Of a stretch of DNA of 63,955 nt, positions 1 through 63,955 are shown piece by piece. This stretch comes from an uncultured virus (IMG/VR IMGVR_UViG_3300032676_000987). Its lineage: Duplodnaviria; Heunggongvirae; Uroviricota; Caudoviricetes. Position 1 is the first letter of the stretch; each line of letters begins with the position of its first letter. The DNA lies in the IMG/VR virus record IMGVR_UViG_3300032676_000987; one strand, written 5' to 3'. The position numbers were made by a program, and so were the translations under genes. The notes beneath the pieces are model-generated. The model ran no database searches and was not told where the DNA came from. It saw only the letters and a program-made list of their open reading frames with translations.

Positions 1-1293
1 ACCCTAATTCCGCATGGTGGAATTGGACAATTCGCAAAGAGTTTCTGTGAAATGATGAGTAGTCATGGCATAAAAGTTGATATCATTACAGATAAAGTTC
101 CACAGGGTCTTGCAGAAGATTTTGTTAAAGAGCTTAAGGTTAATGTAATTTATCCTAAGGTTCCGCTTCAATACACTGATCACAGTGCAATTTTTATGTA
201 TGAAGATAGCTATTGTTATGAACGCATGGCTAACTTTAGAGATGCAATCGTTAAAGCATTAACAACTAACATCTATGACGCATTTGTATGCAACACCTAT
301 GAAACTATACAAGTTGCCGCCGCATTAGGATTATCTGATTGTATTCAAAATATCGCTTACACTCACCTAGAATCACAGATTTTTAAAGATACTAAAAATC
401 CTTTTTTGGACAGTGTCAATGAAATGATGCGTGAGCAGTTACAGTTGAATAGCCTTACTATTGGAACACAAAGTAGGTTTAATCAATCGACATTCTCTAA
501 CGCAGAGTATCTACCTATTCCTATATCAGAAAAAGGATTGCTCGAAAAATACAGCGGACCTCGCGAGGGTATTTTATTTGTAGGTAGATGGGAAGACGGA
601 AAACAGCCCGAACTTTTTATAGAATTGATAAATCAGGTTAAACTGCCGGCCCGTATCATGACCAGTGCCACCGGCGCTAAGAAGTTTGAAGATCGTCTGA
701 AAACTATCAATGCCAAATACGAAATTAAGGTAGGGATCATAGGACAAGAAAAAGTAGATTTCATTTCAGGGTCTAGGATAGCATTTAATCCTAGCACCGT
801 AGAAAGCTATGGCATGGCTTTTTATGAACAGCACATACAATTACCTACATTTGTGCTTGAAAATCAGCGATGGACTAATAACTTTAACAAGAAATTCTTT
901 TTTGAAACCAATAAGAAAACGATGGCTAATGACATCATAGTTGCTTATGAAAAGTACCCTACTGCAAATGATTGGTATCAAGTAGGATCACTATCCAATG
1001 CTATAGCTATGGAATCAACGGTATTTCACAGCTGGAGTAACTGTATCAATAACTTTGTTGAAAAGAAGTCAAACAATAGCACTGCTAAGATATGCAATGA
1101 AACCACTGTAAAGTATGCTGATTTTATAAAAGATTTAGGTAGAAAGATAATCTGCATCGATGACATAAAGTCTGTTCTAACCAATAAGCATAAGTTCAGA
1201 GTTATCTATACGGATAACGATACATACTTAACAAAAGACCCGATGTTCGAACCTAAGAAAGAACTATCGGGCCTAGATTTATTTGAATTTTAG
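1..1293 (+). CDS. GT-B fold (family 4-like) glycosyltransferase, 5'-truncated by window edge
   Basis: Frame is open from base 1 (TLIPHGGIGQF...). Motifs ILFVGRWEDGKQPE and PSTVESYGMAFYE match the GT4 nucleotide-sugar-binding signature. Confidence 0.8.
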   Translation, partial: TLIPHGGIGQFAKSFCEMMSSHGIKVDIITDKVPQGLAEDFVKELKVNVIYPKVPLQYTDHSAIFMYEDSYCYERMANFRDAIVKALTTNIYDAFVCNTYETIQVAAALGLSDCIQNIAYTHLESQIFKDTKNPFLDSVNEMMREQLQLNSLTIGTQSRFNQSTFSNAEYLPIPISEKGLLEKYSGPREGILFVGRWEDGKQPELFIELINQVKLPARIMTSATGAKKFEDRLKTINAKYEIKVGIIGQEKVDFISGSRIAFNPSTVESYGMAFYEQHIQLPTFVLENQRWTNNFNKKFFFETNKKTMANDIIVAYEKYPTANDWYQVGSLSNAIAMESTVFHSWSNCINNFVEKKSNNSTAKICNETTVKYADFIKDLGRKIICIDDIKSVLTNKHKFRVIYTDNDTYLTKDPMFEPKKELSGLDLFEF

Positions 1294-2492
1294 TGCATTA
1301 GCAGGAAGCTGTTTAGAACGTCACTTCTGTTTGCAGAGTCGTCACCGTCTCCCGGCATGACGATCACGTTGTACTTGTTTTTTTCGGAACTAACTGGGGT
1401 TGACATCATTTCATCGTATGTTAGTATTGACTTTGGATCTACACTGTATTTTGCAGCAAGGCGTTCTTTGAATGCCTTGAGATCCTGTTTTGTTTTGAAC
1501 TGCATACGACCTTTGGCGTCCTTCAGTAGTTTTGCTCCGTCTTTAGCAATAAGATCAGTGAATAATTCACGAGGAACAACTCTACTGTTTTTAGTAACAG
1601 CAAAATCGATTTCTTTTTCTTGAGAAGGTTTTGCACCCATTGAATAGTTAATCTTGAAGTTATCAGGCTTTTCTGATTTAGCAACCGATGCTAATTTTGT
1701 GTAAGCATAGAAGTCTACTTTAGGATACTTTTTAGCTAGTGAATATGCCATTGCAAGATATTGTGGAGAGAAGAAGTCACCTGCGTCGTGCCAACGAATT
1801 ACTAGTTTGGTCTTCTTGTCTTTCTTGTTAAACTTTTTGTCTGCTGCTTCAATTTCACTACCCATCATGTCCATAAATCCTGATGGATCATTATAGAGGA
1901 AGTTTAAAAGCTGTGACTGGTCCATCGATACATTCTTCCATTGTATGTAGCCGCCCTTCATAGCGTAACAATATGTTTGACATGCACCCGCACCCGGACA
2001 AGTGTCGATGATTACGAATTCTCCGTTGTCTTCATCGACCGCTAAGCCTTTAAGCGCAGGCAGACCTACATTGTAGAAGACGCTTGCAGTACCATCACTG
2101 TGTTGCATCTTTTCGTTCTGCTTGAGTACTTTGGCTGGCCTCTTAGTGATATCTGAACGTAGTTTCTTTAGATCGTATTTTTCGCCGCCTTCACCAACAA
2201 TAGGAATGTTACTACCATGAATATATGGCTTTTTATACTTATCTGCTTTGCCTTTAGTTTTGCTTGTGATTGTATCGAGGTACTTTGTCATTTCCTCTTT
2301 GCCAAAAGGTCTCGCGGTCGCATCTAGTTTTGCTTCGTCAACCTCTTCCTCTTTCTCATCTGGAGTGAGGATTCCTGACATGTTTAGAAACTGTCCCAAC
2401 GTCATGACATTCAAGTTATCCGAAAACGGAGGTGTTCCCTTGACTTCTCCGGTGTTTTCATTTATTATGTCTATAATTCTACGAATGTCCAT
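1290..2492 (-). CDS. Gp88-like protein (CxxxxxCxxxCYA ... RWHDAGDF)
   Basis: TCPGAGACQTYCYA, IRWHDAGDFFS and FYAYTK motifs. Likely start MDIRRII at 2492, downstream of a TAAATA late promoter. Confidence 0.7.
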   Translation of the reverse strand: MDIRRIIDIINENTGEVKGTPPFSDNLNVMTLGQFLNMSGILTPDEKEEEVDEAKLDATARPFGKEEMTKYLDTITSKTKGKADKYKKPYIHGSNIPIVGEGGEKYDLKKLRSDITKRPAKVLKQNEKMQHSDGTASVFYNVGLPALKGLAVDEDNGEFVIIDTCPGAGACQTYCYAMKGGYIQWKNVSMDQSQLLNFLYNDPSGFMDMMGSEIEAADKKFNKKDKKTKLVIRWHDAGDFFSPQYLAMAYSLAKKYPKVDFYAYTKLASVAKSEKPDNFKINYSMGAKPSQEKEIDFAVTKNSRVVPRELFTDLIAKDGAKLLKDAKGRMQFKTKQDLKAFKERLAAKYSVDPKSILTYDEMMSTPVSSEKNKYNVIVMPGDGDDSANRSDVLNSFLLMH

Positions 2493-2545
2493 ATATAATC
2501 CCATTGTTAAGTATAAACTATTTATCATTCATCTGGAGAAGTACG

Positions 2546-3133
2546 ATTAACATTTTCTATGTAAACTCTGATCCCAAGCTTGCTGCGCAGTCTATGGTCG
2601 ATCGGCACGTGGTCAAAATGATCATCGAGACAGCACAATTGCTATCAACTGCCCATCGTATGCTCGACGGGGTTCAGGAAGCTCAAAAGACGGCCCGAGG
2701 CCGTAACATTAAGCGATATGTTCTATCAGATAGCCGCGAGGATCATCTGTACAAAAGTACCCACGCAAATCACCCGTCTGCTGTTTGGGCCCGGGAATCA
2801 TTGGATAATTACAAGTGGCTACATGCACATTTGATCGCATTAGGTGATGAGTATACTCATCGTTATGGCAAGCAGCATTCTACTATGAAAAGCGTAGCTC
2901 GGATTCTTGAGACTACCCCAACGAACTTGCGCCGAAACGCAATGACTAAAATGCCGTCTTGCATGGCTGTCGAATTTATTATCAGTGATGATCCTATCGT
3001 CAACTATCGAAATTATTACAACAAAGGTAAGAAAGACTTGCATCGCTGGTCTAATCGAGAGCCTCCTGTTTGGATTGACGGTGCTGTTGTTTCTCAACGG
3101 GTTAAGGACAAGACGATATATACTACTATATAA
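2546..3133 (+). CDS. Pyrimidine-dimer DNA glycosylase (DenV-like) family protein
   Basis: NIFY..DP..AA....D.HVVKMI.E.AQLLSTAHR and H.NHPSAVWAR motifs. GGAG at 2535-2538 precedes an ATT codon at the expected Met position. Confidence 0.7.
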   Translation: MNIFYVNSDPKLAAQSMVDRHVVKMIIETAQLLSTAHRMLDGVQEAQKTARGRNIKRYVLSDSREDHLYKSTHANHPSAVWARESLDNYKWLHAHLIALGDEYTHRYGKQHSTMKSVARILETTPTNLRRNAMTKMPSCMAVEFIISDDPIVNYRNYYNKGKKDLHRWSNREPPVWIDGAVVSQRVKDKTIYTTI

Positions 3134-3142
3134 GGAAAAATT

Positions 3143-3595
3143 ATGTTTGATGCATTAAAAAAGTGGTGGAATGGCACACCTGTTGAGCAGCCTGCACCTA
3201 TCCCAGAACTAGTCGAAGTTCCTAAGGTTAGAAAGCCTAGAAAGCCTAGGGCTCCTAAACCAGCGGTACCCGCATTGACTGCTAAGGAACTGGCTACTGC
3301 TGCTGGTCAACCATATATCGCAATTACTAAAGTCGAACTTGATCCCAAAGACATTAACAATGGATCGTTTGAATTAGACTGGAATGACAAGTTTGTGTTA
3401 AATCTTGTCAAACAAGGTTACAAATTTAGACAAAATGACACTGATGCAGAGATTGTTGACCGCTGGTTTCAAACAGTTTGTCGCAATATTGCACTAGAAG
3501 TGTATGAGCAAGAACAAGCAGACCCGGCTAAGCGTGACGATGTTCGTATCATAGCTCAGCGAGATTTGGGTAACGGATTTACTGAGGTCAGCTAA
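3143..3595 (+). CDS. hypothetical protein
   Basis: 150-aa ORF with AAGGA SD, abutting its neighbours. Confidence 0.75.
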   Translation: MFDALKKWWNGTPVEQPAPIPELVEVPKVRKPRKPRAPKPAVPALTAKELATAAGQPYIAITKVELDPKDINNGSFELDWNDKFVLNLVKQGYKFRQNDTDAEIVDRWFQTVCRNIALEVYEQEQADPAKRDDVRIIAQRDLGNGFTEVS

Positions 3596-4108
3596 ATGAA
3601 TAATTTTAAATTTTTACATGAACTAGTAGACTACTTACACAGCGATTCTACCGAAAGTGTTCGACAATATGTCACAGAACAGGTCGTAAAAACCACAGAC
3701 AATAACAAAGGATATTTTTGGGAGGGTGTTTTGGCTAAAGCCATGTCGGGTCACACGACATGGCTTGGGAAACAGACGGTAGGTAGGGATTATGATGACA
3801 ACACTGATGCAAAATTTGCAACATTCTACCGTACAGGCGAGTGCAATCTCACTTTTCAAGCCTAAGTATCCGGAATAAAAAATAAAATTGGACCTCTGAG
3901 AGTGTGTCTATGTGTACCTGGACAGAAATTTCACAAATTGTTTTTCCTATTCATACCGCATGAAGCTTACCAGCAATATATTAAAAACAGCAACGCCGAA
4001 CAAGTTGCATTGAAGTTTGGCTTAGGATCGGGTGGAACTCCCACTAGCCCGCTCATGAAGTACGCTTGTTCATTCCAAGAAGTTTGCAGACCACATATTT
4101 TTCATTAA
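3596..4108 (+). pseudogene. Putative nuclease-like gene interrupted by in-frame TAA at 3863-3865
   Basis: ORFs 3596-3865 and 3902-4108 share a frame and are separated by one stop (FQA*VSGIKNKIGPLRVCLC). E...D-x5-DAK resembles a PD-(D/E)xK core. Confidence 0.55.
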
Positions 4109-4138
4109 AAACCTAACGACAAAAAGGATTTATTAAGT

Positions 4139-5365
4139 ATGTCAAGTTCTAAGTTTCCGTCAGTTTTCAAACGGATTGATATTCTAAACAATAGAAAGGG
4201 TCAAGATACGATTGATTCGGCCGCTAGACCTACTAACGTATTGGACAAGAAACCAGGAGACGTTGCTGGGGTATCTGTAGAAAGTTTAGTAAATGATTTT
4301 GTTAGTTGTCCGCTCGGTGTAAAAACGAAGGACATTTTAGAAAAGAAATCGACTCCGAATCTGGCCATCAAGCCAAAGCCTGAGGAGATTCCGTTGCGCA
4401 AATTACTCAGTGCGCAGGCCGTCCAGCGACCGTATAGCCCAAAACATATCAAAAAGATATTAGAAAACTTTGATAGTAAAAAATCTCAGTTCGTCAATGT
4501 GCTGAAAATCAAGCGCGGAAATAAGCTTAATTATTACATCACAGACGGGCAACACACCGCGATCTGTCATGGTATATTAGCCAAATGGGGATACTATCAT
4601 TCTAGCAAAGGCATTTCATCAGATAAGTGGCTTGATCTAAAAATTGAATGTCAGGTTGTGGAATTTGACAACTTTATATTTGCACGGGAACACTTTTTAG
4701 GTATTAACGGAGATGACAAAAAGAAACTTGCGTCCTTTGACAAATGGAAAAATTACGTATTGGCTAAACGTCAGGATAGTCCGAATTCCATAACGCTCGA
4801 CAAGTATGAAACTGCATATGCATTTCAGAAAATTATGGAATCATATGACATCACTCCGGTTCACGAAAGAGATGATGAAAACAAGGATAAACCCGGAGCC
4901 TTCACTCGGGTAGATTTGCTTAAGGATCTTACTGTAGAAGAAATGCATTGGTGGTGCCAAATTCATAAATGGAACTGGGATGACCGAGCAGTAGATTCGG
5001 TTGAGGTTTTACCGATGGTAACCCTACGTAGGAAAATTAAAGGTACTACGTCACTGTCTAACAAAACAATAAAAGAATTTTTACATACTTTAGGTAACAT
5101 CATTTACAATCTTGAAGGTTCTCCCGGAGAATTTCGACTCTTAGCAGACGCCACGTACAAACACTGGTATAGTATGAAATATCCTAAGGAGAAGATACCT
5201 AACACACCAGCAGACGCTTCATTGGCTCTATGGTTGCAGATATATTATCAGGCCGGCGGAACTTTCAAAAACATATCTAAGAATTTTTTGGACGACTATG
5301 ATGACAACGGATATACGTTGTTTCATGCTTTGTCGCAGGCTAAGCAGACTGCTATCTTAAAATGA
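4139..5365 (+). CDS. ParB/DGQHR-like domain protein
   Basis: VQRPYS...YYITDGQHT motif of the ParB/Srx superfamily; 408 aa. Confidence 0.6.
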   Translation: MSSSKFPSVFKRIDILNNRKGQDTIDSAARPTNVLDKKPGDVAGVSVESLVNDFVSCPLGVKTKDILEKKSTPNLAIKPKPEEIPLRKLLSAQAVQRPYSPKHIKKILENFDSKKSQFVNVLKIKRGNKLNYYITDGQHTAICHGILAKWGYYHSSKGISSDKWLDLKIECQVVEFDNFIFAREHFLGINGDDKKKLASFDKWKNYVLAKRQDSPNSITLDKYETAYAFQKIMESYDITPVHERDDENKDKPGAFTRVDLLKDLTVEEMHWWCQIHKWNWDDRAVDSVEVLPMVTLRRKIKGTTSLSNKTIKEFLHTLGNIIYNLEGSPGEFRLLADATYKHWYSMKYPKEKIPNTPADASLALWLQIYYQAGGTFKNISKNFLDDYDDNGYTLFHALSQAKQTAILK

Positions 5366-5793
5366 CATTAGTTCTGTATATCGCAGAAATAAAAGGGGTT
5401 GACACCTATACCAAACCTGGAATTACAACAGATTTATACAGTCGCACCAATGCATATACTAAAATCGGAAATACAGCAGTAATACATTTTTTAGCTATTG
5501 CTCAGCCAGGTTTTGAGGGGCAGATCAGAACCTTAGAGGAAGACGGGAAAACCTACCTAAAACCCCATAGGTCTAGATTTAATGGACTAGATCGTACAGA
5601 ATATATAAGTGTCAGTAAAACTGGCATCACACCATCTGTGGTAGAAGAATATTTTCGCAAAAAAATTGAAGGTATTCCATCTGTACATATTGTAAAAAAG
5701 GAATATCTTCCTCTTAACATAGAAAGTCCTGACCTTAAGAATTTTATTACACTCGCACTTAAGTATCCAGATAAATATCTTGAAAATTTTTAG
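5362..5793 (+). CDS. GIY-YIG-like (T5orf172-type) domain protein
   Basis: LYIAE...TKPGITTDLYSR pattern; ATGA overlap with the upstream gene. Confidence 0.45.
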   Translation: MTLVLYIAEIKGVDTYTKPGITTDLYSRTNAYTKIGNTAVIHFLAIAQPGFEGQIRTLEEDGKTYLKPHRSRFNGLDRTEYISVSKTGITPSVVEEYFRKKIEGIPSVHIVKKEYLPLNIESPDLKNFITLALKYPDKYLENF

Positions 5794-6156
5794 TAGTTGG
5801 AGTAAAACTGGCATCACACCATCTGTGGTAGAAGATATCGCAGTTTGTTTTGCTGCTAATAAAAGCTGCTGAGATAAACCTAAACTTCTATAATTAGGAT
5901 GAACCCAAAGACCGCGGCTCCTAAACTCTAGTGGACTAGATAAATGTCCGCTGTTAACGGCAATTAAATCTCCCCCATCGTAAATTCCCCAAAAATAAAC
6001 TGGATTACTGAATATACCCATGTCGTATGGTTCAGCTTTTGGCTTAGGCCAAGTCATAGCACTATGTGTTTCAATTTCTGACATTCTGTCGGGCCATAGT
6101 TCATTTTTCCAAATAGGAAGAATCTGAGTGAAAGTTATAACCTGAACATCTAGCAT
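5587..6156 (-). CDS. GNAT acetyltransferase, C-terminus replaced at the 35-bp repeat
   Basis: RSRGLWVHPNYRSLGLS acetyl-CoA motif A. Aligns with 55630-56079 up to about 5836, then diverges. Confidence 0.7.
   Translation of the reverse strand: MLDVQVITFTQILPIWKNELWPDRMSEIETHSAMTWPKPKAEPYDMGIFSNPVYFWGIYDGGDLIAVNSGHLSSPLEFRSRGLWVHPNYRSLGLSQQLLLAAKQTAISSTTDGVMPVLLQLLKIFKIFIWILKCECNKILKVRTFYVKRKIFLFYNMYRWNTFNFFAKIFFYHRWCDASFTDTYIFCTI
5614..5835. repeat. 35-bp exact direct repeat (5614-5648 and 5801-5835)
   Basis: AGTAAAACTGGCATCACACCATCTGTGGTAGAAGA occurs at both positions. Confidence 0.95.
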
Positions 6157-6165
6157 ATGAGTATC

Positions 6166-7116
6166 CTACGTGCCTACAGTTAATTTCTGGTTTGAGTAGA
6201 GTTCGTCTTTGTACAAATACACTACCATATCATTATATTTAACTTGTTCTGATAATTTATATCGAAATAGTATATCAAATGCTCTTTTACTAGGCATATT
6301 ACCATATCGAATGCGTTCTATAGGTGTTAACGTATTATGTTCGTCATAATAGTCTTTGATTAACTCAAATCCGGTAAATTTGGTTTTCTGTGGAATAACG
6401 GGTATACCTGCTTTATGAAGTATTGATATTTTATTATTATACTTATGAAGCATTTCTATATGCCACTCTAAGCCTTTAGTTTGGTCCTCTAGAGGATCAT
6501 ACATAAACTGAGCCATAGCGGCAGCTAACTCTGCGTCGTGTAGAAGGAAGAACGGAATTACATTAGTGTTTACGTCAGCGTATCTCTTAAGACCCAAAAC
6601 AGTATAGGTATAGCATCCTTCTTGAATAAAGTTTCCGCTGAATATATTTGTACCAGATACCATTTCGGCTATTTTCATATGAGAGCATATATGAGGACTT
6701 GTGCAACGATATTTGGCAGCATAATCGTAAAGATGGTTCTCTAGAAAGTCAAAGATATTAAGCTGTTTGTAAGTTATAGGTATGTTGAATTTATTTGCAA
6801 ATTCTTTTAACTGTTCAAGATCATGTTCGTTGTAAACCTTTCCAGTATTGTCTACATATTCTATAGAGATACAATTAAAAGGAACACCAGAATGCATCCA
6901 ACACCAAAGCATAGTCTGACTGTCGGAACCACCGCTTACCATAAGATTATATGGTGCAGGGTACTGGTTAGAAATATCGCGTATGACTCTCTTAGCGATT
7001 TCAGTTATTTTATTGTACGTTGGGGTAAGATTAGATAGGTCTATGTGTAACTGCTTTTCTTCATGAAAAACATCAGAGAATTCGCTTCCCCAACCCATCC
7101 TAGTCCATTGGTGCAC
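6166..7116 (-). CDS. PP-loop (adenine nucleotide alpha-hydrolase / Asn-synthetase-like) protein
   Basis: LMVSGGSDSQ PP-loop; paralog of 62666-63526. Confidence 0.7.
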   Translation of the reverse strand: MHQWTRMGWGSEFSDVFHEEKQLHIDLSNLTPTYNKITEIAKRVIRDISNQYPAPYNLMVSGGSDSQTMLWCWMHSGVPFNCISIEYVDNTGKVYNEHDLEQLKEFANKFNIPITYKQLNIFDFLENHLYDYAAKYRCTSPHICSHMKIAEMVSGTNIFSGNFIQEGCYTYTVLGLKRYADVNTNVIPFFLLHDAELAAAMAQFMYDPLEDQTKGLEWHIEMLHKYNNKISILHKAGIPVIPQKTKFTGFELIKDYYDEHNTLTPIERIRYGNMPSKRAFDILFRYKLSEQVKYNDMVVYLYKDELYSNQKLTVGT

Positions 7117-7122
7117 TGAATC

Positions 7123-7347
7123 CTACCATTTATTAATCGGACAGGAAGCTGATTTTAATTTAGTTTTTGCTAACATAAAGCAGCCGCATAACTTACATTG
7201 GTGAGTAAGATGAGTAAGCTCCGGGCACCCTTTACATATGTCTAGTCGCTGCTCGGCTTCGATTGATGTTACAACTTCGATGGCCGAACTTACTTGGTCT
7301 GCTACCTCAGTCAATCGTTGCTTAAGTTTATCAGCAAACGAAGTCAT
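7123..7347 (-). CDS. Small Cys-rich putative metal-binding protein (DUF6171-like)
   Basis: RLDICKGC...CKLCGCFM.AKTKL..ASCP..KW pattern. Confidence 0.7.
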   Translation of the reverse strand: MTSFADKLKQRLTEVADQVSSAIEVVTSIEAEQRLDICKGCPELTHLTHQCKLCGCFMLAKTKLKSASCPINKW

Positions 7348-7349
7348 TG

Positions 7350-9233
7350 TTACTTACCGAAAATTCTGAACTTTACGTTAGAAGGTAACCGATTATAATC
7401 GACCTTGAAGTAACCGGATTCTGTATTGACCACAGCCTTTTCGTGAACTGTACCGATCAGCTCTTGTGCCATTACACCAGAAAGCCTACGATGCTTATCC
7501 CAAATATAGTTGTATGAATAGATATTCAGTCCATCTATAGTGTCCTCTAAGAGGATATTGTCCTTAACTCTCTCGTCACTACCATATTGACAATAGCAAC
7601 CAAATTTCCCGCTGCCCAGACACGCAAAAGGTCCTTCAAGATAACAGTCGTCAACGCCGCAATATCCGTTAGTCAAACAGGTATTGGCTAGTAATACTGC
7701 ATTTACTACAGGATCTGTCGTAGGAACTAGTGTAGAGATATTGCCTAACGTTACCCCATCTCTGAATACAAACAACATAACACTAATATTTTGAGTTGCA
7801 CCAGAGGCTGAGTACGTTGTTAAGCTCAAAGAAGGAAGTTGTTCATATGGATCGGTTATTGTCGGAGAGGTAATAGTCATTAGTCCGGTTTCATCGATTG
7901 TGACGTAACTAGGTAAATCTGGTCCAGTGATTCTAGTGATAGGTGCATTGACTAGTACATCTGAATAGTACGGCTTACCTGATTCTGAAATTATTCTGAT
8001 TGTAGGAGACACTATAGCAACTGATTGTAGGTATGATGCGATTAAATTCTCAGAAAGAGCATATTTAGGGTCAGAAAGATTCAGCACATCTTTCTTACCT
8101 AAACACATCATTCTGTACATCGTATTATCGTCCATAGTAATATTTGAAGTTGACAATACCCCTGCAAAGTAATCTTTTCTGGCACTATGATTTGTGTAAA
8201 CACTAGGTGTATTTCCGTTACTATCTACATATACACTTAAATTATGAGCAATAGCTCCTGAAGCAATTGCAGAAGAAGCTGAAGTACCTGCAATAAATGC
8301 ATATGTACCTTTTAATCCAGCAGCCCAAATCTTCTCTCCAGGTGCCCAGCCGTCTAGCGCGCCAGAGTTTGTAGTAGAACCCGTTACCGAAATAGCGCTG
8401 CCTGTGTAATCAGAAAAATCACTAGGGGTTAGTGAGTGACCAAATGAACCAATAGTCAATACATCAGGAATAGCAGCAGGGGTAACGTCACCGATTGTAG
8501 TTCCACTATTACCAGCAGCAGCTACCACAAAAATACCTAAATCGATTAGCTCTTGAATTTTAGAGTCTACATATATGTTTCTGGCAATAGACCAACTTAA
8601 GTTAAGAACTGATGGAGGAAGACCATTGCTATTATAATCTACTGCAATCGCATCTAGTGCTGATAATAGATCACTTTGTTTAGTGGCAGTGTTAATATCG
8701 AATACCTTAACTACCTTAATTTCAGCTCTAGTCAGCCCACAAGTATCACCTGCAACTAAACTAGCCAAAGCAGTGCCGTGTCCCTTTGTATCAGTAAAGT
8801 CAGTAGTAAAACTATGTAACAAAGTAACTTTAGCGTTCGTAAAATCAGGATGAGTAGCTTCGATTCCGCTGTCCATAATATATACGACGCTACCAAAACC
8901 ACGACGTTCCTGTGTGTAAGTTGGCTTGGAAAGATCAACGTCATTAAGAGAAACTACCTTCCACCAATCCTTATCGTCATGTACCTGTATATCTAATTCT
9001 TCGCTCTTTGGTTGAGTCACTGTGATATCAAAATCTAGAAGTTTGATATCATTGCCATCATCAGAATTTACTTTTAGTACTGAGGAATCGACCTTAGGTT
9101 CTACCTCTGAGGAAACAAGATGTACATTCTTGAAAGTCGTGTATGCCTTTACTGAGGTCATGTTATTAGCGGCTAAATATGCGTTGATATCAGCATCAGA
9201 TAACGTGGTAGCAAAGTCGATTAGATAATTCAT
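7350..9233 (-). CDS. Subtilisin-like S8 protease with prodomain, Cys-rich segment and C-terminal S74 self-cleaving chaperone domain
   Basis: Triad motifs VYIMDSGI, GHGTALAS and AGTSAS; oxyanion AAGNS. C-terminal SDERVKDNI...YSYNY...GVMAQEL...KVDY. Confidence 0.85.
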   Translation of the reverse strand: MNYLIDFATTLSDADINAYLAANNMTSVKAYTTFKNVHLVSSEVEPKVDSSVLKVNSDDGNDIKLLDFDITVTQPKSEELDIQVHDDKDWWKVVSLNDVDLSKPTYTQERRGFGSVVYIMDSGIEATHPDFTNAKVTLLHSFTTDFTDTKGHGTALASLVAGDTCGLTRAEIKVVKVFDINTATKQSDLLSALDAIAVDYNSNGLPPSVLNLSWSIARNIYVDSKIQELIDLGIFVVAAAGNSGTTIGDVTPAAIPDVLTIGSFGHSLTPSDFSDYTGSAISVTGSTTNSGALDGWAPGEKIWAAGLKGTYAFIAGTSASSAIASGAIAHNLSVYVDSNGNTPSVYTNHSARKDYFAGVLSTSNITMDDNTMYRMMCLGKKDVLNLSDPKYALSENLIASYLQSVAIVSPTIRIISESGKPYYSDVLVNAPITRITGPDLPSYVTIDETGLMTITSPTITDPYEQLPSLSLTTYSASGATQNISVMLFVFRDGVTLGNISTLVPTTDPVVNAVLLANTCLTNGYCGVDDCYLEGPFACLGSGKFGCYCQYGSDERVKDNILLEDTIDGLNIYSYNYIWDKHRRLSGVMAQELIGTVHEKAVVNTESGYFKVDYNRLPSNVKFRIFGK

Positions 9234-9261
9234 AATGGGTTCCTATAATCGGGAGTATATG

Positions 9262-9272
9262 TCTTATTTATC
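9262..9272 (-). promoter_or_regulatory. Late promoter (TAAATA) for the subtilase operon
   Basis: Minus strand GATAAATAAG about 35 nt upstream of the ATG, followed by AGGA SD. Confidence 0.55.
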
Positions 9273-9300
9273 ATCGGAGATCATCTTATCAAATTAAACA

Positions 9301-9329
9301 TTGACATTATCTTATAATCATTGTATTAT
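9301..9329 (+). promoter_or_regulatory. sigma70-type promoter
   Basis: TTGACA-N17-TATTAT upstream of RNase H. Confidence 0.75.
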
Positions 9330-9351
9330 AGTGAAAATAATGAGGATATAG

Positions 9352-10350
9352 ATGATAAAGTATGCATTAGTAGATACTGCTAACACATTCTTTCGCGCTC
9401 GGCACGTCGCGTCTCGCAATAGCGACACGTGGGAAAAGATCGGGATGGCGATGCACCTAACGCTGTCGTCTGTCAATCAGGCTGTTCGCATGTTTGACAT
9501 TGACCACGTTGTGTTTTGTCTTGAAGGACGTTCTTGGCGCAAGAAGTTCTATGCTCCTTATAAGGCCAATCGAGTAGCTACTAATGCTACTGAGGCCGAA
9601 GTCGAAGAAAACAAGATGTTTTGGGAGACGTATGAAACGTTTACTAACTATCTTCGTGAAAAGACCAACACTAGTGTCCTTCGCTGCGAGAATGCAGAAG
9701 CCGATGACCTTATCGCTCGCTTCATTCATCTGCATCCTGAGGATCAGCACTACATCCTGTCGTCTGACACTGACTTTGTGCAGTTGATTAGCGAGAATGT
9801 GAGTCAGTACAACGGTGTTGCTGGTCAACTGATCAAGCTTGACGGTTACTATGATGATCGTGGCCGTCCTGTTAAGGACAAGAAGTCCGGCACACAAAAG
9901 CTTTTGGAAGACCCCGAATATCTGCTGTTCAAGAAGATCATTCGTGGTGACGCCACTGATAACGTGTTTAGTGCTTATCCTGGCGTGCGAGAAAAGGGAA
10001 GTAAAAATACAGTAGGCATTAAGGAAGCATTTGACGACCGCACGAAGCAGGGCTTCAAGTGGAATAATCTGATGCTTCAACGGTGGACTGACCATAACGG
10101 TGTCGAACACCGTGTTAAGGATGATTATGAGCGTAATCGTACTCTCATCGATCTAACTGCTCAACCGCAAGAAATTAAAGAGGCGGTCGATGCTGTTATT
10201 CGCGGAGATGTTCGTACTAACATTACTCCTCAGGTCGGCGTTCATCTGATGAAGTTCTGTGGTAAGTACGAACTTAATAAGATTTCTGAACAAGCCGAAA
10301 CTTTCTCTAAATGGCTGAACAAGCCTTATTCTGGAGCATTACATGAGTGA
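9352..10350 (+). CDS. rnh: T4-type RNase H / 5'-3' exonuclease (FEN/PIN fold)
   Basis: LVDTAN, SWRK.FY..YKANR, EADDLI, SSDTDF.QL and GDATDNV motifs. Confidence 0.9.
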   Translation: MIKYALVDTANTFFRARHVASRNSDTWEKIGMAMHLTLSSVNQAVRMFDIDHVVFCLEGRSWRKKFYAPYKANRVATNATEAEVEENKMFWETYETFTNYLREKTNTSVLRCENAEADDLIARFIHLHPEDQHYILSSDTDFVQLISENVSQYNGVAGQLIKLDGYYDDRGRPVKDKKSGTQKLLEDPEYLLFKKIIRGDATDNVFSAYPGVREKGSKNTVGIKEAFDDRTKQGFKWNNLMLQRWTDHNGVEHRVKDDYERNRTLIDLTAQPQEIKEAVDAVIRGDVRTNITPQVGVHLMKFCGKYELNKISEQAETFSKWLNKPYSGALHE

Positions 10351-10648
10351 CAACCAAACCAAGCACACTGAATATCTCTGCAAGGACTGTAAGCATAGTT
10401 CTGTGTCATTTGCAGACATGGTTTTTTATTTCGGAAATCCTCCATCATATGATTACAAGTGCCTCAAAAATTATAAGGAATCGGTTGAGAAAGAGGATGT
10501 AGTGACTGGCCCCCAAAAAAGTAAGGCTGAATATGAATCCTGTCGAATGACCAGAGCTACTAGTGTGTGCGGTCCGAACGCTAAGTTGTGGTCTCCTAAA
10601 CACAAGAAAGACCTATTTAAATTGATTACAAAGGACCATTCAGAATGA
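10343..10648 (+). CDS. Cys-rich hypothetical protein
   Basis: CKDCKH...C...CG pattern; GGAG SD. Confidence 0.7.
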   Translation: MSDNQTKHTEYLCKDCKHSSVSFADMVFYFGNPPSYDYKCLKNYKESVEKEDVVTGPQKSKAEYESCRMTRATSVCGPNAKLWSPKHKKDLFKLITKDHSE

Positions 10649-10851
10649 TGTATGAAGACTGGATGACCGGCGAGTCTGAATGGCGTTGGGACCAAAGGAG
10701 AGTCTACAACCCATTCCGTAAATGTGAAAAATCAGGTAAGTTTCTATTTTTGCAAAAGGCCTACTACGGAGTTGAGTTCATAGACTACATACCTGACAGG
10801 GAAATATGTCTCAGTGAAAAGGAATATATATGGAGCGTACTAACAAAATGA
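10645..10851 (+). CDS. hypothetical protein
   Basis: ATGA overlaps with both neighbours. Confidence 0.6.
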   Translation: MMYEDWMTGESEWRWDQRRVYNPFRKCEKSGKFLFLQKAYYGVEFIDYIPDREICLSEKEYIWSVLTK

Positions 10852-11303
10852 CAGAGCTAATTGCTAAGCCAATCGTTAAGAATCAATTCTGGATTGTAAC
10901 AGACGGTGAAAAGAAAGTAGGAAACATTGAGGCAAACAACGCAGGGTACGGCGTTCAGATCAATGGTCACTTTTTACAGTTTAACAATGCTACTGAATTA
11001 AAGAAAAAGACACAAATAAAGTTTGAACCGCTCAAGTCTAACAAGACGAAGGCGGCTTTGCCGTATCCGCAATATCCAACAACCGCTCGCACATATAACT
11101 CTGTGTTTGATATCAAACGCGGATTACATCTGTTTACTAAGACTAACAAGAGCAAGTGCCAATATGCTGCCGGATGGTTTGTTATGGATCAAAATGGAAC
11201 TCAAACTATATCGTTTTGTCCGAAGTATATCTTCATTCAGCGCTACAATTATAAGGGCCCGTTCAAATCTGAGGAAGATGCTAAAGCGGCACTAAATACT
11301 TAG
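10848..11303 (+). CDS. conserved phage hypothetical protein
   Basis: Start MTELIAKP; FCPK.IFIQRY.Y.GPF motif. Confidence 0.7.
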   Translation: MTELIAKPIVKNQFWIVTDGEKKVGNIEANNAGYGVQINGHFLQFNNATELKKKTQIKFEPLKSNKTKAALPYPQYPTTARTYNSVFDIKRGLHLFTKTNKSKCQYAAGWFVMDQNGTQTISFCPKYIFIQRYNYKGPFKSEEDAKAALNT

Positions 11304-11305
11304 TT

Positions 11306-11509
11306 ATGATACACATCAAGCGATTTTTGGACAAGATGGCAGTGGTTGAGGCCAAACTTAATAAGGATTTGGTTCTTCCTATCGCAGAAGCCCGTGGATT
11401 GCGTGATGACGTAGCTAAATTATTAGCTGACCTACATGAATTGAATGTTGCGCGTCCTATTGATAATGAGGTTATGCAGATTGAGATAAAAGGAGGCACC
11501 TTTAAATGA
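11306..11509 (+). CDS. hypothetical protein
   Basis: Directly after TAAATA; operonic. Confidence 0.65.
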   Translation: MIHIKRFLDKMAVVEAKLNKDLVLPIAEARGLRDDVAKLLADLHELNVARPIDNEVMQIEIKGGTFK

Positions 11510-11805
11510 GCAGGACGCAACCTAATGTTCTGTTAGAACATGTAGATAAAAAAACATACAAGTGCGATCAAATTGTAGAAGCCTCAGGTATTTGGGCAGT
11601 ATTCTATGATGATCAACCTATCAATCTTAAATCCTCACATTATCTCAAGGATGATGCTGCCCCTAAGTACAAGAAAACTAGTTTCTCTAATCCAGGACAC
11701 GCTAGAAATCTATGTCGAAAGTTAAACTCACAGTTCAGGACCGACAAATTTACGGTTGTTTTTCTAAATTCCGGAAGAACCGTATATCCCGATGACCTAT
11801 CCTAA
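11506..11805 (+). CDS. conserved phage hypothetical protein
   Basis: AGGAGG SD; PKYKKTSFSNPGHA motif. Confidence 0.75.
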   Translation: MSRTQPNVLLEHVDKKTYKCDQIVEASGIWAVFYDDQPINLKSSHYLKDDAAPKYKKTSFSNPGHARNLCRKLNSQFRTDKFTVVFLNSGRTVYPDDLS

Positions 11806-12223
11806 TTCTAAAGAAGAAATCACAAGAAAGATTCTTGCAGAGATAGGAGATGATCCTGATAGTCCATGGAAGGATATCCCTGTAGATAAGTTGATGTTTG
11901 CCTGGTGGACAACAGGGCGATCTGGTAGTGGACTACGATTGACTGATCCTGGTCGCAATGCGTTTGAGTATGCCAAAATAGCGCATTATGATCTTCCATT
12001 TGATGGGCCCAAAGACCTGTCAGGGGCTCCATCGACCGGCGGATGGTCGATGTATTCATTAGAGCTAGATAAGAAAATTAAATGTCCGTACTATTTAGGT
12101 ACAGAAATAGTAGATAAAAAAAGAAAACCTTTTATTAGAATATACGATCATCGCATTGCAGTGATGATGACGCTGTACGGTGATACTAATAGTTATTTGG
12201 AATCTATTCGATTACCCAAATAA
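11792..12223 (+). CDS. hypothetical protein
   Basis: 143-aa operonic ORF. Confidence 0.7.
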   Translation: MTYPNSKEEITRKILAEIGDDPDSPWKDIPVDKLMFAWWTTGRSGSGLRLTDPGRNAFEYAKIAHYDLPFDGPKDLSGAPSTGGWSMYSLELDKKIKCPYYLGTEIVDKKRKPFIRIYDHRIAVMMTLYGDTNSYLESIRLPK

Positions 12224-12297
12224 CTTTAAAAACACGGTTACATATAGTATAAATACTACTGTAGTTTTACTACAAACACACACAGAAAGGAACTAAT

Positions 12298-12573
12298 ATG
12301 TATAAATTATTTGCCAACACCGTTATTGAAACGGTTCAGTCAGCTAAAAAGGTAGCTGTCGATACTTTCGTGAAGCACGAAGGACTTGCCAAATCTCTCA
12401 CTGATTTTGTGGATGCTCAAACCGAGTACACCAAAAAGTTTGTAGATGCATCAGTTGATGCTGGCACCAAAGTTGCGACCACATTGTCTACTCCAAAGTT
12501 CTATGAAGATGCTTTCAAGAACGCACAGGCTCAGGTCGAAACTCTATTCCCAACTTCAAAGAAAGGTAAGTAA
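12298..12573 (+). CDS. Phasin-like amphipathic helical protein
   Basis: Ala/Lys/Thr-rich helical 91 aa; TATAAATA and AAGGA upstream. Confidence 0.5.
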   Translation: MYKLFANTVIETVQSAKKVAVDTFVKHEGLAKSLTDFVDAQTEYTKKFVDASVDAGTKVATTLSTPKFYEDAFKNAQAQVETLFPTSKKGK

Positions 12574-12704
12574 ATTGTTTAAGAATTGTCAACTAGATTT
12601 AGACGACGTGATCGGTAAGGTAGCAGTAGCGGGCGGAGCTACGCTCGGTGTGTTATCTCTCGTCGTTTTTACAATTTTCACTATATAATACAGGAAACGC
12701 ACAA

Positions 12705-12983
12705 ATGAGCGAAAATAAGATTCATAATTTACCGGAAGTAAAGTTCAATAAGAACGGCTACGAAATTAGGACCGACGTCCTTGCAATGGCAAAAGACCTA
12801 GTGCAAGCTGAATATAACATGAAGTGGGCGGGATGGGAAATGCAACAGTATCGGGACGAGAAGACCGGTCAGCTTGTTGCGCGGGTTGAAGCTCCGGAAT
12901 TTCCAGGACTGGACAAGGTTCTAGAAACTGCACAAAAGATGTACGATTTTGTTAATCAAAGTCGACCAACTGCATCTAAATAA
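12705..12983 (+). CDS. conserved phage hypothetical protein
   Basis: KNGYEIR..VL.MAKD motif; AGGA SD. Confidence 0.7.
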   Translation: MSENKIHNLPEVKFNKNGYEIRTDVLAMAKDLVQAEYNMKWAGWEMQQYRDEKTGQLVARVEAPEFPGLDKVLETAQKMYDFVNQSRPTASK

Positions 12984-13006
12984 ACTACCCAATCGGTAAG
13001 GGGGAT

Positions 13007-13036
13007 AAATGCTCGATTCGTCGGGCATTTATTTTG
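13007..13036 (+). terminator. Rho-independent terminator
   Basis: AAATGCTCGA-TTCG-TCGGGCATTT followed by a T-run. Confidence 0.7.
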
Positions 13037-13080
13037 GATAAAGAGGTTGACTACAGCTACAATTTTTGATACTATGAATT

Positions 13081-13290
13081 ATGGAAAAGAGTTGCACACA
13101 TTTCGTCGGATTTAACGGTGATGAATTCACCAGGGCCTGTGCTTTTTTTGGCAAGCCCGATTTCATCCATCGTTTTTGGGACGGTCGAGCCAAATCTATG
13201 GTTATGGATTGGGATACGGTGGTATTTGCCAAAGGTACCGAATTCGATACTCCACAGATGTTTTCCTTTGATGACTCGCAGGTGATGTAA
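13081..13290 (+). CDS. hypothetical early protein
   Basis: Immediately after TTGACT-N17-TACTAT promoter. Confidence 0.6.
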   Translation: MEKSCTHFVGFNGDEFTRACAFFGKPDFIHRFWDGRAKSMVMDWDTVVFAKGTEFDTPQMFSFDDSQVM

Positions 13291-13291
13291 T

Positions 13292-13465
13292 ATGACACAA
13301 CGCAATTACTTTTCTGAAGGGCACAATGCCTTCTATTCGGGTAACGGATATCGACCCGAAGATATCAACGACTATAAAGAATTTATGCGTGGATGGAATG
13401 CTGCTCGTGATCAAGAATATGAAGAATTCATTGAGGATGAGAGGCGCTGCGGACGGGCCGAATGA
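13292..13465 (+). CDS. 57-aa protein with Rmf-like motif (not in ORF track)
   Basis: MTQRNYFSEGHNAFYSG...EFMRGWNAARD; fills the gap and has an ATGA overlap with the next gene. Confidence 0.55.
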   Translation: MTQRNYFSEGHNAFYSGNGYRPEDINDYKEFMRGWNAARDQEYEEFIEDERRCGRAE

Positions 13466-14049
13466 AGTACGGACCTAAAACTAAATCTGTCGAAGCATTT
13501 TTGTGCTATCTCATGAAGATGATTCCGGAAGATCATGGTAATGTTATAGGTGCGTTGTGTGCAGCGAAACCAAACTTATGGGAACACGATGAACATTACT
13601 CTGATGCTGAAACGAAGGCTCAGGTTTCTGCGATCATGGCTCATAAATGTGATTATGAGAAGATGGAATTAGCAGGACATCACGCTGATCTTCTTACGCA
13701 GGAAAATCTTTTTACGTGTTCAGTAGCTCGATATGCTGCATTTGAGATTCAGGGTGCAGACTTCTTGCGCGAGAATAACACGCCCTTTTTCTTTTTGCCG
13801 ATGTTTGGATTCACTAATCCGGATTCAATCATTTCGGAGGTTCGTGCTATTCTAGAAAGCAGAAACCCGAGCAGTAAGAAAAAGGCTAAGAAAAATTTCA
13901 TTCAATGGAAAAGACCGTCATTTAAAGTTTTCAGTGCTATTGGCTTTTACTTGTTACTGATGTTTATTTTCGGTATGTCAACTATGAGTTTTGTTTTATT
14001 GACCGTTCATTGGTTGTATACCCACCGACACTCACTTTGGCTAAACTAA
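13462..14049 (+). CDS. hypothetical protein with C-terminal transmembrane segment
   Basis: Hydrophobic C-terminus. Confidence 0.65.
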   Translation: MKYGPKTKSVEAFLCYLMKMIPEDHGNVIGALCAAKPNLWEHDEHYSDAETKAQVSAIMAHKCDYEKMELAGHHADLLTQENLFTCSVARYAAFEIQGADFLRENNTPFFFLPMFGFTNPDSIISEVRAILESRNPSSKKKAKKNFIQWKRPSFKVFSAIGFYLLLMFIFGMSTMSFVLLTVHWLYTHRHSLWLN

Positions 14050-14055
14050 AATATT

Positions 14056-14241
14056 ATGACTGAAATAACTAGAAGCACCTGCTGGGATCAAGGAATAGAA
14101 CCAAACGATTGGGTAGCGTATGCTACTTGGAATGAACCGCACAAGACGATTCATATCGATGAGTTCCGTAACCCTAATCTTATCAGCAAAAGACAACAAC
14201 CTCCGCCAGGCGGTTGGACTACTAAAAATGAAGGTAAATAA
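14056..14241 (+). CDS. hypothetical protein
   Basis: 61-aa operonic ORF. Confidence 0.5.
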   Translation: MTEITRSTCWDQGIEPNDWVAYATWNEPHKTIHIDEFRNPNLISKRQQPPPGGWTTKNEGK

Positions 14242-14673
14242 ATGACTATTTTTGAAACTATCAAAGCTGATGTCCTTCAGGCTCGTAAGGACCGTGACCA
14301 GGCTAAGGTGAACGTACTTAATACGCTCATTGCAGAGCTATGCCGAGAAACTAAGGAACCGAATGACGATCAAGTTGGTAAGGGTGTTCGCAAGTTTCTA
14401 AAGAATCTAGACGCCAACATTCAGGCTCTTGCATCAGTCAAGATGAGTTCTCCGGAACTAGAACGTGAAGTACAGATTGTCTCTGCCTACAGTCAACAAA
14501 CAGACATGGTTGATTTTCAGCCTGTCTGTGATATACTGATTGCTGGCAATCCTGAGAAGATTCTGTCTGAAAAGACTATCGGCTGGTTCGTCGGACAAAC
14601 CATGAAGTCTGTTGGCGGTAAGGCCAATCCATCTAGCATTAAGACATATCTAGAAAGCAAAATCAATGAATAG
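14242..14673 (+). CDS. GatB/YqeY-domain protein
   Basis: IKADVLQARK.RD......L..L..E at the N-terminus; IGWFVGQTMKSVGGKANP at the C-terminus. Confidence 0.8.
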   Translation: MTIFETIKADVLQARKDRDQAKVNVLNTLIAELCRETKEPNDDQVGKGVRKFLKNLDANIQALASVKMSSPELEREVQIVSAYSQQTDMVDFQPVCDILIAGNPEKILSEKTIGWFVGQTMKSVGGKANPSSIKTYLESKINE

Positions 14674-14839
14674 CTACGAATGGGTAAAGAACAACATTAC
14701 CGTAATTACCGAACTAAATCTTCGGCAAATTCGTGAATGGCAAGACGCCAATCCTGATAAGGAATGGACGCCAGCAGTGCTGGGATGGCATTTCTTTGAC
14801 TGGATGAAGAGGAACTCCGATGGGAATGTATGTCAATAA
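14666..14839 (+). CDS. 57-aa hypothetical protein (not in ORF track)
   Basis: MNSYEWVKNN...; fills the gap between genes. Confidence 0.5.
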   Translation: MNSYEWVKNNITVITELNLRQIREWQDANPDKEWTPAVLGWHFFDWMKRNSDGNVCQ

Positions 14840-15032
14840 AGATGGTCAGCTAGTATTACATGATCATTTTTGGAAAGTTAAGCAACCTATTTCCTGGAGT
14901 GCAAAGCCGGTTTTCTTTGGTCTGTTTCAATCATACAAAGTATTGAAGTATCGATATAATCACGGTGTGTATGAAGAAGCTTGGATGCCGTCTTCATATG
15001 CTGAAATCGAATCAAACGCGAGTTATGATTAA
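14820..15032 (+). CDS. hypothetical protein
   Basis: GAGGA SD. Confidence 0.6.
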   Translation: MGMYVNKDGQLVLHDHFWKVKQPISWSAKPVFFGLFQSYKVLKYRYNHGVYEEAWMPSSYAEIESNASYD

Positions 15033-15095
15033 ACGGTTGACTTGCTGCATTCTTAGTGTATAGTACTAATACGATCTAACTTATGGAGAACGACA

Positions 15096-15311
15096 ATGCC
15101 TTCTGAACTTCCGCGTATGCCGGGTGAAACGTATCAATCCATGCTTCGTCATGGTTCTGCTAAGGGCCTTGGTCTTCAAGCCGGCGAAGTTGCTTGGTCT
15201 GGTTCTAGGAAGGGTCCTACTTTCTCTAAGGGCGCCAAGCTTGTCGTGGCCGGATCTGTGCTTGGTATTGCGGCCGCAGTTGCCGGATTTGTTTTTCTGA
15301 TGAGCGGATAA
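15096..15311 (+). CDS. membrane-anchored hypothetical protein
   Basis: sigma70 promoter and GGAG upstream; C-terminal TM helix. Confidence 0.65.
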   Translation: MPSELPRMPGETYQSMLRHGSAKGLGLQAGEVAWSGSRKGPTFSKGAKLVVAGSVLGIAAAVAGFVFLMSG

Positions 15312-15314
15312 CGC

Positions 15315-15533
15315 ATGCCAGGTAATCGGAAACAGATTATCAGCCTTCTATGTATCGCCGTAATTAGTACATATTTGCTTGTTGGTTCGTATGTAGGATT
15401 ACTCTTTAAGAGTAATATCCCTGCAATCAATTTGTACGGAGAAGCATATATTGCGTTAACGTGGCCGGCCTGGTTTAAAAACTCGTATGTTAATCTTCCG
15501 GTACCAAATTGGGTATTCACGTTTAAGGATTGA
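15315..15533 (+). CDS. membrane protein
   Basis: Hydrophobic 72 aa. Confidence 0.6.
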   Translation: MPGNRKQIISLLCIAVISTYLLVGSYVGLLFKSNIPAINLYGEAYIALTWPAWFKNSYVNLPVPNWVFTFKD

Positions 15534-15539
15534 AAAACA

Positions 15540-15878
15540 ATGGACACTCATACTATTATCTACATGAATCGGGCTGAGGAAGCTGATCGGCGCGCGGCAC
15601 AGTTGGCTATGCAAAACGAAAAGTTAGCTTCGGAATTAGCACGGGTGAAGGCTAGCTACGCTGATGCTATGGAAAAATGGAGCTTATACGTTCAGGAATT
15701 TGCACCGAGAGCGAAGAAGGAAGACAACCGAGTAGATTTGGAAATCGAGCTAGAGCATGAAGAAATTTATGATCTTATGCTTATGGCACACGAGCGAGAC
15801 ATAACACTCAATCAATTGATTGAGGAATCGCTAACTATTGCTATGCAAAATTTCGACGAATCTAAAATTACAGAGTAA
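15540..15878 (+). CDS. coiled-coil / ribbon-helix-helix-like protein
   Basis: C-terminal LM.MAHERDITLNQLIE motif. Confidence 0.6.
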   Translation: MDTHTIIYMNRAEEADRRAAQLAMQNEKLASELARVKASYADAMEKWSLYVQEFAPRAKKEDNRVDLEIELEHEEIYDLMLMAHERDITLNQLIEESLTIAMQNFDESKITE

Positions 15879-16043
15879 GAATAATGGCTAAACATTTTAA
15901 ATATCCAGCGCCCGGCTTTATAGCGACTTTAAGTGCTGCACAAAAATCATGATTTTTGGTCCAAAGAGAAAATTTGAGATAAAAATCCAAGGTCCCAAAA
16001 ATATAGACCATTAGCTATTGTGAAGCATTGAGAAAGACGAGAC

Positions 16044-16208
16044 ATGACACCGCTTGCCGTTAAAATCATGATTGATAATCGCGTTAAGGAACTTGACGCT
16101 CTTATCAAATCTTCTGATGAAAAGCATCACTACGCTCTTATGGCGGCGCAGTTTGAACTCCTCCGTCTCGGACAAAAGATCATTCAACTTGAACAGGCTG
16201 AGAATTAA
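16044..16208 (+). CDS. 54-aa hypothetical protein (not in ORF track)
   Basis: MTPLAVKIMIDNRVKELD...; codon usage like early genes. Confidence 0.5.
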   Translation: MTPLAVKIMIDNRVKELDALIKSSDEKHHYALMAAQFELLRLGQKIIQLEQAEN

Positions 16209-16297
16209 ATCAAAAGATTTCAAAATATAGGTTGACACCTATTGCCCATTCTACTATTATAATTCGTAGATTTATAAATACATCTAAGGAACGTCAC

Positions 16298-16498
16298 ATG
16301 AATATCAACGAAGTCATGCAACCGAGCGAGCAAGCGCTCTTTGAAGCTATCGATGCTAACAATGACACCGGTCTTCGTACCGAAGATGTTGTCAAGATCA
16401 TCAAGAGCAAGAACGGTCCGTGGTCTGGGCCTTACACCCTTGAGGAATCTAAGGCTCGGTTGCGAGCGGTAGCGGAAGCTAATGGCATCTCCTTTTAA
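16298..16498 (+). CDS. Putative antitoxin-like small protein
   Basis: Acidic 66 aa overlapping a RelE-like gene; TATAAATA and AAGGA upstream. Confidence 0.5.
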   Translation: MNINEVMQPSEQALFEAIDANNDTGLRTEDVVKIIKSKNGPWSGPYTLEESKARLRAVAEANGISF

Positions 16499-16925
16499 AG
16501 GTCAACCTGTAAACACAGTGGTGTTTGATTACGGACCTCTTTGGGACGAGTCATTGATTTCTGCCATCAAGGACACTCCTAATATTCTCAAGAAGATTGA
16601 GGAGTTTCAAGAAGTTAAGAGTCGGGATCCAATAACACCGTTTGGTCCAAGTGATAATCGCTTTAAATCCGAAGGGGCATACGCCCAGTATATGCCAAAA
16701 GCTAGAAAGGCCCACTTGTCTTCGGACATGTCTATAGTGTATGAACTATCCGGTAGAAAGCCTACAACAATTAAATTATACGGAGTATTCACCCATGCTC
16801 AATTGGGTACGGGCCAACCACCCAACATAAAAATTCAACAAAATATGGCGAAGCGCCTTGCAAAAGAAGACGCTGACCCTTGCGACGATGACTTGAACAC
16901 CCTAATTGAATCCTGGCTTAGATAA
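16482..16925 (+). CDS. RelE/YafQ-like mRNA interferase-fold protein
   Basis: RKAHLSSDMSIVY...IKLYGVFTHAQL resembles the YafQ pattern R.CH...D.LL.Y...L...G.H.EL. Confidence 0.6.
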   Translation: MASPFKGQPVNTVVFDYGPLWDESLISAIKDTPNILKKIEEFQEVKSRDPITPFGPSDNRFKSEGAYAQYMPKARKAHLSSDMSIVYELSGRKPTTIKLYGVFTHAQLGTGQPPNIKIQQNMAKRLAKEDADPCDDDLNTLIESWLR

Positions 16926-17035
16926 CCTACTAAGTCAGTGCATAACCTAATACGAAAATAGGTAAACTTTCGGCTTGACCTTTTCCTCATTCAGCATTAT
17001 AACTAGTACATAGTTTGAAGCAACGGAACAAAGAA

Positions 17036-17686
17036 ATGGCTCGCCCTTCTTATCAAAAAGTGATTCGCTCTTACGAAACTGCCGACGTGTTTTCTGCGGC
17101 TACTGCTGCGCAACGCATCAACGGTTCTTATATTCGGGAACTCACTGCTGAACCCCCCGAAGGTACTCAACTCAATCGTAACATCGTCAACCGCCTTTTG
17201 GCTGATACTACTCAAATTACCGAAGAGGATCGCATTGAAGGCGCCAAGGTTCGGCAGTATTATCAGGGCCTTACTTTCAAGATTCTTAAGGGAATCACGC
17301 TGAATGATTTTGAATATCAGGCTCTGACGCTCGCTAACTGTGAAACTATCGAGACTTCTCTAGGCGTCGGAGTGATCACGTCTCTTCCGTCTTGCTATCT
17401 TCGTTCTATCGCCCGCGATGAAGCCGAACGCAAGGTTCGTTACGCTAATGGTGGCTATCTTGCTGCTCCGGGCGTTAAGGTCAATGATGTTGTGCTTGAG
17501 GTTATGAAGTCCGTCTATTCTGAAAAGTACGGTGTGTATTTCATTACGTGCCTCACTCCCGACAAGCAAGCGGTGTTCTTTAGCTATCGGGAACGTCTGC
17601 TTGTTGGCAACACTATTAAGGTCAGCGGTCGGGTTAAGGCTCACCGGGACGGTTCCACCCAACTATCACACACAAAGGTTATTTAA
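17036..17686 (+). CDS. Early protein with C-terminal OB-fold-like domain
   Basis: Beta-rich C-terminus G..IKVSGRVKAH...TQL..VK; sigma70 promoter upstream. Confidence 0.6.
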   Translation: MARPSYQKVIRSYETADVFSAATAAQRINGSYIRELTAEPPEGTQLNRNIVNRLLADTTQITEEDRIEGAKVRQYYQGLTFKILKGITLNDFEYQALTLANCETIETSLGVGVITSLPSCYLRSIARDEAERKVRYANGGYLAAPGVKVNDVVLEVMKSVYSEKYGVYFITCLTPDKQAVFFSYRERLLVGNTIKVSGRVKAHRDGSTQLSHTKVI

Positions 17687-17688
17687 TT

Positions 17689-17844
17689 ATGGATATGAAG
17701 TGGTATTTTATTGCAATAGCTGTGATTTTTGCTAGTATGTTTGCTGAGCAGGCATATGATTCTCACTACAAGGCTCAGTGCAGAATCGCCTATTCTAAGT
17801 ATAACCACACTCCCGAAGAAATTAACAAAGTCTGCGGGAACTGA
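17689..17844 (+). CDS. small exported/membrane protein (not in ORF track)
   Basis: MDMKWYFIAIAVIFASMF... with two Cys. Confidence 0.5.
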   Translation: MDMKWYFIAIAVIFASMFAEQAYDSHYKAQCRIAYSKYNHTPEEINKVCGN

Positions 17845-17848
17845 ATAA

Positions 17849-18214
17849 GTGCCTGAGGGACCCGAGTGGTCTTTCGTAAATTGGGTCTCCCTTAAGTGGG
17901 TTGTAAATTCCCTAAGTGGACTGTCTCTCAGGCATTTATATACTATCGTGATTAGGCTCGGTAAAAACATAGAGGATTTCGGTGAGATCACGACGTGGTG
18001 CGAGGAAACCTTTGGTCCTTCACTTCCGTGGCAAGAAAATGTTGTCAACGGAATTGATGGTTCGGGCTGGCGTCTCAGCGTTGATATAGTTCCTGAAAGA
18101 ATTATGTGGCTTAGTCAACCTGATCATGGATACATTGATTGGCCATGTCCGTATATAACTTTACAAACAACCAATCCTAGTTGGGAAACCTTTGCTGCGT
18201 TGAGGTGGGAATAA
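17849..18214 (+). CDS. hypothetical protein (W...F.LRW small-protein family)
   Basis: TWCEETFG ... FAALRWE. Confidence 0.55.
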   Translation: MPEGPEWSFVNWVSLKWVVNSLSGLSLRHLYTIVIRLGKNIEDFGEITTWCEETFGPSLPWQENVVNGIDGSGWRLSVDIVPERIMWLSQPDHGYIDWPCPYITLQTTNPSWETFAALRWE

Positions 18215-18411
18215 TGTCTAGTGCTGAAAAAGAAAATGTTTTTAGAGTCTTAAAAGATGAACCATTATTGGTTACTAGTTTTTGGTGTAGGTTTGGCTGG
18301 CATCGTTGGTTGAAATGGTCAGAACCCAAAAAAGACGGCATTCACGCTGTACAAACTAGAACCTGTTCATCCTGTAATTTATGGTCTCGCAGACGTAAAG
18401 ATGATTTTTAA
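18214..18411 (+). CDS. small Cys/His protein
   Basis: CRFGWH.W...R.C..C pattern. Confidence 0.6.
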   Translation: MSSAEKENVFRVLKDEPLLVTSFWCRFGWHRWLKWSEPKKDGIHAVQTRTCSSCNLWSRRRKDDF

Positions 18412-18749
18412 TGATTCCAAAAATTAATAGAACGGTTGTTAACTCAACGCCGAGAACATTAGATGCTAAATGGACGATGGACCCGTTGATAATACAATCA
18501 GCGGATGACCTCGATACGGAACTCTGGAAAAAACTTTCAGAAGAAGTATCCAAAGAACTCGATTGGGAAGTAGTCAAATCGTTGAGCAGCAAACATCATG
18601 TTGTCACTATAAACAATCCAAAAGCGGAAGAAATTAAGATTTGGCTTGCGCAGGCCTGTACAGAGCCCTATATAGCTAAATTTGATTACAGTGAGATTTT
18701 GTTCATTTCAGGTGAAGATGCCTCTTGGTGCATTCTTCGATGGGGATGA
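18411..18749 (+). CDS. hypothetical protein (W...F.LRW family)
   Basis: Ends EDASWCILRWG. Confidence 0.6.
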   Translation: MIPKINRTVVNSTPRTLDAKWTMDPLIIQSADDLDTELWKKLSEEVSKELDWEVVKSLSSKHHVVTINNPKAEEIKIWLAQACTEPYIAKFDYSEILFISGEDASWCILRWG

Positions 18750-18803
18750 TTTAGTTTGACAACCTCACGCTCCTAAGCTATAATACTTTTAAATCATTAA
18801 GGA

Positions 18804-20225
18804 ATGCACATGTCGGCTTATTGGATTAAAGAACTCAACAAAAGCGAATCTCGTCTGCACAAAGAAGAGGTCCTTAAGAAGGCGTATACTGCTGCTGCAA
18901 TCGGCAATAAGACCGCTAGCACTTTTATAACCCTGTTGGGTGCATGTTACGACCCATTCAGCACGTACGGAGTCAAGCAGATTCCTACCACTGACGGAAT
19001 TGTCGGCGGCGAGAACCCATACGAAGATTTTATGGGACTTCTGAATCGTCTTGCTAAGCGTGAATTGTCAGGTAATGCTGCGCGAGACGCTATTCAATCA
19101 ATGGCTGAACGCTTTGACAGCGATGAATGGAACACTTTTGCTGCTGCCGTTCTTCGTCGTGATGTTCGTGCGGGTATCAGCACTAGCACAATCAACAAGG
19201 TGTTTAAGGGTACTCCGTATGAAGTAGCGACTTTTGAATGTCAGTTGGCTACTAACTGTGAAGGGCGCCCCGAAATGCGCGGCATCAAGCGTCTTGAACC
19301 CAAGCTTGATGGTGTTCGTGTTCTTATGGTTGTTGACCTGGGCCCGGGTGCGATTCCTACTATCACTGTGACTTCGTACAGCCGCAATGGTAAGGTTTTT
19401 GAAAATTTCACTGGAATCGAAAATCAGATCAAAGCTAATCTTACGCCGATCATGTCTGCATTTGGTCAAAACGGAGGATGGTACAGTTTCGTGCTTGACG
19501 GTGAAGTCGTTGGTAATTCTTTTCAAGAACTTATGCGACAGGCTCGTCGTAAAACAGACGTGCAAGCAGATGACAGCGTTTTCCATGTGTTTGACATTAT
19601 TCCTCTGGTAGATTTCCGCAAAAAGATTTGGTCGACCCCGCTGTCTGATCGAATTGCCCTTCTTGAGACCGTGCGCTCTACGTTTGACCGTATGCCAAAT
19701 TTGGAACTGCTGCCTCATATTCAGGTTAATCTTGACACCGCAGAAGGTAAGTCTGAGCTAGAGAAGTACGCCAGTGAGATGGTCGCACTTGGGTATGAAG
19801 GTATTATGATCAAAGACCTAGATCAACCATACGTCTGTGATCGCAGCACTGCATGGATGAAGTGGAAACCTACTATTACGGTTGATCTTCAAATTGTCGG
19901 GTCCGAAGAAGGTACTGGTCGTAACGAAGGCAGGTTGGGGGCATTGATTTGCGCCGGTGTAGATAATGGTCGAGAAATCACGGTAAATGTCGGAAGTGGA
20001 TACGATGACCAGCTTCGGGCTCAAATTTGGGCAGACATTACTAACACTACTGTTACTTGGGAAAAGAAGGTTAACAAGGTTTGGGTTACTATGACTGAAA
20101 CTCCTAGTGGAACTCAACACATTGGTAATACGGTTGAGGTTATGGCTGATGCTGTAACTCAAAATCGAGACGGCACTTATTCGCTTCGTTTCCCTCGATT
20201 TGTTCGCTTTAGGGATGATAAATGA
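18804..20225 (+). CDS. lig: ATP-dependent DNA ligase
   Basis: EPKLDGVR (motif I), LDGE, FHVFD, EGIMIK, WMKWKP and SLRFPRF motifs. Confidence 0.95.
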   Translation: MHMSAYWIKELNKSESRLHKEEVLKKAYTAAAIGNKTASTFITLLGACYDPFSTYGVKQIPTTDGIVGGENPYEDFMGLLNRLAKRELSGNAARDAIQSMAERFDSDEWNTFAAAVLRRDVRAGISTSTINKVFKGTPYEVATFECQLATNCEGRPEMRGIKRLEPKLDGVRVLMVVDLGPGAIPTITVTSYSRNGKVFENFTGIENQIKANLTPIMSAFGQNGGWYSFVLDGEVVGNSFQELMRQARRKTDVQADDSVFHVFDIIPLVDFRKKIWSTPLSDRIALLETVRSTFDRMPNLELLPHIQVNLDTAEGKSELEKYASEMVALGYEGIMIKDLDQPYVCDRSTAWMKWKPTITVDLQIVGSEEGTGRNEGRLGALICAGVDNGREITVNVGSGYDDQLRAQIWADITNTTVTWEKKVNKVWVTMTETPSGTQHIGNTVEVMADAVTQNRDGTYSLRFPRFVRFRDDK

Positions 20226-20521
20226 TCGTTTCTGTGGCATGTAGACTGATTGCTCCAGTAGATTTGGGTGCAGTAAAAGCAGGTGACGAACTCATCCTAT
20301 CCATGCCGCGACCATGCAGGCACCATCACATTTTACATATGGTTCATGCGCTGGGATATGACACTATCATAGAACCCAAGAATCAGGGGTTCCTCACTGA
20401 TATCGGCGAGTTTGTCGATAGACGAACCGCATTTAAGATCGCAACAGAAGCTAATCAGGTTCTTCCTCGTAAGCCCGGTGGCTATAACGGGGATGAATTG
20501 TTCTCAGAGGACTTGTGGTAA
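20222..20521 (+). CDS. conserved phage hypothetical protein
   Basis: RHH...QGFLT..G.FVDR...LFSEDLW motif. Confidence 0.75.
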   Translation: MIVSVACRLIAPVDLGAVKAGDELILSMPRPCRHHHILHMVHALGYDTIIEPKNQGFLTDIGEFVDRRTAFKIATEANQVLPRKPGGYNGDELFSEDLW

Positions 20522-20715
20522 GATGGGACTTTAATGACTAAGCAAACTATCGGTTATATTGTATGGTCTGAGTCTGGACCTGTTCGTAATATTCGTTCAG
20601 AAGGACAATGGTTTCAGCGAAAAGAACCTATCAAGGTCTATAAGACAGAAGCCGTAGCCAAGCGTTATGGATCTGTTGTTAAGCCTGTTTATGTGGAAGT
20701 AGAAGAGGATTGATT

Positions 20716-20911
20716 ATGACTACATTTGGAATTATTTATGAAGAACCACCGCAACGATGTGAACAGTGTGATGTGATTGCTGAGACACGTCCAATATGGA
20801 CTCAATCACGAAGAAGTTTGTTTTGACTGTGCTATGAAGGACGAGGCGGTCACTGAAATGCGCATGAAAGAATATTTGACATTAGGCGGGGACGTTGAAG
20901 ATGGAAGATGA
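20716..20911 (+). pseudogene. Small CxxC...CxxC zinc-finger gene with +1 frameshift near 20794
   Basis: CEQC..IAETRP, then one extra A, then YGLNHEEVCFDCAMKDE. Confidence 0.6.
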
Positions 20912-21128
20912 AGAAGAAGTAGACTACGTTGCTCTCCAACAAATGGTTGGCAAACGATACCAATTTGAAGATGGCGATAGCATTGAAATCGTACAAATCA
21001 AACGCAGAGAAACTGGTCCGTGGGTCACGTACCATGTTCACCAAGGACCCGGTATTCCTAGAAAGCTGCTAATGATGCTAGACGAATTTAAAGTAACATA
21101 CGGACATCTGTTTGAAGAATTGCCGTAG
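20901..21128 (+). CDS. hypothetical protein
   Basis: Operonic ORF. Confidence 0.65.
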   Translation: MEDEEEVDYVALQQMVGKRYQFEDGDSIEIVQIKRRETGPWVTYHVHQGPGIPRKLLMMLDEFKVTYGHLFEELP

Positions 21129-21156
21129 TTACTGCATTATTTGAACTAAATACAGT

Positions 21157-22593
21157 ATGACTTTAATTAAAAGAATTTTTAGTTTTGCAACCGTAACACT
21201 TCTAGTTGCACTTTCTCTCGGTAGTATTGCTGCCTGGTACTCCATACAGGGCCTTGTGGCAATTTTCTCTGCGGCAGCATTGCCTATCATGATTATGGGC
21301 GGATCATTAGAATTCGCTAAGGTTGTCACCACGGTTTGGCTGCATCGATATTGGCATCGTGCTAAATGGCAGATGAAACTTTATTTGGTCCCATCTGTAG
21401 TCGCCCTAGCATTTTTGACCAGCATGGGGATATATGGATATTTGGCAAAAGCACACAGCGACCAAAGCTTGGTAAGCGGAGACGTACAAGCAAAAATAGA
21501 AATATACGAACAAAAACTTCAAACATCAAAGGACACGATAGATGCTGACCGTAAAGCACTTAAACAACTCGATGAGGCAGTGGACCAAACGTTGGGTAGA
21601 ACAACGGACGCGAAGGGCGCGGCAAGGGCGGTATCTTTACGTAGAAGTCAATCCGATGAGCGCAATCGTCTTGCCAACGAAATTGAAACCGAACAGGCAA
21701 ACAGTGCTAAACTTAATGAGCAAATGGCCCCGATTAAGGGCGCCGCGCGCAAGGTGGAGGCGGAAGTTGGGCCTATAAAATACATCGCCGCACTGATATA
21801 CGGAGACAACCCTAGTAACGATTTACTAGAGCGTGCAGTGCGATGGGTTATAATTCTAATTGTATTTGTGTTTGACCCATTAGCGCTGATGCTAGTGCTT
21901 GCAGCACAAAGCAGTTACGAGTGGCTAGAAGAAGATAATAAACAACAAGATAGCCCAAAAGTCCTAGAGGAGGCACCAGAAGATGAATCAGAATCTATAC
22001 AACCAGATGATGTTGACGTGGATGTTGAATTGGGAGACGATTTACCAAAAGAACATATTCCCGATGCAATTGAACATGTTGAAGAATTGGAACCAGTTGA
22101 AGACGAACCTTCAGGAGCAGCAGAACCAATCACAGAACCAGACACTATCGAAGATGCTGAGCCAAGAATTTCCCCAGTTTTAGAGTCTGATATCAAAACT
22201 GAAAACGTGATGCTAGAAAAAAGTGAGGGCGTCTATTTAACATATGCCGGTAAATCTATTCCTAGTCATGCACTCAAAGAACTTAGAACTGACTTGTTCG
22301 CCGCTAAACCAGACGCCGAACAAGTTAATACTAACTTCGGAACGTCTTTTCCTAACTTTGCTAAAAAAGGCGATATCTTTGTTAGAGTGGATTCACTGCC
22401 AAATCGAGTCTTTAAGTTTGATAGCTTAAAGTGGATAGAGATTAATAAAGAACAAACTGACTCCTATCTATATGATAAAGAATACCTAAACTACCTTGTT
22501 ACTAAAATTGAGAGGGGCGAGTACGACGTAGAATTGCTTTCTGAAAACGAGAAAGCAGAATTGGAACAATATCTACAATCTAAAAAATCATAA
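21157..22593 (+). CDS. Multi-TM coiled-coil membrane protein with acidic linker
   Basis: Three N-terminal TMs, coiled coil, EAEVGPIKYIA, IVFVFDPLA TM; TAAATA directly upstream. Confidence 0.8.
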   Translation: MTLIKRIFSFATVTLLVALSLGSIAAWYSIQGLVAIFSAAALPIMIMGGSLEFAKVVTTVWLHRYWHRAKWQMKLYLVPSVVALAFLTSMGIYGYLAKAHSDQSLVSGDVQAKIEIYEQKLQTSKDTIDADRKALKQLDEAVDQTLGRTTDAKGAARAVSLRRSQSDERNRLANEIETEQANSAKLNEQMAPIKGAARKVEAEVGPIKYIAALIYGDNPSNDLLERAVRWVIILIVFVFDPLALMLVLAAQSSYEWLEEDNKQQDSPKVLEEAPEDESESIQPDDVDVDVELGDDLPKEHIPDAIEHVEELEPVEDEPSGAAEPITEPDTIEDAEPRISPVLESDIKTENVMLEKSEGVYLTYAGKSIPSHALKELRTDLFAAKPDAEQVNTNFGTSFPNFAKKGDIFVRVDSLPNRVFKFDSLKWIEINKEQTDSYLYDKEYLNYLVTKIERGEYDVELLSENEKAELEQYLQSKKS

Positions 22594-22630
22594 TTTCACA
22601 CACACCGTTTCAGTAAGATAAGTAAATCAG

Positions 22631-23827
22631 ATGGTAGACACAAAATTAGATCATTGTTCCTTCTGTGGAACTCATAAAGACCAAGTAACAAAGCTTATCG
22701 TTAGTGAAGACGTAGCGATTTGTAGCGACTGTATAGACTTGTGCAATCAACTTATTGCATCTGGAAAATCCTCCTCAAGTATTAAACCTGATCAAACAGA
22801 GATTGATGCATATAGCATTAAGGAATATCTTGACCAGCATGTCATAGGTCAGGATGAAGCTAAGAAGGTTTTGTCGGTAGCGATTTCTAATCATTACAAG
22901 CGAATTAATAATCCACCTAAGGATTTAGAAATTCAAAAGGGAAACGTGCTACTGATTGGACCAACTGGTTCTGGTAAGACCCTTTTAGCTAAAACAGTAG
23001 CAAAATATCTGAACGTTCCTTTCGTGATTGCAGATGCTACTAACTTGACTGAGGCAGGGTACGTAGGCGAAGATGCCGAAACCATGATTGCAATGCTATT
23101 AGCTCTTGCAGATAACGATGTGAGCAAAGCAGAACGCGGGATAGTCTTTATTGACGAGATTGATAAAATCTCTCGCAAGAGTGAGAGTGCTAGCATTACC
23201 CGTGATGTTAGCGGAGAGGGCGTTCAACAAGCACTTTTGAAGTTGGTAGAGGGAACTAAATGCCGGGTAAGCCCGATTGGCAAACGCAAGCATCCACAAG
23301 GTGAAATGATTGAAGTGGATACCAAAAATATTCTGTTTATTGCAGGTGGAGCCTTTGTCGGAATAGAAAACATAATCAAAAGTAGAACACAGGGATCGTC
23401 TATCGGGTTCGGCCCGGTGATGAAACCAAAAAATGACGCTGTTTGTTTATCATCTGTGAGTCCTGATGATTTAACAAAGTTTGGTATGATTCCAGAGTTT
23501 ATCGGAAGATTTACTACTACTATAACCTTGCAGGATCTAACTTTAGATCAACTGGTTGCAGTGTTGACTACCATCAAAAACAGCTTTATTGAGCAATATC
23601 AATATCTGTTCGAACTTGATGGAATTGAACTCTCATTTACCGAAGATGCTATCGTGAAGACTGCGCAAAATTGTATAGATTTACATACGGGTGCTAGAGG
23701 CCTACACACGGAAATAGAACGTGTGCTAATGCAACATATGTTCCACATTCATAAGTATAAGGAATGCGGTATTAAAACTATAACAATCGATGTAGATCAA
23801 ATAACCAACCCTACACCACTAGTATAA
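22631..23827 (+). CDS. clpX: ATP-dependent Clp protease ATP-binding subunit ClpX
   Basis: CSFC...ICSDC zinc finger, GPTGSGKT, FIDEIDKI, RDVSGEGVQQALLK, IGF loop. Confidence 0.97.
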   Translation: MVDTKLDHCSFCGTHKDQVTKLIVSEDVAICSDCIDLCNQLIASGKSSSSIKPDQTEIDAYSIKEYLDQHVIGQDEAKKVLSVAISNHYKRINNPPKDLEIQKGNVLLIGPTGSGKTLLAKTVAKYLNVPFVIADATNLTEAGYVGEDAETMIAMLLALADNDVSKAERGIVFIDEIDKISRKSESASITRDVSGEGVQQALLKLVEGTKCRVSPIGKRKHPQGEMIEVDTKNILFIAGGAFVGIENIIKSRTQGSSIGFGPVMKPKNDAVCLSSVSPDDLTKFGMIPEFIGRFTTTITLQDLTLDQLVAVLTTIKNSFIEQYQYLFELDGIELSFTEDAIVKTAQNCIDLHTGARGLHTEIERVLMQHMFHIHKYKECGIKTITIDVDQITNPTPLV

Positions 23828-23932
23828 TACCCAAAATACTAGAATTTTTACGAATTTATAGTAGTATAAATACTATTGTAGATGCTCAATGAGGTCTACA
23901 ATAATAGTCTTGCTTAATAAAGGAGATAAAAC

Positions 23933-24382
23933 ATGACTAATGAACTAACCCTTCGTGCCTTCGACATTCCATCAATTCATAAATTTGCAGTAGGTTTTGA
24001 CAGCGTTTTTAATGAATTGAGTAGAGCACATTTTCTGCAATCTAATGTCAATTATCCACCATTTAATGTAGTACAACATTCTGACGATAGATTCAGCATC
24101 GAACTTGCTGTGGCCGGATTTAACGAAGGAGATATCGATGTTACTTTGGAAAAAAACGTTCTAACTATTCAAGGTAAACAAGCAGTAGAAGACAATCTAA
24201 ATGGACCTGTGTATCTACATCGCGGTATTTCGGCCCGCAGTTTTACTCGTTCGTTCACTTTAGCAGAACATGTTGAGGTTGAAGGAGCTGACGTTAATAA
24301 CGGCATTCTAACTATTGATCTTGAGCGCAAGGTTCCTGAGGAACAAAAACCCAAAACCATTGCGGTTTCATATAAAAAGTAA
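23933..24382 (+). CDS. ibpA: Small heat-shock protein (Hsp20/IbpA)
   Basis: NYPPFN, IELAVAGF, YLHRGIS.RSF.R.F.L and NGILTI motifs. Confidence 0.95.
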   Translation: MTNELTLRAFDIPSIHKFAVGFDSVFNELSRAHFLQSNVNYPPFNVVQHSDDRFSIELAVAGFNEGDIDVTLEKNVLTIQGKQAVEDNLNGPVYLHRGISARSFTRSFTLAEHVEVEGADVNNGILTIDLERKVPEEQKPKTIAVSYKK

Positions 24383-24441
24383 TATAAATAATAGTGCTTG
24401 CAGCCGATGTGGCTGCAAGCACACTATCAAGGATTAATAAA

Positions 24442-24750
24442 ATGGCAAATGCAGAAATCAAAAGCAAAATTAAGCCTAACGTAGCTCTTAAGGAGCCGCC
24501 ACTATACAAGATTATCTACATCAATGATAATCATACTTCTATGGAATTCGTGATTAGTTCTCTCGTTGAGTACTTTAATTACAATCCAGACACTGCATCA
24601 GTCATTACTGTTGATATTCATGAGCAAGGTAGCGCGGTGGTTGCTGTTCTGCCATATGAAATCGCCGAACAGAAAGGAATTGAAGTCACGCTTGATGCCC
24701 GTGCACAAGGATATCCTCTACAAGTGAAGGTAGAAGCAGAATCAAACTAA
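24442..24750 (+). CDS. clpS: ClpS N-degron adaptor
   Basis: PPLYKIIYINDNHTSMEFVI, IHEQG.AVV, EIAEQK and GYPL motifs. Confidence 0.93.
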   Translation: MANAEIKSKIKPNVALKEPPLYKIIYINDNHTSMEFVISSLVEYFNYNPDTASVITVDIHEQGSAVVAVLPYEIAEQKGIEVTLDARAQGYPLQVKVEAESN

Positions 24751-25440
24751 TACTGTGATTCGCTTAGCCCAATAGGGCGACTTTTTAATGTATGGATTAT
24801 TAATGTAGTTGATGTTACTAACTACAGTATCAGACCCCTTATCGTAGGTGCCAAATACCCAATGTGTTACTTTGTGTTCGGTATCACTATCCAAAGAAAC
24901 ATTTAGTGGTATTTGGTCTTCTACGACATTGGGTCCTTCACCGAAATATAGATTTGGATTAGGTACTGCGTTAGACACTACGATTATTTTCTTAACATCT
25001 AGGTGTTTTTGCAATTTACCGATAGCTTTGTGTAGATATGTAATATCTTCGTGTCTTGCTGCTGCCGGTAAAAGATTCTCTAGTGTAAGAGCATCGCTAA
25101 CGTTACTCCATCCATTTATGCCTACAATAGCAATACCGTCAATAATTACAACGTGCTGATGAAGCATACAGACTTTAGGTAGACTTTGTGAAATAGACAT
25201 TAGCTCTTCGGTTCTAGAAACAATATCAATGGCTGTTTCGTATTCTAATATACCTGGAGTATAGAATACTCCTTGATAGAATCTACCCAAATGTGCTAAT
25301 GTTTGAAGGACTGTCATTATGTCAGAACTGACATTACCTGCAACTATACAATAAAGGCTGGTTGCCTTACCTTCCCAATTAAAACTGTCATGGGAAGATA
25401 GATTAAGGTCACTGATTACATCAAAGCCTATGTCTTGCAT
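24742..25440 (-). CDS. Calcineurin-like phosphoesterase fold, metal ligands degenerate
   Basis: ISDLNL, AGNV, PGILEY, SNAVP and FGTYD replace DxH, GD, GNHE, HH and GHxH. Confidence 0.65.
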   Translation of the reverse strand: MQDIGFDVISDLNLSSHDSFNWEGKATSLYCIVAGNVSSDIMTVLQTLAHLGRFYQGVFYTPGILEYETAIDIVSRTEELMSISQSLPKVCMLHQHVVIIDGIAIVGINGWSNVSDALTLENLLPAAARHEDITYLHKAIGKLQKHLDVKKIIVVSNAVPNPNLYFGEGPNVVEDQIPLNVSLDSDTEHKVTHWVFGTYDKGSDTVVSNINYINNPYIKKSPYWAKRITVLV

Positions 25441-25446
25441 GTATAA

Positions 25447-25830
25447 TTATTTTGCAACATCTAGCTTAGGCTTACGTGGAGTGCCGGCCTTCTTCACTAC
25501 GGATTCAGCTTCATTAACTACTACATTTTCGACTTGCTTAGCAGCGGCCTTAATACGAGGAGATGCCTTCTTTAAGGCTACTTCAACTACATCTTCAACC
25601 TTTTCAGCAACTTCTTGGACTTCCGGTGCATATTGTTTAACAGCCACTTCAACATTTGCAGCAACTGCCTCAGCCTGCGGCGCATATTTTTCAATAACTG
25701 CTTCTACTTTGGCTGCCTCGCTAGTAACTGTTTCGGTAACCTGTGTTATAGACTTGTTATTCTTTTTGTAATAAAAATAAACAACTGTAGCTACTGCTGC
25801 AACTACGATTATTCCTAATAGAAATACCAT
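25447..25830 (-). CDS. membrane-anchored Ala/Val/Glu-rich protein
   Basis: N-terminal TM, internal KYAP/QYAP repeat, AGGAG SD. Confidence 0.7.
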   Translation of the reverse strand: MVFLLGIIVVAAVATVVYFYYKKNNKSITQVTETVTSEAAKVEAVIEKYAPQAEAVAANVEVAVKQYAPEVQEVAEKVEDVVEVALKKASPRIKAAAKQVENVVVNEAESVVKKAGTPRKPKLDVAK

Positions 25831-25906
25831 AAAATATTCTCCTATTTGTTGGTCTTCAAGTGTATTTATGATGACTACCATAGGACTAAACTAATAAAGA
25901 GAAAAT

Positions 25907-26848
25907 ATGACTATTACCCGTATCAAAAATCAAATGCTAGATTTAATAAATAACACTACCGATTTATGTGTATTGACCAATTCACTTAAGGTTCTTGAGC
26001 ACGGCGATATTCGCAATCGAGCGTTAAATGTCCTAAAAACTAATCCTACTGCTGCTGCTTTTGCAGATCAAATAGCAAACACTATAATTAGCATTGATGT
26101 TCCGGTCATCGAGAAAAATGATTTCTTGAACAGATATCCTAAAGGTGTCTTAGATGTATCTTTACTACTAGACAAGAATCCACACACCTTTAGGGAGTTA
26201 GTTGGCTCAGGCTTTTCTGCTATCTTATACAAGGAGTTGTGTATTTCTTTGGTGTCACAGGGTGTTGGGCCCGGAGAGGTTGCTATTGCAGCTATGAATC
26301 CTACCATCCGATGGAACGGACAAGTTCCTGGTGGCGGTGATATCGTAGTCGGCGGTATCTGCGTTGAAGTTAAGACTAAGATTAAATCTGGCGGACGATG
26401 GTTAAATACACGCAAGGCTAACATGAACATGCCGGCTATAAAACATGCTATTGAAGGCCAGAGCGGGAGTTCGATACCAGATAGATTATCTATCTCCGAT
26501 TGGATTTATATCTATCGACCTAAGATACCTACTACTAATTTACCTGACGTATGTAAAACAATAGCTACTGGATTATTCACTGCTACAGATACTAATGCAT
26601 TTGAAACGGCATTAGTGACCGGTGACAAAGAAACTATTTTAGACGAGCTTCTACGAGCAGGATATAACAACTACAAAACCCTATCTAAGTTTGATGGAAT
26701 ATTGATGATAGATGTTCCAAAAGAAAAAGCACAGTATTTCACCACCTACGAAGAAATGAAGGGTAAAATTAAGGTCGAGTGCGCATATCTGTATGCACCC
26801 GAAAGTGAAGCGATGCCTAAGGTTTCGTTAAGTATTCCAAATTGGTAG
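25907..26848 (+). CDS. PD-(D/E)xK nuclease-like protein
   Basis: GPGE...GGGDI..GG..VEVKT motif. Confidence 0.55.
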   Translation: MTITRIKNQMLDLINNTTDLCVLTNSLKVLEHGDIRNRALNVLKTNPTAAAFADQIANTIISIDVPVIEKNDFLNRYPKGVLDVSLLLDKNPHTFRELVGSGFSAILYKELCISLVSQGVGPGEVAIAAMNPTIRWNGQVPGGGDIVVGGICVEVKTKIKSGGRWLNTRKANMNMPAIKHAIEGQSGSSIPDRLSISDWIYIYRPKIPTTNLPDVCKTIATGLFTATDTNAFETALVTGDKETILDELLRAGYNNYKTLSKFDGILMIDVPKEKAQYFTTYEEMKGKIKVECAYLYAPESEAMPKVSLSIPNW

Positions 26849-26916
26849 CCGAAACATTTGCTTTTCACTGCCTGCTTATATAACATAAATCTATAAACTC
26901 AAACAAAGGATATTAA

Positions 26917-27507
26917 ATGAGTCTCGTTCCAATCGTACTTGAACAAACCAGCCGTGGCGAAAGAAGTTATGACATTTATTCGCGCCTTCTCAGAGACAGA
27001 GTGATTCTTTTGGAGGGTGAAGTTCATGATCAAATGGCTAACCTTATCGTAGCGCAATTGCTCTACCTAGAATCCGAAGATTCTTCTGCTGACATTTCGC
27101 TCTATATAAACTCGCCAGGTGGCTCCGTTACTGCTGGCATGGCGATCTACGATGCTATTCAGTTCATCAAGCCTGATGTTTCCACTATCGTGATGGGACA
27201 GGCCTGCTCGATGGGATCATTGCTTGCTCAGGCAGGTGCAGCTGGAAAGCGATTTATGCTTCCGAACGCTCGTCACATGATTCACCAACCATCTGGTGGC
27301 GCCCGCGGAATGCAAAGTGATATCGAGATTTCTTACAAGGAGATCACCTATCTCAAGAAGCGTTTGACTGAAATCTACGTCGAACATAACTCTGCCGGAA
27401 AGACGTATGCAGATTTTGAGCGTGACATGGACCGCGATAAGTTTATGTCTGCCCAAGAAGCTTTGGAATACGGGCTTATCGATAAGATCGTCACTAAGCG
27501 CGACTAG
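26917..27507 (+). CDS. clpP: ATP-dependent Clp protease proteolytic subunit ClpP
   Basis: [24 protein letters not shown] (Ser), MIHQP (His), DRD (Asp). Confidence 0.98.
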
Positions 27508-27646
27508 CAGGTTGATAATCCTGATTTTCCTAATCACCTAAAGACTAGCGAGAAGAACGAACTGTTCTACGATCCGCTGTCCGCTTTGGTCGTGGAGATT
27601 TGGTTCAGCAAGGGTACTAATAGTTATCTGTTTAGGATCTATTGAA

Positions 27647-28225
27647 ATGCTACCGCCGCTATCTGGCGAACAAAAGATGTGGTATATCCTTAAGGGGTAT
27701 ACTATTAACGTGGACGTATTCGGAAATCGGGAGTGGTGTCTAAACGGACAACTTCACCGAGAAGACGGCCCGGCGTGTGAATATGCGAACGGCATTCGGG
27801 ATTGGTATCTTAACGGGCAACGTCACCGAGAAGACGGCCCGGCGGTTGAATATGCGGATGGAACTCGGTATTGGTATCGCTACGGAGAATACCACCGAGA
27901 AGGCGGCCCGGCGGTTGAAGATGCGAACTTCGGTCGGCATTGGTATCTTAACGGGCAACGTCACCGAGAAGGCGGCCCTGCTATTGAATATGCGAACGGC
28001 GATCGGCATTGGTATCTTAACGGGCAACGTCACCGAGAAGGCGGCCCTGCTATTGAATATGCGAACGGCGATCGGCATTGGTATCTTAACGGGCAACGTC
28101 ACCGAGAAGACGGCCCGGCGGTTGAATGGGAGAACGGCAATCGGGCTTGGTATCTAAACGACCAAAACATGACCGAACAAGAACACCGAAAACTCACTCA
28201 AAAGAAAATGGCTAATATCGGTTGA
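27647..28225 (+). CDS. 23-aa (HREDGPA) repeat protein, 6 repeats
   Basis: 29-aa head + 6 x WYLNGQRHREDGPAxEYANGxRx + 25-aa tail = 192 aa. Confidence 0.9.
   Translation: MLPPLSGEQKMWYILKGYTINVDVFGNREWCLNGQLHREDGPACEYANGIRDWYLNGQRHREDGPAVEYADGTRYWYRYGEYHREGGPAVEDANFGRHWYLNGQRHREGGPAIEYANGDRHWYLNGQRHREGGPAIEYANGDRHWYLNGQRHREDGPAVEWENGNRAWYLNDQNMTEQEHRKLTQKKMANIG
27734..28147 (+). repeat. Tandem 69-bp coding repeat x6
   Basis: TGGTATCTTAACGGGCAACGTCACCGAGAAG... unit; copies 4 and 5 are identical. Confidence 0.95.
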
Positions 28226-28250
28226 CTTCGGATATCCATATCTGTATATT
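28222..28250 (+). promoter_or_regulatory. sigma70-type promoter overlapping the repeat-gene stop codon
   Basis: TTGACT-N17-TATATT; the TGA stop lies within the -35 box. Confidence 0.7.
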
Positions 28251-28301
28251 CAGAACATAGAGAGCAACGGTGCTCTCGCACACAAACACGAGGAACTTGC
28301 A

Positions 28302-28562
28302 ATGTCGTACATCGTCTATCACATCGCTTCGACTCAACTGAGCAAGTCTTACAAAGACGAGACTGGCGCCAAGCGCGGACGCACTTGCATGAACCGTAAC
28401 GCTGGCAGTGTTCAGTATGCTTATGCGAGCAATGAAGACTATCACAACAAGGTGGTCGGCATGAAGACTGTTCGCAATCTGATGACTGGTAAGGAAATTC
28501 AAATCCCGACGAACACTCCCGGATGTTGTGATCCCAGTCGGGAAAGCTATTGGTCGATGTGA
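28302..28562 (+). CDS. conserved early hypothetical protein
   Basis: V.NLMTGK...I..NTP.CCDPS.E.YWSM motif; GAGGA SD. Confidence 0.75.
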   Translation: MSYIVYHIASTQLSKSYKDETGAKRGRTCMNRNAGSVQYAYASNEDYHNKVVGMKTVRNLMTGKEIQIPTNTPGCCDPSRESYWSM

Positions 28563-28739
28563 GAATCAAAATGACGATGGACAGGGCTCACACTATTCTC
28601 ATTAAGATGGCTAAGGAACGTTATACCTCTATCTTTGCGGTTCTTGCCGAATTCAACCAATATCAAGTGGACGGTGAATGCAAGCATTTCTGGCCCGATG
28701 AAAATACCGCCTGCAACACTCTATTGGGATTGAAGGTAA

Positions 28740-29090
28740 ATGTCTCCTAATGTAAGTGATATGGTCGGCAAAATCTTTACTAAGGTTTACGCTGACGATG
28801 ATTGTATGGTTTTTGAAAATGCCGAGGAGAGATACACCTTTACGCATGTTCAAGATTGTTGTGAAACTGTCAGAATTGAGGAAATCTGGGGAGATTTGGA
28901 AGACCTTGAACTTTGGCCTCTGCTCGTCGCCGCAGAAGTCAACGGCGAATCTCCGGACTATGAAGGAGAATCGTGCACCTGGACCTTCTACAAATTCGCT
29001 ACCTTTAAGGGATTTGTAGATGTTAGGTGGTTGGGCGCGTCAAACGGGTACTACTCTGAAGGCGTAGACCTTCATCATGAAAAACTTTAA
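28740..29090 (+). CDS. conserved phage protein (HxQDCCE motif)
   Basis: H.QDCCE.V...TWTFY...RW.G.SNGYYSE. Confidence 0.8.
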   Translation: MSPNVSDMVGKIFTKVYADDDCMVFENAEERYTFTHVQDCCETVRIEEIWGDLEDLELWPLLVAAEVNGESPDYEGESCTWTFYKFATFKGFVDVRWLGASNGYYSEGVDLHHEKL

Positions 29091-29104
29091 TTAGGAAAAA
29101 TACT

Positions 29105-29311
29105 ATGGAAGCTCTTATCAAGGCTTTGGTTTTGTTTGTTGTCGCTCTTATTCTAGGTATTCTACTTAGTTGGCCCGCGATGATGCTTTGGAACGGATGT
29201 CTAGTTCCGGCAGTAACCTTTGCTAAGCCGATCGGCTGGATGCAAGCTTGGGGTCTGATGGTTCTGTTCAGCCTCATGTTCAAGTCTACCAACTACAACT
29301 CCAACGATTAA
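29105..29311 (+). CDS. small membrane protein
   Basis: M.LWN...I...QAWGL..L, two TMs. Confidence 0.7.
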   Translation: MEALIKALVLFVVALILGILLSWPAMMLWNGCLVPAVTFAKPIGWMQAWGLMVLFSLMFKSTNYNSND

Positions 29312-29313
29312 AC

Positions 29314-29517
29314 ATGAGTGAGTGCGCGACCAAAATAGAATGTGTTCCGAATGAGGATATCATTCAGTGGTTAGTTAAGCATGTTGGGCCGCGCACTCAC
29401 TACACTGCAAAAAGCATAGGCGGTAAGGGTTGGAGATTTACGAGGTACGGGGCAACCCCTTGGTATCTTGTATTTGACGACGAAAAACTGTTAGTTTATT
29501 TTTTATTGATGAGGTAA
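29314..29517 (+). CDS. hypothetical protein
   Basis: WL..HVG...F.DE....YF pattern. Confidence 0.55.
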   Translation: MSECATKIECVPNEDIIQWLVKHVGPRTHYTAKSIGGKGWRFTRYGATPWYLVFDDEKLLVYFLLMR

Positions 29518-29521
29518 AACA

Positions 29522-29722
29522 ATGTATTTTTTGATTTCTTTGGCTATGCATACTTCAATGGGTAGCTACTCTACGTTGGCTAGCTGTAACGCAGCTATTC
29601 GTAGCATCTACGAACAGAAACTGGATCCGTATCACATGATGCCTAAGGATCAGGTGAAAGCAGCATTAGACTCGCAAATGATATATCTTGCACCTAAAGA
29701 ATATATTTGCACCAAACAATAA
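29522..29722 (+). CDS. hypothetical protein
   Basis: GAGG SD. Confidence 0.55.
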   Translation: MYFLISLAMHTSMGSYSTLASCNAAIRSIYEQKLDPYHMMPKDQVKAALDSQMIYLAPKEYICTKQ

Positions 29723-29787
29723 ATTCGGTTGACACCCGTTTCTCAATTAGCTATAAAGAATCACAAGCTGATTGAAGGAGCTGACAG

Positions 29788-30075
29788 ATGACCGACTTTG
29801 CTCTCACTTACGAACGTTGCAGCGACGAACGCACCGGCGAGCATAACGGGTTCGTTCGTGCTATTGTGTTTTACGGTGACGTGAAAACTAACCATTGGGG
29901 CATTTGTGACATTCTTAAAGGCAAGCATGTCATCGACCTTGAATGCGGTATTCGTGAGCGGGCCGAAGAAGGTCAGTACGAAAATGTGAATCTGGGGCTG
30001 TGGTATGAATTCACGACTAAAGAACAGCCCGATTGTATCAACATCTTTGAAGCCGCCGAAGCGGCTATGGTGTAA
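29788..30075 (+). CDS. early hypothetical protein
   Basis: TTGACA promoter and AAGGAG upstream. Confidence 0.7.
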   Translation: MTDFALTYERCSDERTGEHNGFVRAIVFYGDVKTNHWGICDILKGKHVIDLECGIRERAEEGQYENVNLGLWYEFTTKEQPDCINIFEAAEAAMV

Positions 30076-30077
30076 AA

Positions 30078-30464
30078 ATGGACATGCTCGCTGAAGGCAG
30101 TCGCGTCACGATTAAGGTTCGCAACCCGTATTGGGCTTCGCGTGATCGTGTTGCCAAACATATCGTGATCCCGGAGTTTGTCGAATATACGGGCACGATT
30201 GTTCGTCAATCCTGGCAGAGTGCAGAAGAAATTGGTATTACTTCTGGCATCCCCCACTTTCCCATGCGGCGTATTCTGCGTGAAAACATTGTTGAGGTGA
30301 ACGGGGCGGTGACTGACTACGTGCCAGCAAAGTCTGATAAGGTGACCAAAATCGTTCAAGGATCTAAAGGTAGTACATACATTGTCACTACTGAAAATGG
30401 TAAATCCACTTGTACATGTCCTGGATTCAGTTTTCGAAAAACTTGTAAGCACGTCGAGTCATGA
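30078..30464 (+). CDS. SWIM zinc-finger protein
   Basis: GSKGSTY.V...CTCPGFSFRKTCKH. Confidence 0.8.
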   Translation: MDMLAEGSRVTIKVRNPYWASRDRVAKHIVIPEFVEYTGTIVRQSWQSAEEIGITSGIPHFPMRRILRENIVEVNGAVTDYVPAKSDKVTKIVQGSKGSTYIVTTENGKSTCTCPGFSFRKTCKHVES

Positions 30465-30682
30465 AGGTTACGCCAGCATATCTCGGTCCAAAAACACTAG
30501 ATCGAATTTGGTTAACCTGGTTGGAAGAAAACTATCCAAATGCATCGGAGTTGCGCGGTGCCAAAGTTGGATGGAGGCAATCATACGCTCATGCTAATAG
30601 AAAATCCAATCAGAATATGAAATTTGAACAGTGGTTATTTAATGAAGGAGCCACTGCAGTGGATTCAAGAACAAGTAGATAA
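30461..30682 (+). CDS. hypothetical protein, possibly truncated
   Basis: ATGA overlap; its 3' end overlaps the next small ORF. Confidence 0.45.
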   Translation: MKVTPAYLGPKTLDRIWLTWLEENYPNASELRGAKVGWRQSYAHANRKSNQNMKFEQWLFNEGATAVDSRTSR

Positions 30683-30773
30683 CCACGGCGGTCCAATCAT
30701 CAGGGACTACATCTTTATCAAGTCAAATCCCGTAAAGCATCAGAATGACGATGATGACGAAATTCCATTTTAA
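30642..30773 (+). CDS. 43-aa ORF ending DDDDEIPF (SSB-tail-like)
   Basis: MKEPLQWIQ...QNDDDDEIPF*; no clear SD. Confidence 0.45.
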   Translation: MKEPLQWIQEQVDNHGGPIIRDYIFIKSNPVKHQNDDDDEIPF

Positions 30774-30782
30774 GGAAAATGC

Positions 30783-31016
30783 ATGACTGAACAGGAAGCA
30801 ATGGATAAGTGGTGCCCGCATTCAGCGAAGTATCATTCACATGGCTCATACAACCGAGGTGACTCCGCAGTTACGCCGGCTGGCACACATTGTATAGGTG
30901 GACGTTGTATGGCTTGGAGGTGGATTCAGGATGAGCTAGTGGCCTTTGTTGCTAACGGAAAAACCGTTGTAAGCGAGGGTGAACACGGTTATTGCGGTTT
31001 GGCTGGACCACTTTAA
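30783..31016 (+). CDS. Cys-rich hypothetical protein
   Basis: KWCP...CI...CMAWRW...GYCGLAG. Confidence 0.75.
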   Translation: MTEQEAMDKWCPHSAKYHSHGSYNRGDSAVTPAGTHCIGGRCMAWRWIQDELVAFVANGKTVVSEGEHGYCGLAGPL

Positions 31017-31073
31017 GGATTGACAATATCCAACCGCTTTGATACAATCAATAATCGACTAAGGAGTATTTCA

Positions 31074-31481
31074 ATGACTATGCATCTACTCGGTCCTGCT
31101 TATTCTACGATTTCTTCTAAGAAGCGTAAGAGCAAAGGTGTGACCATTGATGCTAAAGTTGCTACTGACTTTCGTGAACACAACAAGCAACGAAAGCGTT
31201 TGGGCCTCAAGGAACGCACTGTAGATGAATATATTGCTTATCGTCAGGGTAAGCTTAAGTACCAACCCAAAATCATTGAAGAACCTCTCTACGCTAAGTC
31301 ACACATTCGACAAAGTCCTAAGATTCCATCCTACGGCGATCAAGTGGGTTCAGTCGCTGCGAGGACCGAAAATAAGTACACCGGCACGTTGATTACTGGC
31401 ATCGCAACTATGCATAAATCTAATGCAGTTCCGGTAATCAACAAGAATCAAATGGAAGAAATCGCCCGAATGCGGCGCTGA
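31074..31481 (+). CDS. conserved T4-like hypothetical protein
   Basis: YTG..I.GIATMHKSNAVPV motif; AAGGAG SD. Confidence 0.8.
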   Translation: MTMHLLGPAYSTISSKKRKSKGVTIDAKVATDFREHNKQRKRLGLKERTVDEYIAYRQGKLKYQPKIIEEPLYAKSHIRQSPKIPSYGDQVGSVAARTENKYTGTLITGIATMHKSNAVPVINKNQMEEIARMRR

Positions 31482-31616
31482 CCTTCTCTACTATTTTTAG
31501 TAACTAAATCTTTATTAGCACGGAGTGTTTGTGGCTGACTTTGTTTGGCAAGGAGAACTGCGTGCCCTTCGATTGGCTAAGCAATTGAGCATTGCATTGG
31601 GAGTTAAGATTTCACC

Positions 31617-32111
31617 ATGAAAAAAGACCTAGATGAAGAACTGTGCAGGAAGTATCCGTTGATCTTTAAGGATCGGAATGGACCAATGGATCAGACCTCG
31701 ATGTGCTGGGGATTTGACATTGATGATGGATGGTATCCTATTATCAATATGTTGTGCATATCCATTCAAAATCATATCGATCAGGTTCAACGCGACATAG
31801 ATTGGACTATCAAGTTTAATGCTGACTTAGAAACCGCAAAAAATAACAATTGGGAAAACTGGGCGGATGTTTGGGGCAAAGAACCTCGAACCATTCCCGA
31901 TCCGATTGAACAAGTTGTAGCCACGCAAGTCAAAGAAAAGTTTGGTACTCTGCGATTTTATTATTGCGGCGGGGACAATTACATTCGTGGACTAGTTGAT
32001 ATGGCTGAAAACATGTCCGGTGTCATGTGTGAGGTTTGCGGAAGTCCCGGCGATGGCTCCGACGGACCCTGGTTTCGTACTCTCTGTGAGGAACACAGGC
32101 ATACTGCTTGA
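31617..32111 (+). CDS. conserved phage protein
   Basis: QVKEKFGTLRFY...CEVCG.PG motif. Confidence 0.8.
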   Translation: MKKDLDEELCRKYPLIFKDRNGPMDQTSMCWGFDIDDGWYPIINMLCISIQNHIDQVQRDIDWTIKFNADLETAKNNNWENWADVWGKEPRTIPDPIEQVVATQVKEKFGTLRFYYCGGDNYIRGLVDMAENMSGVMCEVCGSPGDGSDGPWFRTLCEEHRHTA

Positions 32112-32161
32112 CACTCAAATACTCCTATGATAATATGTTTAGATTGATAGGAGTATAATAA

Positions 32162-33049
32162 ATGATTAAGATAGCTTTGGCATCGGATCTTCATTTGGAG
32201 ATCGCGCCCATCACCCTTACCAACACCGACGGGGCCGATGTTCTGATCCTATCCGGCGATATCTGTGTAGCTCACTCACTACATGATCATCCCATCGATA
32301 AGCCTGTGCCAGAAGATGCGATGAAGCCTGGCAGAAACCAAGGCGGCGCTGTAAGGTATCGTGAGTTCTTCAAGCATGTGAGTGATGAATATGAGCATGT
32401 GGTATATGTGGCGGGCAACCACGAGTTTTATCATGGTCCCTATCCTGATGTTTATGGTTGGCTGCGTGAAGAATTTACGAACTATCCTAACATTCACTTT
32501 CTTGACATGGACACCGTTGTAATTGACGATGTTACATTTGTGGGCGGAACACTTTGGTCAAACATGAACAAGCGTGATCCTACTACTATGCATGTCATCG
32601 AGGGTATGATGAATGATTTTAGGATCATTCGTAATAGCCGGCGTAACTATGCTAGGTTCAGCCCATTGGATGCTGTGCTGCATCACGAAGCCACACTGAA
32701 TTACATTCAGGAGGTGGTTGAAAGTGATGCTACTAAGAAGTATGTGGTGGTTGGACACCATGCTCCTACATCGCTTAGCATTCATGAAATGTATAAGAAG
32801 GACACCTGGATGAACGGTGGCTACTATAGCGACCTGTCAGAGTTCATCCTAGATCATCCTCAGATAGTCCTGTGGACTTTGGGACATGTTCATAATCCTC
32901 ATAGTTACTATATGGGTGATACCTTTGTCGTAGCTAACCCTCGAGGTTATGCAGGGCACGAACCAAACGCAGCAAACTTCAAGCTACGATTCATTGATTT
33001 GGATAACATGCCGGAGAAGTTTGACGGTGTCAACTGGTCAAGAGATTAA
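32162..33049 (+). CDS. Calcineurin-like metallophosphoesterase
   Basis: SDLH, SGD, GNHE, HH and GHVH all intact. Confidence 0.92.
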   Translation: MIKIALASDLHLEIAPITLTNTDGADVLILSGDICVAHSLHDHPIDKPVPEDAMKPGRNQGGAVRYREFFKHVSDEYEHVVYVAGNHEFYHGPYPDVYGWLREEFTNYPNIHFLDMDTVVIDDVTFVGGTLWSNMNKRDPTTMHVIEGMMNDFRIIRNSRRNYARFSPLDAVLHHEATLNYIQEVVESDATKKYVVVGHHAPTSLSIHEMYKKDTWMNGGYYSDLSEFILDHPQIVLWTLGHVHNPHSYYMGDTFVVANPRGYAGHEPNAANFKLRFIDLDNMPEKFDGVNWSRD

Positions 33050-33708
33050 AGTCTGCCTCGGGTCCATTCGGGTCCAGGGCATTCTCTTGCCATAGTAGAT
33101 TTGATTCCGTTGTTCCACCACTTAGTACCGGCTGCGTGTAAGTTGGGCTTGTTCTTCTTAGGAGATGATAATCTCCCTACGGTATATCCGGCGGGAATGC
33201 CATTACCATGAACCATCATTTCATGCTTCCCGTTATTGATCCAAACCTTTCCTCGTTGTCTATCAGTTCCTATTTTGGCACCAAGGTTGTTAAACTGTAA
33301 TCTACCTGGAACATAACTATCATCTGGTGGTAGTTGCTCAAACACTTGGTTAGTTCCATTGTTCCACCATCTGCGTAGCTTATTTTCCTCAACCATACGG
33401 GGAATCCATTTCTTAAAGTTCTCCGTTTTGCTCGTGTCTCCTCCGTCGCCGGTTTCTGGTCTTAGGTTAGCCCATTCATCACTCTTTACAATATTCCAGA
33501 GTTCGCTGTAGTAGGAGCCCCAGTAAGTCATTTCTTCTTTAGTAGCACATTCTTTGATGATTTCTGTAGTTAAGTCAGTGCCGTGCTTATCAAGATGGGT
33601 TAACCAGCGAGTACCAGAACCACAATAGGTATATGGATCCTTTTCGGTCTTACCAAGATATTGTAAGCCGGTTTTATTGTGGGTCTTCTTGTACAAATAA
33701 ATAGTCAT
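33046..33708 (-). CDS. Free-standing GIY-YIG (Seg-like) homing endonuclease
   Basis: TIYLY.KTH..TGL.YLGKT, Y.GSG.RW, WANL; three WxNNG DNA-binding repeats. Confidence 0.8.
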   Translation of the reverse strand: MTIYLYKKTHNKTGLQYLGKTEKDPYTYCGSGTRWLTHLDKHGTDLTTEIIKECATKEEMTYWGSYYSELWNIVKSDEWANLRPETGDGGDTSKTENFKKWIPRMVEENKLRRWWNNGTNQVFEQLPPDDSYVPGRLQFNNLGAKIGTDRQRGKVWINNGKHEMMVHGNGIPAGYTVGRLSSPKKNKPNLHAAGTKWWNNGIKSTMARECPGPEWTRGRL

Positions 33709-33776
33709 GCTGATGCTCCTATATAGCGTTAGAGTAGTTGGGATTTCCTAGATCCGCGAACTACATCTTTATTTAG
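33709..33776 (-). promoter_or_regulatory. Late promoter plus structured 5' leader of endonuclease
   Basis: TAAATA, then GTAGTT..GGA/TCC..AACTAC-TCTAAC-GCT..AGGAG..AGC-ATG; same layout as 53665-53734. Confidence 0.6.
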
Positions 33777-33846
33777 TCCGTTTTTGTTGACTCATCTGCT
33801 ATTGTTTGTTATATTGCATTCAACTCAAGTTTTTGGAGATTTAACT

Positions 33847-34008
33847 ATGATTATCTGGGAAGCAAAATTAGACGACATCTACGATTGTAAGGTAGTGCGT
33901 CTCACTGAAAGTACTGGTAAACTGACTATGACTGATCAGTTTGACCGAATCTTGCTTGACAAGGAAGTTGAGTTAATGTACGGGGCTGTCTTTGGACCTG
34001 AGTGGTAA
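33847..34008 (+). CDS. small hypothetical protein
   Basis: GGAG SD and promoter upstream; ends abruptly at YGAVFGPEW. Confidence 0.5.
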   Translation: MIIWEAKLDDIYDCKVVRLTESTGKLTMTDQFDRILLDKEVELMYGAVFGPEW

Positions 34009-34022
34009 GGATAAATATTATC

Positions 34023-34373
34023 ATGAATGCAGCACTTCTCTTGTTAGCGTTGGTCTGTTTGGGTGCCGGATACTATCTCGGCACTAGATCCGCGCTAACG
34101 GCCGAACTCACTAAAAATTTGGATCAGTTTATCAAGAGAAAGTCTTCTTTTCCGTTCTGCATTGCAGAATATGAGTCAGGAAACTATTATCTTTATGATA
34201 AAGAAACTAAGGCCTTTTTAGGTCAATCAAGCACAATCGATGGGCTTGCAGCAGAACTGTCAAATACTAGACGGATAAACCTAGCGTTCGTTACTTATCC
34301 TACGGACATTGGATCGAGTAAAATATTTTGGTTCATTAACGGAAAGGCAAAATCAGTAAGCAATGAAAGTTAG
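34023..34373 (+). CDS. membrane-anchored hypothetical protein
   Basis: TAAATA upstream; N-terminal TM. Confidence 0.65.
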   Translation: MNAALLLLALVCLGAGYYLGTRSALTAELTKNLDQFIKRKSSFPFCIAEYESGNYYLYDKETKAFLGQSSTIDGLAAELSNTRRINLAFVTYPTDIGSSKIFWFINGKAKSVSNES

Positions 34374-34887
34374 TCTGGGAAAATTCCTAAAAAACGCTCA
34401 CCGCAAAATTAGTATCGAAATAGATAAATTCGACACTTGGGGGCTAGATCATACTCTAGCCCTCATTATCCTACCTGCGCTTATACAGCTAAAGCAAACT
34501 AAACACGGTGTACCCGGTGAATTTATAGACGAGTCTTGTGAGGATTATTCCAACCAAGCAGTTTTCGATTTCATGAAGGAAGACAAAGATGAAGTCTTTC
34601 AAAAAAATTGCGATAAGTGGGAAGAAACACTAGACAAGATGATCTGGTCTTTTCAACAGATCGCATACGAAGATTACGAAGACAAATATCATCATGGTGA
34701 TCTGTCTCTAGAATGGGAAAAAGTTGAATCTTACACTGATCCTACTACCGGAAAATCTTCACCAACTTACCGATTAAAGAATACCGGAGAGCATTGGCAT
34801 GATTATGTCGGTGCACAAATGCATGAGGATCGAATCCAAGAAGGATTGGATTTGTTTGCCACATACTACCGTTCGCTTTGGGATTAG
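34363..34887 (+). CDS. conserved phage hypothetical protein
   Basis: DTW.LD.TLA.II.P.L, W...LDKMIWSF and GL.LF..YY..LWD motifs. Confidence 0.8.
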   Translation: MKVSLGKFLKNAHRKISIEIDKFDTWGLDHTLALIILPALIQLKQTKHGVPGEFIDESCEDYSNQAVFDFMKEDKDEVFQKNCDKWEETLDKMIWSFQQIAYEDYEDKYHHGDLSLEWEKVESYTDPTTGKSSPTYRLKNTGEHWHDYVGAQMHEDRIQEGLDLFATYYRSLWD

Positions 34888-34925
34888 GTTAATTTTTAGT
34901 CCCATAACCTTCGATAAATAGGTTT

Positions 34926-35694
34926 ATGAAGAAGTTATGTTATATACAAAGCAACTAACACAGTGAATCAAAAGGTTTATATAGGCTTCGATTCGAGGTG
35001 GCCGCGCAGGAAGGCCCAACACAAACACAATGCTAATCGCGGCGCAGAAAGATCAACTGTGTTCTATAATGCTATACGAAAATATGGTTGGGAAAACTTT
35101 ATATGGGAGGTCATATATGAATCGGAAGACGGAGACTATACACTGAAAGTTATGGAAAACTGGTTTATTGTAGAATACAACTCCTATTTCTATTCGGAAA
35201 ACTCTAATGGTTATAATATGACATTAGGCGGCGACGGGACGTTAGGGCACCACAAGTCAAAACACAGCATTGATTCGCAAAAAAAGAAAATGAGAGGTAG
35301 AAAACAATCAGAAAAACATATTAGGTGTAGGACAGAATCCAGGTTAAACAATCCTAATAATCAAAGTTGGCATATCGGAAAAACAAAACACACTGATGCT
35401 AGGATCGCAGTGGCGGCATTAAAAATCAGTGAATCACTTAAAGGTAAGAAAAAATCAGAATTACATAAAGAGGCTATGCGATTGCGGCCGCAGGATACCA
35501 CTGTACTCACTTGTTCCCACTGCGGTAAGACCGGAGACTATAAAAATATGAAAAGGTGGCATATGGATAACTGCAAGACAAATCCAAATAAAAAGCCGGT
35601 TTCGATTAAACAGGTCACATGCAATATATGTGGTATGACAGCGAACGAGAGTCCTAATTTTTATAAACACCACAATGAACGATGCAAGACATGA
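34926..35694 (+). pseudogene. GIY-YIG homing endonuclease with NUMOD3-like and zinc-finger repeats; +1 frameshift near 34935
   Basis: ATG AAG AAG (T) TAT GTT ATA TAC gives MKK/YVIYKATN.VN.KVYIG. Also AIRKYG.ENF, GYNMTLGG and CxxC...H..C x2. Confidence 0.7.
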
Positions 35695-36122
35695 AACCTA
35701 AATTTATAAAGTATTTTATGGAGTTTGCTGAACTAACTGCTACACTCAGTTATGCTAAACGATTGAAAGTAGGAGCCGTAATAGTTAAAGGTGACTCCCA
35801 AATTATTGCTACTGGTTATAATGGTATGCCGGCCGGTTGGGACAATAACTGCGAGATTACACTAGAGGACGGTACCCTCAAAACTCGTCCAGAAGTACTG
35901 CACGCCGAAGCAAATTCAATTAGCAAGGTAGCGTGTAGTACGGAATCTAGTGAAGGTGCTACTTTTTTTTGTACACACGCACCTTGTATCGACTGTGCGA
36001 AGCTCATATATCAAGCCAAAATTTCCACTGTTTATTATAAAGAAAAATACAGAGATGACAGTGGCTTAAAATTTTTGACCCAAGGAGGTATTAATGTCTA
36101 TCAATGTACCGACTGCTCATAG
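35691..36122 (+). CDS. dCMP deaminase
   Basis: VGAVIV, GYNG, HAEAN and PCIDC motifs. Confidence 0.93.
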   Translation: MKPKFIKYFMEFAELTATLSYAKRLKVGAVIVKGDSQIIATGYNGMPAGWDNNCEITLEDGTLKTRPEVLHAEANSISKVACSTESSEGATFFCTHAPCIDCAKLIYQAKISTVYYKEKYRDDSGLKFLTQGGINVYQCTDCS

Positions 36123-36294
36123 CGCCAACGTTACTATTCCATATGGAGAATTAAAACACGTTGTAGAATGGTGTAAACGTAACTGTGAAGCAGAATGGGG
36201 ATTCGACCATGCTCGCAATAATATGTATGAAGAATTTGAATTCCTATTTGAGTCCGAACGAGACTACGTAGCATTTTTAGTTTGGAAAAAGTAA
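36094..36294 (+). CDS. hypothetical protein
   Basis: WC.RNC...F.FESERDY..F; AGGAGG SD. Confidence 0.7.
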   Translation: MSINVPTAHSANVTIPYGELKHVVEWCKRNCEAEWGFDHARNNMYEEFEFLFESERDYVAFLVWKK

Positions 36295-36570
36295 ATGAAG
36301 AAGATACTGTTTCATAGAGAGTCAAACGATTTTACTGATATCCTTACAGATGTAACTCTCAAAAAGCATATCAAAACAAAGGTTCATTTTTTAGGGCATC
36401 TTATCATAGGATTCAGTGATAATGACGATGCGGATAAGATTATAGCATATGCTATGATAAAATTCGGGGACGATGCAATTGATTTTCATCACATCATCCC
36501 CGACAGATCACCTATTCCAAACAAAGATTACGTACCTATTAGAAAAAGTCGTAATCGTACTAGGCACTGA
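36295..36570 (+). CDS. hypothetical protein
   Basis: Operonic ORF. Confidence 0.6.
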   Translation: MKKILFHRESNDFTDILTDVTLKKHIKTKVHFLGHLIIGFSDNDDADKIIAYAMIKFGDDAIDFHHIIPDRSPIPNKDYVPIRKSRNRTRH

Positions 36571-36576
36571 TTCGTG

Positions 36577-37164
36577 TTAGAATGGCATCCAAAGCCATAG
36601 ACCTTGTGTCATCAACACTACACCAATCCCTGCTACAATAAAACTACCCCAAAACAAATCCATACTAACCGCAAGGATGCTCGCTGAAAGAATAACAATG
36701 CTTAGTTGGAATGCAGTACCCGCAAAACCAATCCATGGACTGCGTTTTTTAGCTTCATTTCTTTCTGCTTCTAGCTTGTTTGCCTTAGCCATAAGTTCCT
36801 TCTTACCCTCGCCGGATTTAGGATCGCTTTCGTAACTAGCAGCCTTATCCTGCCATTGCTTAGCAAGAATTTTATTAGGTGTCTGTAGCGCAGCTAATTC
36901 ATACTGTGTTTGCTTAATGGACTTAGCCTCATAAAAATTCCAAACGTCATTCGCAGCGATAGTGTTATTCATTACTGTGCTACTCAACTTTCCTCCGTAC
37001 CAGGCATTTACTGCAAGCAGTAATGCAAACACGTTGATTACCATGCCTGCTTTGTCCTTAATTTTTGCCTCACGTTCTGAACGAGAACCGGGAGGTGGCT
37101 TAGGAGCATTTGGGTCCTTTGTTGTTTTCATAAATATGTTCATTACTGTGTCTATTAGAGCCAT
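36577..37164 (-). CDS. DUF4337-like membrane protein
   Basis: AND.WNFY.AKSIK motif; three TMs. Confidence 0.75.
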   Translation of the reverse strand: MALIDTVMNIFMKTTKDPNAPKPPPGSRSEREAKIKDKAGMVINVFALLLAVNAWYGGKLSSTVMNNTIAANDVWNFYEAKSIKQTQYELAALQTPNKILAKQWQDKAASYESDPKSGEGKKELMAKANKLEAERNEAKKRSPWIGFAGTAFQLSIVILSASILAVSMDLFWGSFIVAGIGVVLMTQGLWLWMPF

Positions 37165-37262
37165 TTGTTTTCCTTATTGTTTTTGGCTATGAAGATCCTT
37201 GACATCAAAGATTCTTCATGTAATAATACGTAATATTTAGTAAGTTTGAATAAATATAATCT

Positions 37263-37817
37263 ATGAAGATCATAGAACTAATAGAAAGTAAGCAATTAGA
37301 CAAGGGTAAACCAACCGTATTTGTGGATATGGATGGCGTACTAGCTGATCTATTCGGTTACGCAGGTGATCTTCACGACGTAGAACATTACAATGAAATG
37401 ACTCCTGATCAATGGGAAACATTTTTCAGAGATTCCAACGCATTTCATCTGTTTAAAAGCATCGGTGTTTTCCCCACTTCAAACGAACTGCTGGAAATAG
37501 TAAAGAAGTTTGCCGGTGACTACGACATTCTTAGTAGCCCACTGAACTTTGATCGGGACGGTAGTATCAAGGGAAAGCGCGAATGGTTGAATAAGAATAT
37601 AACGGTGAAACCAAAACATGTTATATTTGATCATGATAAGGCCAAATACGCTGTTCAGAAGGACGGTACTCCAAACATACTCATCGATGACTATGGCGTA
37701 AATATTCGAAAGTGGATTGCTGCCGGCGGAATCGGAATCAAGTATCAGGCTGACGAAGATAGGTTGGATAAGGTTGTGAGTGGTCTTTGCTCTGCTTTTA
37801 AGGAAACTAGTAAGTGA
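37263..37817 (+). CDS. HAD 5'(3')-deoxyribonucleotidase (NT5C-like)
   Basis: VDMDGVLAD, LSSP, KREWL and LIDD motifs. Confidence 0.9.
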   Translation: MKIIELIESKQLDKGKPTVFVDMDGVLADLFGYAGDLHDVEHYNEMTPDQWETFFRDSNAFHLFKSIGVFPTSNELLEIVKKFAGDYDILSSPLNFDRDGSIKGKREWLNKNITVKPKHVIFDHDKAKYAVQKDGTPNILIDDYGVNIRKWIAAGGIGIKYQADEDRLDKVVSGLCSAFKETSK

Positions 37818-38030
37818 CCACTGAACCTGTATTTAAGATAGAACAACCCAAAAAACCTGTCGGAAAACGATGCGGTAAATGCGGACAAAATACTGTAGTT
37901 CACACTGAAAAGGGCTGGTACTGTTCTTCATGTGACTCTAAGCGATGCGGTAACTGTGACAGTTGCTCATGTTCGGAATAAATATCATAATGACACCCAA
38001 TAATATATTCTCGCAACCCTTGGGATGCGA

Positions 38031-38219
38031 ATGACTACTTCAAAAAATTCAAACGGCGTAAGGTATGAGGTAATCACACAAGAGGACGCTGAGACGGGCG
38101 ACCTCATCATTCCGCTACCTATTCCATTATTAAAACAATTAGGTTGGAAAGAGGGCGATGACGTGGAAATCGGCATCGATGATTCTGGCCAAATATTTCT
38201 TAAAAAGGCAAGCAAATGA
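38031..38219 (+). CDS. AbrB/MazE-like small protein
   Basis: GDLIIPLP..LLKQLGWKEGD.V. Confidence 0.7.
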   Translation: MTTSKNSNGVRYEVITQEDAETGDLIIPLPIPLLKQLGWKEGDDVEIGIDDSGQIFLKKASK

Positions 38220-38713
38220 GCGAAGAAACCGATGACGGTATTTTTACTTCTAGGTTAGATAGTATATTGAACAGTATTAAAGTGACCAGCCCTACACAGA
38301 CGTATGGGTTAAATAATATGAACAACAATCCTATAGGAATGGCTACAACTTTCAGTAATTCTACTATTACTACCGGCGGATATTCTGTAACCAACGGAAC
38401 CACTTACGGAATTAATTGGTCACCTAGCATATATTCTTCTACTATTACTGCGACATCAAGTCCGTATACGGTTTCTACACCAAGTTCAACTTTGTCTGTT
38501 TCGGTCGACGCAGACTTTCAGGGTAAGGTTTCAATTAAAGGAAAATACCTTATTAAAACACTAGAAGATATTGAAGCTCGTTTAGCTATTCTTCACCCAA
38601 ATCCACAACTAGAAGAAAAGTGGGAAGAACTTAAGGCTCTCGGTGATAGGTATCGTGAGCTAGAAAAAGAGATTATCGAAAAGGAGTCGATATGGTCTAT
38701 ACTAAAGAAATAA
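38216..38713 (+). CDS. hypothetical protein (Ser/Thr-rich, C-terminal coiled coil)
   Basis: IE.RL.IL.PNP.LE..W.ELK motif. Confidence 0.7.
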   Translation: MSEETDDGIFTSRLDSILNSIKVTSPTQTYGLNNMNNNPIGMATTFSNSTITTGGYSVTNGTTYGINWSPSIYSSTITATSSPYTVSTPSSTLSVSVDADFQGKVSIKGKYLIKTLEDIEARLAILHPNPQLEEKWEELKALGDRYRELEKEIIEKESIWSILKK

Positions 38714-38716
38714 ATT

Positions 38717-38932
38717 ATGGCAAATCAGGATTCAATTAAGGTGGAAGGAGAAATTATAGACGTACTACCAAATGCAACGTTTAAAGTAAAGCTTGATAAC
38801 GGTGTAATTGTGTTTAGTCATCTAGCAGGTAAGATGCGACAGCATCAAATTCGCATACTTATGGGTGATAAGGTCGACGTGGAGCTAACTCCGTATGATC
38901 TTACACGAGGAAGAATAGTTCGGCGCAAGTAA
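38717..38932 (+). CDS. infA: Translation initiation factor IF-1
   Basis: LPNATF.V.L.NG...H..GKMR...[19 protein letters not shown]. Confidence 0.97.
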
Positions 38933-38946
38933 CGATAAATATACTC

Positions 38947-39501
38947 ATGCGTGAGTATATTACCATCCTCGAGGACAAATCAAAACCTCAAGACGTAGAA
39001 ATTATTGCACTAAACTTCGATGTCAAAGAAGTGTCTCCCGTCATGAGCGGAGAGACCCTTAATCTGCATTATGAGAAGTTGGCAAAAGGCTACGCAACAA
39101 GATTCAATGACAAAGAAGGTGACCCCGATTTTAATTATGCGGGCGTTTTCCTACATAACTTATGGTTTACTCAATTCAGAGCAGTGCGAGTCGGTAACAA
39201 ACCGAACGGGCCTATGCTTACTTTTATCAATAAGCATTTCGGTGATTATCGCAAGTTTCAGGCTGACTTTTTAGAAGAAGCCATGAAGATTCATGGATCC
39301 GGTTGGATCTACCTAGCCTACGACGGCAAAATCAAAACAATCAAGAACCATGAAGTGCGCGATGACATTCTACTGTTAGTAGATTGGTGGGAACATTCAT
39401 TTGTGCTTGACTATGGCTCAGATAAGAAAAAGTATCTTACCGAACTTTGGAAGATCATCAACTGGAATGTGATTAACACCAGGTGGGGTAAGTCACTATG
39501 A
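38947..39501 (+). CDS. Fe/Mn superoxide dismutase
   Basis: LHY, LHNLWF, GSGW and DWWEH; four metal ligands present. Confidence 0.88.
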   Translation: MREYITILEDKSKPQDVEIIALNFDVKEVSPVMSGETLNLHYEKLAKGYATRFNDKEGDPDFNYAGVFLHNLWFTQFRAVRVGNKPNGPMLTFINKHFGDYRKFQADFLEEAMKIHGSGWIYLAYDGKIKTIKNHEVRDDILLLVDWWEHSFVLDYGSDKKKYLTELWKIINWNVINTRWGKSL

Positions 39502-40205
39502 GAGCAAATGAGTTCATCTTTGAAAAAAATCTTATGGAGGTACCGCTTCCTTCTGATTGGGACCCAAACGAATTTAGTACCAGACCTACTCCAGAAAAAC
39601 CAAAAGCTAAATCCTTCAAAAGTAGATTGGCGTATGCACTAGAGCGTGCCAAACGATTAGGCACTGGTTCTGCTCGTGTAGCGATGACTATTGAATATCA
39701 AGGTAGACCTACTGTTCTAAAGATTGCAAAGAACGCTAAAGGCATGGCACAGAATGAAGCTGAGGTAGATATTCTAGAAGATGGATACATTGGACAACTA
39801 GACATTGTTATTCCTCTTATCGACTATGACAAGCAGAATCATAAGCCGGTCTGGATTCAAACTGAGTTGGCAGAAAAAGCGTCTGAAGCAAAACTATGCA
39901 AGTTAATGAGGTGCTCTACTTTAGGCCTTCGTAACTTAATAGCAGTTGCGGAAAATAAATCAGGACAGGACCGGTATAGGTCATTAAATCCAATAGAGGC
40001 AAAAAGTTGGATGACTAAAAGGGGCGCCACTGAAGAAGACATAGAGACTACTATGCACTATGTAGACGAACTTGCGACCTTGGCTAGCAGCAGTAACATT
40101 CTTTTGGGTGATTTTTCCCGTGCTAGTAACTGGGGAATCTACAAAGGTAGCCCAGTCGTCATAGATTTAGGATTTACTCCGCACGTAAAGAATGAATTTT
40201 ACTGA
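39498..40205 (+). CDS. Protein-kinase-like protein
   Basis: LGTGSAR, VLKIA, QNEAE, D....NWG and VIDLG motifs. Confidence 0.75.
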   Translation: MRANEFIFEKNLMEVPLPSDWDPNEFSTRPTPEKPKAKSFKSRLAYALERAKRLGTGSARVAMTIEYQGRPTVLKIAKNAKGMAQNEAEVDILEDGYIGQLDIVIPLIDYDKQNHKPVWIQTELAEKASEAKLCKLMRCSTLGLRNLIAVAENKSGQDRYRSLNPIEAKSWMTKRGATEEDIETTMHYVDELATLASSSNILLGDFSRASNWGIYKGSPVVIDLGFTPHVKNEFY

Positions 40206-40258
40206 GATACGGACAATTCTTTCGATCCTTATTGATAAATACATCATAAGGATTGAAA

Positions 40259-41326
40259 ATGAGTATATCTGGAAAAGAATCAATAAATATTGGTCTACCT
40301 AACGAGTCGGTAGGTAGCGATTCACTATATACAGCTTTTACTAAAGCTAGCAACAACTTCACCACACTTTTTGCTTGTGCGAGCCCGTATAATACATTTA
40401 CGTCCGGTGGTGCTATAAACATAACTACTGATTCTTCTAATGGTATCGTCACTTTTACAAACACTGGTGTTACTTCTCTTTCTGCGGGTTCTGGCGTTCA
40501 GTTAACTGGAACGACCGGTGATATTACTATCTCGCTCGTTGGCGGAGGAGGCGGAATAGGTACTGTAACCTCAATAGGTATAACACCTATTTCTACTTCT
40601 AGATTAGTAGTTACCAATACTCCTATAGTATCTAGTGGGAATATCACTATAGATTTAGCAACGACCGGCGCGAATGCAGGAACATACTCTAATCCAATAC
40701 TAACTATTGATGCCTACGGTAGAGTAACATCTGCATCTAACGGGGCATCAGCTGGAACTGTAACTAGCGTAGGGCTAACACCCGGCGCGGGCATTCAGAT
40801 TAACGGTGGACCAATTACTACTAACGGTAGTATCACAGTTACTAACATCGGCGTAACTAGAATCACAGCAGGATCCGGAATTACTGCATCTGGTAGTAAT
40901 GGAAATATCACTATTTCTGCTACTGCATCAGGTGGAACCGTTACTTCAGTTGGACTATCTAGCAACAGCTTGAATGTAACTAGTAGTCCAATAGTATCAG
41001 CCGGTACGATTAACGTTGAGTCTCCAATTGGATTCAGTAGCGAGAATTTAACTAATGGTTCTGCTGCAAATCTAGCCGTCACGGCAAGTTACTTTAGCAC
41101 GACCGGAGGAAGCACTGCTACATTAGCTGCTGGAACAGCCGGACAGATTAAGACATTTATGATGGTAACACACGGCGGAGATATGGTCATCACAGTCGCT
41201 ACTGCTGGTTGGAAAGCTAGCGGATCCGGAACCATAACATTTGCTGCTGTAGGTGCAGGATGTACCCTGCAGTACGTAAATAGTAAATGGTTCTGTGTTG
41301 GCCAAAATAGCGTTACATTCGGATAA
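40259..41326 (+). CDS. Virion structural / tail-fibre-like protein
   Basis: INIG..N...G.D.L..AF.K N-terminus; GTVTSV repeats; TIDAYGRVT; TAAATA upstream. Confidence 0.75.
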   Translation: MSISGKESINIGLPNESVGSDSLYTAFTKASNNFTTLFACASPYNTFTSGGAINITTDSSNGIVTFTNTGVTSLSAGSGVQLTGTTGDITISLVGGGGGIGTVTSIGITPISTSRLVVTNTPIVSSGNITIDLATTGANAGTYSNPILTIDAYGRVTSASNGASAGTVTSVGLTPGAGIQINGGPITTNGSITVTNIGVTRITAGSGITASGSNGNITISATASGGTVTSVGLSSNSLNVTSSPIVSAGTINVESPIGFSSENLTNGSAANLAVTASYFSTTGGSTATLAAGTAGQIKTFMMVTHGGDMVITVATAGWKASGSGTITFAAVGAGCTLQYVNSKWFCVGQNSVTFG

Positions 41327-41341
41327 TAGGAACAAACAAAT

Positions 41342-44300
41342 ATGATTTCCAGCATAAAAATTACTAGTCTTAACAACATAGGGTCTAATCTCAGTTACAC
41401 CTCTCTATTCCCTGTGGTTGATATGTCAGGTACCCCGACTACTAAAAATGCTAATCTTCAAATTGTGGGGAATCTAATTCTTAGTGGTGCTGGTGGATCA
41501 TATTTTCCGCCGGCAGGCCAAGCAATTTTAGCACAATCAGTAACTAACGCCGCGCAACCAAACATAACCAGTGTTGGTACACTAGCTAACTTGTCAGTCG
41601 TTGATGTCAGTACTGTTAGGATTCCGGGCGGGAACAATGGATATGTTCTACAGACTAATGGTAATGGTAATCTATCGTGGACTGCTCAAAGTGGTTCAGG
41701 AAACGGCAATCCGGGCGGAGCAAACTCTCAGATTCAGTTTAATGATTCTGGTCTATTTGGTGGAAGCCCGTCATTGACCTGGGATTCTCCCAACACACAA
41801 TTAAACACTGTAAATTTTGCTGCCGAGCAAGCTACTATCTATGGTCCTTTAGCAACAGTTGATGCAACTGTTACTGGTAACCTAAACCTTGATGCTAATA
41901 TCAATGGTACTAGAGGATTTATTACAATAAATCCTGATCCCGGTAATTCCGGTTTAGCATGGCAATTTGGTGATGAGGGTCCTAATGTCAGTCTGTTAAT
42001 TGCTCCACAGAGTGATGATGCGAACATCGGTGGTATATCATTGCCGGGTTATTCCGGAGAAGCTTTCTTGGGTTGGTTAGGTAATACTGCTAACTTATTG
42101 CCCTCGCCATTTATCAATACTTTATTAATAGACAGTTCAAATAGTGTAACTATCTCGACACAGTTGGGTATGGGCTTTGGTTCTGCAGGTTGGGTATTTG
42201 ATCATGCAGGTAACTTGACTCTTCCAGGTAATGGTGAAGTGGCAATCAATTATGCAAATGGTGTCCCATACGGTGGAGGTGGTAACACAGGTAATGTTAC
42301 ATTCAATGATATTAACATCATTGGCACTGGTAATTTACATTTACAGCCTAATCCCAACAATGCAGGTGCATTTTTGGATATATACTTAACTATCGGTCCA
42401 GATATTCACATTGCAGGTAACGGTGAAAATCTAATTCTTGGAAGAGATAATAACGCAAATGTATCAGTAAATGCAAACGGGTCAGTTAGTATTCAATCAA
42501 CTGATTTTGTTTCGGTTGCACCAACTACAATAGTTATCAGCGGTGCTGATTTTGCAACGGTGAACACTACGTACATAAGAGACCTCAATCAGCTAACGCC
42601 AAGTTGGTATCCGGCGGGTTACAATCCAGCTACTGATCCTTATATACTTTTTGATACGGAGTGGGGAATTTGGACCCCAGGATTCGGTCAAGCACTTTAT
42701 GTGAACATCGGAACATTGACTAATCCATTAACTCAGTGGAATACTAATCCTCCTTTAGGTAGTGTTCCTCCTACTGGAACGTATTTCCCTACAATCAACA
42801 CTAACCTTTGGACGTTCGGCACCGATGGCAACTTAACAGCGCCTGGCAATGCAGATTTCAATGGCAATGTAGTTACAATTGGATCGGGTGCAAGCGAACT
42901 AGCAGCATCATTACAAAACGCCACACTTGTAATAAGTGATAATGGTTCTGCATATGTACAGGCAGCTATCACCAACGTAGCAGATATCGGTTCTGCTGAC
43001 TGGGTCGCTTACGGGCATCACGGCAACGACGCTGGGGGTTGGGTCGATGTGGGCTTTACTAGCTCATTCTTCAGTGACGCCAATTATACTATAACTGGTT
43101 CAGGTGATGGTTATCTGTTTGCTGAGGCCTATCTTCCGGATCAGGCCCCAGCTATAGGTGGCGGCAATTTAGTGTTGGCAACAGGTTCTCAGGGTACAAC
43201 TAAGGACATCATATTCGGTACCGGCGGATTCTTGACAGAAAATATCTTTGGTAGAATAAGCGATTCAAACAACGAACTTGAGTTATCCCGTACCGGAAGC
43301 AGTCTTAATTTTGTGGGCGGCGGAAATATTATCGGCGCCAACAATATTCAGGCAGGCAATCTAACTGTAAACAACATTAATCTTTCTGGGCATATATTTG
43401 GTACTTCTAATCCTAGCCTTGAAGGGTCAGCTACTGGACAGATGTCAAGTGGCAACTTAACTACGGTATCATATACCGCAGGCGCCCAATCAGTGATTGT
43501 TGTTGCCAGTGCATGTGAAACCGGAAATTCCGGGGGAAATGCAGTTGCAAGTATTACTGGTATTACTGGATTAGGGTTAACCTGGATTCAAAGAAGTTCT
43601 TACGTTGACCCAACTACATTATGTGGGCAAAAGAGTGAAATATGGTACGCTATTAACAACAGCGCTACTCCTGTTTCGGGAGTCATTACTATTAGCTTTG
43701 ACATAAATGTAGATGATCAAAGTACTATAGTTTCTAGTTATCAAAATGTAAATCTTAACAATCCATGGACTAGTTCTGGTCCACAATACAGCAATCAAGT
43801 AAACCCAACCAGCAACGTTGCTACTATAACAGCAAATATAGCAGAACACAACACAACAGGTGTTGTATTCATGTCTACTCCGAATTTTGGTAACAGTGAG
43901 AATGGTGCAGGATATGCGGACGGATGGAACACGGTCAATCAGGTTCTTAACAGCGGAGCTGATCTATGGGAATACAGCTATTTCAGTTGTTTACCATTCT
44001 TAAACCCGCAATCCGATCTAGTAGTAAACAGTACTAATGCTGTATTACCGAATGACGCCGACGGAAATGCTACTGGATTAACTATTATTTTTGACGCTTT
44101 GCTAGGAGGTACCGGACTATCAGTTGATCGTTTAAGCAACGGTGCGTATAGCGCAATATTGACTAGTTCAGGAAATCTCAATCTTCCTGGCAATCTAGCA
44201 GTGAGCGGTGGAGTTATTACTGGTGGTATACCTACGCAGATAGACATAAATGATTCCATAACCGGTATTAGTATAGGACCAAACTGTAATGTAACACTCA

Positions 44301-45865
44301 GCGGTAATACTTTTAATTATGCAGAAAGAGGTACTGTTGTAATTGGCAATGTTAATTCAACTACTCAAGCGATAGGTACTTGGTATTATGAGGCGTCTTG
44401 GTTTAACGCATTTAATATCTTTACGGATAATACATATAGCACACCCGTAGATTCATCTACTTGGACAACGTTTGTAGGACCTACAGATGGCACTGCTACT
44501 ATTACAGGTTATTCCCCTATTGTACCCATTACCATAGATGCAGGTGGATATCAAACTGTATTTGGAATAGACGGTAATATATATTTACCATCTAATGAAT
44601 TAGGAAACACTGCATCTATAAGCACACCATTTAATGCTAATCTATCATTTAAAGTAGGTGGAACTAACACATATACTTTAGGATATGATGGTAATCTAAC
44701 ACTACCTGGTAATACATTCGCTGTTAACTATGCCAACGGCACACAGGTCAACATTGGTGGCGGTGGTGGTGCAACTAATCTCATTGCCAACGGTAACAGC
44801 TATGCCAATATAGCCACAGCAGACGGTAATTTGGTAGTCAATGTGGGCACGGATGGCTACGGAACTTGGATCTTTGAAACAGGCACGGGCAACTTGATTG
44901 GCCCCGGTAATGTATCCCAAGGTGCTGGCATTGTGTTCAGCGCAGAACAAAGTGTTTACATCCGTGAGGACATGGGTCAACTAAACATAGATGCTTTTGG
45001 TACAGTAATCACAAGCAATTCTGGCAACACCGGCAATACCCAATCTTGGAACTTTGACAACGATGGTAACTTGACTGTGCCGGGCAACATAATCGGCAAC
45101 AATCTTGGCAATCCAATGTATATCACCGGGGCAACTGCCAATACTGACCGTATAGCTGGCACATTGGTCTTGAGTGGCGGCAGCACAACCAACGGCATAG
45201 GTGGACTTCCGTCGGCTGGTGGAGCCTTGGTATTAAATGGTGGCACCGCAACTGGCTGTGCGACCGTGGGCGGCAGTGTGTTAATCAATGCCGGGCAAGG
45301 CGACGGTGACTGGGGAAATATAACTCTAACTGTCAACTCAAAAGCCACGCTGTTCAACGAATCCGGTCAGGTAATATTGCCCGCAGTCAAGATCGGTACA
45401 GAAATCACGTATGATCCAGGCAATCCTTACGAAGGTGAGCAGCTGGGCCTATACGGCACACGCAGAATCATATCACCTAACTCGGGCAACACCAATCAAG
45501 TTACAATTTCTACCATCATACAGAGTCCACAGTTTGGCTCTCCACAGGTGGTCTACACCGCATACAACGCAAAGGTCTGGGCATTTCGGATGACCATGCG
45601 TATCCAACACGGAGCCGGCACACCGCAAAACATGCAGATGGCCGATATTTTTGCCGCCAGAAATGATTCGGGCGACATAACTTACAGCATAACCAATCGA
45701 CTCAAAACAGATCCAACCGAAGATGATGTGGTGATTGTTCCTGCCTATGATCCAATCTACGGCACCATGTTCATCAATGCCACTGCTACTGGCAACGGAA
45801 CAGCTGCCAATGGATCATACTACTTTACATTCGATGTTGTAGAATTCAACCAAACTTTTGATTAG
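41342..45865 (+). CDS. Long tail fibre / receptor-binding protein (1507 aa)
   Basis: Gly/Asn/Thr-rich; AQPNITSVGTL, PGGANSQIQFND, repeated GNLTLPGN. Confidence 0.8.
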   Translation: MISSIKITSLNNIGSNLSYTSLFPVVDMSGTPTTKNANLQIVGNLILSGAGGSYFPPAGQAILAQSVTNAAQPNITSVGTLANLSVVDVSTVRIPGGNNGYVLQTNGNGNLSWTAQSGSGNGNPGGANSQIQFNDSGLFGGSPSLTWDSPNTQLNTVNFAAEQATIYGPLATVDATVTGNLNLDANINGTRGFITINPDPGNSGLAWQFGDEGPNVSLLIAPQSDDANIGGISLPGYSGEAFLGWLGNTANLLPSPFINTLLIDSSNSVTISTQLGMGFGSAGWVFDHAGNLTLPGNGEVAINYANGVPYGGGGNTGNVTFNDINIIGTGNLHLQPNPNNAGAFLDIYLTIGPDIHIAGNGENLILGRDNNANVSVNANGSVSIQSTDFVSVAPTTIVISGADFATVNTTYIRDLNQLTPSWYPAGYNPATDPYILFDTEWGIWTPGFGQALYVNIGTLTNPLTQWNTNPPLGSVPPTGTYFPTINTNLWTFGTDGNLTAPGNADFNGNVVTIGSGASELAASLQNATLVISDNGSAYVQAAITNVADIGSADWVAYGHHGNDAGGWVDVGFTSSFFSDANYTITGSGDGYLFAEAYLPDQAPAIGGGNLVLATGSQGTTKDIIFGTGGFLTENIFGRISDSNNELELSRTGSSLNFVGGGNIIGANNIQAGNLTVNNINLSGHIFGTSNPSLEGSATGQMSSGNLTTVSYTAGAQSVIVVASACETGNSGGNAVASITGITGLGLTWIQRSSYVDPTTLCGQKSEIWYAINNSATPVSGVITISFDINVDDQSTIVSSYQNVNLNNPWTSSGPQYSNQVNPTSNVATITANIAEHNTTGVVFMSTPNFGNSENGAGYADGWNTVNQVLNSGADLWEYSYFSCLPFLNPQSDLVVNSTNAVLPNDADGNATGLTIIFDALLGGTGLSVDRLSNGAYSAILTSSGNLNLPGNLAVSGGVITGGIPTQIDINDSITGISIGPNCNVTLSGNTFNYAERGTVVIGNVNSTTQAIGTWYYEASWFNAFNIFTDNTYSTPVDSSTWTTFVGPTDGTATITGYSPIVPITIDAGGYQTVFGIDGNIYLPSNELGNTASISTPFNANLSFKVGGTNTYTLGYDGNLTLPGNTFAVNYANGTQVNIGGGGGATNLIANGNSYANIATADGNLVVNVGTDGYGTWIFETGTGNLIGPGNVSQGAGIVFSAEQSVYIREDMGQLNIDAFGTVITSNSGNTGNTQSWNFDNDGNLTVPGNIIGNNLGNPMYITGATANTDRIAGTLVLSGGSTTNGIGGLPSAGGALVLNGGTATGCATVGGSVLINAGQGDGDWGNITLTVNSKATLFNESGQVILPAVKIGTEITYDPGNPYEGEQLGLYGTRRIISPNSGNTNQVTISTIIQSPQFGSPQVVYTAYNAKVWAFRMTMRIQHGAGTPQNMQMADIFAARNDSGDITYSITNRLKTDPTEDDVVIVPAYDPIYGTMFINATATGNGTAANGSYYFTFDVVEFNQTFD

Positions 45866-45874
45866 GAATCATAA

Positions 45875-46615
45875 ATGTCAGCAAACATAACACCATTTAA
45901 CTCGGACGGCGGGTTTAGCACAACAGGCAATATTACTGGTGGCAACATTGCTACCTCAGGCACAGGTGGAGATATCACTTTAACTGGTGGTAACATCGCT
46001 GGTGCTAATAATGTCAGCACTGGAACTGTCACACTTGTAAACGGTGCTGTATTAAAAGATAATGCGGGCAACGCAGTATCATTTGGTCCAGGTGCCGGCC
46101 AAACATCGCAAGGCGACTCAGCAGTGGCTATTGGTCCTTCGGCTGGTGGGAACACCCAAGGCATTGAATCAGTGGCTGTTGGTTCGCTGGCTGGATATGA
46201 CACTCAAGGCAATAACGCAGTGGCGGTTGGTTCATTTGCTGGTCAAACTAATCAAGGGTTACAAGCAGTGGCTATCGGTGGTGGTGCTGGTGCAACCAAT
46301 CAAGGTGTCTACGCGGTGGCAATTGGCGCGGCTGCCGGTGCCGCGGGCAATTCAGCAGTGGCCATTGGTGTAAGTTCTGGTTTTAGTAATCAAGGTAATT
46401 TTGCAGTGGCCATTGGTGCCAGTGCTGGTGCAACCAATCAAGGCAACAATTCAATCATATTGAATGCCACTGGTAGTAGCTTAGATCAACCCACAGCCAA
46501 CACATTCACAGTGAAACCTGTGCGTGGTGATAGCACAGCCAATTTAGTCAGCGGAGGATTCAAAGCAGTGTATTACAATTCCACCACTGGTGAGTTCTGT
46601 TACAGTACCGATTAG
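45875..46615 (+). CDS. YadA-head-like repeat adhesin
   Basis: About seven QG..AVAIG..AG repeats. Confidence 0.8.
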   Translation: MSANITPFNSDGGFSTTGNITGGNIATSGTGGDITLTGGNIAGANNVSTGTVTLVNGAVLKDNAGNAVSFGPGAGQTSQGDSAVAIGPSAGGNTQGIESVAVGSLAGYDTQGNNAVAVGSFAGQTNQGLQAVAIGGGAGATNQGVYAVAIGAAAGAAGNSAVAIGVSSGFSNQGNFAVAIGASAGATNQGNNSIILNATGSSLDQPTANTFTVKPVRGDSTANLVSGGFKAVYYNSTTGEFCYSTD

Positions 46616-46623
46616 GACAATCA

Positions 46624-47352
46624 ATGGCAATAACATTTGGACCTGGAATAACCCTCGGAGCAGGAATATACACAGCACCTCCATTGGTAACTGATGGGTT
46701 ACTGTTAAATTTTGATGCCGCTACATATTCAGGGTCAGGCAACTGGGTTGATAGTTATAATGGCGTTCAAGCGGTTCCTACAAATGCGCCAGCCTGGAGT
46801 TCAACTAATGGCGGAACTTTTGTATTGGATGCTCCGTCGGTTCAATACTTTACTGTGCCTTGGCCCACATTTCAGCCTACCTACACCATAGACATATGGT
46901 TTAACTTTACAGCCAGTCAAGTTGGCGGTGCCCCTTGTTTAATATCTGATGAATTTACTGGTGCGCAATTTAACTTTACAATAAACGCCTCTGCTGATTA
47001 TCTACAAACAGGCTGGTACGATACTAACTGGCAGGGACAGTTTGCTACCAACAATGTCGCAACAGCATTTACACACGATGGATCAACTTGGTACAATATT
47101 ACTATGGCAGTAGGTGCCGCAGAATATAAAGATTACATCAACGGTGCTGTAAGTTATGCGCCAGGCAACTTTGGCGGCGGAGCAGCTCCTAACGGTAGTA
47201 GTCCTACACAGAGATTTTTTATTGGACATCGTTGGGACTTGGATGAAACAGTAAATGCCAAAATAGCTGTGGTCAACATCTACGACCGTGCCTTAACCGA
47301 TGCAGAAGTCTCCCAAAACTTTAATTATTATCGCTCACGATTTGGTCTATAA
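46624..47352 (+). CDS. LamG/concanavalin-A-like domain protein
   Basis: VTDGL.L..DA..YSGSG.W, YING and IYDRALT..EV.QNF motifs. Confidence 0.85.
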   Translation: MAITFGPGITLGAGIYTAPPLVTDGLLLNFDAATYSGSGNWVDSYNGVQAVPTNAPAWSSTNGGTFVLDAPSVQYFTVPWPTFQPTYTIDIWFNFTASQVGGAPCLISDEFTGAQFNFTINASADYLQTGWYDTNWQGQFATNNVATAFTHDGSTWYNITMAVGAAEYKDYINGAVSYAPGNFGGGAAPNGSSPTQRFFIGHRWDLDETVNAKIAVVNIYDRALTDAEVSQNFNYYRSRFGL

Positions 47353-47362
47353 GGATAACACA

Positions 47363-48196
47363 ATGACAAAGCAGCCCGTAATTGATCAATCACAAGATCC
47401 GGGAATTAATCGCACACCCGTAAAGTTCAAGCCAGCTAACCTTCCGATGGCCATTCCCAAATATCATTGGGTACGGGATTTACCTGATTCTCGTGATTAT
47501 ATTTACAAACCCATAGCATCCGTAACTCCGTCGACCGTTGATCTTAGATCATACTCGACACCAATAGAGAATCAGGGTCCATTGGGAAGTTGTACCGGAA
47601 ACGCCATCGCAGAGGCAATAGAGTATCTAAACAGAAAAAACAATAAGAGCACCGAAGTAAGTAGATTGTTTATCTACTATTACGAACGTCTTATCGAAGG
47701 CACAGTTAGCTACGACAGTGGTGCATACATACGCGACGGTATTAGAGCCACATATACATACGGTGCTTCTCTAGAAAGTCTCTGGCCTTATAATATTACT
47801 AGATTTAAGCAGGCACCTTCTCCTGCTGCGGTATCTGATGGATTGAGACGCAAAGTAACATTATACGAGAGAGCGTTAGATTTTAGTGCGTGTATCAATG
47901 CATTGTCTAACGGGTATCCTGTTACGGTCGGGTTTGATGTATACAGTAGCTTTGAAAGTACCACGGTAGCACGAACCGGAATAATGCCGTATCCTAACGT
48001 TCGCACTGAGCAACTTTTAGGTGGACATGCGGTTCTTCTTGTAGGATATAATAATAGTACCCAACAATTTATTGCGAAAAACAGTTGGGGATCCAATTGG
48101 GGTGATCATGGGTATTTTTATATGCCATATGCGGTCATTCAAAATACCAACATGAGCAGTGACTTTTGGATCATAAAATCCGTCAACAATCCATAA
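47363..48196 (+). CDS. Papain-like C1 cysteine protease
   Basis: NQGPLGSCTGNA, GGHAV..VGY and KNSWG..WG..GYF motifs. Confidence 0.93.
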   Translation: MTKQPVIDQSQDPGINRTPVKFKPANLPMAIPKYHWVRDLPDSRDYIYKPIASVTPSTVDLRSYSTPIENQGPLGSCTGNAIAEAIEYLNRKNNKSTEVSRLFIYYYERLIEGTVSYDSGAYIRDGIRATYTYGASLESLWPYNITRFKQAPSPAAVSDGLRRKVTLYERALDFSACINALSNGYPVTVGFDVYSSFESTTVARTGIMPYPNVRTEQLLGGHAVLLVGYNNSTQQFIAKNSWGSNWGDHGYFYMPYAVIQNTNMSSDFWIIKSVNNP

Positions 48197-48221
48197 AAGA
48201 AGCCCCTTACGGGGCTTCTTT
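48196..48221. terminator. Bidirectional Rho-independent terminator
   Basis: AAAGAAGCCCC-TTAC-GGGGCTTCTTT between convergent genes. Confidence 0.85.
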
Positions 48222-48224
48222 ATA

Positions 48225-48428
48225 TTAGGAATCCTTAGGAAGAGAATCAGCTTCCTTCAGAAGTGTAGCAACTTCATCTAGATCATGACAGACCAATTTA
48301 AGATTGGCCCAATCATCATTCTTATTGTGGCCTGAAACTTCGACCATATAAGCATTGTCGTAGAAGTGAACAGTAACACTTTCACTGACCTTAGTCAGTT
48401 TGTCAGCGATCTTTAACACCTTAGCCAT
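48225..48428 (-). CDS. hypothetical protein
   Basis: Operonic ORF. Confidence 0.7.
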   Translation of the reverse strand: MAKVLKIADKLTKVSESVTVHFYDNAYMVEVSGHNKNDDWANLKLVCHDLDEVATLLKEADSLPKDS

Positions 48429-48793
48429 TACTCGGAACCTACAGCATTGAGAATGTCATCAACCGTAGTGTCGATCTTAGGACGATTCTTGATGGCGTCT
48501 AGCGAAGGCTTAGCCTTAACCTTGACCTCGCCCTTACGAGATTCCTTTTCCTTATCAGCGAGAGTGTCACTGATAGTGGCTTGATCTTCCGCAGATTGAT
48601 AAGAAGGATGGGTAAGCATGTGCTTGAGCGCATCGATCTTATTCATTTCGTTCGGCAGTTCAATAAAGTCGGTTCGTTGGGCGCCGCCCTTAGCAAATTG
48701 CTTTACACGGCGAACCATATCGTCAGTGAAGCGAACCTTAGCGTTGCCGTTATGGGCCGTAATACCAACAACCTTAAATAGTTGAGTAGTCAT
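48428..48793 (-). CDS. conserved hypothetical protein
   Basis: KVRF..D...RVK...IELP..M.K motif. Confidence 0.7.
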   Translation of the reverse strand: MTTQLFKVVGITAHNGNAKVRFTDDMVRRVKQFAKGGAQRTDFIELPNEMNKIDALKHMLTHPSYQSAEDQATISDTLADKEKESRKGEVKVKAKPSLDAIKNRPKIDTTVDDILNAVGSE

Positions 48794-48889
48794 GTAATAC
48801 CTTTAAAAGTTGAACCTGTGCAAAATTACACATTATTATATATAATACGGAAGGGTATGAAAGTCAATGACTCTCATACCCAAAACGCA

Positions 48890-49039
48890 TTAGCGAATGA
48901 AGTTCGCGCTCTCAGAGTAAAGCTTAGGACCGTAAAGAGCCTTAGCAAGCTGAATAGCTTCGTAGTTGTTATTAGCTTGAATCTCGACACGAATGTTAGT
49001 GCCGGCATCGTTACGAACCAGAATCCAATAGGTATGCAT
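48890..49039 (-). CDS. 49-aa hypothetical protein (not in ORF track)
   Basis: MHTYWILVRND...; AAGGA SD. Confidence 0.55.
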   Translation of the reverse strand: MHTYWILVRNDAGTNIRVEIQANNNYEAIQLAKALYGPKLYSESANFIR

Positions 49040-49073
49040 TTCAGTTTTCCTTGTTTGTGTTGGGGTTAAGTTT

Positions 49074-49487
49074 TTACGCAGTTACTTCGTACGGCTTGTT
49101 CCACCGTCCGATATTTACATCCGCGTGCCACCCCACATTGAAGTAGTCCGATTGGACGTCCGACTTATTCCAGTTACCTTCATTCAGTGCCGGAATAACT
49201 TCTGACAGAAAAGCGAGGGCTTCGCCGTCAAAATGCTCTTGATAGTGATACGGGTTAACGTAAGCTGACTTAGTGGGAGTGAATCCACGTGCCACTTTCA
49301 TAAGCATCAGCTCCTGGCTGCAAACGCGATTTTGGTTCGCAACAAAGTCAATCTTACCAGACTTGATAGTCAGCACCAACGTAGAGTGATTATCGACCGA
49401 AAGAGAACCCGTAAGATTGTACTTCTTAAGAAGTTCCTTCACCTTAGGGGCGATCTGTTGCTTGCGATCTTGCGACATATAAGCCAT
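49074..49487 (-). CDS. conserved early phage protein
   Basis: MAY.SQ..K..IAP...SD.QSDYF.VG...NIG.W.KPY; promoter and GGAG upstream. Confidence 0.8.
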   Translation of the reverse strand: MAYMSQDRKQQIAPKVKELLKKYNLTGSLSVDNHSTLVLTIKSGKIDFVANQNRVCSQELMLMKVARGFTPTKSAYVNPYHYQEHFDGEALAFLSEVIPALNEGNWNKSDVQSDYFNVGWHADVNIGRWNKPYEVTA

Positions 49488-49549
49488 TTCACGTCTCCGT
49501 TTGTTGAGTCAATCTCTATGATTCATAGTAACAAAACACATACCCGAAG

Positions 49550-49783
49550 TCAACCGATATTAGCCATTTTCTTTTGTGTGAGTTTTCGGTGTTCTTCTTC
49601 GGTCATGTTTTGGTCGTTTAGATACCAAGCCCGACTTCCATCCGCATATTCAATCGCAGGACCATCTTCTCGGTGACGTTGCCCGTTTAAAAACCAATCC
49701 CGAGTTCCGAATACGTCCACATGAATGGTATACCCCTTAAGAATATACCACATCATTTGTTCGTCAGATATCGGAGGTAGCAT
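49550..49783 (-). CDS. 23-aa repeat protein, 1 repeat (paralog of 27647-28225)
   Basis: Same 29-aa head and 25-aa tail ending KKMANIG. Confidence 0.85.
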   Translation of the reverse strand: MLPPISDEQMMWYILKGYTIHVDVFGTRDWFLNGQRHREDGPAIEYADGSRAWYLNDQNMTEEEHRKLTQKKMANIG

Positions 49784-49792
49784 AACTAAACC

Positions 49793-50020
49793 TTAAAACA
49801 TGTGGAGACGAATGGCAGCACCGACGACATAGATGCCGAGCAAGGCACCGTTCACTGCAATCAGTGAAGATTCCTTCATTCGCAGTGCAGCGACAAGCCA
49901 AAACACAGAACCCAAATTCAGCAACACTACATTGAGCGGATCCAACTTAAATGCAGTAGCCATTGCTCCTGCAATAGTAAATCCAGTGCCCAGCCACTTA
50001 AATACGGTTAGATTGATCAC
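49793..50020 (-). CDS. small 3-TM membrane protein
   Basis: KW.GT...I.GA...N..L...G...W; GTG start with GGAG SD. Confidence 0.65.
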   Translation of the reverse strand: MINLTVFKWLGTGFTIAGAMATAFKLDPLNVVLLNLGSVFWLVAALRMKESSLIAVNGALLGIYVVGAAIRLHMF

Positions 50021-50219
50021 GCAACATCTCCAAATATTTTTCTGCAGGATATAGAGGATATTCCCAATATCCATATTCATCTAACTTTCTATAACCGCAA
50101 GTGAGTGATTCACACACACCAGTGCTAAATTGTGGCCGTTCGCCAGCTTCCCAACGAACAAGGGCTCCGCATTCTTTGGTAAATTCTACCAGTTCATCCA
50201 TAAAAAACCCTCGTTCCAA
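49998..50219 (-). CDS. hypothetical protein
   Basis: Promoter upstream; STG.C..LT.GY..LD.YG.W motif. Confidence 0.6.
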   Translation of the reverse strand: MERGFFMDELVEFTKECGALVRWEAGERPQFSTGVCESLTCGYRKLDEYGYWEYPLYPAEKYLEMLRDQSNRI

Positions 50220-50260
50220 TCTTACGTCAATATAAGATCAAAACGAGGGAAAGTCAATGA

Positions 50261-50845
50261 TTATCCGTAGAAAATCTGAGTACCTATTTGAGCAAGGCGT
50301 ATTAAGCGTGCCCAGTGAGGATGAACCACACTAGCATGAAAGTACAGGGCGTGCTCTATGCCCTTAACCCTCTTGCCATCAAGAGCCTGTTGGGCGACCT
50401 TCAAACAGTCTTCCCATGCAGCTCCTTTGGGCAATGACAACCTAGTCTTTTTATTACTAGCCCAATTGAATTGGTTTGGTGCTAGTACCACTCCGCAAAT
50501 GGAGTTGGCGAATTTAGGACTTTGAGTACGGTTTATAGTCACTTGAGCCACAGCTAGTTTGCCTACCTGAGTCTCATGCCCTGCTTCATAGTAAATATTC
50601 TTAGCTAGACACGTCAGTTCTCGATTAGTATAGTTAATTTTTTCTGCGGTGTCTACGATTGACAGGAATTTAGCACTGTCGTATGCGTCTTTTAGTAATT
50701 GTTCCGGACTAAGAGCGGGAACCGGATTAGTATTTGCGGCTTCTTGCGCATGTAGTTGCTGCCAAGAAAAAGAAATGCAAAGTGCGACAGCTAAAACTTT
50801 ACATAGTTTGGCCATTTTACTAGCCGTAGTTTGAGAAGTATACAT
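50261..50845 (-). CDS. SleB-like cell wall hydrolase (Hydrolase_2)
   Basis: Signal peptide; CLA.NIYYEA..E...GK.AVAQV..NR, ICGVV...QF.W and ALYFHA motifs. Confidence 0.9.
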   Translation of the reverse strand: MYTSQTTASKMAKLCKVLAVALCISFSWQQLHAQEAANTNPVPALSPEQLLKDAYDSAKFLSIVDTAEKINYTNRELTCLAKNIYYEAGHETQVGKLAVAQVTINRTQSPKFANSICGVVLAPNQFNWASNKKTRLSLPKGAAWEDCLKVAQQALDGKRVKGIEHALYFHASVVHPHWARLIRLAQIGTQIFYG

Positions 50846-50849
50846 AGTA

Positions 50850-51045
50850 TTTCCTTAATTGGGCCGCTATATACCACACCAACGATAGTCTGTTAGGTAT
50901 ATACAGTAGCACTTCCATCAGCCTTCCATAAATGGGATAACCGTATCTTGGATACGGGTTTTGCATCCCCTTACGTAGGGCCATTTGGCAATTAACTGAA
51001 ATATCAGTTAATCAGAGAATCTCCACAATAGAGACTCTCAGGCAC
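50850..51045 (-). promoter_or_regulatory. Highly structured ~200-nt leader of the SleB gene
   Basis: Consecutive hairpins GAGAGTCTC/GAGATTCTC, ATTAACTGA/TCAGTTAAT, CCGTATC/GATACGG and TATATACC/GGTATATA. Confidence 0.55.
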
Positions 51046-51066
51046 TTCACTATACAAATCAAAAGT

Positions 51067-51234
51067 TTAGTAACGGTTTAGGTCACATTCCTTTTTAGGA
51101 TGCTTAGCTTTGCGCGTGTAGCGAGTATTAGGTTCGATTACTTTGTTCTTGAAGGGAGTATCGCCGAACAAAATGAGTCCGGCGGCACGTGCCTTCAAGC
51201 GTTTCGGTTCAAACTTAATAATTTCTCGTTTCAT
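51067..51234 (-). CDS. 55-aa basic protein, ArfA-like (not in ORF track)
   Basis: ...LFGDTPFKNKVIEPNTRYTRKAKH...; starts just after TTGACA-N17-TATAGT (leaderless). Confidence 0.6.
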   Translation of the reverse strand: MKREIIKFEPKRLKARAAGLILFGDTPFKNKVIEPNTRYTRKAKHPKKECDLNRY

Positions 51235-51353
51235 GTTCTAACTATACATCCAACTTGATATAGTGTCAAGCCTTTTGTGTTTCGGCTTTCTCAAGGCCTA
51301 CACAGTAGTATTTAGTACGAGGGTGTAGTTTAAAAACACTTATACTTTTTAAG

Positions 51354-51659
51354 TCAGTCTACAGCATATTCGATTCTATAAACCGAACGATAGGTGAAGC
51401 TTCTCCAACCATTAGCTTGCACATCATAGACTGCAATCGAGGTGTCAGACCTCTTGCGCGGTTCCTTATTCTCCTTAATCTCTTGAGGAGGAAGGAGATC
51501 AGTTTGAAGCGTGCAATGCATCAATCGCTCGCTACCATCCTTTTTAGTAAACTTTACTGTAACCAGCTTATTATGAAGTAGTTCCTTGATAGAACTTTCA
51601 AATACATTCCAATCAGAATCAGTCCAATCAGATTCTGGCTCAACGACTGCGATAGACAT
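51354..51659 (-). CDS. WYL_2/Sm-like SH3 domain protein
   Basis: V.FTKKDGSER.M.CTL...VYD....GWRSF. Confidence 0.8.
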   Translation of the reverse strand: MSIAVVEPESDWTDSDWNVFESSIKELLHNKLVTVKFTKKDGSERLMHCTLQTDLLPPQEIKENKEPRKRSDTSIAVYDVQANGWRSFTYRSVYRIEYAVD

Positions 51660-51672
51660 TTGTTTTCCTTTA

Positions 51673-51900
51673 TTAGTTCTTAAGTAGATACATGACCAGA
51701 TCGGGTCCGTCAAGCTTTACTGTGTCACTAGCATATTTATTGACGTTCCATGTGCGTTTTAGCCCGCTAACTCTAACCATTTTGGGGTTAAGTTTGTCAA
51801 CCGTGCCGAGTCTTAGACTATTGCCATCAGGGTAGGCGATATAATCACCGACTGCCAATTGTCTACCTAGAAGATCATAATGTTTAGGTAGTTCCGCCAT
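51673..51900 (-). CDS. small SH3-like protein (paralog of next)
   Basis: D.LGR.L.VGD...KLNPK.VR...DGPDL.MYLLK. Confidence 0.7.
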   Translation of the reverse strand: MAELPKHYDLLGRQLAVGDYIAYPDGNSLRLGTVDKLNPKMVRVSGLKRTWNVNKYASDTVKLDGPDLVMYLLKN

Positions 51901-51903
51901 TTA

Positions 51904-52161
51904 TTACTTCTTCAACAAATACATAGTTAGATCGGGTCCATCGACCTTGACGACTTCTTTATATGGCCGATTGGCTTCTTCACTGCTGGGCTGATATTGT
52001 GCCCATGGCGTTCCATCGTATCGGTCATCTCTGTAGACAATTCTAACGGTTTTTGGATTAAGCTTGATAACTCTACCCAATGCCAAATTCTTAGTAGATC
52101 CGGGCGCGATAAAAATCACACTGTCATTTACTTTAAGATTCCTAAGGAGAAAGTCTTCCAT
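51904..52161 (-). CDS. small SH3-like protein (paralog of previous)
   Basis: KLNPKTVR...VKVDGPDLTMYLLKK. Confidence 0.7.
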   Translation of the reverse strand: MEDFLLRNLKVNDSVIFIAPGSTKNLALGRVIKLNPKTVRIVYRDDRYDGTPWAQYQPSSEEANRPYKEVVKVDGPDLTMYLLKK

Positions 52162-52164
52162 AGA

Positions 52165-52497
52165 TTAGCCTTTTGGTTCGATGGGTTTACGAAGACCAAG
52201 CGCCTTACGGTCCTTTTCTGACAGCTTATCCCATGCTGACTTCTTTAGTTCGTAAATTCTACGCTTTTCCTTTCGGTTATTTACTTTTGTCGCAGCAGCC
52301 TTAACTTCCTTTGACCACCATTCTCGGCACTCATCATCCCTAAGGAATAGAAAGGCGGCGTGCCCAGACTTAACCAAAGAAACCATAGACTTCATTGCGA
52401 CTCTGTGGTCCCTATTATAGCGGGTCTTAGCATCAGTAACCTTAAGAAGTTCATCATAGACTTCTTGAGTGATGTGTTCTTCGGATTCTTCGCTCAC
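52165..52497 (-). CDS. hypothetical protein
   Basis: Ends A..KLS...RKALGL. Confidence 0.7.
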   Translation of the reverse strand: MSEESEEHITQEVYDELLKVTDAKTRYNRDHRVAMKSMVSLVKSGHAAFLFLRDDECREWWSKEVKAAATKVNNRKEKRRIYELKKSAWDKLSEKDRKALGLRKPIEPKG

Positions 52498-52922
52498 CGA
52501 TAACTCCTTGTCCTTGCGTTAGTAACTTTCTTTACAGGAGCCCTCTTTTTGGCACCCTGCTCATTTAGACCAAATACAGCCAGTTCTTCGGGAGTTAACT
52601 TGGCTGCGATTTCTGTACGAGCAGCAACTTCGGCGGCGCGACGGCCGGCTTCTTTTTCAAGTCGGGCAGCATTCGCGGCCTTCGCCTTATCGATTGCTGC
52701 CTGTTCAGCTTTGTACTCTTTGTACAACTTTTTAAAAGAAGGGTTGCGCTTGATCAACTGATCCAAAGTGTCTCCGCGTTCAAGAGCCTTGACCGCTGCA
52801 TTGGCAATGTTTTGCATGTCTTTTAATTCCTCAGAATAGGGGTTACTCGTGATTGGATAGATGTTTTGAGTCCAGCTTTCCATCAAATCAAGGGAGGCAT
52901 AGTCCCAGTCATCGTCTTCCAT
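52494..52922 (-). CDS. hypothetical protein
   Basis: AKLTPEEL..FGL motif; AAGGAG SD. Confidence 0.7.
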   Translation of the reverse strand: MEDDDWDYASLDLMESWTQNIYPITSNPYSEELKDMQNIANAAVKALERGDTLDQLIKRNPSFKKLYKEYKAEQAAIDKAKAANAARLEKEAGRRAAEVAARTEIAAKLTPEELAVFGLNEQGAKKRAPVKKVTNARTRSYR

Positions 52923-52924
52923 AT

Positions 52925-53380
52925 CTACTCCTTTTGCAAGCGGGCCTGAATCTCAAGATAAAACATCTGATACTTTGCCATACGAGCAATGTCCTTTTCA
53001 GAAACGCCCTTAAGACGACGAATATCAGTGTTGTGCCGAAGATCAGCCATCTTCACTCTCATAGCATCCTTATTCGCAAAGACGCATTCTTTGTACTCAT
53101 CGTAGGTTTGGCCCGGAACCTTAGTAAGTGCGCGAATACCGTCGATGACACGTTCAGACATGCCTTGACTACGAAGGTCTTGGTATGTGACCGCAGTGTC
53201 TTCGATGACATCATGGCCAAGAGCAATGCATTGCAATTCTTCATCGTCCGTCTTGAGATAATGCATAACCTTCAAGGGGTGAAGAATATACGGTGCGCCG
53301 CCTTTGTCAAATTGACCTTGGTGAGCATTAGTAGCGATGACCAGCATCTTACCAAGCATTTCACCCTTCTTCAAAGTCAT
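52925..53380 (-). CDS. HD-domain (p)ppGpp hydrolase-like (small alarmone hydrolase)
   Basis: AH.GQ.DK.G.PYI.HP, HDVIEDT and VK.AD..HN motifs. Confidence 0.88.
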   Translation of the reverse strand: MTLKKGEMLGKMLVIATNAHQGQFDKGGAPYILHPLKVMHYLKTDDEELQCIALGHDVIEDTAVTYQDLRSQGMSERVIDGIRALTKVPGQTYDEYKECVFANKDAMRVKMADLRHNTDIRRLKGVSEKDIARMAKYQMFYLEIQARLQKE

Positions 53381-53428
53381 GACATTCTCCTTAACCATAA
53401 CTTACAATAGTACAGATTAAAGAGAATG

Positions 53429-53620
53429 TCAACTTGTTTCATCTATCCATTTGTTCCATACAGTATCAAACGAGTCATCTATGTTGAAACAAGTCGTCTC
53501 GTCAAATGTTTTTTGTTTGTCAAAAATAGGAATCAATTCCGCAAATAGTTCTTCTTTGATCGAAGGATTTCTAATAGTAGAAGAAATTGCCCAAATTATA
53601 TCAGAAAATAAGTCATCCAT
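53429..53620 (-). CDS. hypothetical protein
   Basis: Acidic 63 aa after a sigma70 promoter. Confidence 0.55.
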   Translation of the reverse strand: MDDLFSDIIWAISSTIRNPSIKEELFAELIPIFDKQKTFDETTCFNIDDSFDTVWNKWIDETS

Positions 53621-53664
53621 ACATTAATAATAATGGGTTTATTAGAAAAAGTCAAGAATAATGA

Positions 53665-53734
53665 TAAATAATGTTGCGGATCACGATGTTGGCGCATCTA
53701 CCCGCTCTAATGCTACGAAAGGAAACATCAGCAC
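53665..53734 (+). promoter_or_regulatory. Late promoter plus structured 5' leader of endonuclease
   Basis: TAAATA, then GCGG..GATG/CATC..CCGC-TCTAA-TGCT..AAGGA..AGCA-CATG. Confidence 0.6.
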
Positions 53735-54466
53735 ATGACTATTTATTTGTATAAGAAAACTCATAACAAAACAGGTCTACACTATTTAGGAAAAACTACA
53801 CAAAATCCATATAAATATCAAGGTTCCGGAACGTATTGGAAGGATCATATTAAAATACATGGAAAAGATATTACTACTGAAATTTTACGTGAATGTCAAA
53901 CACTTGAAGAAATAAAAGAATGGGGAATGTATTATAGTACATTATGGAACATAGTCGAAGATAAAGACGAATTCGGAAAGAAGACCTGGGCGAATTTAAA
54001 ACCAGAAGCCGGTGACGGATCAACTGTAACTACCAGGCACTGGAATGACGGAAATATTACAATATTTCGAGAAACGCCACCAGACGATTCATTTAAATTA
54101 GGTAGACTTCCGTTTAACAATTTCGGTAGTGTTATTGGAGCAAATATGCAGCGAGGCAAAATTTGGATACACAACGACCACACTGAAATGATGGTTGATC
54201 CCACATCTACTATTCCACCTGGGTTTGTGCTAGGACGGGATGGTAGCAGATGGTTCGGAAAACAACAGCCTGAAACCCACAAACAAAATGGAATTAAAAA
54301 TCATTGGAGTAAAAGGGGATATACGAGTTGGAATAAAGGAAAAAAATTAGGACCGAACAAAACAATGTGGATAAATAACGGTGAAACAAACTTAAAAATA
54401 AAAGTCGGATCACCGTTACCAATTGGGTTCAAGAAGGGTCGGTTGATGCACAATACTACTAAGTAG
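53735..54466 (+). CDS. Free-standing GIY-YIG (Seg-like) homing endonuclease, paralog of 33046-33708
   Basis: Identical start MTIYLYKKTHNKTGL; WANLKPE.GDG; PDDS...GRL.FNN.G..IG...QRGK.WI. Confidence 0.8.
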   Translation: MTIYLYKKTHNKTGLHYLGKTTQNPYKYQGSGTYWKDHIKIHGKDITTEILRECQTLEEIKEWGMYYSTLWNIVEDKDEFGKKTWANLKPEAGDGSTVTTRHWNDGNITIFRETPPDDSFKLGRLPFNNFGSVIGANMQRGKIWIHNDHTEMMVDPTSTIPPGFVLGRDGSRWFGKQQPETHKQNGIKNHWSKRGYTSWNKGKKLGPNKTMWINNGETNLKIKVGSPLPIGFKKGRLMHNTTK

Positions 54467-55073
54467 GTGATCCATTACCCCAACTGTTATTGGGTGGCAT
54501 ATAACCACAAGCTTCGTTTTGAGCTTGTATTCTAGCCTTCACCTCTTCAAAACTAATAGGGGCAAAGTTAGTGTGTTCCACTGATACACACAGATACCTA
54601 GGATCAACCTCTTTTTGTTCGACTCCTTGTTCAGTAACAATCGTTCGCGTGACGATATTGCTATGGGTATGTCCATGTACGTTACACTTGAACCGATCAC
54701 TGATGCAATCCGGATGCAGAGGAATATGCGAAAACACAAATTCATCCACAAAGACTCGGTAAGCCACAATTTTATCGAAGCCAACCTCATAGTACAGCTT
54801 GTCGTCAAAGATGTCGTGGTTACCACGAATCAGACGCTTGTGACCGTTCAGACGCTTGATGTGATGCAGAGACTTCTTGTTGATGACCACATCACCTAGG
54901 TGATACACCGTATCACTAGGGCTAACAATATTGTTCCAGCGTTCAACCATCGCTTCGTCCATTTCCTCAGTTGAGTTAAAAGGACGCAGAGGCGAACCAT
55001 CAGCCTTCTTAAACTTTTCCCATGAATTGGTATGACCAAAATGGGTATCAGAAACTACGAAACGATTAGACAT
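54459..55073 (-). CDS. Calcineurin-like metallophosphoesterase
   Basis: SDTHFGH, HLGD, GNHD, SH.P and HGHTH motifs. Confidence 0.92.
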   Translation of the reverse strand: MSNRFVVSDTHFGHTNSWEKFKKADGSPLRPFNSTEEMDEAMVERWNNIVSPSDTVYHLGDVVINKKSLHHIKRLNGHKRLIRGNHDIFDDKLYYEVGFDKIVAYRVFVDEFVFSHIPLHPDCISDRFKCNVHGHTHSNIVTRTIVTEQGVEQKEVDPRYLCVSVEHTNFAPISFEEVKARIQAQNEACGYMPPNNSWGNGSPT

Positions 55074-55137
55074 AACTCTTCCTATTGCTATACATGTTCC
55101 TATTATACGCAGTTATAGGAACATGTCAACCCAATAA

Positions 55138-55587
55138 CTACTCTTTTAAAATCTCTATAACGCGATATTTTTCTACTAAATCGTCATACACATCATACGA
55201 CACTGCTGCTAATTCAGGGTATTTTCGATTTAACACATGGTCTGTCTTGTTAATTTTATAGCTAAAAACATAGCGTTCATCTAAGTGTGGTTCAATTCCC
55301 TGTGCAATCGCATCTTGATAAGGAATAGTCTTAGGGTATGCAGCGGCTTCGTGCTCAAACTTATACGATGTTATCAACGATACCACTCTACCATCACCAT
55401 TGCAGTTTACACAAGTTTTTCTAAAAGTTTTATAGTCTCGTTTGTGATAATCTATCAGTTCTTCCGTTTCAAACGACCCGATACCATTACATTTGGTGCA
55501 AACTGAAACTTCATTCTTTTTTGTTAGTACAAGTCTAATAGAGTCTGGTGGTGTAACTTTTTCATTCATATTGCAATTATATGACAA
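55138..55587 (-). CDS. DnaJ-type CxxCxGxG zinc-finger protein
   Basis: CTKCNGIG and CVNCNGDG. Confidence 0.7.
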   Translation of the reverse strand: MSYNCNMNEKVTPPDSIRLVLTKKNEVSVCTKCNGIGSFETEELIDYHKRDYKTFRKTCVNCNGDGRVVSLITSYKFEHEAAAYPKTIPYQDAIAQGIEPHLDERYVFSYKINKTDHVLNRKYPELAAVSYDVYDDLVEKYRVIEILKE

Positions 55588-55629
55588 TTGAAATTAATAT
55601 TCAAGCAGTTTGGTTCTATAAATATTAGA

Positions 55630-56079
55630 ATGACTGACAAACTTATAACCATATCGTTCGATGAAATTTTACCAATCTGGCGAAACTATCTGTGGCCCGA
55701 TAGGATTTCGACAATCGAAACTAACAGTGCAATGTGCAGAACCGGCGGATATTTAGGTTCAAATATGGAAACACCTGCAACATTCTTCGCTTACATGATA
55801 GACGGAGAAATTGCAGGAGTCAACAGCGGTCACATGTGCAATGACAAAGAATATCGTTCTAGAGGATTATATGTATTTGAAAAGTTTCGGGGAAAGGGAA
55901 TAGGTGTTGTACTGCTGAATGCTACGATTGCACAGGGTAGATCAGAAAAGGCAGTACTATGTTGGAGTTATCCCAGAGATGTTAGTTGGAAGACCTATGC
56001 TAAGTCTGGGTTTAAGTTAACCAGCGATTTTAACCCAAGCGAGACTGGTAACAACGCATATTGCGTGTACTATTATTAG
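55630..56079 (+). CDS. GNAT acetyltransferase (intact paralog of 5587-6156)
   Basis: ILPIW...LWPDR, VNSGH, RSRGLYV...FRGKGIG and WSYPR...Y...GF; TATAAATA upstream. Confidence 0.85.
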   Translation: MTDKLITISFDEILPIWRNYLWPDRISTIETNSAMCRTGGYLGSNMETPATFFAYMIDGEIAGVNSGHMCNDKEYRSRGLYVFEKFRGKGIGVVLLNATIAQGRSEKAVLCWSYPRDVSWKTYAKSGFKLTSDFNPSETGNNAYCVYYY

Positions 56080-56564
56080 TACCAATTACCTTCAGTGCGC
56101 ATACGTCTAATAAACGTAGGATATGTGCTACAGATTCCATAGCAATTTAGCTTGACTGTACTCAACAGCCCTCTGTCATTTATTTCAGGAAGAACGACGA
56201 TACTAGAGTTATTTACGGGTACTGTTCCGAAGGTCCACAGTTGACCGCCGCTAGTGGTAACGTACGGTGGAGGATGGGTTATGTCATACCAAAAATAATT
56301 AGGATATGATTTGATCGGCTGTGTAGAAATCCATTCTTGCATTTCGACGTTTCTAGCATTGATCCAAAAACGATTACCCTTCAGATAATCAGGTGTAACT
56401 TCTGTGAGCGGTTGGTCCGTACCTAAATACAAAATACCGTTAACTCTCCAAACATCCACTGATACCGAATATCCATGGTTAAACGCCAAACCGATTTGGT
56501 TTGGTGTGTTGGCTTGATCATAATTTTGACCGTTAAAGATTCCCTGATAAGCGATTAATAACAT
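56076..56564 (-). CDS. GDPD/PLC-like phosphodiesterase fold, catalytically degenerate
   Basis: IAYQG...ANT...GYSVSVDVW in place of IAHRG...EN...VE.DV; GICS at the C-terminus. Confidence 0.55.
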   Translation of the reverse strand: MLLIAYQGIFNGQNYDQANTPNQIGLAFNHGYSVSVDVWRVNGILYLGTDQPLTEVTPDYLKGNRFWINARNVEMQEWISTQPIKSYPNYFWYDITHPPPYVTTSGGQLWTFGTVPVNNSSIVVLPEINDRGLLSTVKLNCYGICSTYPTFIRRMRTEGNWY

Positions 56565-56581
56565 CTAGTATTTATGAAAAG

Positions 56582-56656
56582 TGGAGCTTCCAATCGGGAT
56601 CGAACCGATTTCCACGCGTTGGCAACGCATTGTAATGACCATTATACTATGGAAGC
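56582..56656 (-). tRNA. tRNA-Gly(GCC)
   Basis: GCTTCCA acceptor, ATGCG-TTGCCAA-CGCGT, GGTTCGATCCC, encoded CCA. Confidence 0.92.
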
Positions 56657-56660
56657 ATAT

Positions 56661-56735
56661 TGGAGCGGGTGGCCGGCAACGCTCCGGTCCTCTCTAGCTT
56701 GGAAGGCTAGGGCACATCTCCTATACCACACCCGC
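56661..56735 (-). tRNA. tRNA-Gly(TCC), atypical T-loop
   Basis: GCGGGTG acceptor, CTAGC-CTTCCAA-GCTAG, T-loop AGCGTTG, CCA. Confidence 0.85.
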
Positions 56736-56852
56736 ATAAATCTTCGAAAGTTCCCAGTCAAGTACAGGTCACTTACAACCCTCTATCCTAATAGGACCGA
56801 TACAGCAGTACCGGGCTCCACCAATTGTTTTTTACAGAAACAAGAAACTGAA

Positions 56853-56932
56853 TGGATGCGGGAGGCTGGATTTGAACCACCGATTTCCAGTTTATGAGAC
56901 TGGCGAGAACGACCGGACTTCTCTACCCCGCG
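56853..56932 (-). tRNA. tRNA-Met(CAT), initiator-like acceptor
   Basis: CGCGGGG with C1:A72 mismatch, CCAGT-CTCATAA-ACTGG, GGTTCAAATCC, CCA. Lacks the three anticodon-stem G-C pairs. Confidence 0.88.
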
Positions 56933-57055
56933 ACATTAAACTATTTAGAAGAACACACTTTCTTAATCTCAACGTCACCGGCCGATCAATGATCACCGTT
57001 TTTAGTTTTTTCGTAAGTGTGTTCATCAAAATAGTCTAATATTATTTATCTTTTG

Positions 57056-57470
57056 TACAGCCTGAGATTACAGCTTTAAACGAACGTCTTTGGTCATTAC
57101 CGAATCCCTTGCGGGATACTCAATGTTTCTTTGCGGGTCCGGCTCCTTATGAAACCTTCTTCGCTCGAAATGCTATCTTGCCTTTCCTTGCAGGGTCAGA
57201 CTCAATAACTACACGTTAACTTTCATCGTTCGTTAGTTTGGCTGCATGTCATGAGGGCGCCAACCCTCTTATCACTCACCGACTGGCTCTGTGACACATC
57301 CTTTCGGACAACACACCTAACTTATCGACTACCGCCTTTCTAGGGACGGATCCTTTCGGATTAGTTCGTGCTTGCATAGAGAGACCATTGGTGGCGCAAG
57401 TTTATAGGAAACCTTGCTTTAACCTCAATTGCTCAAGGCTATCTCATTATCGGGGCTATGCCCCCAATTC
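57056..57470 (-). ncRNA. Large ornate structured ncRNA (GOLLD/ROOL-like), tRNA-linked
   Basis: No credible ORF; many GNRA hairpins (CCCGCAAGGG, TCCGAAAGGA x2, CCTTGAGCAATTGAGG), GAGGGTTGGCGCCCTC; ends GCTGTAATCTCAGGC. Confidence 0.65.
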
Positions 57471-57479
57471 TTATTCTAA

Positions 57480-57650
57480 ATTGTCAAAGATCGCTGATTT
57501 CTCAGCTTATATTTCATTATATCAAAGACGCTAACGAATGTCAACACCTTTTTATAGTTTTTAAATTTTTTATTGAGAACCTGTTGAAACATTTGTTTCT
57601 CTGCGCTCTCTCGATTTTGTTAGTATACTTATATGCTAGACCAAAGTCAA
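57480..57650 (-). promoter_or_regulatory. Tandem sigma70 promoters plus boxA-like site
   Basis: TTGACT-N17-TATACT (57650-57622), TTGACA-N17-TATAAT (57544-57516), GATCTTTGACAAT (57492-57480). Confidence 0.75.
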
Positions 57651-57678
57651 TAACTTTTTTCAGTTATTTTAAAAAATA

Positions 57679-57953
57679 CGAAAAGAAAGAGTAAGTCATA
57701 GACTGTGCAAAAAACAGCGGGGCTCTTAAGAGCCACCCTTGTGTGCAATAGACACTTCACAATCTACAAAAACTACATATGTTCGAACAGCAAAGTGCAA
57801 AATGTCTTTAATAGTTCGGGTCACGTAATTATGATGCCAAAAACGGAGCTGTCAAATGTAAATTTCTAATGAAACTTACGGTGTCTACTCTAATCTCTCT
57901 TTCTTTTCGGGTGGTTTTGCCCTGCAGTTCGCGCTACAAGGCATACCACCAAA
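57679..57953 (-). ncRNA. Candidate structured RNA downstream of coiled-coil gene
   Basis: Perfect 13-bp inverted repeat 57679-57691/57897-57909 enclosing about 205 nt; strong hairpin at 57910-57953. Confidence 0.55.
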
Positions 57954-57956
57954 CCG

Positions 57957-58523
57957 TTAGATGATGTTCTCGGCCTGCAGAACCGCAACAGTCTTATCTG
58001 TCAGATGAATGACGTTGCGAACGTTGGATTCGAGAAGTTCATCTTGCAGCTTTTGCTTTTGCTTCTTGCATTCAGCAACAATGCTGCGGTAATTTTTTAC
58101 GTCTTCGGTAGTGAGTACAGACGTTTGGACTTCGCCGGCTCGTCTATAACCGAATGCATCTTCTGCACGAGTGCGGATCTTAGCTAGCTTACCGTCGATG
58201 ACAGCTTGTTCAGCACGAACCTCAGCCTTAGCATAAGAACCGTAGAACTGAATGTCCTTTTCTAGGCGAGCGATATTTGCAAGCGTGCTATTGATATCGT
58301 AGCTGTTATTAACAGCATCAACTGACTTGCGAATCTCGTAGAGGGCATCAAGCAGAGCCGTACGACGACCGACGCTAGTACTAAAAGTAGTAGCAGCCGC
58401 TGCGATTGCAGCAATCGTGTCCTGGAACTCATTCAGCCCAACCGTGTAGTTGAAGTTTAGCCCCTTGATTGCTTCATTGATAGCAACTTGCAGTGCATTT
58501 GCCTTACGCAGTGATACCTTCAT
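57957..58523 (-). CDS. Coiled-coil protein (DUF6847/DIP1984-like, tentative)
   Basis: MK..L.KA..LQ...R..L..I...N...K.KLQD.L...N....I.L architecture; GAGGA SD. Confidence 0.6.
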   Translation of the reverse strand: MKVSLRKANALQVAINEAIKGLNFNYTVGLNEFQDTIAAIAAAATTFSTSVGRRTALLDALYEIRKSVDAVNNSYDINSTLANIARLEKDIQFYGSYAKAEVRAEQAVIDGKLAKIRTRAEDAFGYRRAGEVQTSVLTTEDVKNYRSIVAECKKQKQKLQDELLESNVRNVIHLTDKTVAVLQAENII

Positions 58524-58700
58524 TTTCTATTCCTCTGTAAATTACTTGTTCTTTATACTAAATTACTAGGTGATTGTAAAGTTTTTTGGGTAACTGCTAA
58601 AAGGAATAAATACACTGTGGTAATCAAAGAAGTTGTAGTTCTTTGAAACCCAGTCTGGAGTCCGGGCTGTCCCACAAACATACTTATCTGGAGATCACTG

Positions 58701-59495
58701 ATGTCAAATAATACCTTTACCTGCACCGCGTGCGACAAATATTTTCACTCGGAACGCGGACTGCGTTCCCATTTACATTGGCACGATCCTACATATGCAG
58801 CCGCATGTTCTAATAATGGTGAAAATATCAGCAAAGGAATTCGAATAAGAGCTAACAAAGATCGAGAAATTGCAACGAGTTCTTACCTACATAATCCTAA
58901 ACATTGCAAACAGTGTAATAATCCACTGCCGTATGTTAGAAGAGGAGGTACATACTGCGATCAATCATGTGCTGCTAAATTTAACAACGTTGCTAGAGCC
59001 AAACCTAAAAAATCCAAACCTATCCGAAGCACCCGCATAAGATCCAAACTGGTCTGTAAAGAATGTGGCACTATTTTTTCGGTGACGCCATGTGAATCGA
59101 CTAGGAAATACTGTTCCGTTGCATGTAGCAATAAGAACAAATATCATCCCAATTCTACACGAAAGAAAACATGCATTTACCGCGGGCACAAGATGGATTC
59201 TGGAGCAGAGTATCAATTTGCGCTTTTACTCGATAAACACCAAATACAGTGGATCAAAAACACCACTACTTATTTCTCATTCACCGATTCTGCAGGCAAA
59301 ACAAGGAAATATTATCCGGATTTCTATCTAAAGGACTACGATCACTGGGTAGAAATTAAAGGAGAGAGATACATTCGAGAAGATGACGACTTACGCTTAG
59401 CAGCGGTAGGAAATATTGAACGAATAATGAGCAAAGATATTCGTCTTCCTAGGTGTGTTACTTCGACCACACCTAGCAGACCCATGAGCCATTGA
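58701..59495 (+). CDS. Zinc-finger PD-(D/E)xK homing-type endonuclease
   Basis: N-terminal C2H2, two CxxC...YCxxxC fingers, DS..E..FA..LD, YYPDFYL...VEIKG. Confidence 0.8.
   Translation: MSNNTFTCTACDKYFHSERGLRSHLHWHDPTYAAACSNNGENISKGIRIRANKDREIATSSYLHNPKHCKQCNNPLPYVRRGGTYCDQSCAAKFNNVARAKPKKSKPIRSTRIRSKLVCKECGTIFSVTPCESTRKYCSVACSNKNKYHPNSTRKKTCIYRGHKMDSGAEYQFALLLDKHQIQWIKNTTTYFSFTDSAGKTRKYYPDFYLKDYDHWVEIKGERYIREDDDLRLAAVGNIERIMSKDIRLPRCVTSTTPSRPMSH
59464..59490 (-). pseudogene. Possible 5'-half tRNA remnant
   Basis: GGCTCATGGGTCTGCTAGGTGTGGTCG resembles acceptor strand plus D-arm. It follows two tRNAs and is cut off by the endonuclease 3' end. Confidence 0.35.
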
Positions 59496-59546
59496 ATATT
59501 CAATTTATTCTAATACAATTCAGGTGTCAATTGAATTGGGCAAAAG

Positions 59547-59622
59547 TGGAAGCAGTGATGGGACTCGCACCCACGATAGACAGAATATGAATCTGTTGCA
59601 TTGGCTACTATGCTACACTGCT
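59547..59622 (-). tRNA. tRNA-Met/Ile2(CAT)
   Basis: AGCAGTG acceptor, ACAGA-TTCATAT-TCTGT, T-loop TGCGAGT, CCA. Confidence 0.85.
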
Positions 59623-59631
59623 ATAATTTAA

Positions 59632-59718
59632 TGGAGGACGTAGTAGGATTCGAACCTACGATGCGCTAAGCGTCCGGATTAAGAGCCAGGTGTATTCGAC
59701 CACTATACTAATACGTCC
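59632..59718 (-). tRNA. tRNA with CTT (Lys) anticodon and long variable arm
   Basis: GGACGTA/TACGTCC acceptor, CCTGG-CTCTTAA-TCCGG, variable hairpin CGC-TTA-GCG, GGTTCGAATCC, CCA; 87 nt. Confidence 0.8.
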
Positions 59719-59829
59719 AAATTATATTTTTATATTATATCGATAGATGACCAATGTCAACTACCTAACGGTTAATTATCGAATAAGTGTCTTAATAAAA
59801 GTAGCAATCAGATACCCGAAGTCAACTAA

Positions 59830-59997
59830 TTAATCGAAAAAATTACCTTCGACCCAATTCCATTGGGAATCCGAAATCTTCTGCCAAACCCCAGAACCAA
59901 GCGGAAAATGACGATTAGCCATCAACATCGCTTCGTTGTGCGTATTCGCATTAAAGACCTTAGAGTTACCAAAGGCCCGAAAAACAAAACTATTCAT
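59830..59997 (-). CDS. 55-aa hypothetical protein (not in ORF track)
   Basis: MNSFVFRAFGN...; follows the promoter at the end of the repeat gene. Confidence 0.55.
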   Translation of the reverse strand: MNSFVFRAFGNSKVFNANTHNEAMLMANRHFPLGSGVWQKISDSQWNWVEGNFFD

Positions 59998-60054
59998 GGT
60001 TTGTTCCGTTTGCTGAATCTCTATGATTCATATTAGCAAATCAGAGACGTGATG

Positions 60055-60357
60055 TCAACCGATATTAGCCATTTTCTTTTGTGTGAGTTTTCGGTGTTCT
60101 TCTTCGGTCATGTTTTGGTCGTTTAGATACCAATACCGAGCTCCGTTCGCATATTCACACGCAGGACCATCTTCTCGATGACGTTGTCCGTTAAGATACC
60201 AATGCCGATCGCCGTTCGCATATTCAATAGCAGGGCCGTCTTCTCGGTGACGTTGCCCGTTAAGATACCAATGCCGATCGCCGTATGCGCCCAAATCAAT
60301 AGTATACCCCTTAAGAATATACCACATCATTTGTTCGTCAGATATAGGCGGTAGCAT
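60055..60357 (-). CDS. 23-aa repeat protein, 2 repeats (paralog of 27647-28225)
   Basis: 29 + 2x23 + 25 = 100 aa from MLPP. Confidence 0.85.
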   Translation of the reverse strand: MLPPISDEQMMWYILKGYTIDLGAYGDRHWYLNGQRHREDGPAIEYANGDRHWYLNGQRHREDGPACEYANGARYWYLNDQNMTEEEHRKLTQKKMANIG

Positions 60358-60414
60358 ATGGATCGGTCCCAATTTCTATATCTATAACGTAGAGATATAG
60401 GAACCATAAGTCAA

Positions 60415-60627
60415 CTAGTTTATCATGCAAGCCTTGAGCATTTCCTCAGAGAAGCCCGTAGCCAGAATCATTTCCTTCAGCATCTTACTCTTACGGGTCG
60501 CATGCTCTACAATTTCAGGGTCAGACATGGTTCCGCATGAGAGATCGGCAAATCCAAAAAGCTCTATGGCAAGGGCTTCCATAGGGAATTCCATACGGTC
60601 GCGATACTGTTCAGTGTCCTTAGACAT
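60415..60627 (-). CDS. early hypothetical protein
   Basis: Follows promoter/SD repeat. Confidence 0.65.
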   Translation of the reverse strand: MSKDTEQYRDRMEFPMEALAIELFGFADLSCGTMSDPEIVEHATRKSKMLKEMILATGFSEEMLKACMIN

Positions 60628-60686
60628 CTCTATCTCCATTTCCTATAATTAAATATAGTCTTTTGCTGAAAATAAGTCAACGGGGT

Positions 60687-60854
60687 TTAGCGTTCTTCAA
60701 GCTTAATGCCATATGTACGACAGTCCTTGATAGCAGCCGTTTTAGTAGGATATCGGCCGAAGGGCGAACAATTTTCCTTCCAAACGACCCAGCGAGGAGT
60801 GCCCCAGTTGTTTTCCTTACTTACAAAATAGGTCTTATAGGTTTTACGCGCCAT
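60687..60854 (-). CDS. 55-aa early protein (not in ORF track)
   Basis: MARKTYKTYFV... lies exactly between two promoter repeats. Confidence 0.65.
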   Translation of the reverse strand: MARKTYKTYFVSKENNWGTPRWVVWKENCSPFGRYPTKTAAIKDCRTYGIKLEER

Positions 60855-60914
60855 CTTGATCTCCATTTCCTATAATTAAATATAGTCTTTTACTGAAAAG
60901 AAGTCAACTGGTTT

Positions 60915-61172
60915 TTAAAACCACATAGTACGTTCGATATACTCTGTCTGGCCAGCATCAACCAGCTTGTAGGTTTGAAACGAAGCCTTGGTCAAGTTGC
61001 AGTCTTCGAGACACTTTTCAGCGGACGCCGGCTCATCAAAAGACCAAATCAAAGACCAGTTATTATCAGGGTCGATACCGCGGAGCCGGTACTCCGCCTT
61101 ATGCGCAGCAGGAAGTTCTTCGTGACGGATAATACGGTAACGTCCAACTCGTTCTTGATACGTCTCAGGCAT
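60915..61172 (-). CDS. early hypothetical protein
   Basis: Lies between promoter repeats. Confidence 0.7.
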   Translation of the reverse strand: MPETYQERVGRYRIIRHEELPAAHKAEYRLRGIDPDNNWSLIWSFDEPASAEKCLEDCNLTKASFQTYKLVDAGQTEYIERTMWF

Positions 61173-61234
61173 TTCGCTCTCCATTTCCTATAATTAAATA
61201 TAAGCTTTTTAGGAAAATAAGTCAACTAAAAATC

Positions 61235-62626
61235 TTAATATTCTTCTTTAGGTACTGGTTTTTTGTAGCTTTGCAGATGCTTGATGATCTTCTTAACATA
61301 AGTTTGCCATACCTTAATAAACCGCTTTTCTTGATTAGTTGGGTTTGGTTTTTGCATAGCTTCTTTGGCGGTTTGTTCTATAGACGCCATCGTATAAAAA
61401 TTTTTAGGGAAATACCCATATCGAATATTATCAATCTCATTGTCTACAAACTGATTTATCTCTCGCTGTCGATCAATGTCTGAATAGCTATAGCTTCTCC
61501 ATGTTGATAAATTTGACAACATTTCCATATAAAGTTCACTTGCGGCGTGGGCGGCGTGCGCTTCAATCTCATTAACTGATCCTAAATATGCTGACCATCG
61601 ATTTAGATTGTTTTCAAATCTATCAACATCTTGCACCGGATTACCGCGTTTTCCACCGCGATATTTTCTGTATTTGGCATCTGCGTTCTTAACATCAGAT
61701 CCTTTGGTGCTATTCGGATCAAGAATCGTTATCTTAGGGCGAGGCTGGTCTGGGTTAGGCAACATAGTATGATCTGTTCGATTGACACCGTATGGTTCCC
61801 CTCTAAGTTCTGCCTGTTGTTTGTTAATTCTTAAACGTGCATCCTGTTCTAAGTGAACAACTTCATGCACATAAGTATGTAGTATATCCTTTAAAAACTT
61901 TGGGATTGGATTGGAGATACTGCTTTCACCATATCTATCTTCTGTTTCTAGTTGCTGTAGTCTATTGGTCAGCACTTCCCATAATTTCTTTTCGCTAGTG
62001 TACACATTAACATGCACAGCTAAATCATTCCACCAATCGATGGTTTGCCCATATCTGCTTTGTATTTTGTTTTTTGAAGGATAGGCTTGATAGTAACCTC
62101 CGCCTGTCTTTGGTTCTCCGGTACGAGCGTTGGCCCCTTTAGTATCCAACTGAACAATTATGTGTTCTAACCAATATAGATTTTGTTTGGTTCGGGTATC
62201 CCAATTGATGTCCTTCTGAGAAGGATCTTTAGTCATGATTTTACCAAATTGAGTCTCAATGTAATCACGAGCCACATTCTGTAAATCTAATTCCAAAGTG
62301 TGTTTAAAATCTTCGACAATTTCTTTGTTAGGTTCACTAGTGTAGGAGTCGCGCTCTACGTCGCCCCACAAATCCATAGTCTGATTTTGCAAAGGTTCAA
62401 CTAGTTTTTCTTCTTCTTGCCACGGTAGCTGTTGTTCACGAATGTCTGCAATTTTCTTATCATTTGATTCCATTCGAGCAATGATGTTTTCTACACCTAT
62501 AGCATGATAGATTCTGTTGCGATTTTCTTTTACGAACTTATCAATCTCTTTACGCAACAAAGTATACGCAGTGTCAGTCAATACACTGGTTTGGTTAATG
62601 GCTTCAACTAATTCTGTAATACGCAT
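61235..62626 (-). CDS. Putative zinc metalloprotease (HExxH...E), late protein
   Basis: HEVVHLEQ and downstream EIEAHA; TATAAATA directly upstream. Confidence 0.6.
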   Translation of the reverse strand: MRITELVEAINQTSVLTDTAYTLLRKEIDKFVKENRNRIYHAIGVENIIARMESNDKKIADIREQQLPWQEEEKLVEPLQNQTMDLWGDVERDSYTSEPNKEIVEDFKHTLELDLQNVARDYIETQFGKIMTKDPSQKDINWDTRTKQNLYWLEHIIVQLDTKGANARTGEPKTGGGYYQAYPSKNKIQSRYGQTIDWWNDLAVHVNVYTSEKKLWEVLTNRLQQLETEDRYGESSISNPIPKFLKDILHTYVHEVVHLEQDARLRINKQQAELRGEPYGVNRTDHTMLPNPDQPRPKITILDPNSTKGSDVKNADAKYRKYRGGKRGNPVQDVDRFENNLNRWSAYLGSVNEIEAHAAHAASELYMEMLSNLSTWRSYSYSDIDRQREINQFVDNEIDNIRYGYFPKNFYTMASIEQTAKEAMQKPNPTNQEKRFIKVWQTYVKKIIKHLQSYKKPVPKEEY

Positions 62627-62665
62627 GTATGTATTTATATAAATATCAAAGAGTTAGGATACATT

Positions 62666-63526
62666 ATGGATTGGGTAAAATACGGGTTTGGACCAGACTA
62701 TCTACCACATGACCCAAAGCTACCGTTTTATATTAACTACAACAATGCTATTCCAACTACTGACAAAACACCATTAGAAATATCTAAAGAGGCCATTGAA
62801 CGTATATCTAGTAAGTACCCTGCACCTTATACCTTGATGTGCAGCGGCGGTGTAGATAGTCAAGCGATGATTTTAGCCTGGAAGCACAGCGGTGTACCTT
62901 TCAGAATCGTTTCAGCTAGATACAATGACAATATGAATGATTATGATTTAGTTGAGTTAAATGCATTAGCAGAACGTGAGGGGCTTTCGGTCGACTACCT
63001 AGACATCGATGTTATTGATTTTCATGAAAATCATTTACAAGAATGGGCTAAGACTTATAACTGCACCACACCACACATTCTCACACACATGTATATTGCA
63101 AGCAAGATTACCGAAGGTACTGTCGTGTCTAGCGGAAATTATGTTTTATCTATCGGAAAATTCGGAGCGATCAATTATGGACAATTTGGGTTGCAGAGAT
63201 ATTCTGAGATTTCCAAACAACCGATGGTTCCTTATTTTTGGATGCACGACCAATATCTGATGCCGGTTTTTGAGATTATACGTCGGCAGCAAGGAATTGA
63301 ATATGAACAATTAGAGAAAGACGGATATCACTATAAATGTCTATTATTTCAATTGGCCGGGTTTGACGTTATACCGCAACCTCGTAAATATAATGGATTC
63401 GAAAAACTAAAAGAACATTACGATTCGGTTACGCTTAAATATACTGATATCCTAAAGGCTGCTAAAAACCGAAAAGACAGCAGAGATGCTCTTGTCTGCT
63501 ATAATATCTTCCTTAACTTCAGTTAA
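62666..63526 (+). CDS. PP-loop protein (paralog of 6166-7116), C-terminus probably lost
   Basis: YPAPY.LM.SGG.DSQ, Y.CT.PHI..HM.IA and VIPQ..K..GFE..K..YD shared; similarity ends near 63475. Confidence 0.75.
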   Translation: MDWVKYGFGPDYLPHDPKLPFYINYNNAIPTTDKTPLEISKEAIERISSKYPAPYTLMCSGGVDSQAMILAWKHSGVPFRIVSARYNDNMNDYDLVELNALAEREGLSVDYLDIDVIDFHENHLQEWAKTYNCTTPHILTHMYIASKITEGTVVSSGNYVLSIGKFGAINYGQFGLQRYSEISKQPMVPYFWMHDQYLMPVFEIIRRQQGIEYEQLEKDGYHYKCLLFQLAGFDVIPQPRKYNGFEKLKEHYDSVTLKYTDILKAAKNRKDSRDALVCYNIFLNFS

Positions 63527-63556
63527 TTTTTCACGCAACGCTTGCATAAACGACAT
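63452..63556 (-). pseudogene. Truncated paralog of the Cys-rich protein 7123-7347
   Basis: MSFMQALREKLTEVKEDII.. versus MTSFADKLKQRLTEVADQV; TAAATA upstream; Cys domain missing. Confidence 0.5.
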
Positions 63557-63601
63557 ATTTCTGACCTTCATTACTATTCTTATTTATCATTACCGGTATG
63601 T

Positions 63602-63955
63602 CTACAAAGTTTTGCGGCGAAGTAACCCGATTAGATTTGTCATACCATAATTATCATTTGAGCCAGGCCCTATCTCTAAAAGGTTTCCTATGGACATATT
63701 CCAGTTAATAATACTTTTTGTGTGTTTGGAGTTAGTCACACGAGAATTTATAACGGGCTGTATAGTATCTAACCATAAATTGGATCTCTTTACGAATTCC
63801 CAGCCGTCGCTTCTATGCCTGGCTTCCAGTTTACCAAAACCTAAATTTTCTAATAACTGTAGCTTGAATTGACCTATGGCCAGGTAATCCCCGTTAATAG
63901 AATGTTTCTTGCGCAGGCTCAGGTGTTCCTTAATAAAGAACATGTTAGATTCCAA
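63602..63955 (-). CDS. hypothetical protein, partial
   Basis: Open to the window edge. Confidence 0.45.
   Translation of the reverse strand: MESNMFFIKEHLSLRKKHSINGDYLAIGQFKLQLLENLGFGKLEARHRSDGWEFVKRSNLWLDTIQPVINSRVTNSKHTKSIINWNMSIGNLLEIGPGSNDNYGMTNLIGLLRRKTL

Follow-up and report, generated by a model that had tools for sequence, protein, structure and literature searches.

Four co-oriented genes of an uncultured virus (IMG/VR record IMGVR_UViG_3300032676_000987) raise the question of whether a phage may produce and chemically modify a small peptide, and on which residue. In the 63,955-nt stretch of DNA that was analysed as a whole (hereafter the window), these genes form a cassette whose protease probably cuts a small hypervariable peptide off its own tail and whose PP-loop enzyme probably makes a new bond on the single Lys of that peptide.

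Layout and limits of the cassette

According to the ORF calls and Pfam, the cassette consists of four minus-strand ORFs encoding an S8 protease fused to S74, a DUF6171 protein, a PP-loop enzyme and a GNAT, with gaps of 2, 6 and 9 nt, a TAAATA box in front and oppositely directed plus-strand genes at its flanks (Table 1), just as the preliminary description had it. Its neighbours are a ParB-like pair on one side and RNase H on the other, away from the structural module. The label "late" for the TAAATA box presumes a promoter of the T4 type. Over the whole window the hexamer is not enriched (70 occurrences vs. 72.9 expected); it occurs in the 70 nt ahead of 67/223 genome ORFs, compared with 14 in the antisense and 2 in the intragenic controls, and upstream of 58/92 homologous S8 genes, compared with 176/787 other ORFs.

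The four-gene operon is real and conserved, but its span, previously given as 5587 to 9275, has to be shortened on the left. The GNAT ORF as called (5587–6156, 189 aa, minus strand) loses homology to the intact paralog at about residue 101–107 of about 149 and continues past the break through an exact 35-nt copy into sequence antisense to the neighbouring 143-aa gene; thus the true 3' limit of the cassette is about 5836, not 5587, and the rest of the GNAT ORF is not genuine. The same junction occurs in two identical assemblies and in contigs of 4/4 runs, which may themselves be the source samples, the bridging contig having 30 letters on its short side, one below the threshold. Among the GNAT matches in the loci, 72/79 extend to the profile end; the operon copy lacks the C-terminal strand-helix-strand of a complete GNAT fold and is probably inactive, and the intact paralog could act in trans.

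Table 1. Features of the cassette and of its paralogs in the window.
Feature	Position	Strand	Evidence or remark
35-nt exact duplicate of 5614–5648, left edge of cassette	5801–5835	.	sequence identity
Truncated GNAT, 107 genuine codons, without C-terminal ~40 residues	5836–6156	-	alignment to intact paralog
Stand-alone Asn-synthetase-fold PP-loop enzyme (modelled), 316 aa, GTG start	6166–7116	-	SGGxDSQ, NxxD, SP, KxxGFE, F..R
DUF6171 protein, 74 aa	7123–7347	-	six invariant Cys (two CxxC); Pfam and homolog conservation
S8 protease-precursor fusion, 627 aa	7350–9233	-	Pfam S8 E 3e-16, S74 E 5e-5
S74 autocleaving chaperone, start S552-D-x-R-x-K557	7350–7580	-	Pfam 28.7 bits, over cut-off
Predicted core A516–G551, 36 aa, C-x5-C-x4-C-x7-C-x7-C-x-C, single Lys543 (7605–7607)	7581–7688	-	six invariant Cys columns
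Leader-like motif D507-x6-L514-L515, predicted second cleavage site	7689–7715	-	L514 near-invariant; register as at propeptide end
All-beta domain aa 411–490, putatively Ig-like	7764–8003	-	strand pattern in model
Catalytic D121 (8871–8873), H152 (8778–8780), N242 (8508–8510), S318 (8280–8282)	8280–8873	-	invariant in 74 aligned homologs
Propeptide aa 1–66, end D58-x4-I-x-L65-L66, predicted autocleavage site	9036–9233	-	D58, L66 near-invariant
TAAATA box, putative late promoter of cassette	9265–9270	-	~30 nt upstream of S8 start
Intact GNAT paralog, 149 aa, 43% identical	55630–56079	+	own TAAATA at 55619–55624
Second PP-loop paralog, 37% identical, C-terminally truncated	62666–63526	+	deletion joint 63481–63489; TAAATA 62640–62645
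N-terminal 30 codons of second DUF6171 gene	63481–63571	-	TAAATA 63581–63586; 100% identical to L227 residues 1–30
Third, distant PP-loop gene of second cassette, C-terminal 117 aa, cut by contig end	63602–63955	-	95% identical to L227 4504–5376

The paralogs of three parts described previously, each behind its own TAAATA box (55619, 62640 and 63581), are all present, but the PP-loop gene at 62666 is truncated too. It and the DUF6171 remnant flank a deletion of 1,970 nt that occurred at a microhomology of 9 nt, and the Cys half of the second DUF6171 protein is gone along with the entire second S8 gene. In the 99%-identical locus L227 this S8 gene is intact and the PP-loop paralog has 305 aa; the third PP-loop gene is full length in L225. 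A near-identical strain keeps the complete second cassette that was lost from this genome.

The conserved pair

The proposal had been staked on the genes occurring together elsewhere, and they do so across many phages; the conserved unit, however, is the S8 and PP-loop pair, S74 being rare and the GNAT of this operon broken. Of 62 S8-anchored loci, 52 have a PP-family gene no more than 1 kb away and 58 an SGGxDS gene of any kind, the remaining four being two contig edges, one locus with a QueC-like fragment upstream and one unrelated S8. Conversely, S8 is found in 49/52 and 25/26 PP-anchored loci having at least 2.5 kb on both flanks. At L194–L200, which are without this PP family, a QueC-like PP-loop gene lies directly upstream. 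Across 90 pairs the S8 and PP phylogenies are correlated (Mantel rho 0.87; 0.66 within the Cys-tailed proteins) and the trees share 34/46 supported splits; paralogous cassettes within one genome each have their own PP-loop gene, and a phage with a 79% identical RNase H carries a distant S8/PP pair. The carriers are uncultured freshwater jumbo phages; 50,697 phage records include no cultured one. The neighbour clusters listed contain no conserved exporter or immunity gene.

The PP-loop enzyme

The GTG start of the PP-loop gene is supported by a near-invariant W4. The product gives weak PP-loop/QueC Pfam matches; its model (pLDDT 92.6) superposes loosely on AsnB (Z 13.2, rmsd 4.7, 271 aligned residues, 8% identity), with human ASNS (13.0), beta-lactam synthetase (11.8) and carbapenam synthetase (11.5) close by and TilS (7.7), Cap9 (7.6) and QueC (7.3) in a lower group. 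No N-terminal glutaminase domain was found, the 316-aa model aligning to AsnB 119–515 only, and a weak search among 7,999 long candidates returned no fused longer forms.

The preliminary description had proposed an Asn-synthetase-like enzyme and named grouping with tRNA or nucleotide modifiers as the outcome that would tell against it; by its modelled fold, the enzyme groups with the asparagine, beta-lactam and carbapenam synthetases. The tRNA modifiers (TilS, MnmA, TtuA, ThiI) reach Z 7.3–8.3, far under AsnB, CxxC occurs in 1/80 family members, and the TilS model scores 20 bits against a cut-off of 93.6. It is highly improbable that the enzyme modifies nucleotides or deazaguanine, standing in for QueC alongside the FolE/QueD/QueE genes clustered immediately left of the window, and that it merely travels with the protease. 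Such a role would suit the weak QueC Pfam matches in 25/72 members and the genome G000 (73% complete), which has FolE, QueD and a QueE-like radical SAM gene and no canonical QueC, but hardly the fold nearer AsnB, the strict adjacency and tree congruence with S8, or a complete 343-kb carrier with two cassettes and no QueD. The zinc motif given as the QueC hallmark in section 6 of PMC13329287, C(x)8CxxCxxC, is missing (C-x2-C-x2-C in 0/80 members), and the substrate motifs VPxRN and YPDC are not among the conserved columns (P-x-R-N anywhere in just 9/80), which speaks against QueC or Cap9 identity.

A protease with a core-like tail

The S8 protein, whose N-terminus is not signal-peptide-like, was modelled with a pLDDT of 87 and has proteinase K as its best Foldseek match (E 1e-18). 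The Asp-His-Ser triad (motifs in 90/93 locus representatives), the oxyanion Asn and the N-terminal propeptide point to a proteinase-K-like protease with a hypervariable C-terminal tail, its proteolysis and autocleavage sites being predicted from motifs. In 119 homologs the propeptide-end motif has D in 82% and P1 Leu in 91%, and autocleavage is expected there from subtilase biology. At the sequence level, the motif ahead of the tail copies this propeptide end: in an alignment of pre-core leaders to the propeptide register that did not use Asp as an anchor, 69% of 156 leaders have Asp at the corresponding offset, against 12% (maximum 24%) in shuffles, yet 42% have it at the next offset. The pre-core P1 is variable (Gln 20%, Leu 16%, Ala 14%) compared with that of the propeptide, and the two sites do not covary within proteins (p 0.5–0.95).

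In the predicted core the pLDDT of the AlphaFold model falls below 50, and the non-Cys identity is 0.27 where that of the protease is 0.84; the leader region is conserved only as well as the beta domain (0.51), which itself has no Pfam match. A conserved leader, a variable core within a precursor and clustered maturases, the general marks of a RiPP, are all present, and in its variability the Cys-rich segment resembles a hypervariable core. S74 is recognised by its Ser-Asp-x-Arg-x-Lys start (S552, K557) and Pfam score; we place its cleavage site in the 627-aa protein by the presumed S74 mechanism, and self-cleavage would free the C-terminus of the core. The S74 fusion described earlier exists here but is not general: S74 is found in 7/93 non-redundant S8 genes and Hint, an unrelated self-cleaving domain also directly following the core, in 6/93, the other tails stopping just past the core.

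S74 and all-beta domains are typical of virion fibres, which favours the tail staying attached. The S8 protein and its beta domain would then form a virion appendage, with the Lys of its variable tip modified, or joined covalently through the PP-loop enzyme to a carboxylate of a virion protein so as to anchor the protease. The TAAATA boxes of 58/92 S8 genes and the S74 of 7/93 agree with this, a terminal Lys (see below) would suit an intermolecular link, and in other loci DUF6171 comes after long proteins that have Pro/Ala linkers and Cys-rich ends, along with oxygenase-like and glycosyltransferase-like genes. We nevertheless consider it unlikely, because the pre-core motif mimics an autocleavage site, 80/93 homologs have neither S74 nor Hint, and the cassette lies outside the structural module. 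A distant 1,251-aa S8 protein of jumbo phage Atu_ph07 does appear in a virion mass-spectrometry table in the supplement to PMC6102473 (3 peptides, 2% coverage), but it has another architecture and no PP-loop neighbour.

The constant residue of the tails

The idea of a modification system acting on the Cys-rich segment stands in so far as the segment is hypervariable and core-like, but, judging by sequence, the constant chemical feature of the tails is Lys, not the cysteines. Lys occurs in 70/70 and 113/113 Cys-rich cores (exactly one in 58 and 94), with no Lys-less core observed in these sets where a Poisson expectation gives about 30%, although the two sets overlap and the homologs are related, so that these counts are not independent events. 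In 56/70 and 107/113 cores it precedes the last CxC by at most 9 aa (shuffle maxima 33 and 54). An even number of Cys is found in 66/70 and 113/113; Asp and Glu are both missing from 15/151 cores. Cys-less tails, which arose at three places within the Cys clade, each with Lys and without DUF6171, carry Lys at −1/−2 in 22/23 cases vs. a background of 248/1253, and as the last residue in 13/23; the S8 protein at L119 has no Lys near its C-terminal end. Among control Cys segments from 78 DUF6171 loci without S8 or PP, 3/29 contain Lys. DUF6171 is found no more than 1.6 kb away from 41/56 S8 genes with a Cys tail, compared with 1/22 of those with a Cys-less one (Fisher p 1.7e-8), and looks like a helper (disulfide or folding) of the Cys-rich tails, not a substrate.

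Lys might also be a binding determinant, the freed disulfide peptide acting, through a P1-type Lys held in a constrained loop, as a canonical protease inhibitor or as a channel/receptor ligand, and the PP-loop enzyme modifying another position. A single Lys in the loop ahead of the terminal CxC and a hypervariable surface on a fixed Cys frame would suit this, as would what we take to be a resemblance to small disulfide inhibitors with defensin-like spacing. It is made very doubtful by Lys–Cys spacings ranging from 2 to 9 residues, by Arg (0.7–1.4% of core residues) not replacing a Lys that every core has, and by the Cys-less tails, in which Lys stands at the extreme C-terminus with no loop.

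The GNAT homology is real, but as the tailoring enzyme that it had been proposed to be, the GNAT is broken here and loosely linked elsewhere: 26/78 S8 genes have it no further than 1.6 kb away, it is frequently remote or encoded on the opposite strand, and it occurs without S8/PP nearby in the RsoM2USA region and L296. Its family is nonetheless present in 14/19 cassette-bearing records (3/3 near-complete ones) and in 0/78 control DUF6171 loci without S8/PP, which counts against giving the core Lys to the PP-loop enzyme, since Lys could be the site of the GNAT. In such a division of labour the GNAT would acylate Lys, as GNATs acylate Lys/Orn side chains in the selidamides of PMC8784127, and the PP-loop enzyme would activate the core C-terminus, its carboxylate having been exposed by S74 or Hint where present, so that it could be amidated or closed head to tail onto the amine released by S8. 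The scattered positions and broken state of the GNAT, along with a PP-loop enzyme that has no glutaminase domain and gave no longer fused forms in the weak search, render this distinctly unlikely.

A proposed pathway

We tentatively favour, at a little less than an even chance, a late RiPP-like pathway that frees a peptide held by disulfides, with the PP-loop enzyme making an amide link at its Lys. The S8 protein would be made in the cytoplasm and, as subtilase biology suggests, remove its own propeptide after D-x4-I-x-L-L; from the similarity of the motifs, it would also cut the look-alike pre-core motif, freeing a peptide of about 28–73 aa (median 40), and in this phage S74 autocleavage would free the other end to give A516–G551. 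DUF6171, to judge from its co-occurrence and the even Cys counts, may help Cys-rich cores form 3–4 disulfides. With ATP, the PP-loop enzyme would adenylate a carboxylate and form an amide bond on the single Lys of the core, the fold suggesting the chemistry and the invariance of Lys the target. The acyl group could come from the C-terminus of the peptide itself, from a metabolite or from another protein; since Lys is the last residue in 13/23 Cys-less tails, closure onto the own C-terminus fits poorly. The GNAT would be an accessory, broken in this operon. Such a fast-diverging, gained-and-lost product would most likely serve conflict with the host or competitors.

Comparison with known systems

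Lasso peptide pathways likewise combine a leader-core precursor and a protease with an ATP-dependent enzyme of Asn-synthetase fold that makes amide bonds, and an Asn-synthetase-like enzyme is found here (AsnB the best fold, SGGxDS in 78/80 members). The analogy with lasso cyclases drawn earlier nevertheless fails on the precursor rules. A lasso macrolactam uses an acidic residue near core position 7–9; Asp/Glu stands there in 29/151 predicted cores, and in 13/151 together with a small first residue, figures that depend on the predicted cut. Neither the B2 transglutaminase-like peptidase PF13471 nor B1/RRE PF05402 (PqqD) is present in G000 (73% complete) or among the neighbour clusters listed, and on these grounds the cassette is not counted as a lasso pathway. 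Here, moreover, the precursor is fused to the S8 protease, the carriers are almost only phages, and the invariant residue is Lys, unlike the lasso linkage of the N-terminal amine to an acidic residue (PMC8498205).

Beta-lactam and carbapenam synthetases and AsnB are the best structural neighbours (Z 11.5–13.2) and share the SGGxDS loop. These enzymes act by adenylation followed by amine attack; the phage enzyme differs in having no N-terminal glutaminase-type domain, about 300 aa and 7–10% identity, and in being tied to a protein precursor. Borosins are enzyme-precursor fusions in which the processing enzyme carries the core at its C-terminus, an arrangement repeated here, although the fused enzyme is a protease, not a methyltransferase. 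The maturation proteases PatA/PatG of cyanobactins and QhpE also belong to S8, with NCBIfam matches far below cut-off; unlike cyanobactin pathways, the cassettes have no YcaO or other cyanobactin genes and have self-cleaving S74 or Hint followers.

Cap9 (type IV CBASS) and QatC are PP-loop enzymes repurposed to build an amide on a partner protein (bioRxiv 2025.04.06.647259; PMC13329287), and QueC-like genes stand in for our family at L194–L200; those enzymes, however, modify an N-terminal Gly with deazaguanine in bacterial defence, whereas the phage family has no zinc motif and a Z of 7.6 to Cap9. In selidamides, as presented in PMC8784127, the precursor has a conserved Lys and a GNAT gene close by; here no Nif11 or nitrile-hydratase-like leader is seen, the GNAT is short, loosely linked and broken, and the PP-loop enzyme is the constant partner. 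The phage cassettes at L005–L082, which combine a Cys-rich fibre tip, DUF6171 and tailoring genes, frequently 2OG oxygenases and sulfotransferases, are without S8, PP-loop and GNAT genes (0/78) and mostly without Lys (3/29), but share with ours a late gene with a hypervariable C-terminal Cys segment and an adjacent DUF6171. Look-ups turned up no tailoring cassette of this sort that contains the S8 and PP-loop pair. Antibiotic-style peptide chemistry of the kind proposed here appears to be undescribed in phages.

Organisation and setting of the operon

Four minus-strand ORFs separated by gaps of 2, 6 and 9 nt lie behind a TAAATA box, in agreement with the preliminary description; the genes encode a proteinase-K-like S8 protease with a hypervariable C-terminal tail (the core), a DUF6171 protein, a stand-alone PP-loop enzyme (PP) and a GNAT. 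The window makes up one end of a linear virus record of 258,859 bp (G000, 73% complete). Its RNase H shares 48–49% identity with the counterparts in GAP32/BF-type jumbo phages. Window DNA is present in lake-water and freshwater runs, possibly the source samples, and there was no RNA run among the runs listed as containing it. TAAATA is not over-represented across the window. It lies upstream of 67 of the 223 genome ORFs versus 14 antisense and 2 intragenic controls, a bias indicating a genuine promoter-type motif; its lateness is our assumption from the T4 analogy.

Coordinates of the features discussed (nucleotides of the window unless the S8 protein or another record is named)
Feature	Position	Remark
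Operon	5587–9275	minus strand
Source of the 35-nt copy in the operon GNAT	5614–5648	
Segment bypassed by a joint in run X20	5801–9375	
Core difference of P0001, a database variant with 99% identity to the S8 protein	7581–7688	two residue changes in the core loop, immediately ahead of the Lys
Scattered genes of a 23-codon repeat	27647–28230, 49511–49783, 60016–60357	80–92% DNA identity mutually
Region of a 1,507-aa gene	41342–48196	the gene lies behind TAAATA and has no family match; after it come a gene with a laminin-G domain (PHROG virion structural protein) and a papain-family C1 protease
GNAT paralog	55630	intact
Second PP-loop gene (PP2)	62666	
DUF6171 remnant	63556	
Oxygenase-like gene shortened to 94 aa	L225 7874–8158	window's own strain, past the window end
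7-Deazaguanine-type cluster	G000 C1 ~62,660–71,800 (L290)	beginning of the window and the DNA directly to its left; FolE, QueD/PTPS, QueE-like radical SAM gene, two glycosyltransferases, 516-aa gene, 193-aa gene
S8 catalytic residues	D121, H152, N242, S318	invariant in aligned homologs
S8 propeptide-end motif	D58/L65/L66	
S8 pre-core motif	D507/L514/L515	
Putative released core	A516–G551 of S8	

The operon GNAT is broken: only about 107 codons are genuine, after which comes an exact 35-nt copy of another segment (Table), and the ORF then reads on across the neighbouring gene in antisense. Two identical assemblies and contigs of all four runs share this junction. An intact allele, which would point to an assembly artefact, did not turn up in the loose ends and joints inspected, a set short of 6 loose ends and 11 pieces. 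Related loci carry a full-length GNAT in 72 of 79 matches. The family is found in 14 of 19 carrier records, the three near-complete ones all included, lies near 26 of 78 S8 genes, often on the opposite strand, and also occurs with no S8/PP pair nearby. The GNAT is accessory or acts in trans, an intact copy being present elsewhere in G000. Acylation of the core Lys by the GNAT, a type of reaction known from selidamides (PMC8784127), with the PP performing C-terminal chemistry, we consider quite unlikely. Among cultured phages this GNAT family occurs in a single record, Ralstonia phage RsoM2USA (L297; 43% identical), which has the GNAT only, with no S8, PP or DUF6171 within the 18 kb examined. 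Further recurrent neighbours of the cassette are 2OG oxygenases, sulfotransferase-like genes and QueC-like genes.

Cassette duplication and strain-level instability

All three proposed paralogs are present; those at ~62.7–64 kb proved to be the ruins of a second cassette. That cassette survives at a 99% identical locus (L227): PP2, another S8 with a Cys/Lys tail of its own and another DUF6171, plus a third PP-loop gene and genes for a sulfotransferase and an oxygenase-like protein. Comparison with it shows that 1,970 nt are missing from the window between two copies of a 9-mer. In the window's own strain (L225) the oxygenase-like gene of this second cassette is shortened as well (Table) and the sulfotransferase is gone, an additional deletion relative to L227. 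At the first cassette, contig depth is below that of the left flank in 4/4 runs, and run X20 contains a joint that skips the entire cassette (depth 18 versus 44; tentative, with 30 letters on the short side). Taken as an ancestral empty site, this joint, 5800/9376, would not be a clean one, since exact joining would delete the first eight RNase H codons. The loss of the second cassette, the drop in depth and the skipping joint together indicate that the cassettes are accessory and unstable at the strain level. Elsewhere (L090/L223), a tandem duplication of the form PP-S8-PP-DUF6171-S8 carries two different cores.

The PP-loop enzyme and its linkage to the protease

The S8 and PP family is large and nearly all viral. 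The PP family forms 480 clusters at 50% identity, is 93–100% viral in the four Atlas clusters listed, and has no member in 50,697 cultured-phage records, in which no full-length S8 of either subfamily was found; the S8 of Atu_ph07 (PMC6102473) is a different protein. A search of 185,579 prokaryote genomes (GTDB) with S8 gave one match, a MAG contig of 7 kb that carries the entire cassette and is probably viral.

Modelling of the PP (pLDDT 92.6) gave asparagine synthetase B as the closest fold (Z 13.2, rmsd 4.7, 271 aligned residues), followed by human ASNS, beta-lactam synthetase and carbapenam synthetase, with TilS, Cap9 and QueC at 7.3–7.7 and no lasso cyclase among the fold matches listed. 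A PDB sequence search with the PP alone yielded no match, and its profile matched PP-loop stretches only, the best being QueC (E 0.0025). The glutaminase domain is absent, none of 80 family members has the QueC zinc motif as defined in section 6 of PMC13329287, and a weak search for longer, fused forms gave none; from the metagenomes, the best 80 of 233 PP matches were used. By its fold the enzyme does not group with tRNA or nucleotide modifiers; such a grouping had been named as fatal to the original proposal. A nucleotide-modifying role appears highly improbable. A co-fold of PP residues 1–305 with S8 residues 405–551 (beta domain and tail), ATP and Mg (score 0.01, mark 0.32) supports neither side.

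As anticipated, the two genes recur together. PP lies within 1 kb in 52 of 62 S8-anchored loci, and some SGGxDS gene does so in 58, a QueC-like one standing in at loci without the PP family; reciprocally, S8 is found in 49/52 and 25/26 well-flanked PP-anchored loci. Gene order varies and the trees are congruent (rho 0.87, 34/46 splits). Shared whole-genome ancestry could account for part of this agreement, but paralogous cassettes within one genome retain separate S8/PP partners, and a distant pair is found in a phage whose RNase H is 79% identical. In a third S8 lineage (L194–L200, also L193 and L207) a QueC-like PP-loop gene takes the place of the Asn-synthetase type, and the Cys/Lys tail is kept.

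The hypervariable core and a second cleavage motif

The AlphaFold model of S8 (pLDDT 87) comprises a propeptide, a proteinase-K-like domain, an all-beta domain and S74, with residues 510–551, containing the core, below pLDDT 50; the Foldseek matches listed were all to protease domains. No signal-peptide-like start was noted in the homologs inspected. Most of the 551 S8 relatives stop a few residues past the Cys-rich segment, and among 93 non-redundant genes from the loci S74 follows in 7, Hint directly after the core in 6 and neither in 80. Non-Cys core identity falls to 0.27 where proteases are 0.84 identical (0.51 for beta domain and leader region), while the Cys count is even in 66/70 and 113/113 cores. 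The changes in P0001 are in keeping with a core that diversifies from strain to strain.

The closing motif of the propeptide is D-x4-[IVL]-x-[LP]-L (Asp 82%, final Leu 91%, n = 119), and a pre-core motif, D-x4-[ILV]-x-L-x, repeats its register, the Asp, which lies outside the anchor, being at the matching offset in 69% of 156 leaders versus 12% in shuffles. This shared register suggests that the protease may also cut off its own core. Against self-release count the variable pre-core P1 and the finding that residues at the propeptide end and before the core do not covary in individual proteins. Amide chemistry by the PP on a virion-bound protein, with no released peptide, is in our estimate unlikely.

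The conserved Lys, the cysteines and DUF6171

No Cys core lacks a Lys: all 70 locus representatives and all 113 database matches have one or more, with exactly one in 58/70 and 94/113 at an overall Lys frequency of 3%. In 56/70 and 107/113 cores it is no more than nine residues ahead of the last CxC (shuffle maxima 33 and 54). Of 120 S8 matches, six were removed before counting (two truncated, two with an unmatched S74 start, one Hint, one long tail) and one was filtered; the sets are related and overlapping, so the counts are not independent events. The Cys core is absent from the second S8 subfamily and from three separate lineages inside the first, and there the Lys is the last or second-last residue in 22 of 23 tails versus 248 of 1253 background ORFs. 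As a control, the 78 loci found through DUF6171 (best 80 of 224 matches) contain no S8, PP or GNAT of these families, and their Cys-rich segments have a Lys in 3 of 29. The Lys moves relative to the Cys frame and persists where the frame is lost. That the Lys serves as a binding residue we hold to be very unlikely.

DUF6171, for which the PDB sequence search gave no match, tracks the cysteines, lying within 1.6 kb of 41/56 Cys-tailed versus 1/22 Cys-less S8 genes (15 of 93 representatives with short flanks omitted). It also occurs in 90 cultured phage records and in a broader class of phage cassettes (L005–L082) encoding long Pro/Ala- or Thr-repeat proteins with Cys-rich, mostly Lys-free ends, after which come oxygenase-like and glycosyltransferase-like genes. 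In the Cys-less subfamily with the terminal Lys (L114–L148), an Asp/Asn-beta-hydroxylase-like gene is conserved upstream, PP and S8 are separated by a metallophosphoesterase-like gene, and an oxygenase-like gene and a GNAT lie downstream.

Proposed mechanism

Gene structure, linkage, folds, motifs and two correlations, of cysteines with DUF6171 and of the Lys with the S8/PP/GNAT set, are directly established. The explanation we favour, tentatively, is a self-released core whose Lys becomes amide-linked by the PP: the cassette would be expressed late, S8 would cleave itself at the propeptide-end and pre-core motifs, DUF6171 would aid disulfide formation in the core, and the PP would form the amide on the core Lys using ATP. 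Three cleavage sites and one Lys across four small genes are thereby predicted, and DUF6171 gains its first testable role.

A bolder and somewhat unlikely version makes the PP family a phage protein ligase, forming an isopeptide bond from the invariant Lys of the hypervariable self-released peptide or of the whole protease to another molecule, the candidates being proteins of the virion or the host and metabolites such as phage-made 7-carboxy-7-deazaguanine. FolE, QueD and a QueE-like gene are encoded just left of the window, which makes a deazaguanine acyl donor possible by analogy with Cap9 (bioRxiv 2025.04.06.647259), although one complete cassette carrier without QueD counts against it. 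No canonical QueC was found in the cluster (G000, L290). Its 516-aa gene, which we take to be DpdA/TGT-like, and its 193-aa gene, presumably T-fold-like, have no Pfam match. With such a ligase, a virus would conjugate proteins by a single enzyme of the asparagine-synthetase fold, its tags barcoded differently from strain to strain.

Comparison with known systems

The cassette is real and widespread and apparently undescribed in phages. No description appeared in the titles and abstract beginnings searched, which come mostly from outside the subscription journals and include a phage-BGC preprint (10.1101/2020.10.01.322628); the passages of Iyer et al. 2021 (PMC7824862, section 3.4.10 among them) do not mention PP-loop, subtilisin or asparagine. 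If the self-released, amide-linked peptide is right, lytic jumbo phages own a peptide-maturation pathway, and nature holds hundreds of disulfide-rich scaffolds together with a ligase tolerant of highly variable substrates, of potential use in cyclising or labelling peptides. On the features tested, the cassette falls outside the lasso (PMC8498205), QueC/Cap9, AsnB and tRNA-modifier families. It would work like a RiPP pathway and constitute a new RiPP-like class with a precise prediction, its design differing from the RiPP classes compared in two respects: a precursor fused to the protease that would cut it, and a Lys-directed amide that a new asparagine-synthetase-fold family would make.

What the first reader, a model, noticed from the sequence alone, without database searches (positions are those of the whole stretch)
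57679..58523. Coiled-coil gene followed by a stem-closed RNA with short internal repeats (candidate RNP system)
Seen: right after the stop there is a strong hairpin, then a 231-nt unit closed by a perfect 13-bp stem (extended by TAGAC/GTCTA). It contains recurring TTGCAC (x3), TTGTAG, TTGTGA and TTGCTG hexamers and a GGCTCTTAAGAGCC hairpin. Inference: a protein-RNA pair in which an oligomeric coiled-coil protein binds the repeated motifs, reminiscent of type III toxin-antitoxin layouts or an RNA scaffold. I know no described function for it.
Basis: partly seen in the sequence, partly recalled or inferred. Interest (0 to 1): 0.75.

Follow-up and report, generated by a model that had tools for sequence, protein, structure and literature searches.

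The report
Phage RNA always paired with protein
A folded RNA of about 280 bases, not found in the RNA catalogue searched, sits next to the gene of an unstudied helical protein in nearly every related large phage examined, from lake viruses to cultured Caulobacter phages, so the two probably work as one RNA-protein unit of unknown function.

Summary
It extends to a conserved structured RNA ("RNA A", window ~57672-57953, minus strand) directly 3' of a 188-aa all-helical protein gene (57957-58523).

- **Fold:** on 35 homologs, 29 pairs are 94.9% paired and 26 have compensatory changes. G-U asymmetry puts the RNA on the gene's strand.
- **Repeats:** the "hexamers" are eight invariant UG dinucleotides at exact 7-nt spacing (2+4+2).
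- **Linkage, protein-first:** 49 of 52 loci carry the RNA; the 3 misses are cut contigs. Both of 2 genome-collection loci also carry it.
- **Linkage, RNA-first:** 40 of 41 RNA copies have the gene, always on the same strand. The RNA lies 5' or 3' of it.
- **Neighbours:** no other neighbouring protein family exceeds 15 of 49 loci.
- **Cultured phages:** five Caulobacter/Brevundimonas jumbo phages with ~26-29% identical homologs have an unannotated 284-314-nt gap 3' of the gene, with the same architecture.
- **Databases:** no Rfam, Pfam, NCBIfam, PADLOC or PDB-sequence match.
- **Expression:** two lake metatranscriptome contigs lie inside the RNA, none on the CDS.

Best reading (0.45): a dedicated RNA-protein particle, with protein copies reading the heptad-spaced UG motifs. 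Binding is untested. The type III toxin-antitoxin resemblance is not supported.

The parts
57957..58523 (-). Gene for a 188-aa helical protein of an unannotated phage family.
   Evidence: ORF. No Pfam, NCBIfam or PADLOC family. 799 homologs and 1561 clusters at 50% identity. AF2 pLDDT 90.9.
57672..57953 (-). RNA A: a conserved structured non-coding RNA. It starts 3-4 nt after the stop codon and ends at a U-run.
   Evidence: nhmmer profile hits in 49 of 52 loci. Alignment A1. Covariation. One copy in the 258,859-base phage record. RNA contigs at 57760-57938 and 57737-57921.
57910..57950 (-). The base of the stem is conserved; the upper part varies.
   Evidence: Helix 1: 6 pairs, 5 with changes on both sides, 97.1% paired.
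57897..57909 (-). Closing stem, outer 5' arm. It pairs with 57679-57691.
   Evidence: I1 (13 nt, 100% complementary). Helix 2: 8 of 8 pairs with compensatory change.
57679..57691 (-). Closing stem, outer 3' arm.
57883..57888 (-). Closing stem, inner 5' arm (GUAGAC). It pairs with 57698-57703 (GUCUAU).
   Evidence: Helix 3: 6 of 6 pairs with compensatory change.
57698..57703 (-). Closing stem, inner 3' arm.
57773..57828 (-). Conserved inner stem P4/P5 (57825-57828 with 57773-57776; 57815-57819 with 57783-57787). Its large loop holds UG cluster 1.
   Evidence: Helices 4 and 5: 7 of 9 pairs with compensatory change.
57791..57799 (-). UG heptad cluster 1 (UGCAcuUUG): two invariant UG 7 nt apart.
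57746..57768 (-). UG heptad cluster 2: four UG at 7-nt spacing (U at 57768, 57761, 57754, 57747). Two are invariant and two are present in 34 of 35 sequences.
   Evidence: spacing 7,7,7 in 34 of 35 sequences and 7,6,7 in one. for coordinates.
57708..57716 (-). UG heptad cluster 3: two invariant UG 7 nt apart, running into the inner closing arm.
57717..57739 (-). Variable hairpin P6 (contains GGCUCUUAAGAGCC). It is absent in one subgroup, where clusters 2 and 3 fuse into six consecutive heptads.
57671..57676 (-). U-run (UUUUUU) shortly after the closing stem: the likely 3' end of the transcript.
   Evidence: A T-run of 5 or more follows the stem in 10 of the 21 fetched 3'-type or other sequences and in 0 of 13 5'-adjacent ones (which did not score the window).

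Best explanation
RNA A and the 188-aa helical protein are the two parts of one phage-encoded ribonucleoprotein module.

They are made from the same transcript. The RNA sits at its 5' end in some lineages, where a -10 box lies just upstream. In others it sits at the 3' end, often followed by a U-run.

The RNA folds into a rod-like closing stem plus the P1 and P4/P5 helices. This leaves eight UG motifs at strict 7-nt register with no conserved helix. I infer that several copies of the protein bind side by side on these heptads, one copy per 7 nt. This would resemble the way the HutP hexamer reads XAG triplets separated by four spacer bases.

Shown: the RNA is real, its fold is conserved, and its linkage to the gene is nearly obligate.
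Inferred: physical binding, stoichiometry and any downstream function. The role of the particle in infection is unknown.
For: (1) Fold. 29 pairs are 94.9% paired on 35 sequences, against 36-48% when the 3' partner is slid. 26 pairs show compensatory change, and 0 of 500 shuffles reach the observed score. G-U/U-G cells number 138 against 16 A-C/C-A, so the RNA is on the gene's strand.

(2) Linkage, protein-first. RNA A was found in 49 of 52 viral loci; the 3 misses are contigs cut beside the gene. It was also found in 2 of 2 genome-collection loci.

(3) Linkage, RNA-first. Of 80 fetched pattern hits, 41 hold RNA A and 40 of these hold the gene on the same strand within 2.5 kb. The exception is cut 119 nt upstream of the RNA. 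22 of the 40 contigs were new.

(4) The order flips but adjacency stays. Among 49 distinct proteins: 19 with the RNA directly 3', 19 directly 5', 8 further 3', 3 further 5'. The tree needs 10 arrangement changes, and well-supported branches force 2-3 per label.

(5) No other neighbouring protein family exceeds 15 of 49 loci, and the surrounding tRNA sets differ.

(6) Deep conservation. Homologs at 25.5-28.7% identity in CcrColossus, CcrPW, Domovoi, Kabachok and Bambus are each followed by an unannotated 284-314-nt gap. The gap has a P1 hairpin, a long closing stem and 5-6 UG at 7-nt spacing. A run of five heptad-spaced TG occurs at only 1-2 places per 280-353-kb genome, and one of them is this gap.

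(7) UG spacing is exactly 7 within clusters in 34 of 35 sequences. Where hairpin P6 is absent the register is kept, giving six heptads in a row.

(8) Conserved R6, K7, R65, K153, K156 and aromatic F33, Y62.

(9) The HutP precedent for 7-nt-period triplets read by an oligomer (PMC2425495, passages read).

(10) Lake metatranscriptome contigs of 179 and 185 nt lie wholly inside RNA A with no mismatch, and none lies on the CDS. This is weak evidence.
Against: - No binding or oligomer test could be run.
- No recognisable RNA-binding domain was found in Pfam, NCBIfam or the PDB sequence search.
- Family pI ranges from 4.9 to 8.9 with a median of 6.4, so this is not a basic protein.
- Fold searches give only generic helical-bundle matches. 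The best is 3kdq, of unknown function, at Z 10.4 and rmsd 7.8 A, which is below the level that is informative for helical proteins.
- The PA5oct-group homologs (25.9% identity, E 1e-4) have no RNA-A-like element beside the gene, and none of the three PA5oct ncRNAs examined (001-003) has a heptad run.
- Co-inheritance of two neighbours can reflect shared expression rather than contact.
- The first heptad of each cluster is UGYR, mostly the palindrome UGCA, so these motifs could be RNA-RNA contacts instead of protein sites.
- The RNA contigs have depth of only about 2.8 and come from libraries that can carry DNA.
Confidence: 0.45

Rival explanations
1. RNA A works without the neighbouring protein. 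It would be a stable RNA cut out of the transcript that either self-assembles through its UGCA-type palindromes, as GOLLD, ROOL and OLE do, or soaks up a host factor such as an RNA-binding protein or a sequence-specific RNase on its eight UG motifs. The gene would be only a co-expressed neighbour.
For: - It lies in tRNA arrays beside GOLLD in many loci.
- In L085 its profile match ends one base before the 5' end of a tRNA (match to 2923, tRNA-Val from 2925), so RNase P could define its end.
- UGYR motifs are wobble-tolerant palindromes. Their variable positions change only C/U opposite G and A/G opposite U.
- Palindromic loops hold the GOLLD, ROOL and OLE multimers together (PMC12286853, passages read).
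- The protein is not basic and has no RNA-binding domain.
- RNA contigs cover the RNA but not the CDS.
Against: - It does not explain why 40 of 41 RNA copies and 51 of 54 gene copies keep the partner on the same strand, through order flips and down to about 26% protein identity, outside tRNA arrays too.
- There is no clear pairwise covariation among the three UGYR motifs. Some sequences have only wobble combinations.
Confidence: 0.25
2. RNA A is a cis-acting untranslated region of the gene's own mRNA. It would protect the mRNA from exonucleases after processing out of the tRNA array, or serve as an operator through which the protein represses its own synthesis.
For: - It is always on the same strand and nearly always on the same transcript as the gene.
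- It sits at a transcript end: TANAAT lies 12-13 nt before the first invariant UG in 13 of 13 5'-adjacent sequences and in 0 of 21 others. A T-run of 5 or more follows the stem in 10 of those 21 others and 0 of 13 5'-adjacent ones.
Against: - A leader-type regulator should keep its side of the gene, yet the side flips repeatedly.
- In 8 of 49 distinct loci an ORF, a tRNA or up to 1.5 kb separates gene and RNA.
- There is no excess pairing between the heptad region and the translation start: mean z -0.65, with 4 of 35 below -2.
- A 280-nt RNA with eight invariant motifs is far more than a stabiliser needs.
Confidence: 0.15
3. A protein-plus-nascent-RNA antitermination module, working like lambda N with its nut site. 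The protein would bind RNA A as it emerges and make the polymerase read through the highly structured tRNA/GOLLD array downstream.
For: Such a module only needs the RNA to be in the operon, on either side of the gene. In the lake phages it sits in long same-strand arrays of structured RNA genes. That the nutL site lies upstream of N in lambda is recalled, not from a call.
Against: - In about half of the 3'-type loci the RNA is itself followed by a U-run.
- In the window the next unit has its own 12/12 promoter.
- In the Caulobacter and Brevundimonas phages the neighbours are ordinary protein genes.
- Known elements of this kind are much smaller (recalled).
Confidence: 0.08
4. A type III toxin-antitoxin pair, in which the RNA neutralises a toxic protein.
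For: Only the general layout of a structured or repetitive RNA next to a small protein gene on one transcript.
Against: - No tandem repeat array.
- No hit of any kind, and so none to ToxN/AbiQ/CptN-type families, in Pfam or PADLOC.
- The predicted protein is almost wholly helical.
- The RNA lies 3' of the gene in half of the lineages.
- It is carried by lytic-type jumbo phages inside tRNA arrays.
Confidence: 0.02

Closest known systems
GOLLD and ROOL RNAs (large ornate RNAs of phages and prophages, often near tRNA islands; PMC12286853, passages read)
   Same: A phage-encoded, strongly conserved, intricately folded RNA of unknown function. It lies in tRNA arrays of lake phages, in several loci within 1-2 kb of a GOLLD RNA. 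It contains short palindromic motifs.
   Different: - No sequence or structure match: Rfam gives nothing on RNA A.
- It is 3 times smaller.
- It is built round heptad-spaced UG motifs.
- It is tied to a specific protein gene. For ROOL no protein partner has been identified, and GOLLD and ROOL assemble as RNA-only cages (PMC12286853, passages read).
- It also occurs without GOLLD and outside tRNA arrays.
OLE RNA with its partner proteins OapA/OapC (PMC12286853 and PMC3413148, search listing and passages)
   Same: A structured non-coding RNA whose function depends on a dedicated protein. That the OLE partner genes lie beside the RNA gene is recalled, not from a call.
   Different: OLE is bacterial (extremophilic anaerobes), about 600 nt, and its partner is a membrane protein. 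There is no homology of either part. Binding is shown there and not here.
HutP hexamer and the hut terminator RNA of Bacillus subtilis (PMC2425495, passages read)
   Same: Short conserved motifs (XAG there, UG/UUG here) repeated with four to five free bases between them, giving a 7-nt period. They are grouped in clusters separated by a linker (12-17 nt there, 24-26 nt here) and are read there by equivalent sites of an oligomer.
   Different: The protein is unrelated: no Pfam family at all was found, so no HutP family. There are 8 motifs in 3 clusters inside a stem-closed 280-nt RNA rather than 6 in a terminator leader. There is no evidence of an antitermination role. This is an analogy of mechanism only.
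Type III toxin-antitoxin systems (ToxIN and relatives)
   Same: An RNA with internal repeats and a small protein gene on one transcript. Phages are known to carry RNA mimics of such antitoxins (recalled).
   Different: No tandem 34-36-nt repeats, no ToxN-type endoribonuclease, variable gene order.
Stable RNAs C and D in the tRNA gene cluster of phage T4
   Same: Small stable RNAs of unknown function encoded among the tRNA genes of a large lytic phage and processed with them.
   Different: No sequence comparison was made here. No linked protein is known for them.

Membership tests
Any Rfam 15 family (4227 models) | Covariance-model match at or near the family's gathering score. | tested here: not met
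   Window at gathering score: only tRNAs. Window 56500-58700 at E up to 10: nothing on RNA A except a 16-bit chance-level RAGATH-22 hit on the other strand and a 13.6-bit DnaX hit. Homologous regions of L019 and L094 at E up to 1: nothing on the RNA.
GOLLD RNA (RF02032) | Match to the conserved 3' domain model. | tested here: not met
   RNA A has no GOLLD match. True GOLLD matches of 190-207 bits lie elsewhere in 8 related loci.
Type III toxin-antitoxin (ToxIN-like) | Toxin is an endoribonuclease of the ToxN/AbiQ/CptN type. | tested here: not met
   0 Pfam families for the window protein and 0 PADLOC families for 4 family members. The AF2 model is almost wholly helical.
Type III toxin-antitoxin (ToxIN-like) | Antitoxin is a tandem array of direct repeats of about 34-36 nt, upstream of the toxin gene. 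| tested here: not met
   Tandem Repeats Finder finds no such array in 56900-58600. The repeats are 7-nt-spaced dinucleotides. The RNA is 3' of the gene in 27 of 49 distinct loci.
Type III toxin-antitoxin (ToxIN-like) | The protein is toxic alone and is neutralised by the RNA. | not testable with these tools
   Needs expression experiments.
HutP-type RNA-binding antiterminator | Protein of the HutP family. | tested here: not met
   No Pfam family at E up to 0.01. No PDB sequence match at E up to 1.
HutP-type RNA-binding antiterminator | Target RNA with triplet motifs at a 7-nt period in two clusters. | tested here: met
   UG/UUG at exact 7-nt spacing in 3 clusters, conserved in 35 of 35 sequences apart from one 6-nt step. 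This is a likeness of the RNA only, not membership.
Unannotated 188-aa phage protein family (weak phrog_25230) | Full-length sequence similarity to the family profile. | tested here: met
   799 homologs at E up to 0.001. 1561 representative clusters, 352 of them at E up to 1e-30, nearly all 184-191 aa. phrog_25230 matches only at E 0.0027. BFVD structural matches include a 197-aa uncharacterized CcrColossus protein (K4K6G4, the same length as gp272) at TM 0.83.

The most novel reading that the evidence does not exclude
This is a previously unrecognised class of phage ribonucleoprotein. A helical-bundle protein would polymerise, one copy per seven bases, on an array of UG motifs displayed by a stem-closed RNA.

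The particle is ancient: it is shared by uncultured lake and marine jumbo phages and by cultured Caulobacter and Brevundimonas phages. It may even be carried in the virion, because the remote PA5oct homolog carries the record's ESI-MS/MS note, the method by which the paper linked 93 gene products to virion particles (PMC7318152). It would then act on host RNA metabolism or translation early in infection.
Probability: 0.3. Interest if true: 0.85.

Novelty: categorically new. Interest (0 to 1): 0.72.

Why it matters
- Large phages keep several abundant, elaborately folded RNAs whose purpose is unknown. GOLLD and ROOL are the best-known examples. RNA A is another such RNA, but it comes with a clear experimental handle: an almost obligate protein partner and a simple, mutable motif (UG every 7 nt).
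- The module is present in cultured phages of Caulobacter crescentus, a non-pathogenic and genetically tractable host. The question 'what are these phage RNAs for?' therefore becomes directly testable through knock-outs, pull-downs and cryo-EM.
- The protein family is large: 1561 clusters at 50% identity, all annotated 'hypothetical' where they are named at all. A function would name thousands of genes.
- If the heptad-reading mode is right, it would add a new way for proteins to measure out RNA.

Tried and rejected
- **Complex prediction** (two copies of the protein) was not available, so oligomerisation is untested.
A 153-position model of the 3' half (R1) finds exactly one copy in the phage's own 258,859-base record. 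Its first-look filter found nothing in the GC-rich CcrColossus and Domovoi records. The likeness there therefore rests on position, length, fold and the heptad run, not on a model score.
- **Isolate phage searches.** blastn of the region and tblastn of the window protein and of the L087 protein found nothing. Only the divergent L158 protein reached cultured phages.
- **First RNA pattern scan**: 32 hits, of which 25 lie in contigs already found through the protein. The 7 new ones have neither RNA nor gene and are chance matches.
- **Fold searches** (Foldseek PDB, VIA wide) gave no match above the helical-bundle background. ESM Atlas gave only unnamed viral clusters.
- **Pairing of the heptad region with the gene's translation start:** no excess.
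- **The long inner hairpin of the window's own minimum-energy fold** is not conserved: most of its pairs hold in 2-21 of 35 sequences.
- **Pairwise pairing among the three UGYR motifs:** no clear covariation.
- **PA5oct ncRNA001-003:** no heptad runs.
- **MAFFT alignment to show the GOLLD deletion** placed the gap at the end. The deletion rests on the BLAST coordinates.
- **Metatranscriptome contigs do not cover the CDS**. This is absence of cover only, not evidence that the mRNA is absent.
- **Literature searches** found no description of this RNA or protein. The library lacks most subscription journals, and supplements were not read.
- **Earlier-scan look-ups** by place and by sequence found nothing.
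Full report
**1. The observation**

The window is part of a 258,859-base virus record, estimated 73% complete. It has phage genes throughout: ligase, prohead protease, endolysin, homing endonucleases.

The flagged gene lies at 57957-58523 on the minus strand (188 aa). Between its stop codon and tRNA-Met (56857-56931, minus) lie 1,025 bases with no minus-strand ORF of 40 aa or more.

- the hairpin after the stop (57910-57950);
- the perfect 13-bp inverted repeat (57679-57691 with 57897-57909, 231 nt overall);
- its GUAGAC/GUCUAU extension;
- three UUGCAC, plus UUGUAG, UUGUGA and UUGCUG;
- the GGCUCUUAAGAGCC hairpin.

The minus strand folds with z = -6.54 against shuffles. The plus strand gives z = -4.92.

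**2. It is a conserved RNA**

A protein-anchored scan of IMG/VR gave 52 loci. An iterated nhmmer profile of the 3' flank found one copy of the element, on the gene's strand, in 49 of them. The three misses (L009, L047, L052) are contigs that end beside the gene.

I aligned 35 distinct copies (A1). RNAalifold predicts 32 pairs, 26 of them with compensatory changes. I then counted 29 pairs in five helices, with these results:
- 94.9% of cells are paired, against 36-48% when the 3' partners are slid by 1-3 columns.
- 26 pairs have changes on both sides.
- 0 of 500 shuffles reach the observed covariation score.

G-U/U-G cells outnumber A-C/C-A cells 138 to 16, so the transcript is on the gene's strand.

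The '13-bp closing stem' is the outer part of a two-part closing rod. I call the element RNA A (window ~57672-57953).

**3. The repeats**

The 'hexamers' resolve into something stricter. Ten columns carry UG in at least 34 of 35 sequences. Eight of them form three clusters with exactly 7 nt between successive UG, arranged 2 + 4 + 2. The spacing holds in all 35 sequences, apart from a single 6-nt step in one of them.

In the subgroup that lacks the variable hairpin P6, clusters 2 and 3 join into six heptads in a row, so the register is kept.

The first heptad of each cluster reads UGYR, mostly UGCA. The next begins with UUG.

These stretches are unpaired in the consensus structure. The long hairpin that the window's own minimum-energy fold makes from them is not conserved.

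Within the 64-kb window, runs of four or more heptad-spaced TG occur twice on both strands together, and one of them is RNA A.

**4. The gene and the RNA are linked**

- **Protein-first.** 49 of 52 viral loci carry the RNA. So do both loci found in the genome collection, which are marine Alteromonadales and Glaciecola bins.
- **RNA-first.** I scanned with a degenerate pattern drawn from the heptads and the closing arm. It matched 92 stretches, of which 80 were fetched. 41 hold RNA A by the profile, and 40 of these hold the gene on the same strand within 2.5 kb. The one exception is cut 119 nt upstream of the RNA. The other 39 are chance hits with neither part. 22 of the 40 contigs were new.
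- **Arrangement.** Among 49 distinct proteins the RNA is directly 3' in 19, directly 5' in 19, further 3' in 8 and further 5' in 3. The further-3' cases have a 138-aa ORF, a tRNA or up to 1.5 kb between gene and RNA.
- **Tree.** On a maximum-likelihood tree of the protein the arrangement needs 10 changes, and well-supported branches force 2-3 per label.
- **Neighbours.** No other real neighbouring protein family is present in more than 15 of the 49 loci. The 24-locus cluster is an antisense ORF over the gene itself. The flanking tRNA sets differ widely.

**5. Transcript ends**

- In 13 of 13 5'-adjacent sequences a TANAAT hexamer starts 12-13 nt before the first invariant UG. This is so in 0 of the 21 other fetched sequences.
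- A T-run of 5 or more follows the closing stem in 10 of those 21 sequences and in 0 of the 13 5'-adjacent ones. That script did not score the window, which itself has UUUUUU at 57671-57676.
- The RNA therefore tends to sit at one or the other end of the gene's transcript.
- In the window a weak promoter-like site (9 of 12) lies upstream of the gene (58600 to 58573). A 12/12 promoter (57544 to 57516) starts the next unit.

**6. Expression**

17 DNA runs, mostly lake or freshwater metagenomes, hold the stretch almost completely. Three lake metatranscriptome runs hold small parts of it:
- contigs of 179 nt (57760-57938) and 185 nt (57737-57921), both inside RNA A with no mismatch;
- a contig of 174 nt (57140-57313) inside the neighbouring GOLLD 5' half.

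The remaining RNA pieces are 48-nt partial matches, with 4 mismatches, over the tRNA-Met gene. No RNA contig covers the CDS. Depth is about 2.8, these are assembled contigs, and such libraries can contain DNA. This is a weak hint that the two RNAs accumulate, and no more.

**7. The protein**

- No Pfam, NCBIfam or PADLOC family, and no PDB sequence match. phrog_25230 matches only at E 0.0027.
- The family is large: 799 homologs and 1561 clusters at 50% identity, nearly all 184-191 aa.
- AlphaFold2 with a 52-sequence alignment gives pLDDT 90.9. The model is a bundle of six helices with a small sheet formed by the two termini.
- Foldseek on the PDB finds nothing at E up to 0.001. The wide VIA search puts 3kdq (unknown function) first at Z 10.4 and rmsd 7.8 A, inside the background for helical proteins.
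- In BFVD the fold recurs in uncharacterised proteins of CcrColossus, Erwinia phage pEa_SNUABM_47, Vibrio phage Vp_R1 and two giant viruses.
- Conserved residues include R6, K7, F33, Y62, R65, K153, K156, Q157, Q160 and D161.
- The median pI of the family is 6.4.

**8. Cultured phages**

tblastn with the divergent L158 protein reached 20 records: Brevundimonas phages, Caulobacter phages CcrPW and CcrColossus, and the PA5oct group of Pseudomonas phages. Identities are 25.5-28.7%.

In all five Dolichocephalovirinae examined, the gene is followed by an unannotated gap:

| Phage | Gap (nt) |
|---|---|
| CcrColossus | 284 |
| CcrPW | 292 |
| Kabachok | 311 |
| Domovoi | 313 |
| Bambus | 314 |

The gaps fold with z = -4.97 and -3.12. 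They show the same order of parts:
- YUUGG and a P1 hairpin right after the stop;
- a purine-rich 5' arm pairing with a pyrimidine-rich 3' arm;
- an inner CCGG-type stem;
- 5-6 UG at 7-nt spacing.

A run of five heptad-spaced TG occurs at only 1-2 places in each of these 280-353-kb genomes, and one of them is this gap. The backwards-read control gives 0-1.

Here the neighbours are ordinary protein genes, so the module is not tied to tRNA arrays.

The PA5oct homolog has no such element beside it, and PA5oct's RNA-seq-defined ncRNA001-003 show no heptad runs. The paper used that method to link 93 gene products to virion particles (PMC7318152, passages read). This is a lead, not a finding.

**9. 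Interpretation**

The comparative evidence shows a two-part module: a structured RNA and a helical protein that stay together on one strand through order flips, insertions and deep divergence. The simplest reading is that they act together physically.

The strict 7-nt register of invariant UG with no conserved helix points to repeated recognition by equivalent sites. This resembles HutP's reading of XAG triplets with four-base spacers in two clusters (PMC2425495, passages read). I put this at 0.45.

The rivals are:
- an RNA that works alone, as a self-assembling RNA or as a decoy (0.25);
- a cis-acting untranslated region (0.15);
- an N/nut-like antitermination pair (0.08);
- a type III toxin-antitoxin pair (0.02), whose defining features were tested and not met.

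What the particle does in infection is unknown.

**10. Novelty**

- RNA A matches no Rfam 15 family, in the window or in two relatives.
- Four literature searches found no description. The library is incomplete.
- Earlier notes of this scan list other orphan RNAs in tRNA arrays of freshwater jumbo phages. None matched RNA A by sequence look-up.
- Neither part belongs to a described family and no known system has this anatomy, so I rate it categorically new. The caveat is that the function is undetermined.

Noticed in passing
window 57059-57577 (minus strand): The next RNA downstream is the 5' half of a GOLLD RNA with a perfect 12/12 sigma-70 promoter (57544 to 57516). The Rfam-modelled, 'universally conserved' 3' domain is deleted here. 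Relatives score 190-207 bits to RF02032 in the ~417 nt (including an embedded tRNA) that the window lacks, and the window keeps only a 16-bit remnant. A DNA contig at about 84x crosses the junction, and a near-identical contig from another sample has the same form. A 174-nt metatranscriptome contig lies in the retained half.
   Followed up: partly
window 56582-56931 and 59547-59718 (minus strand): Five tRNA genes flank the module: Gly-GCC, Gly-UCC, Met-CAU, Met-CAU and Lys-CUU. The tRNA-Lys is 87 nt long and scores only 42 bits. In relatives the module sits in arrays of up to 21 tRNAs per 6.5 kb, all on one strand.
   Followed up: partly
L005-L010, e.g. L008:3571-3987: In one clade a 138-aa ORF with no Pfam family is inserted exactly between the gene's stop and RNA A.
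   Followed up: partly
L019:3574-3915: A 342-nt stretch without a plus-strand ORF of 30 aa or more, and without an Rfam match, lies between the gene and RNA A. It may be a further RNA.
   Followed up: no
window 58701-59495 (+) and 53735-54466 (+): Homing-endonuclease-like ORFs flank the RNA region. One is a zinc-finger/HNH-type protein of 264 aa and the other is GIY-YIG-like at 243 aa. Such ORFs are typical of phage tRNA regions.
   Followed up: no
window 57018-57048: Several DNA contigs of run X1 end or branch here (loose ends at 57018). This suggests strain variation just downstream of the GOLLD remnant.
   Followed up: no
L179 (Pseudomonas phage PA5oct, record 107445-108008): The remote homolog EST35_0180 is annotated with 'ESI-MS/MS', meaning it was detected with virion particles. 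It has no RNA-A-like neighbour.
   Followed up: partly
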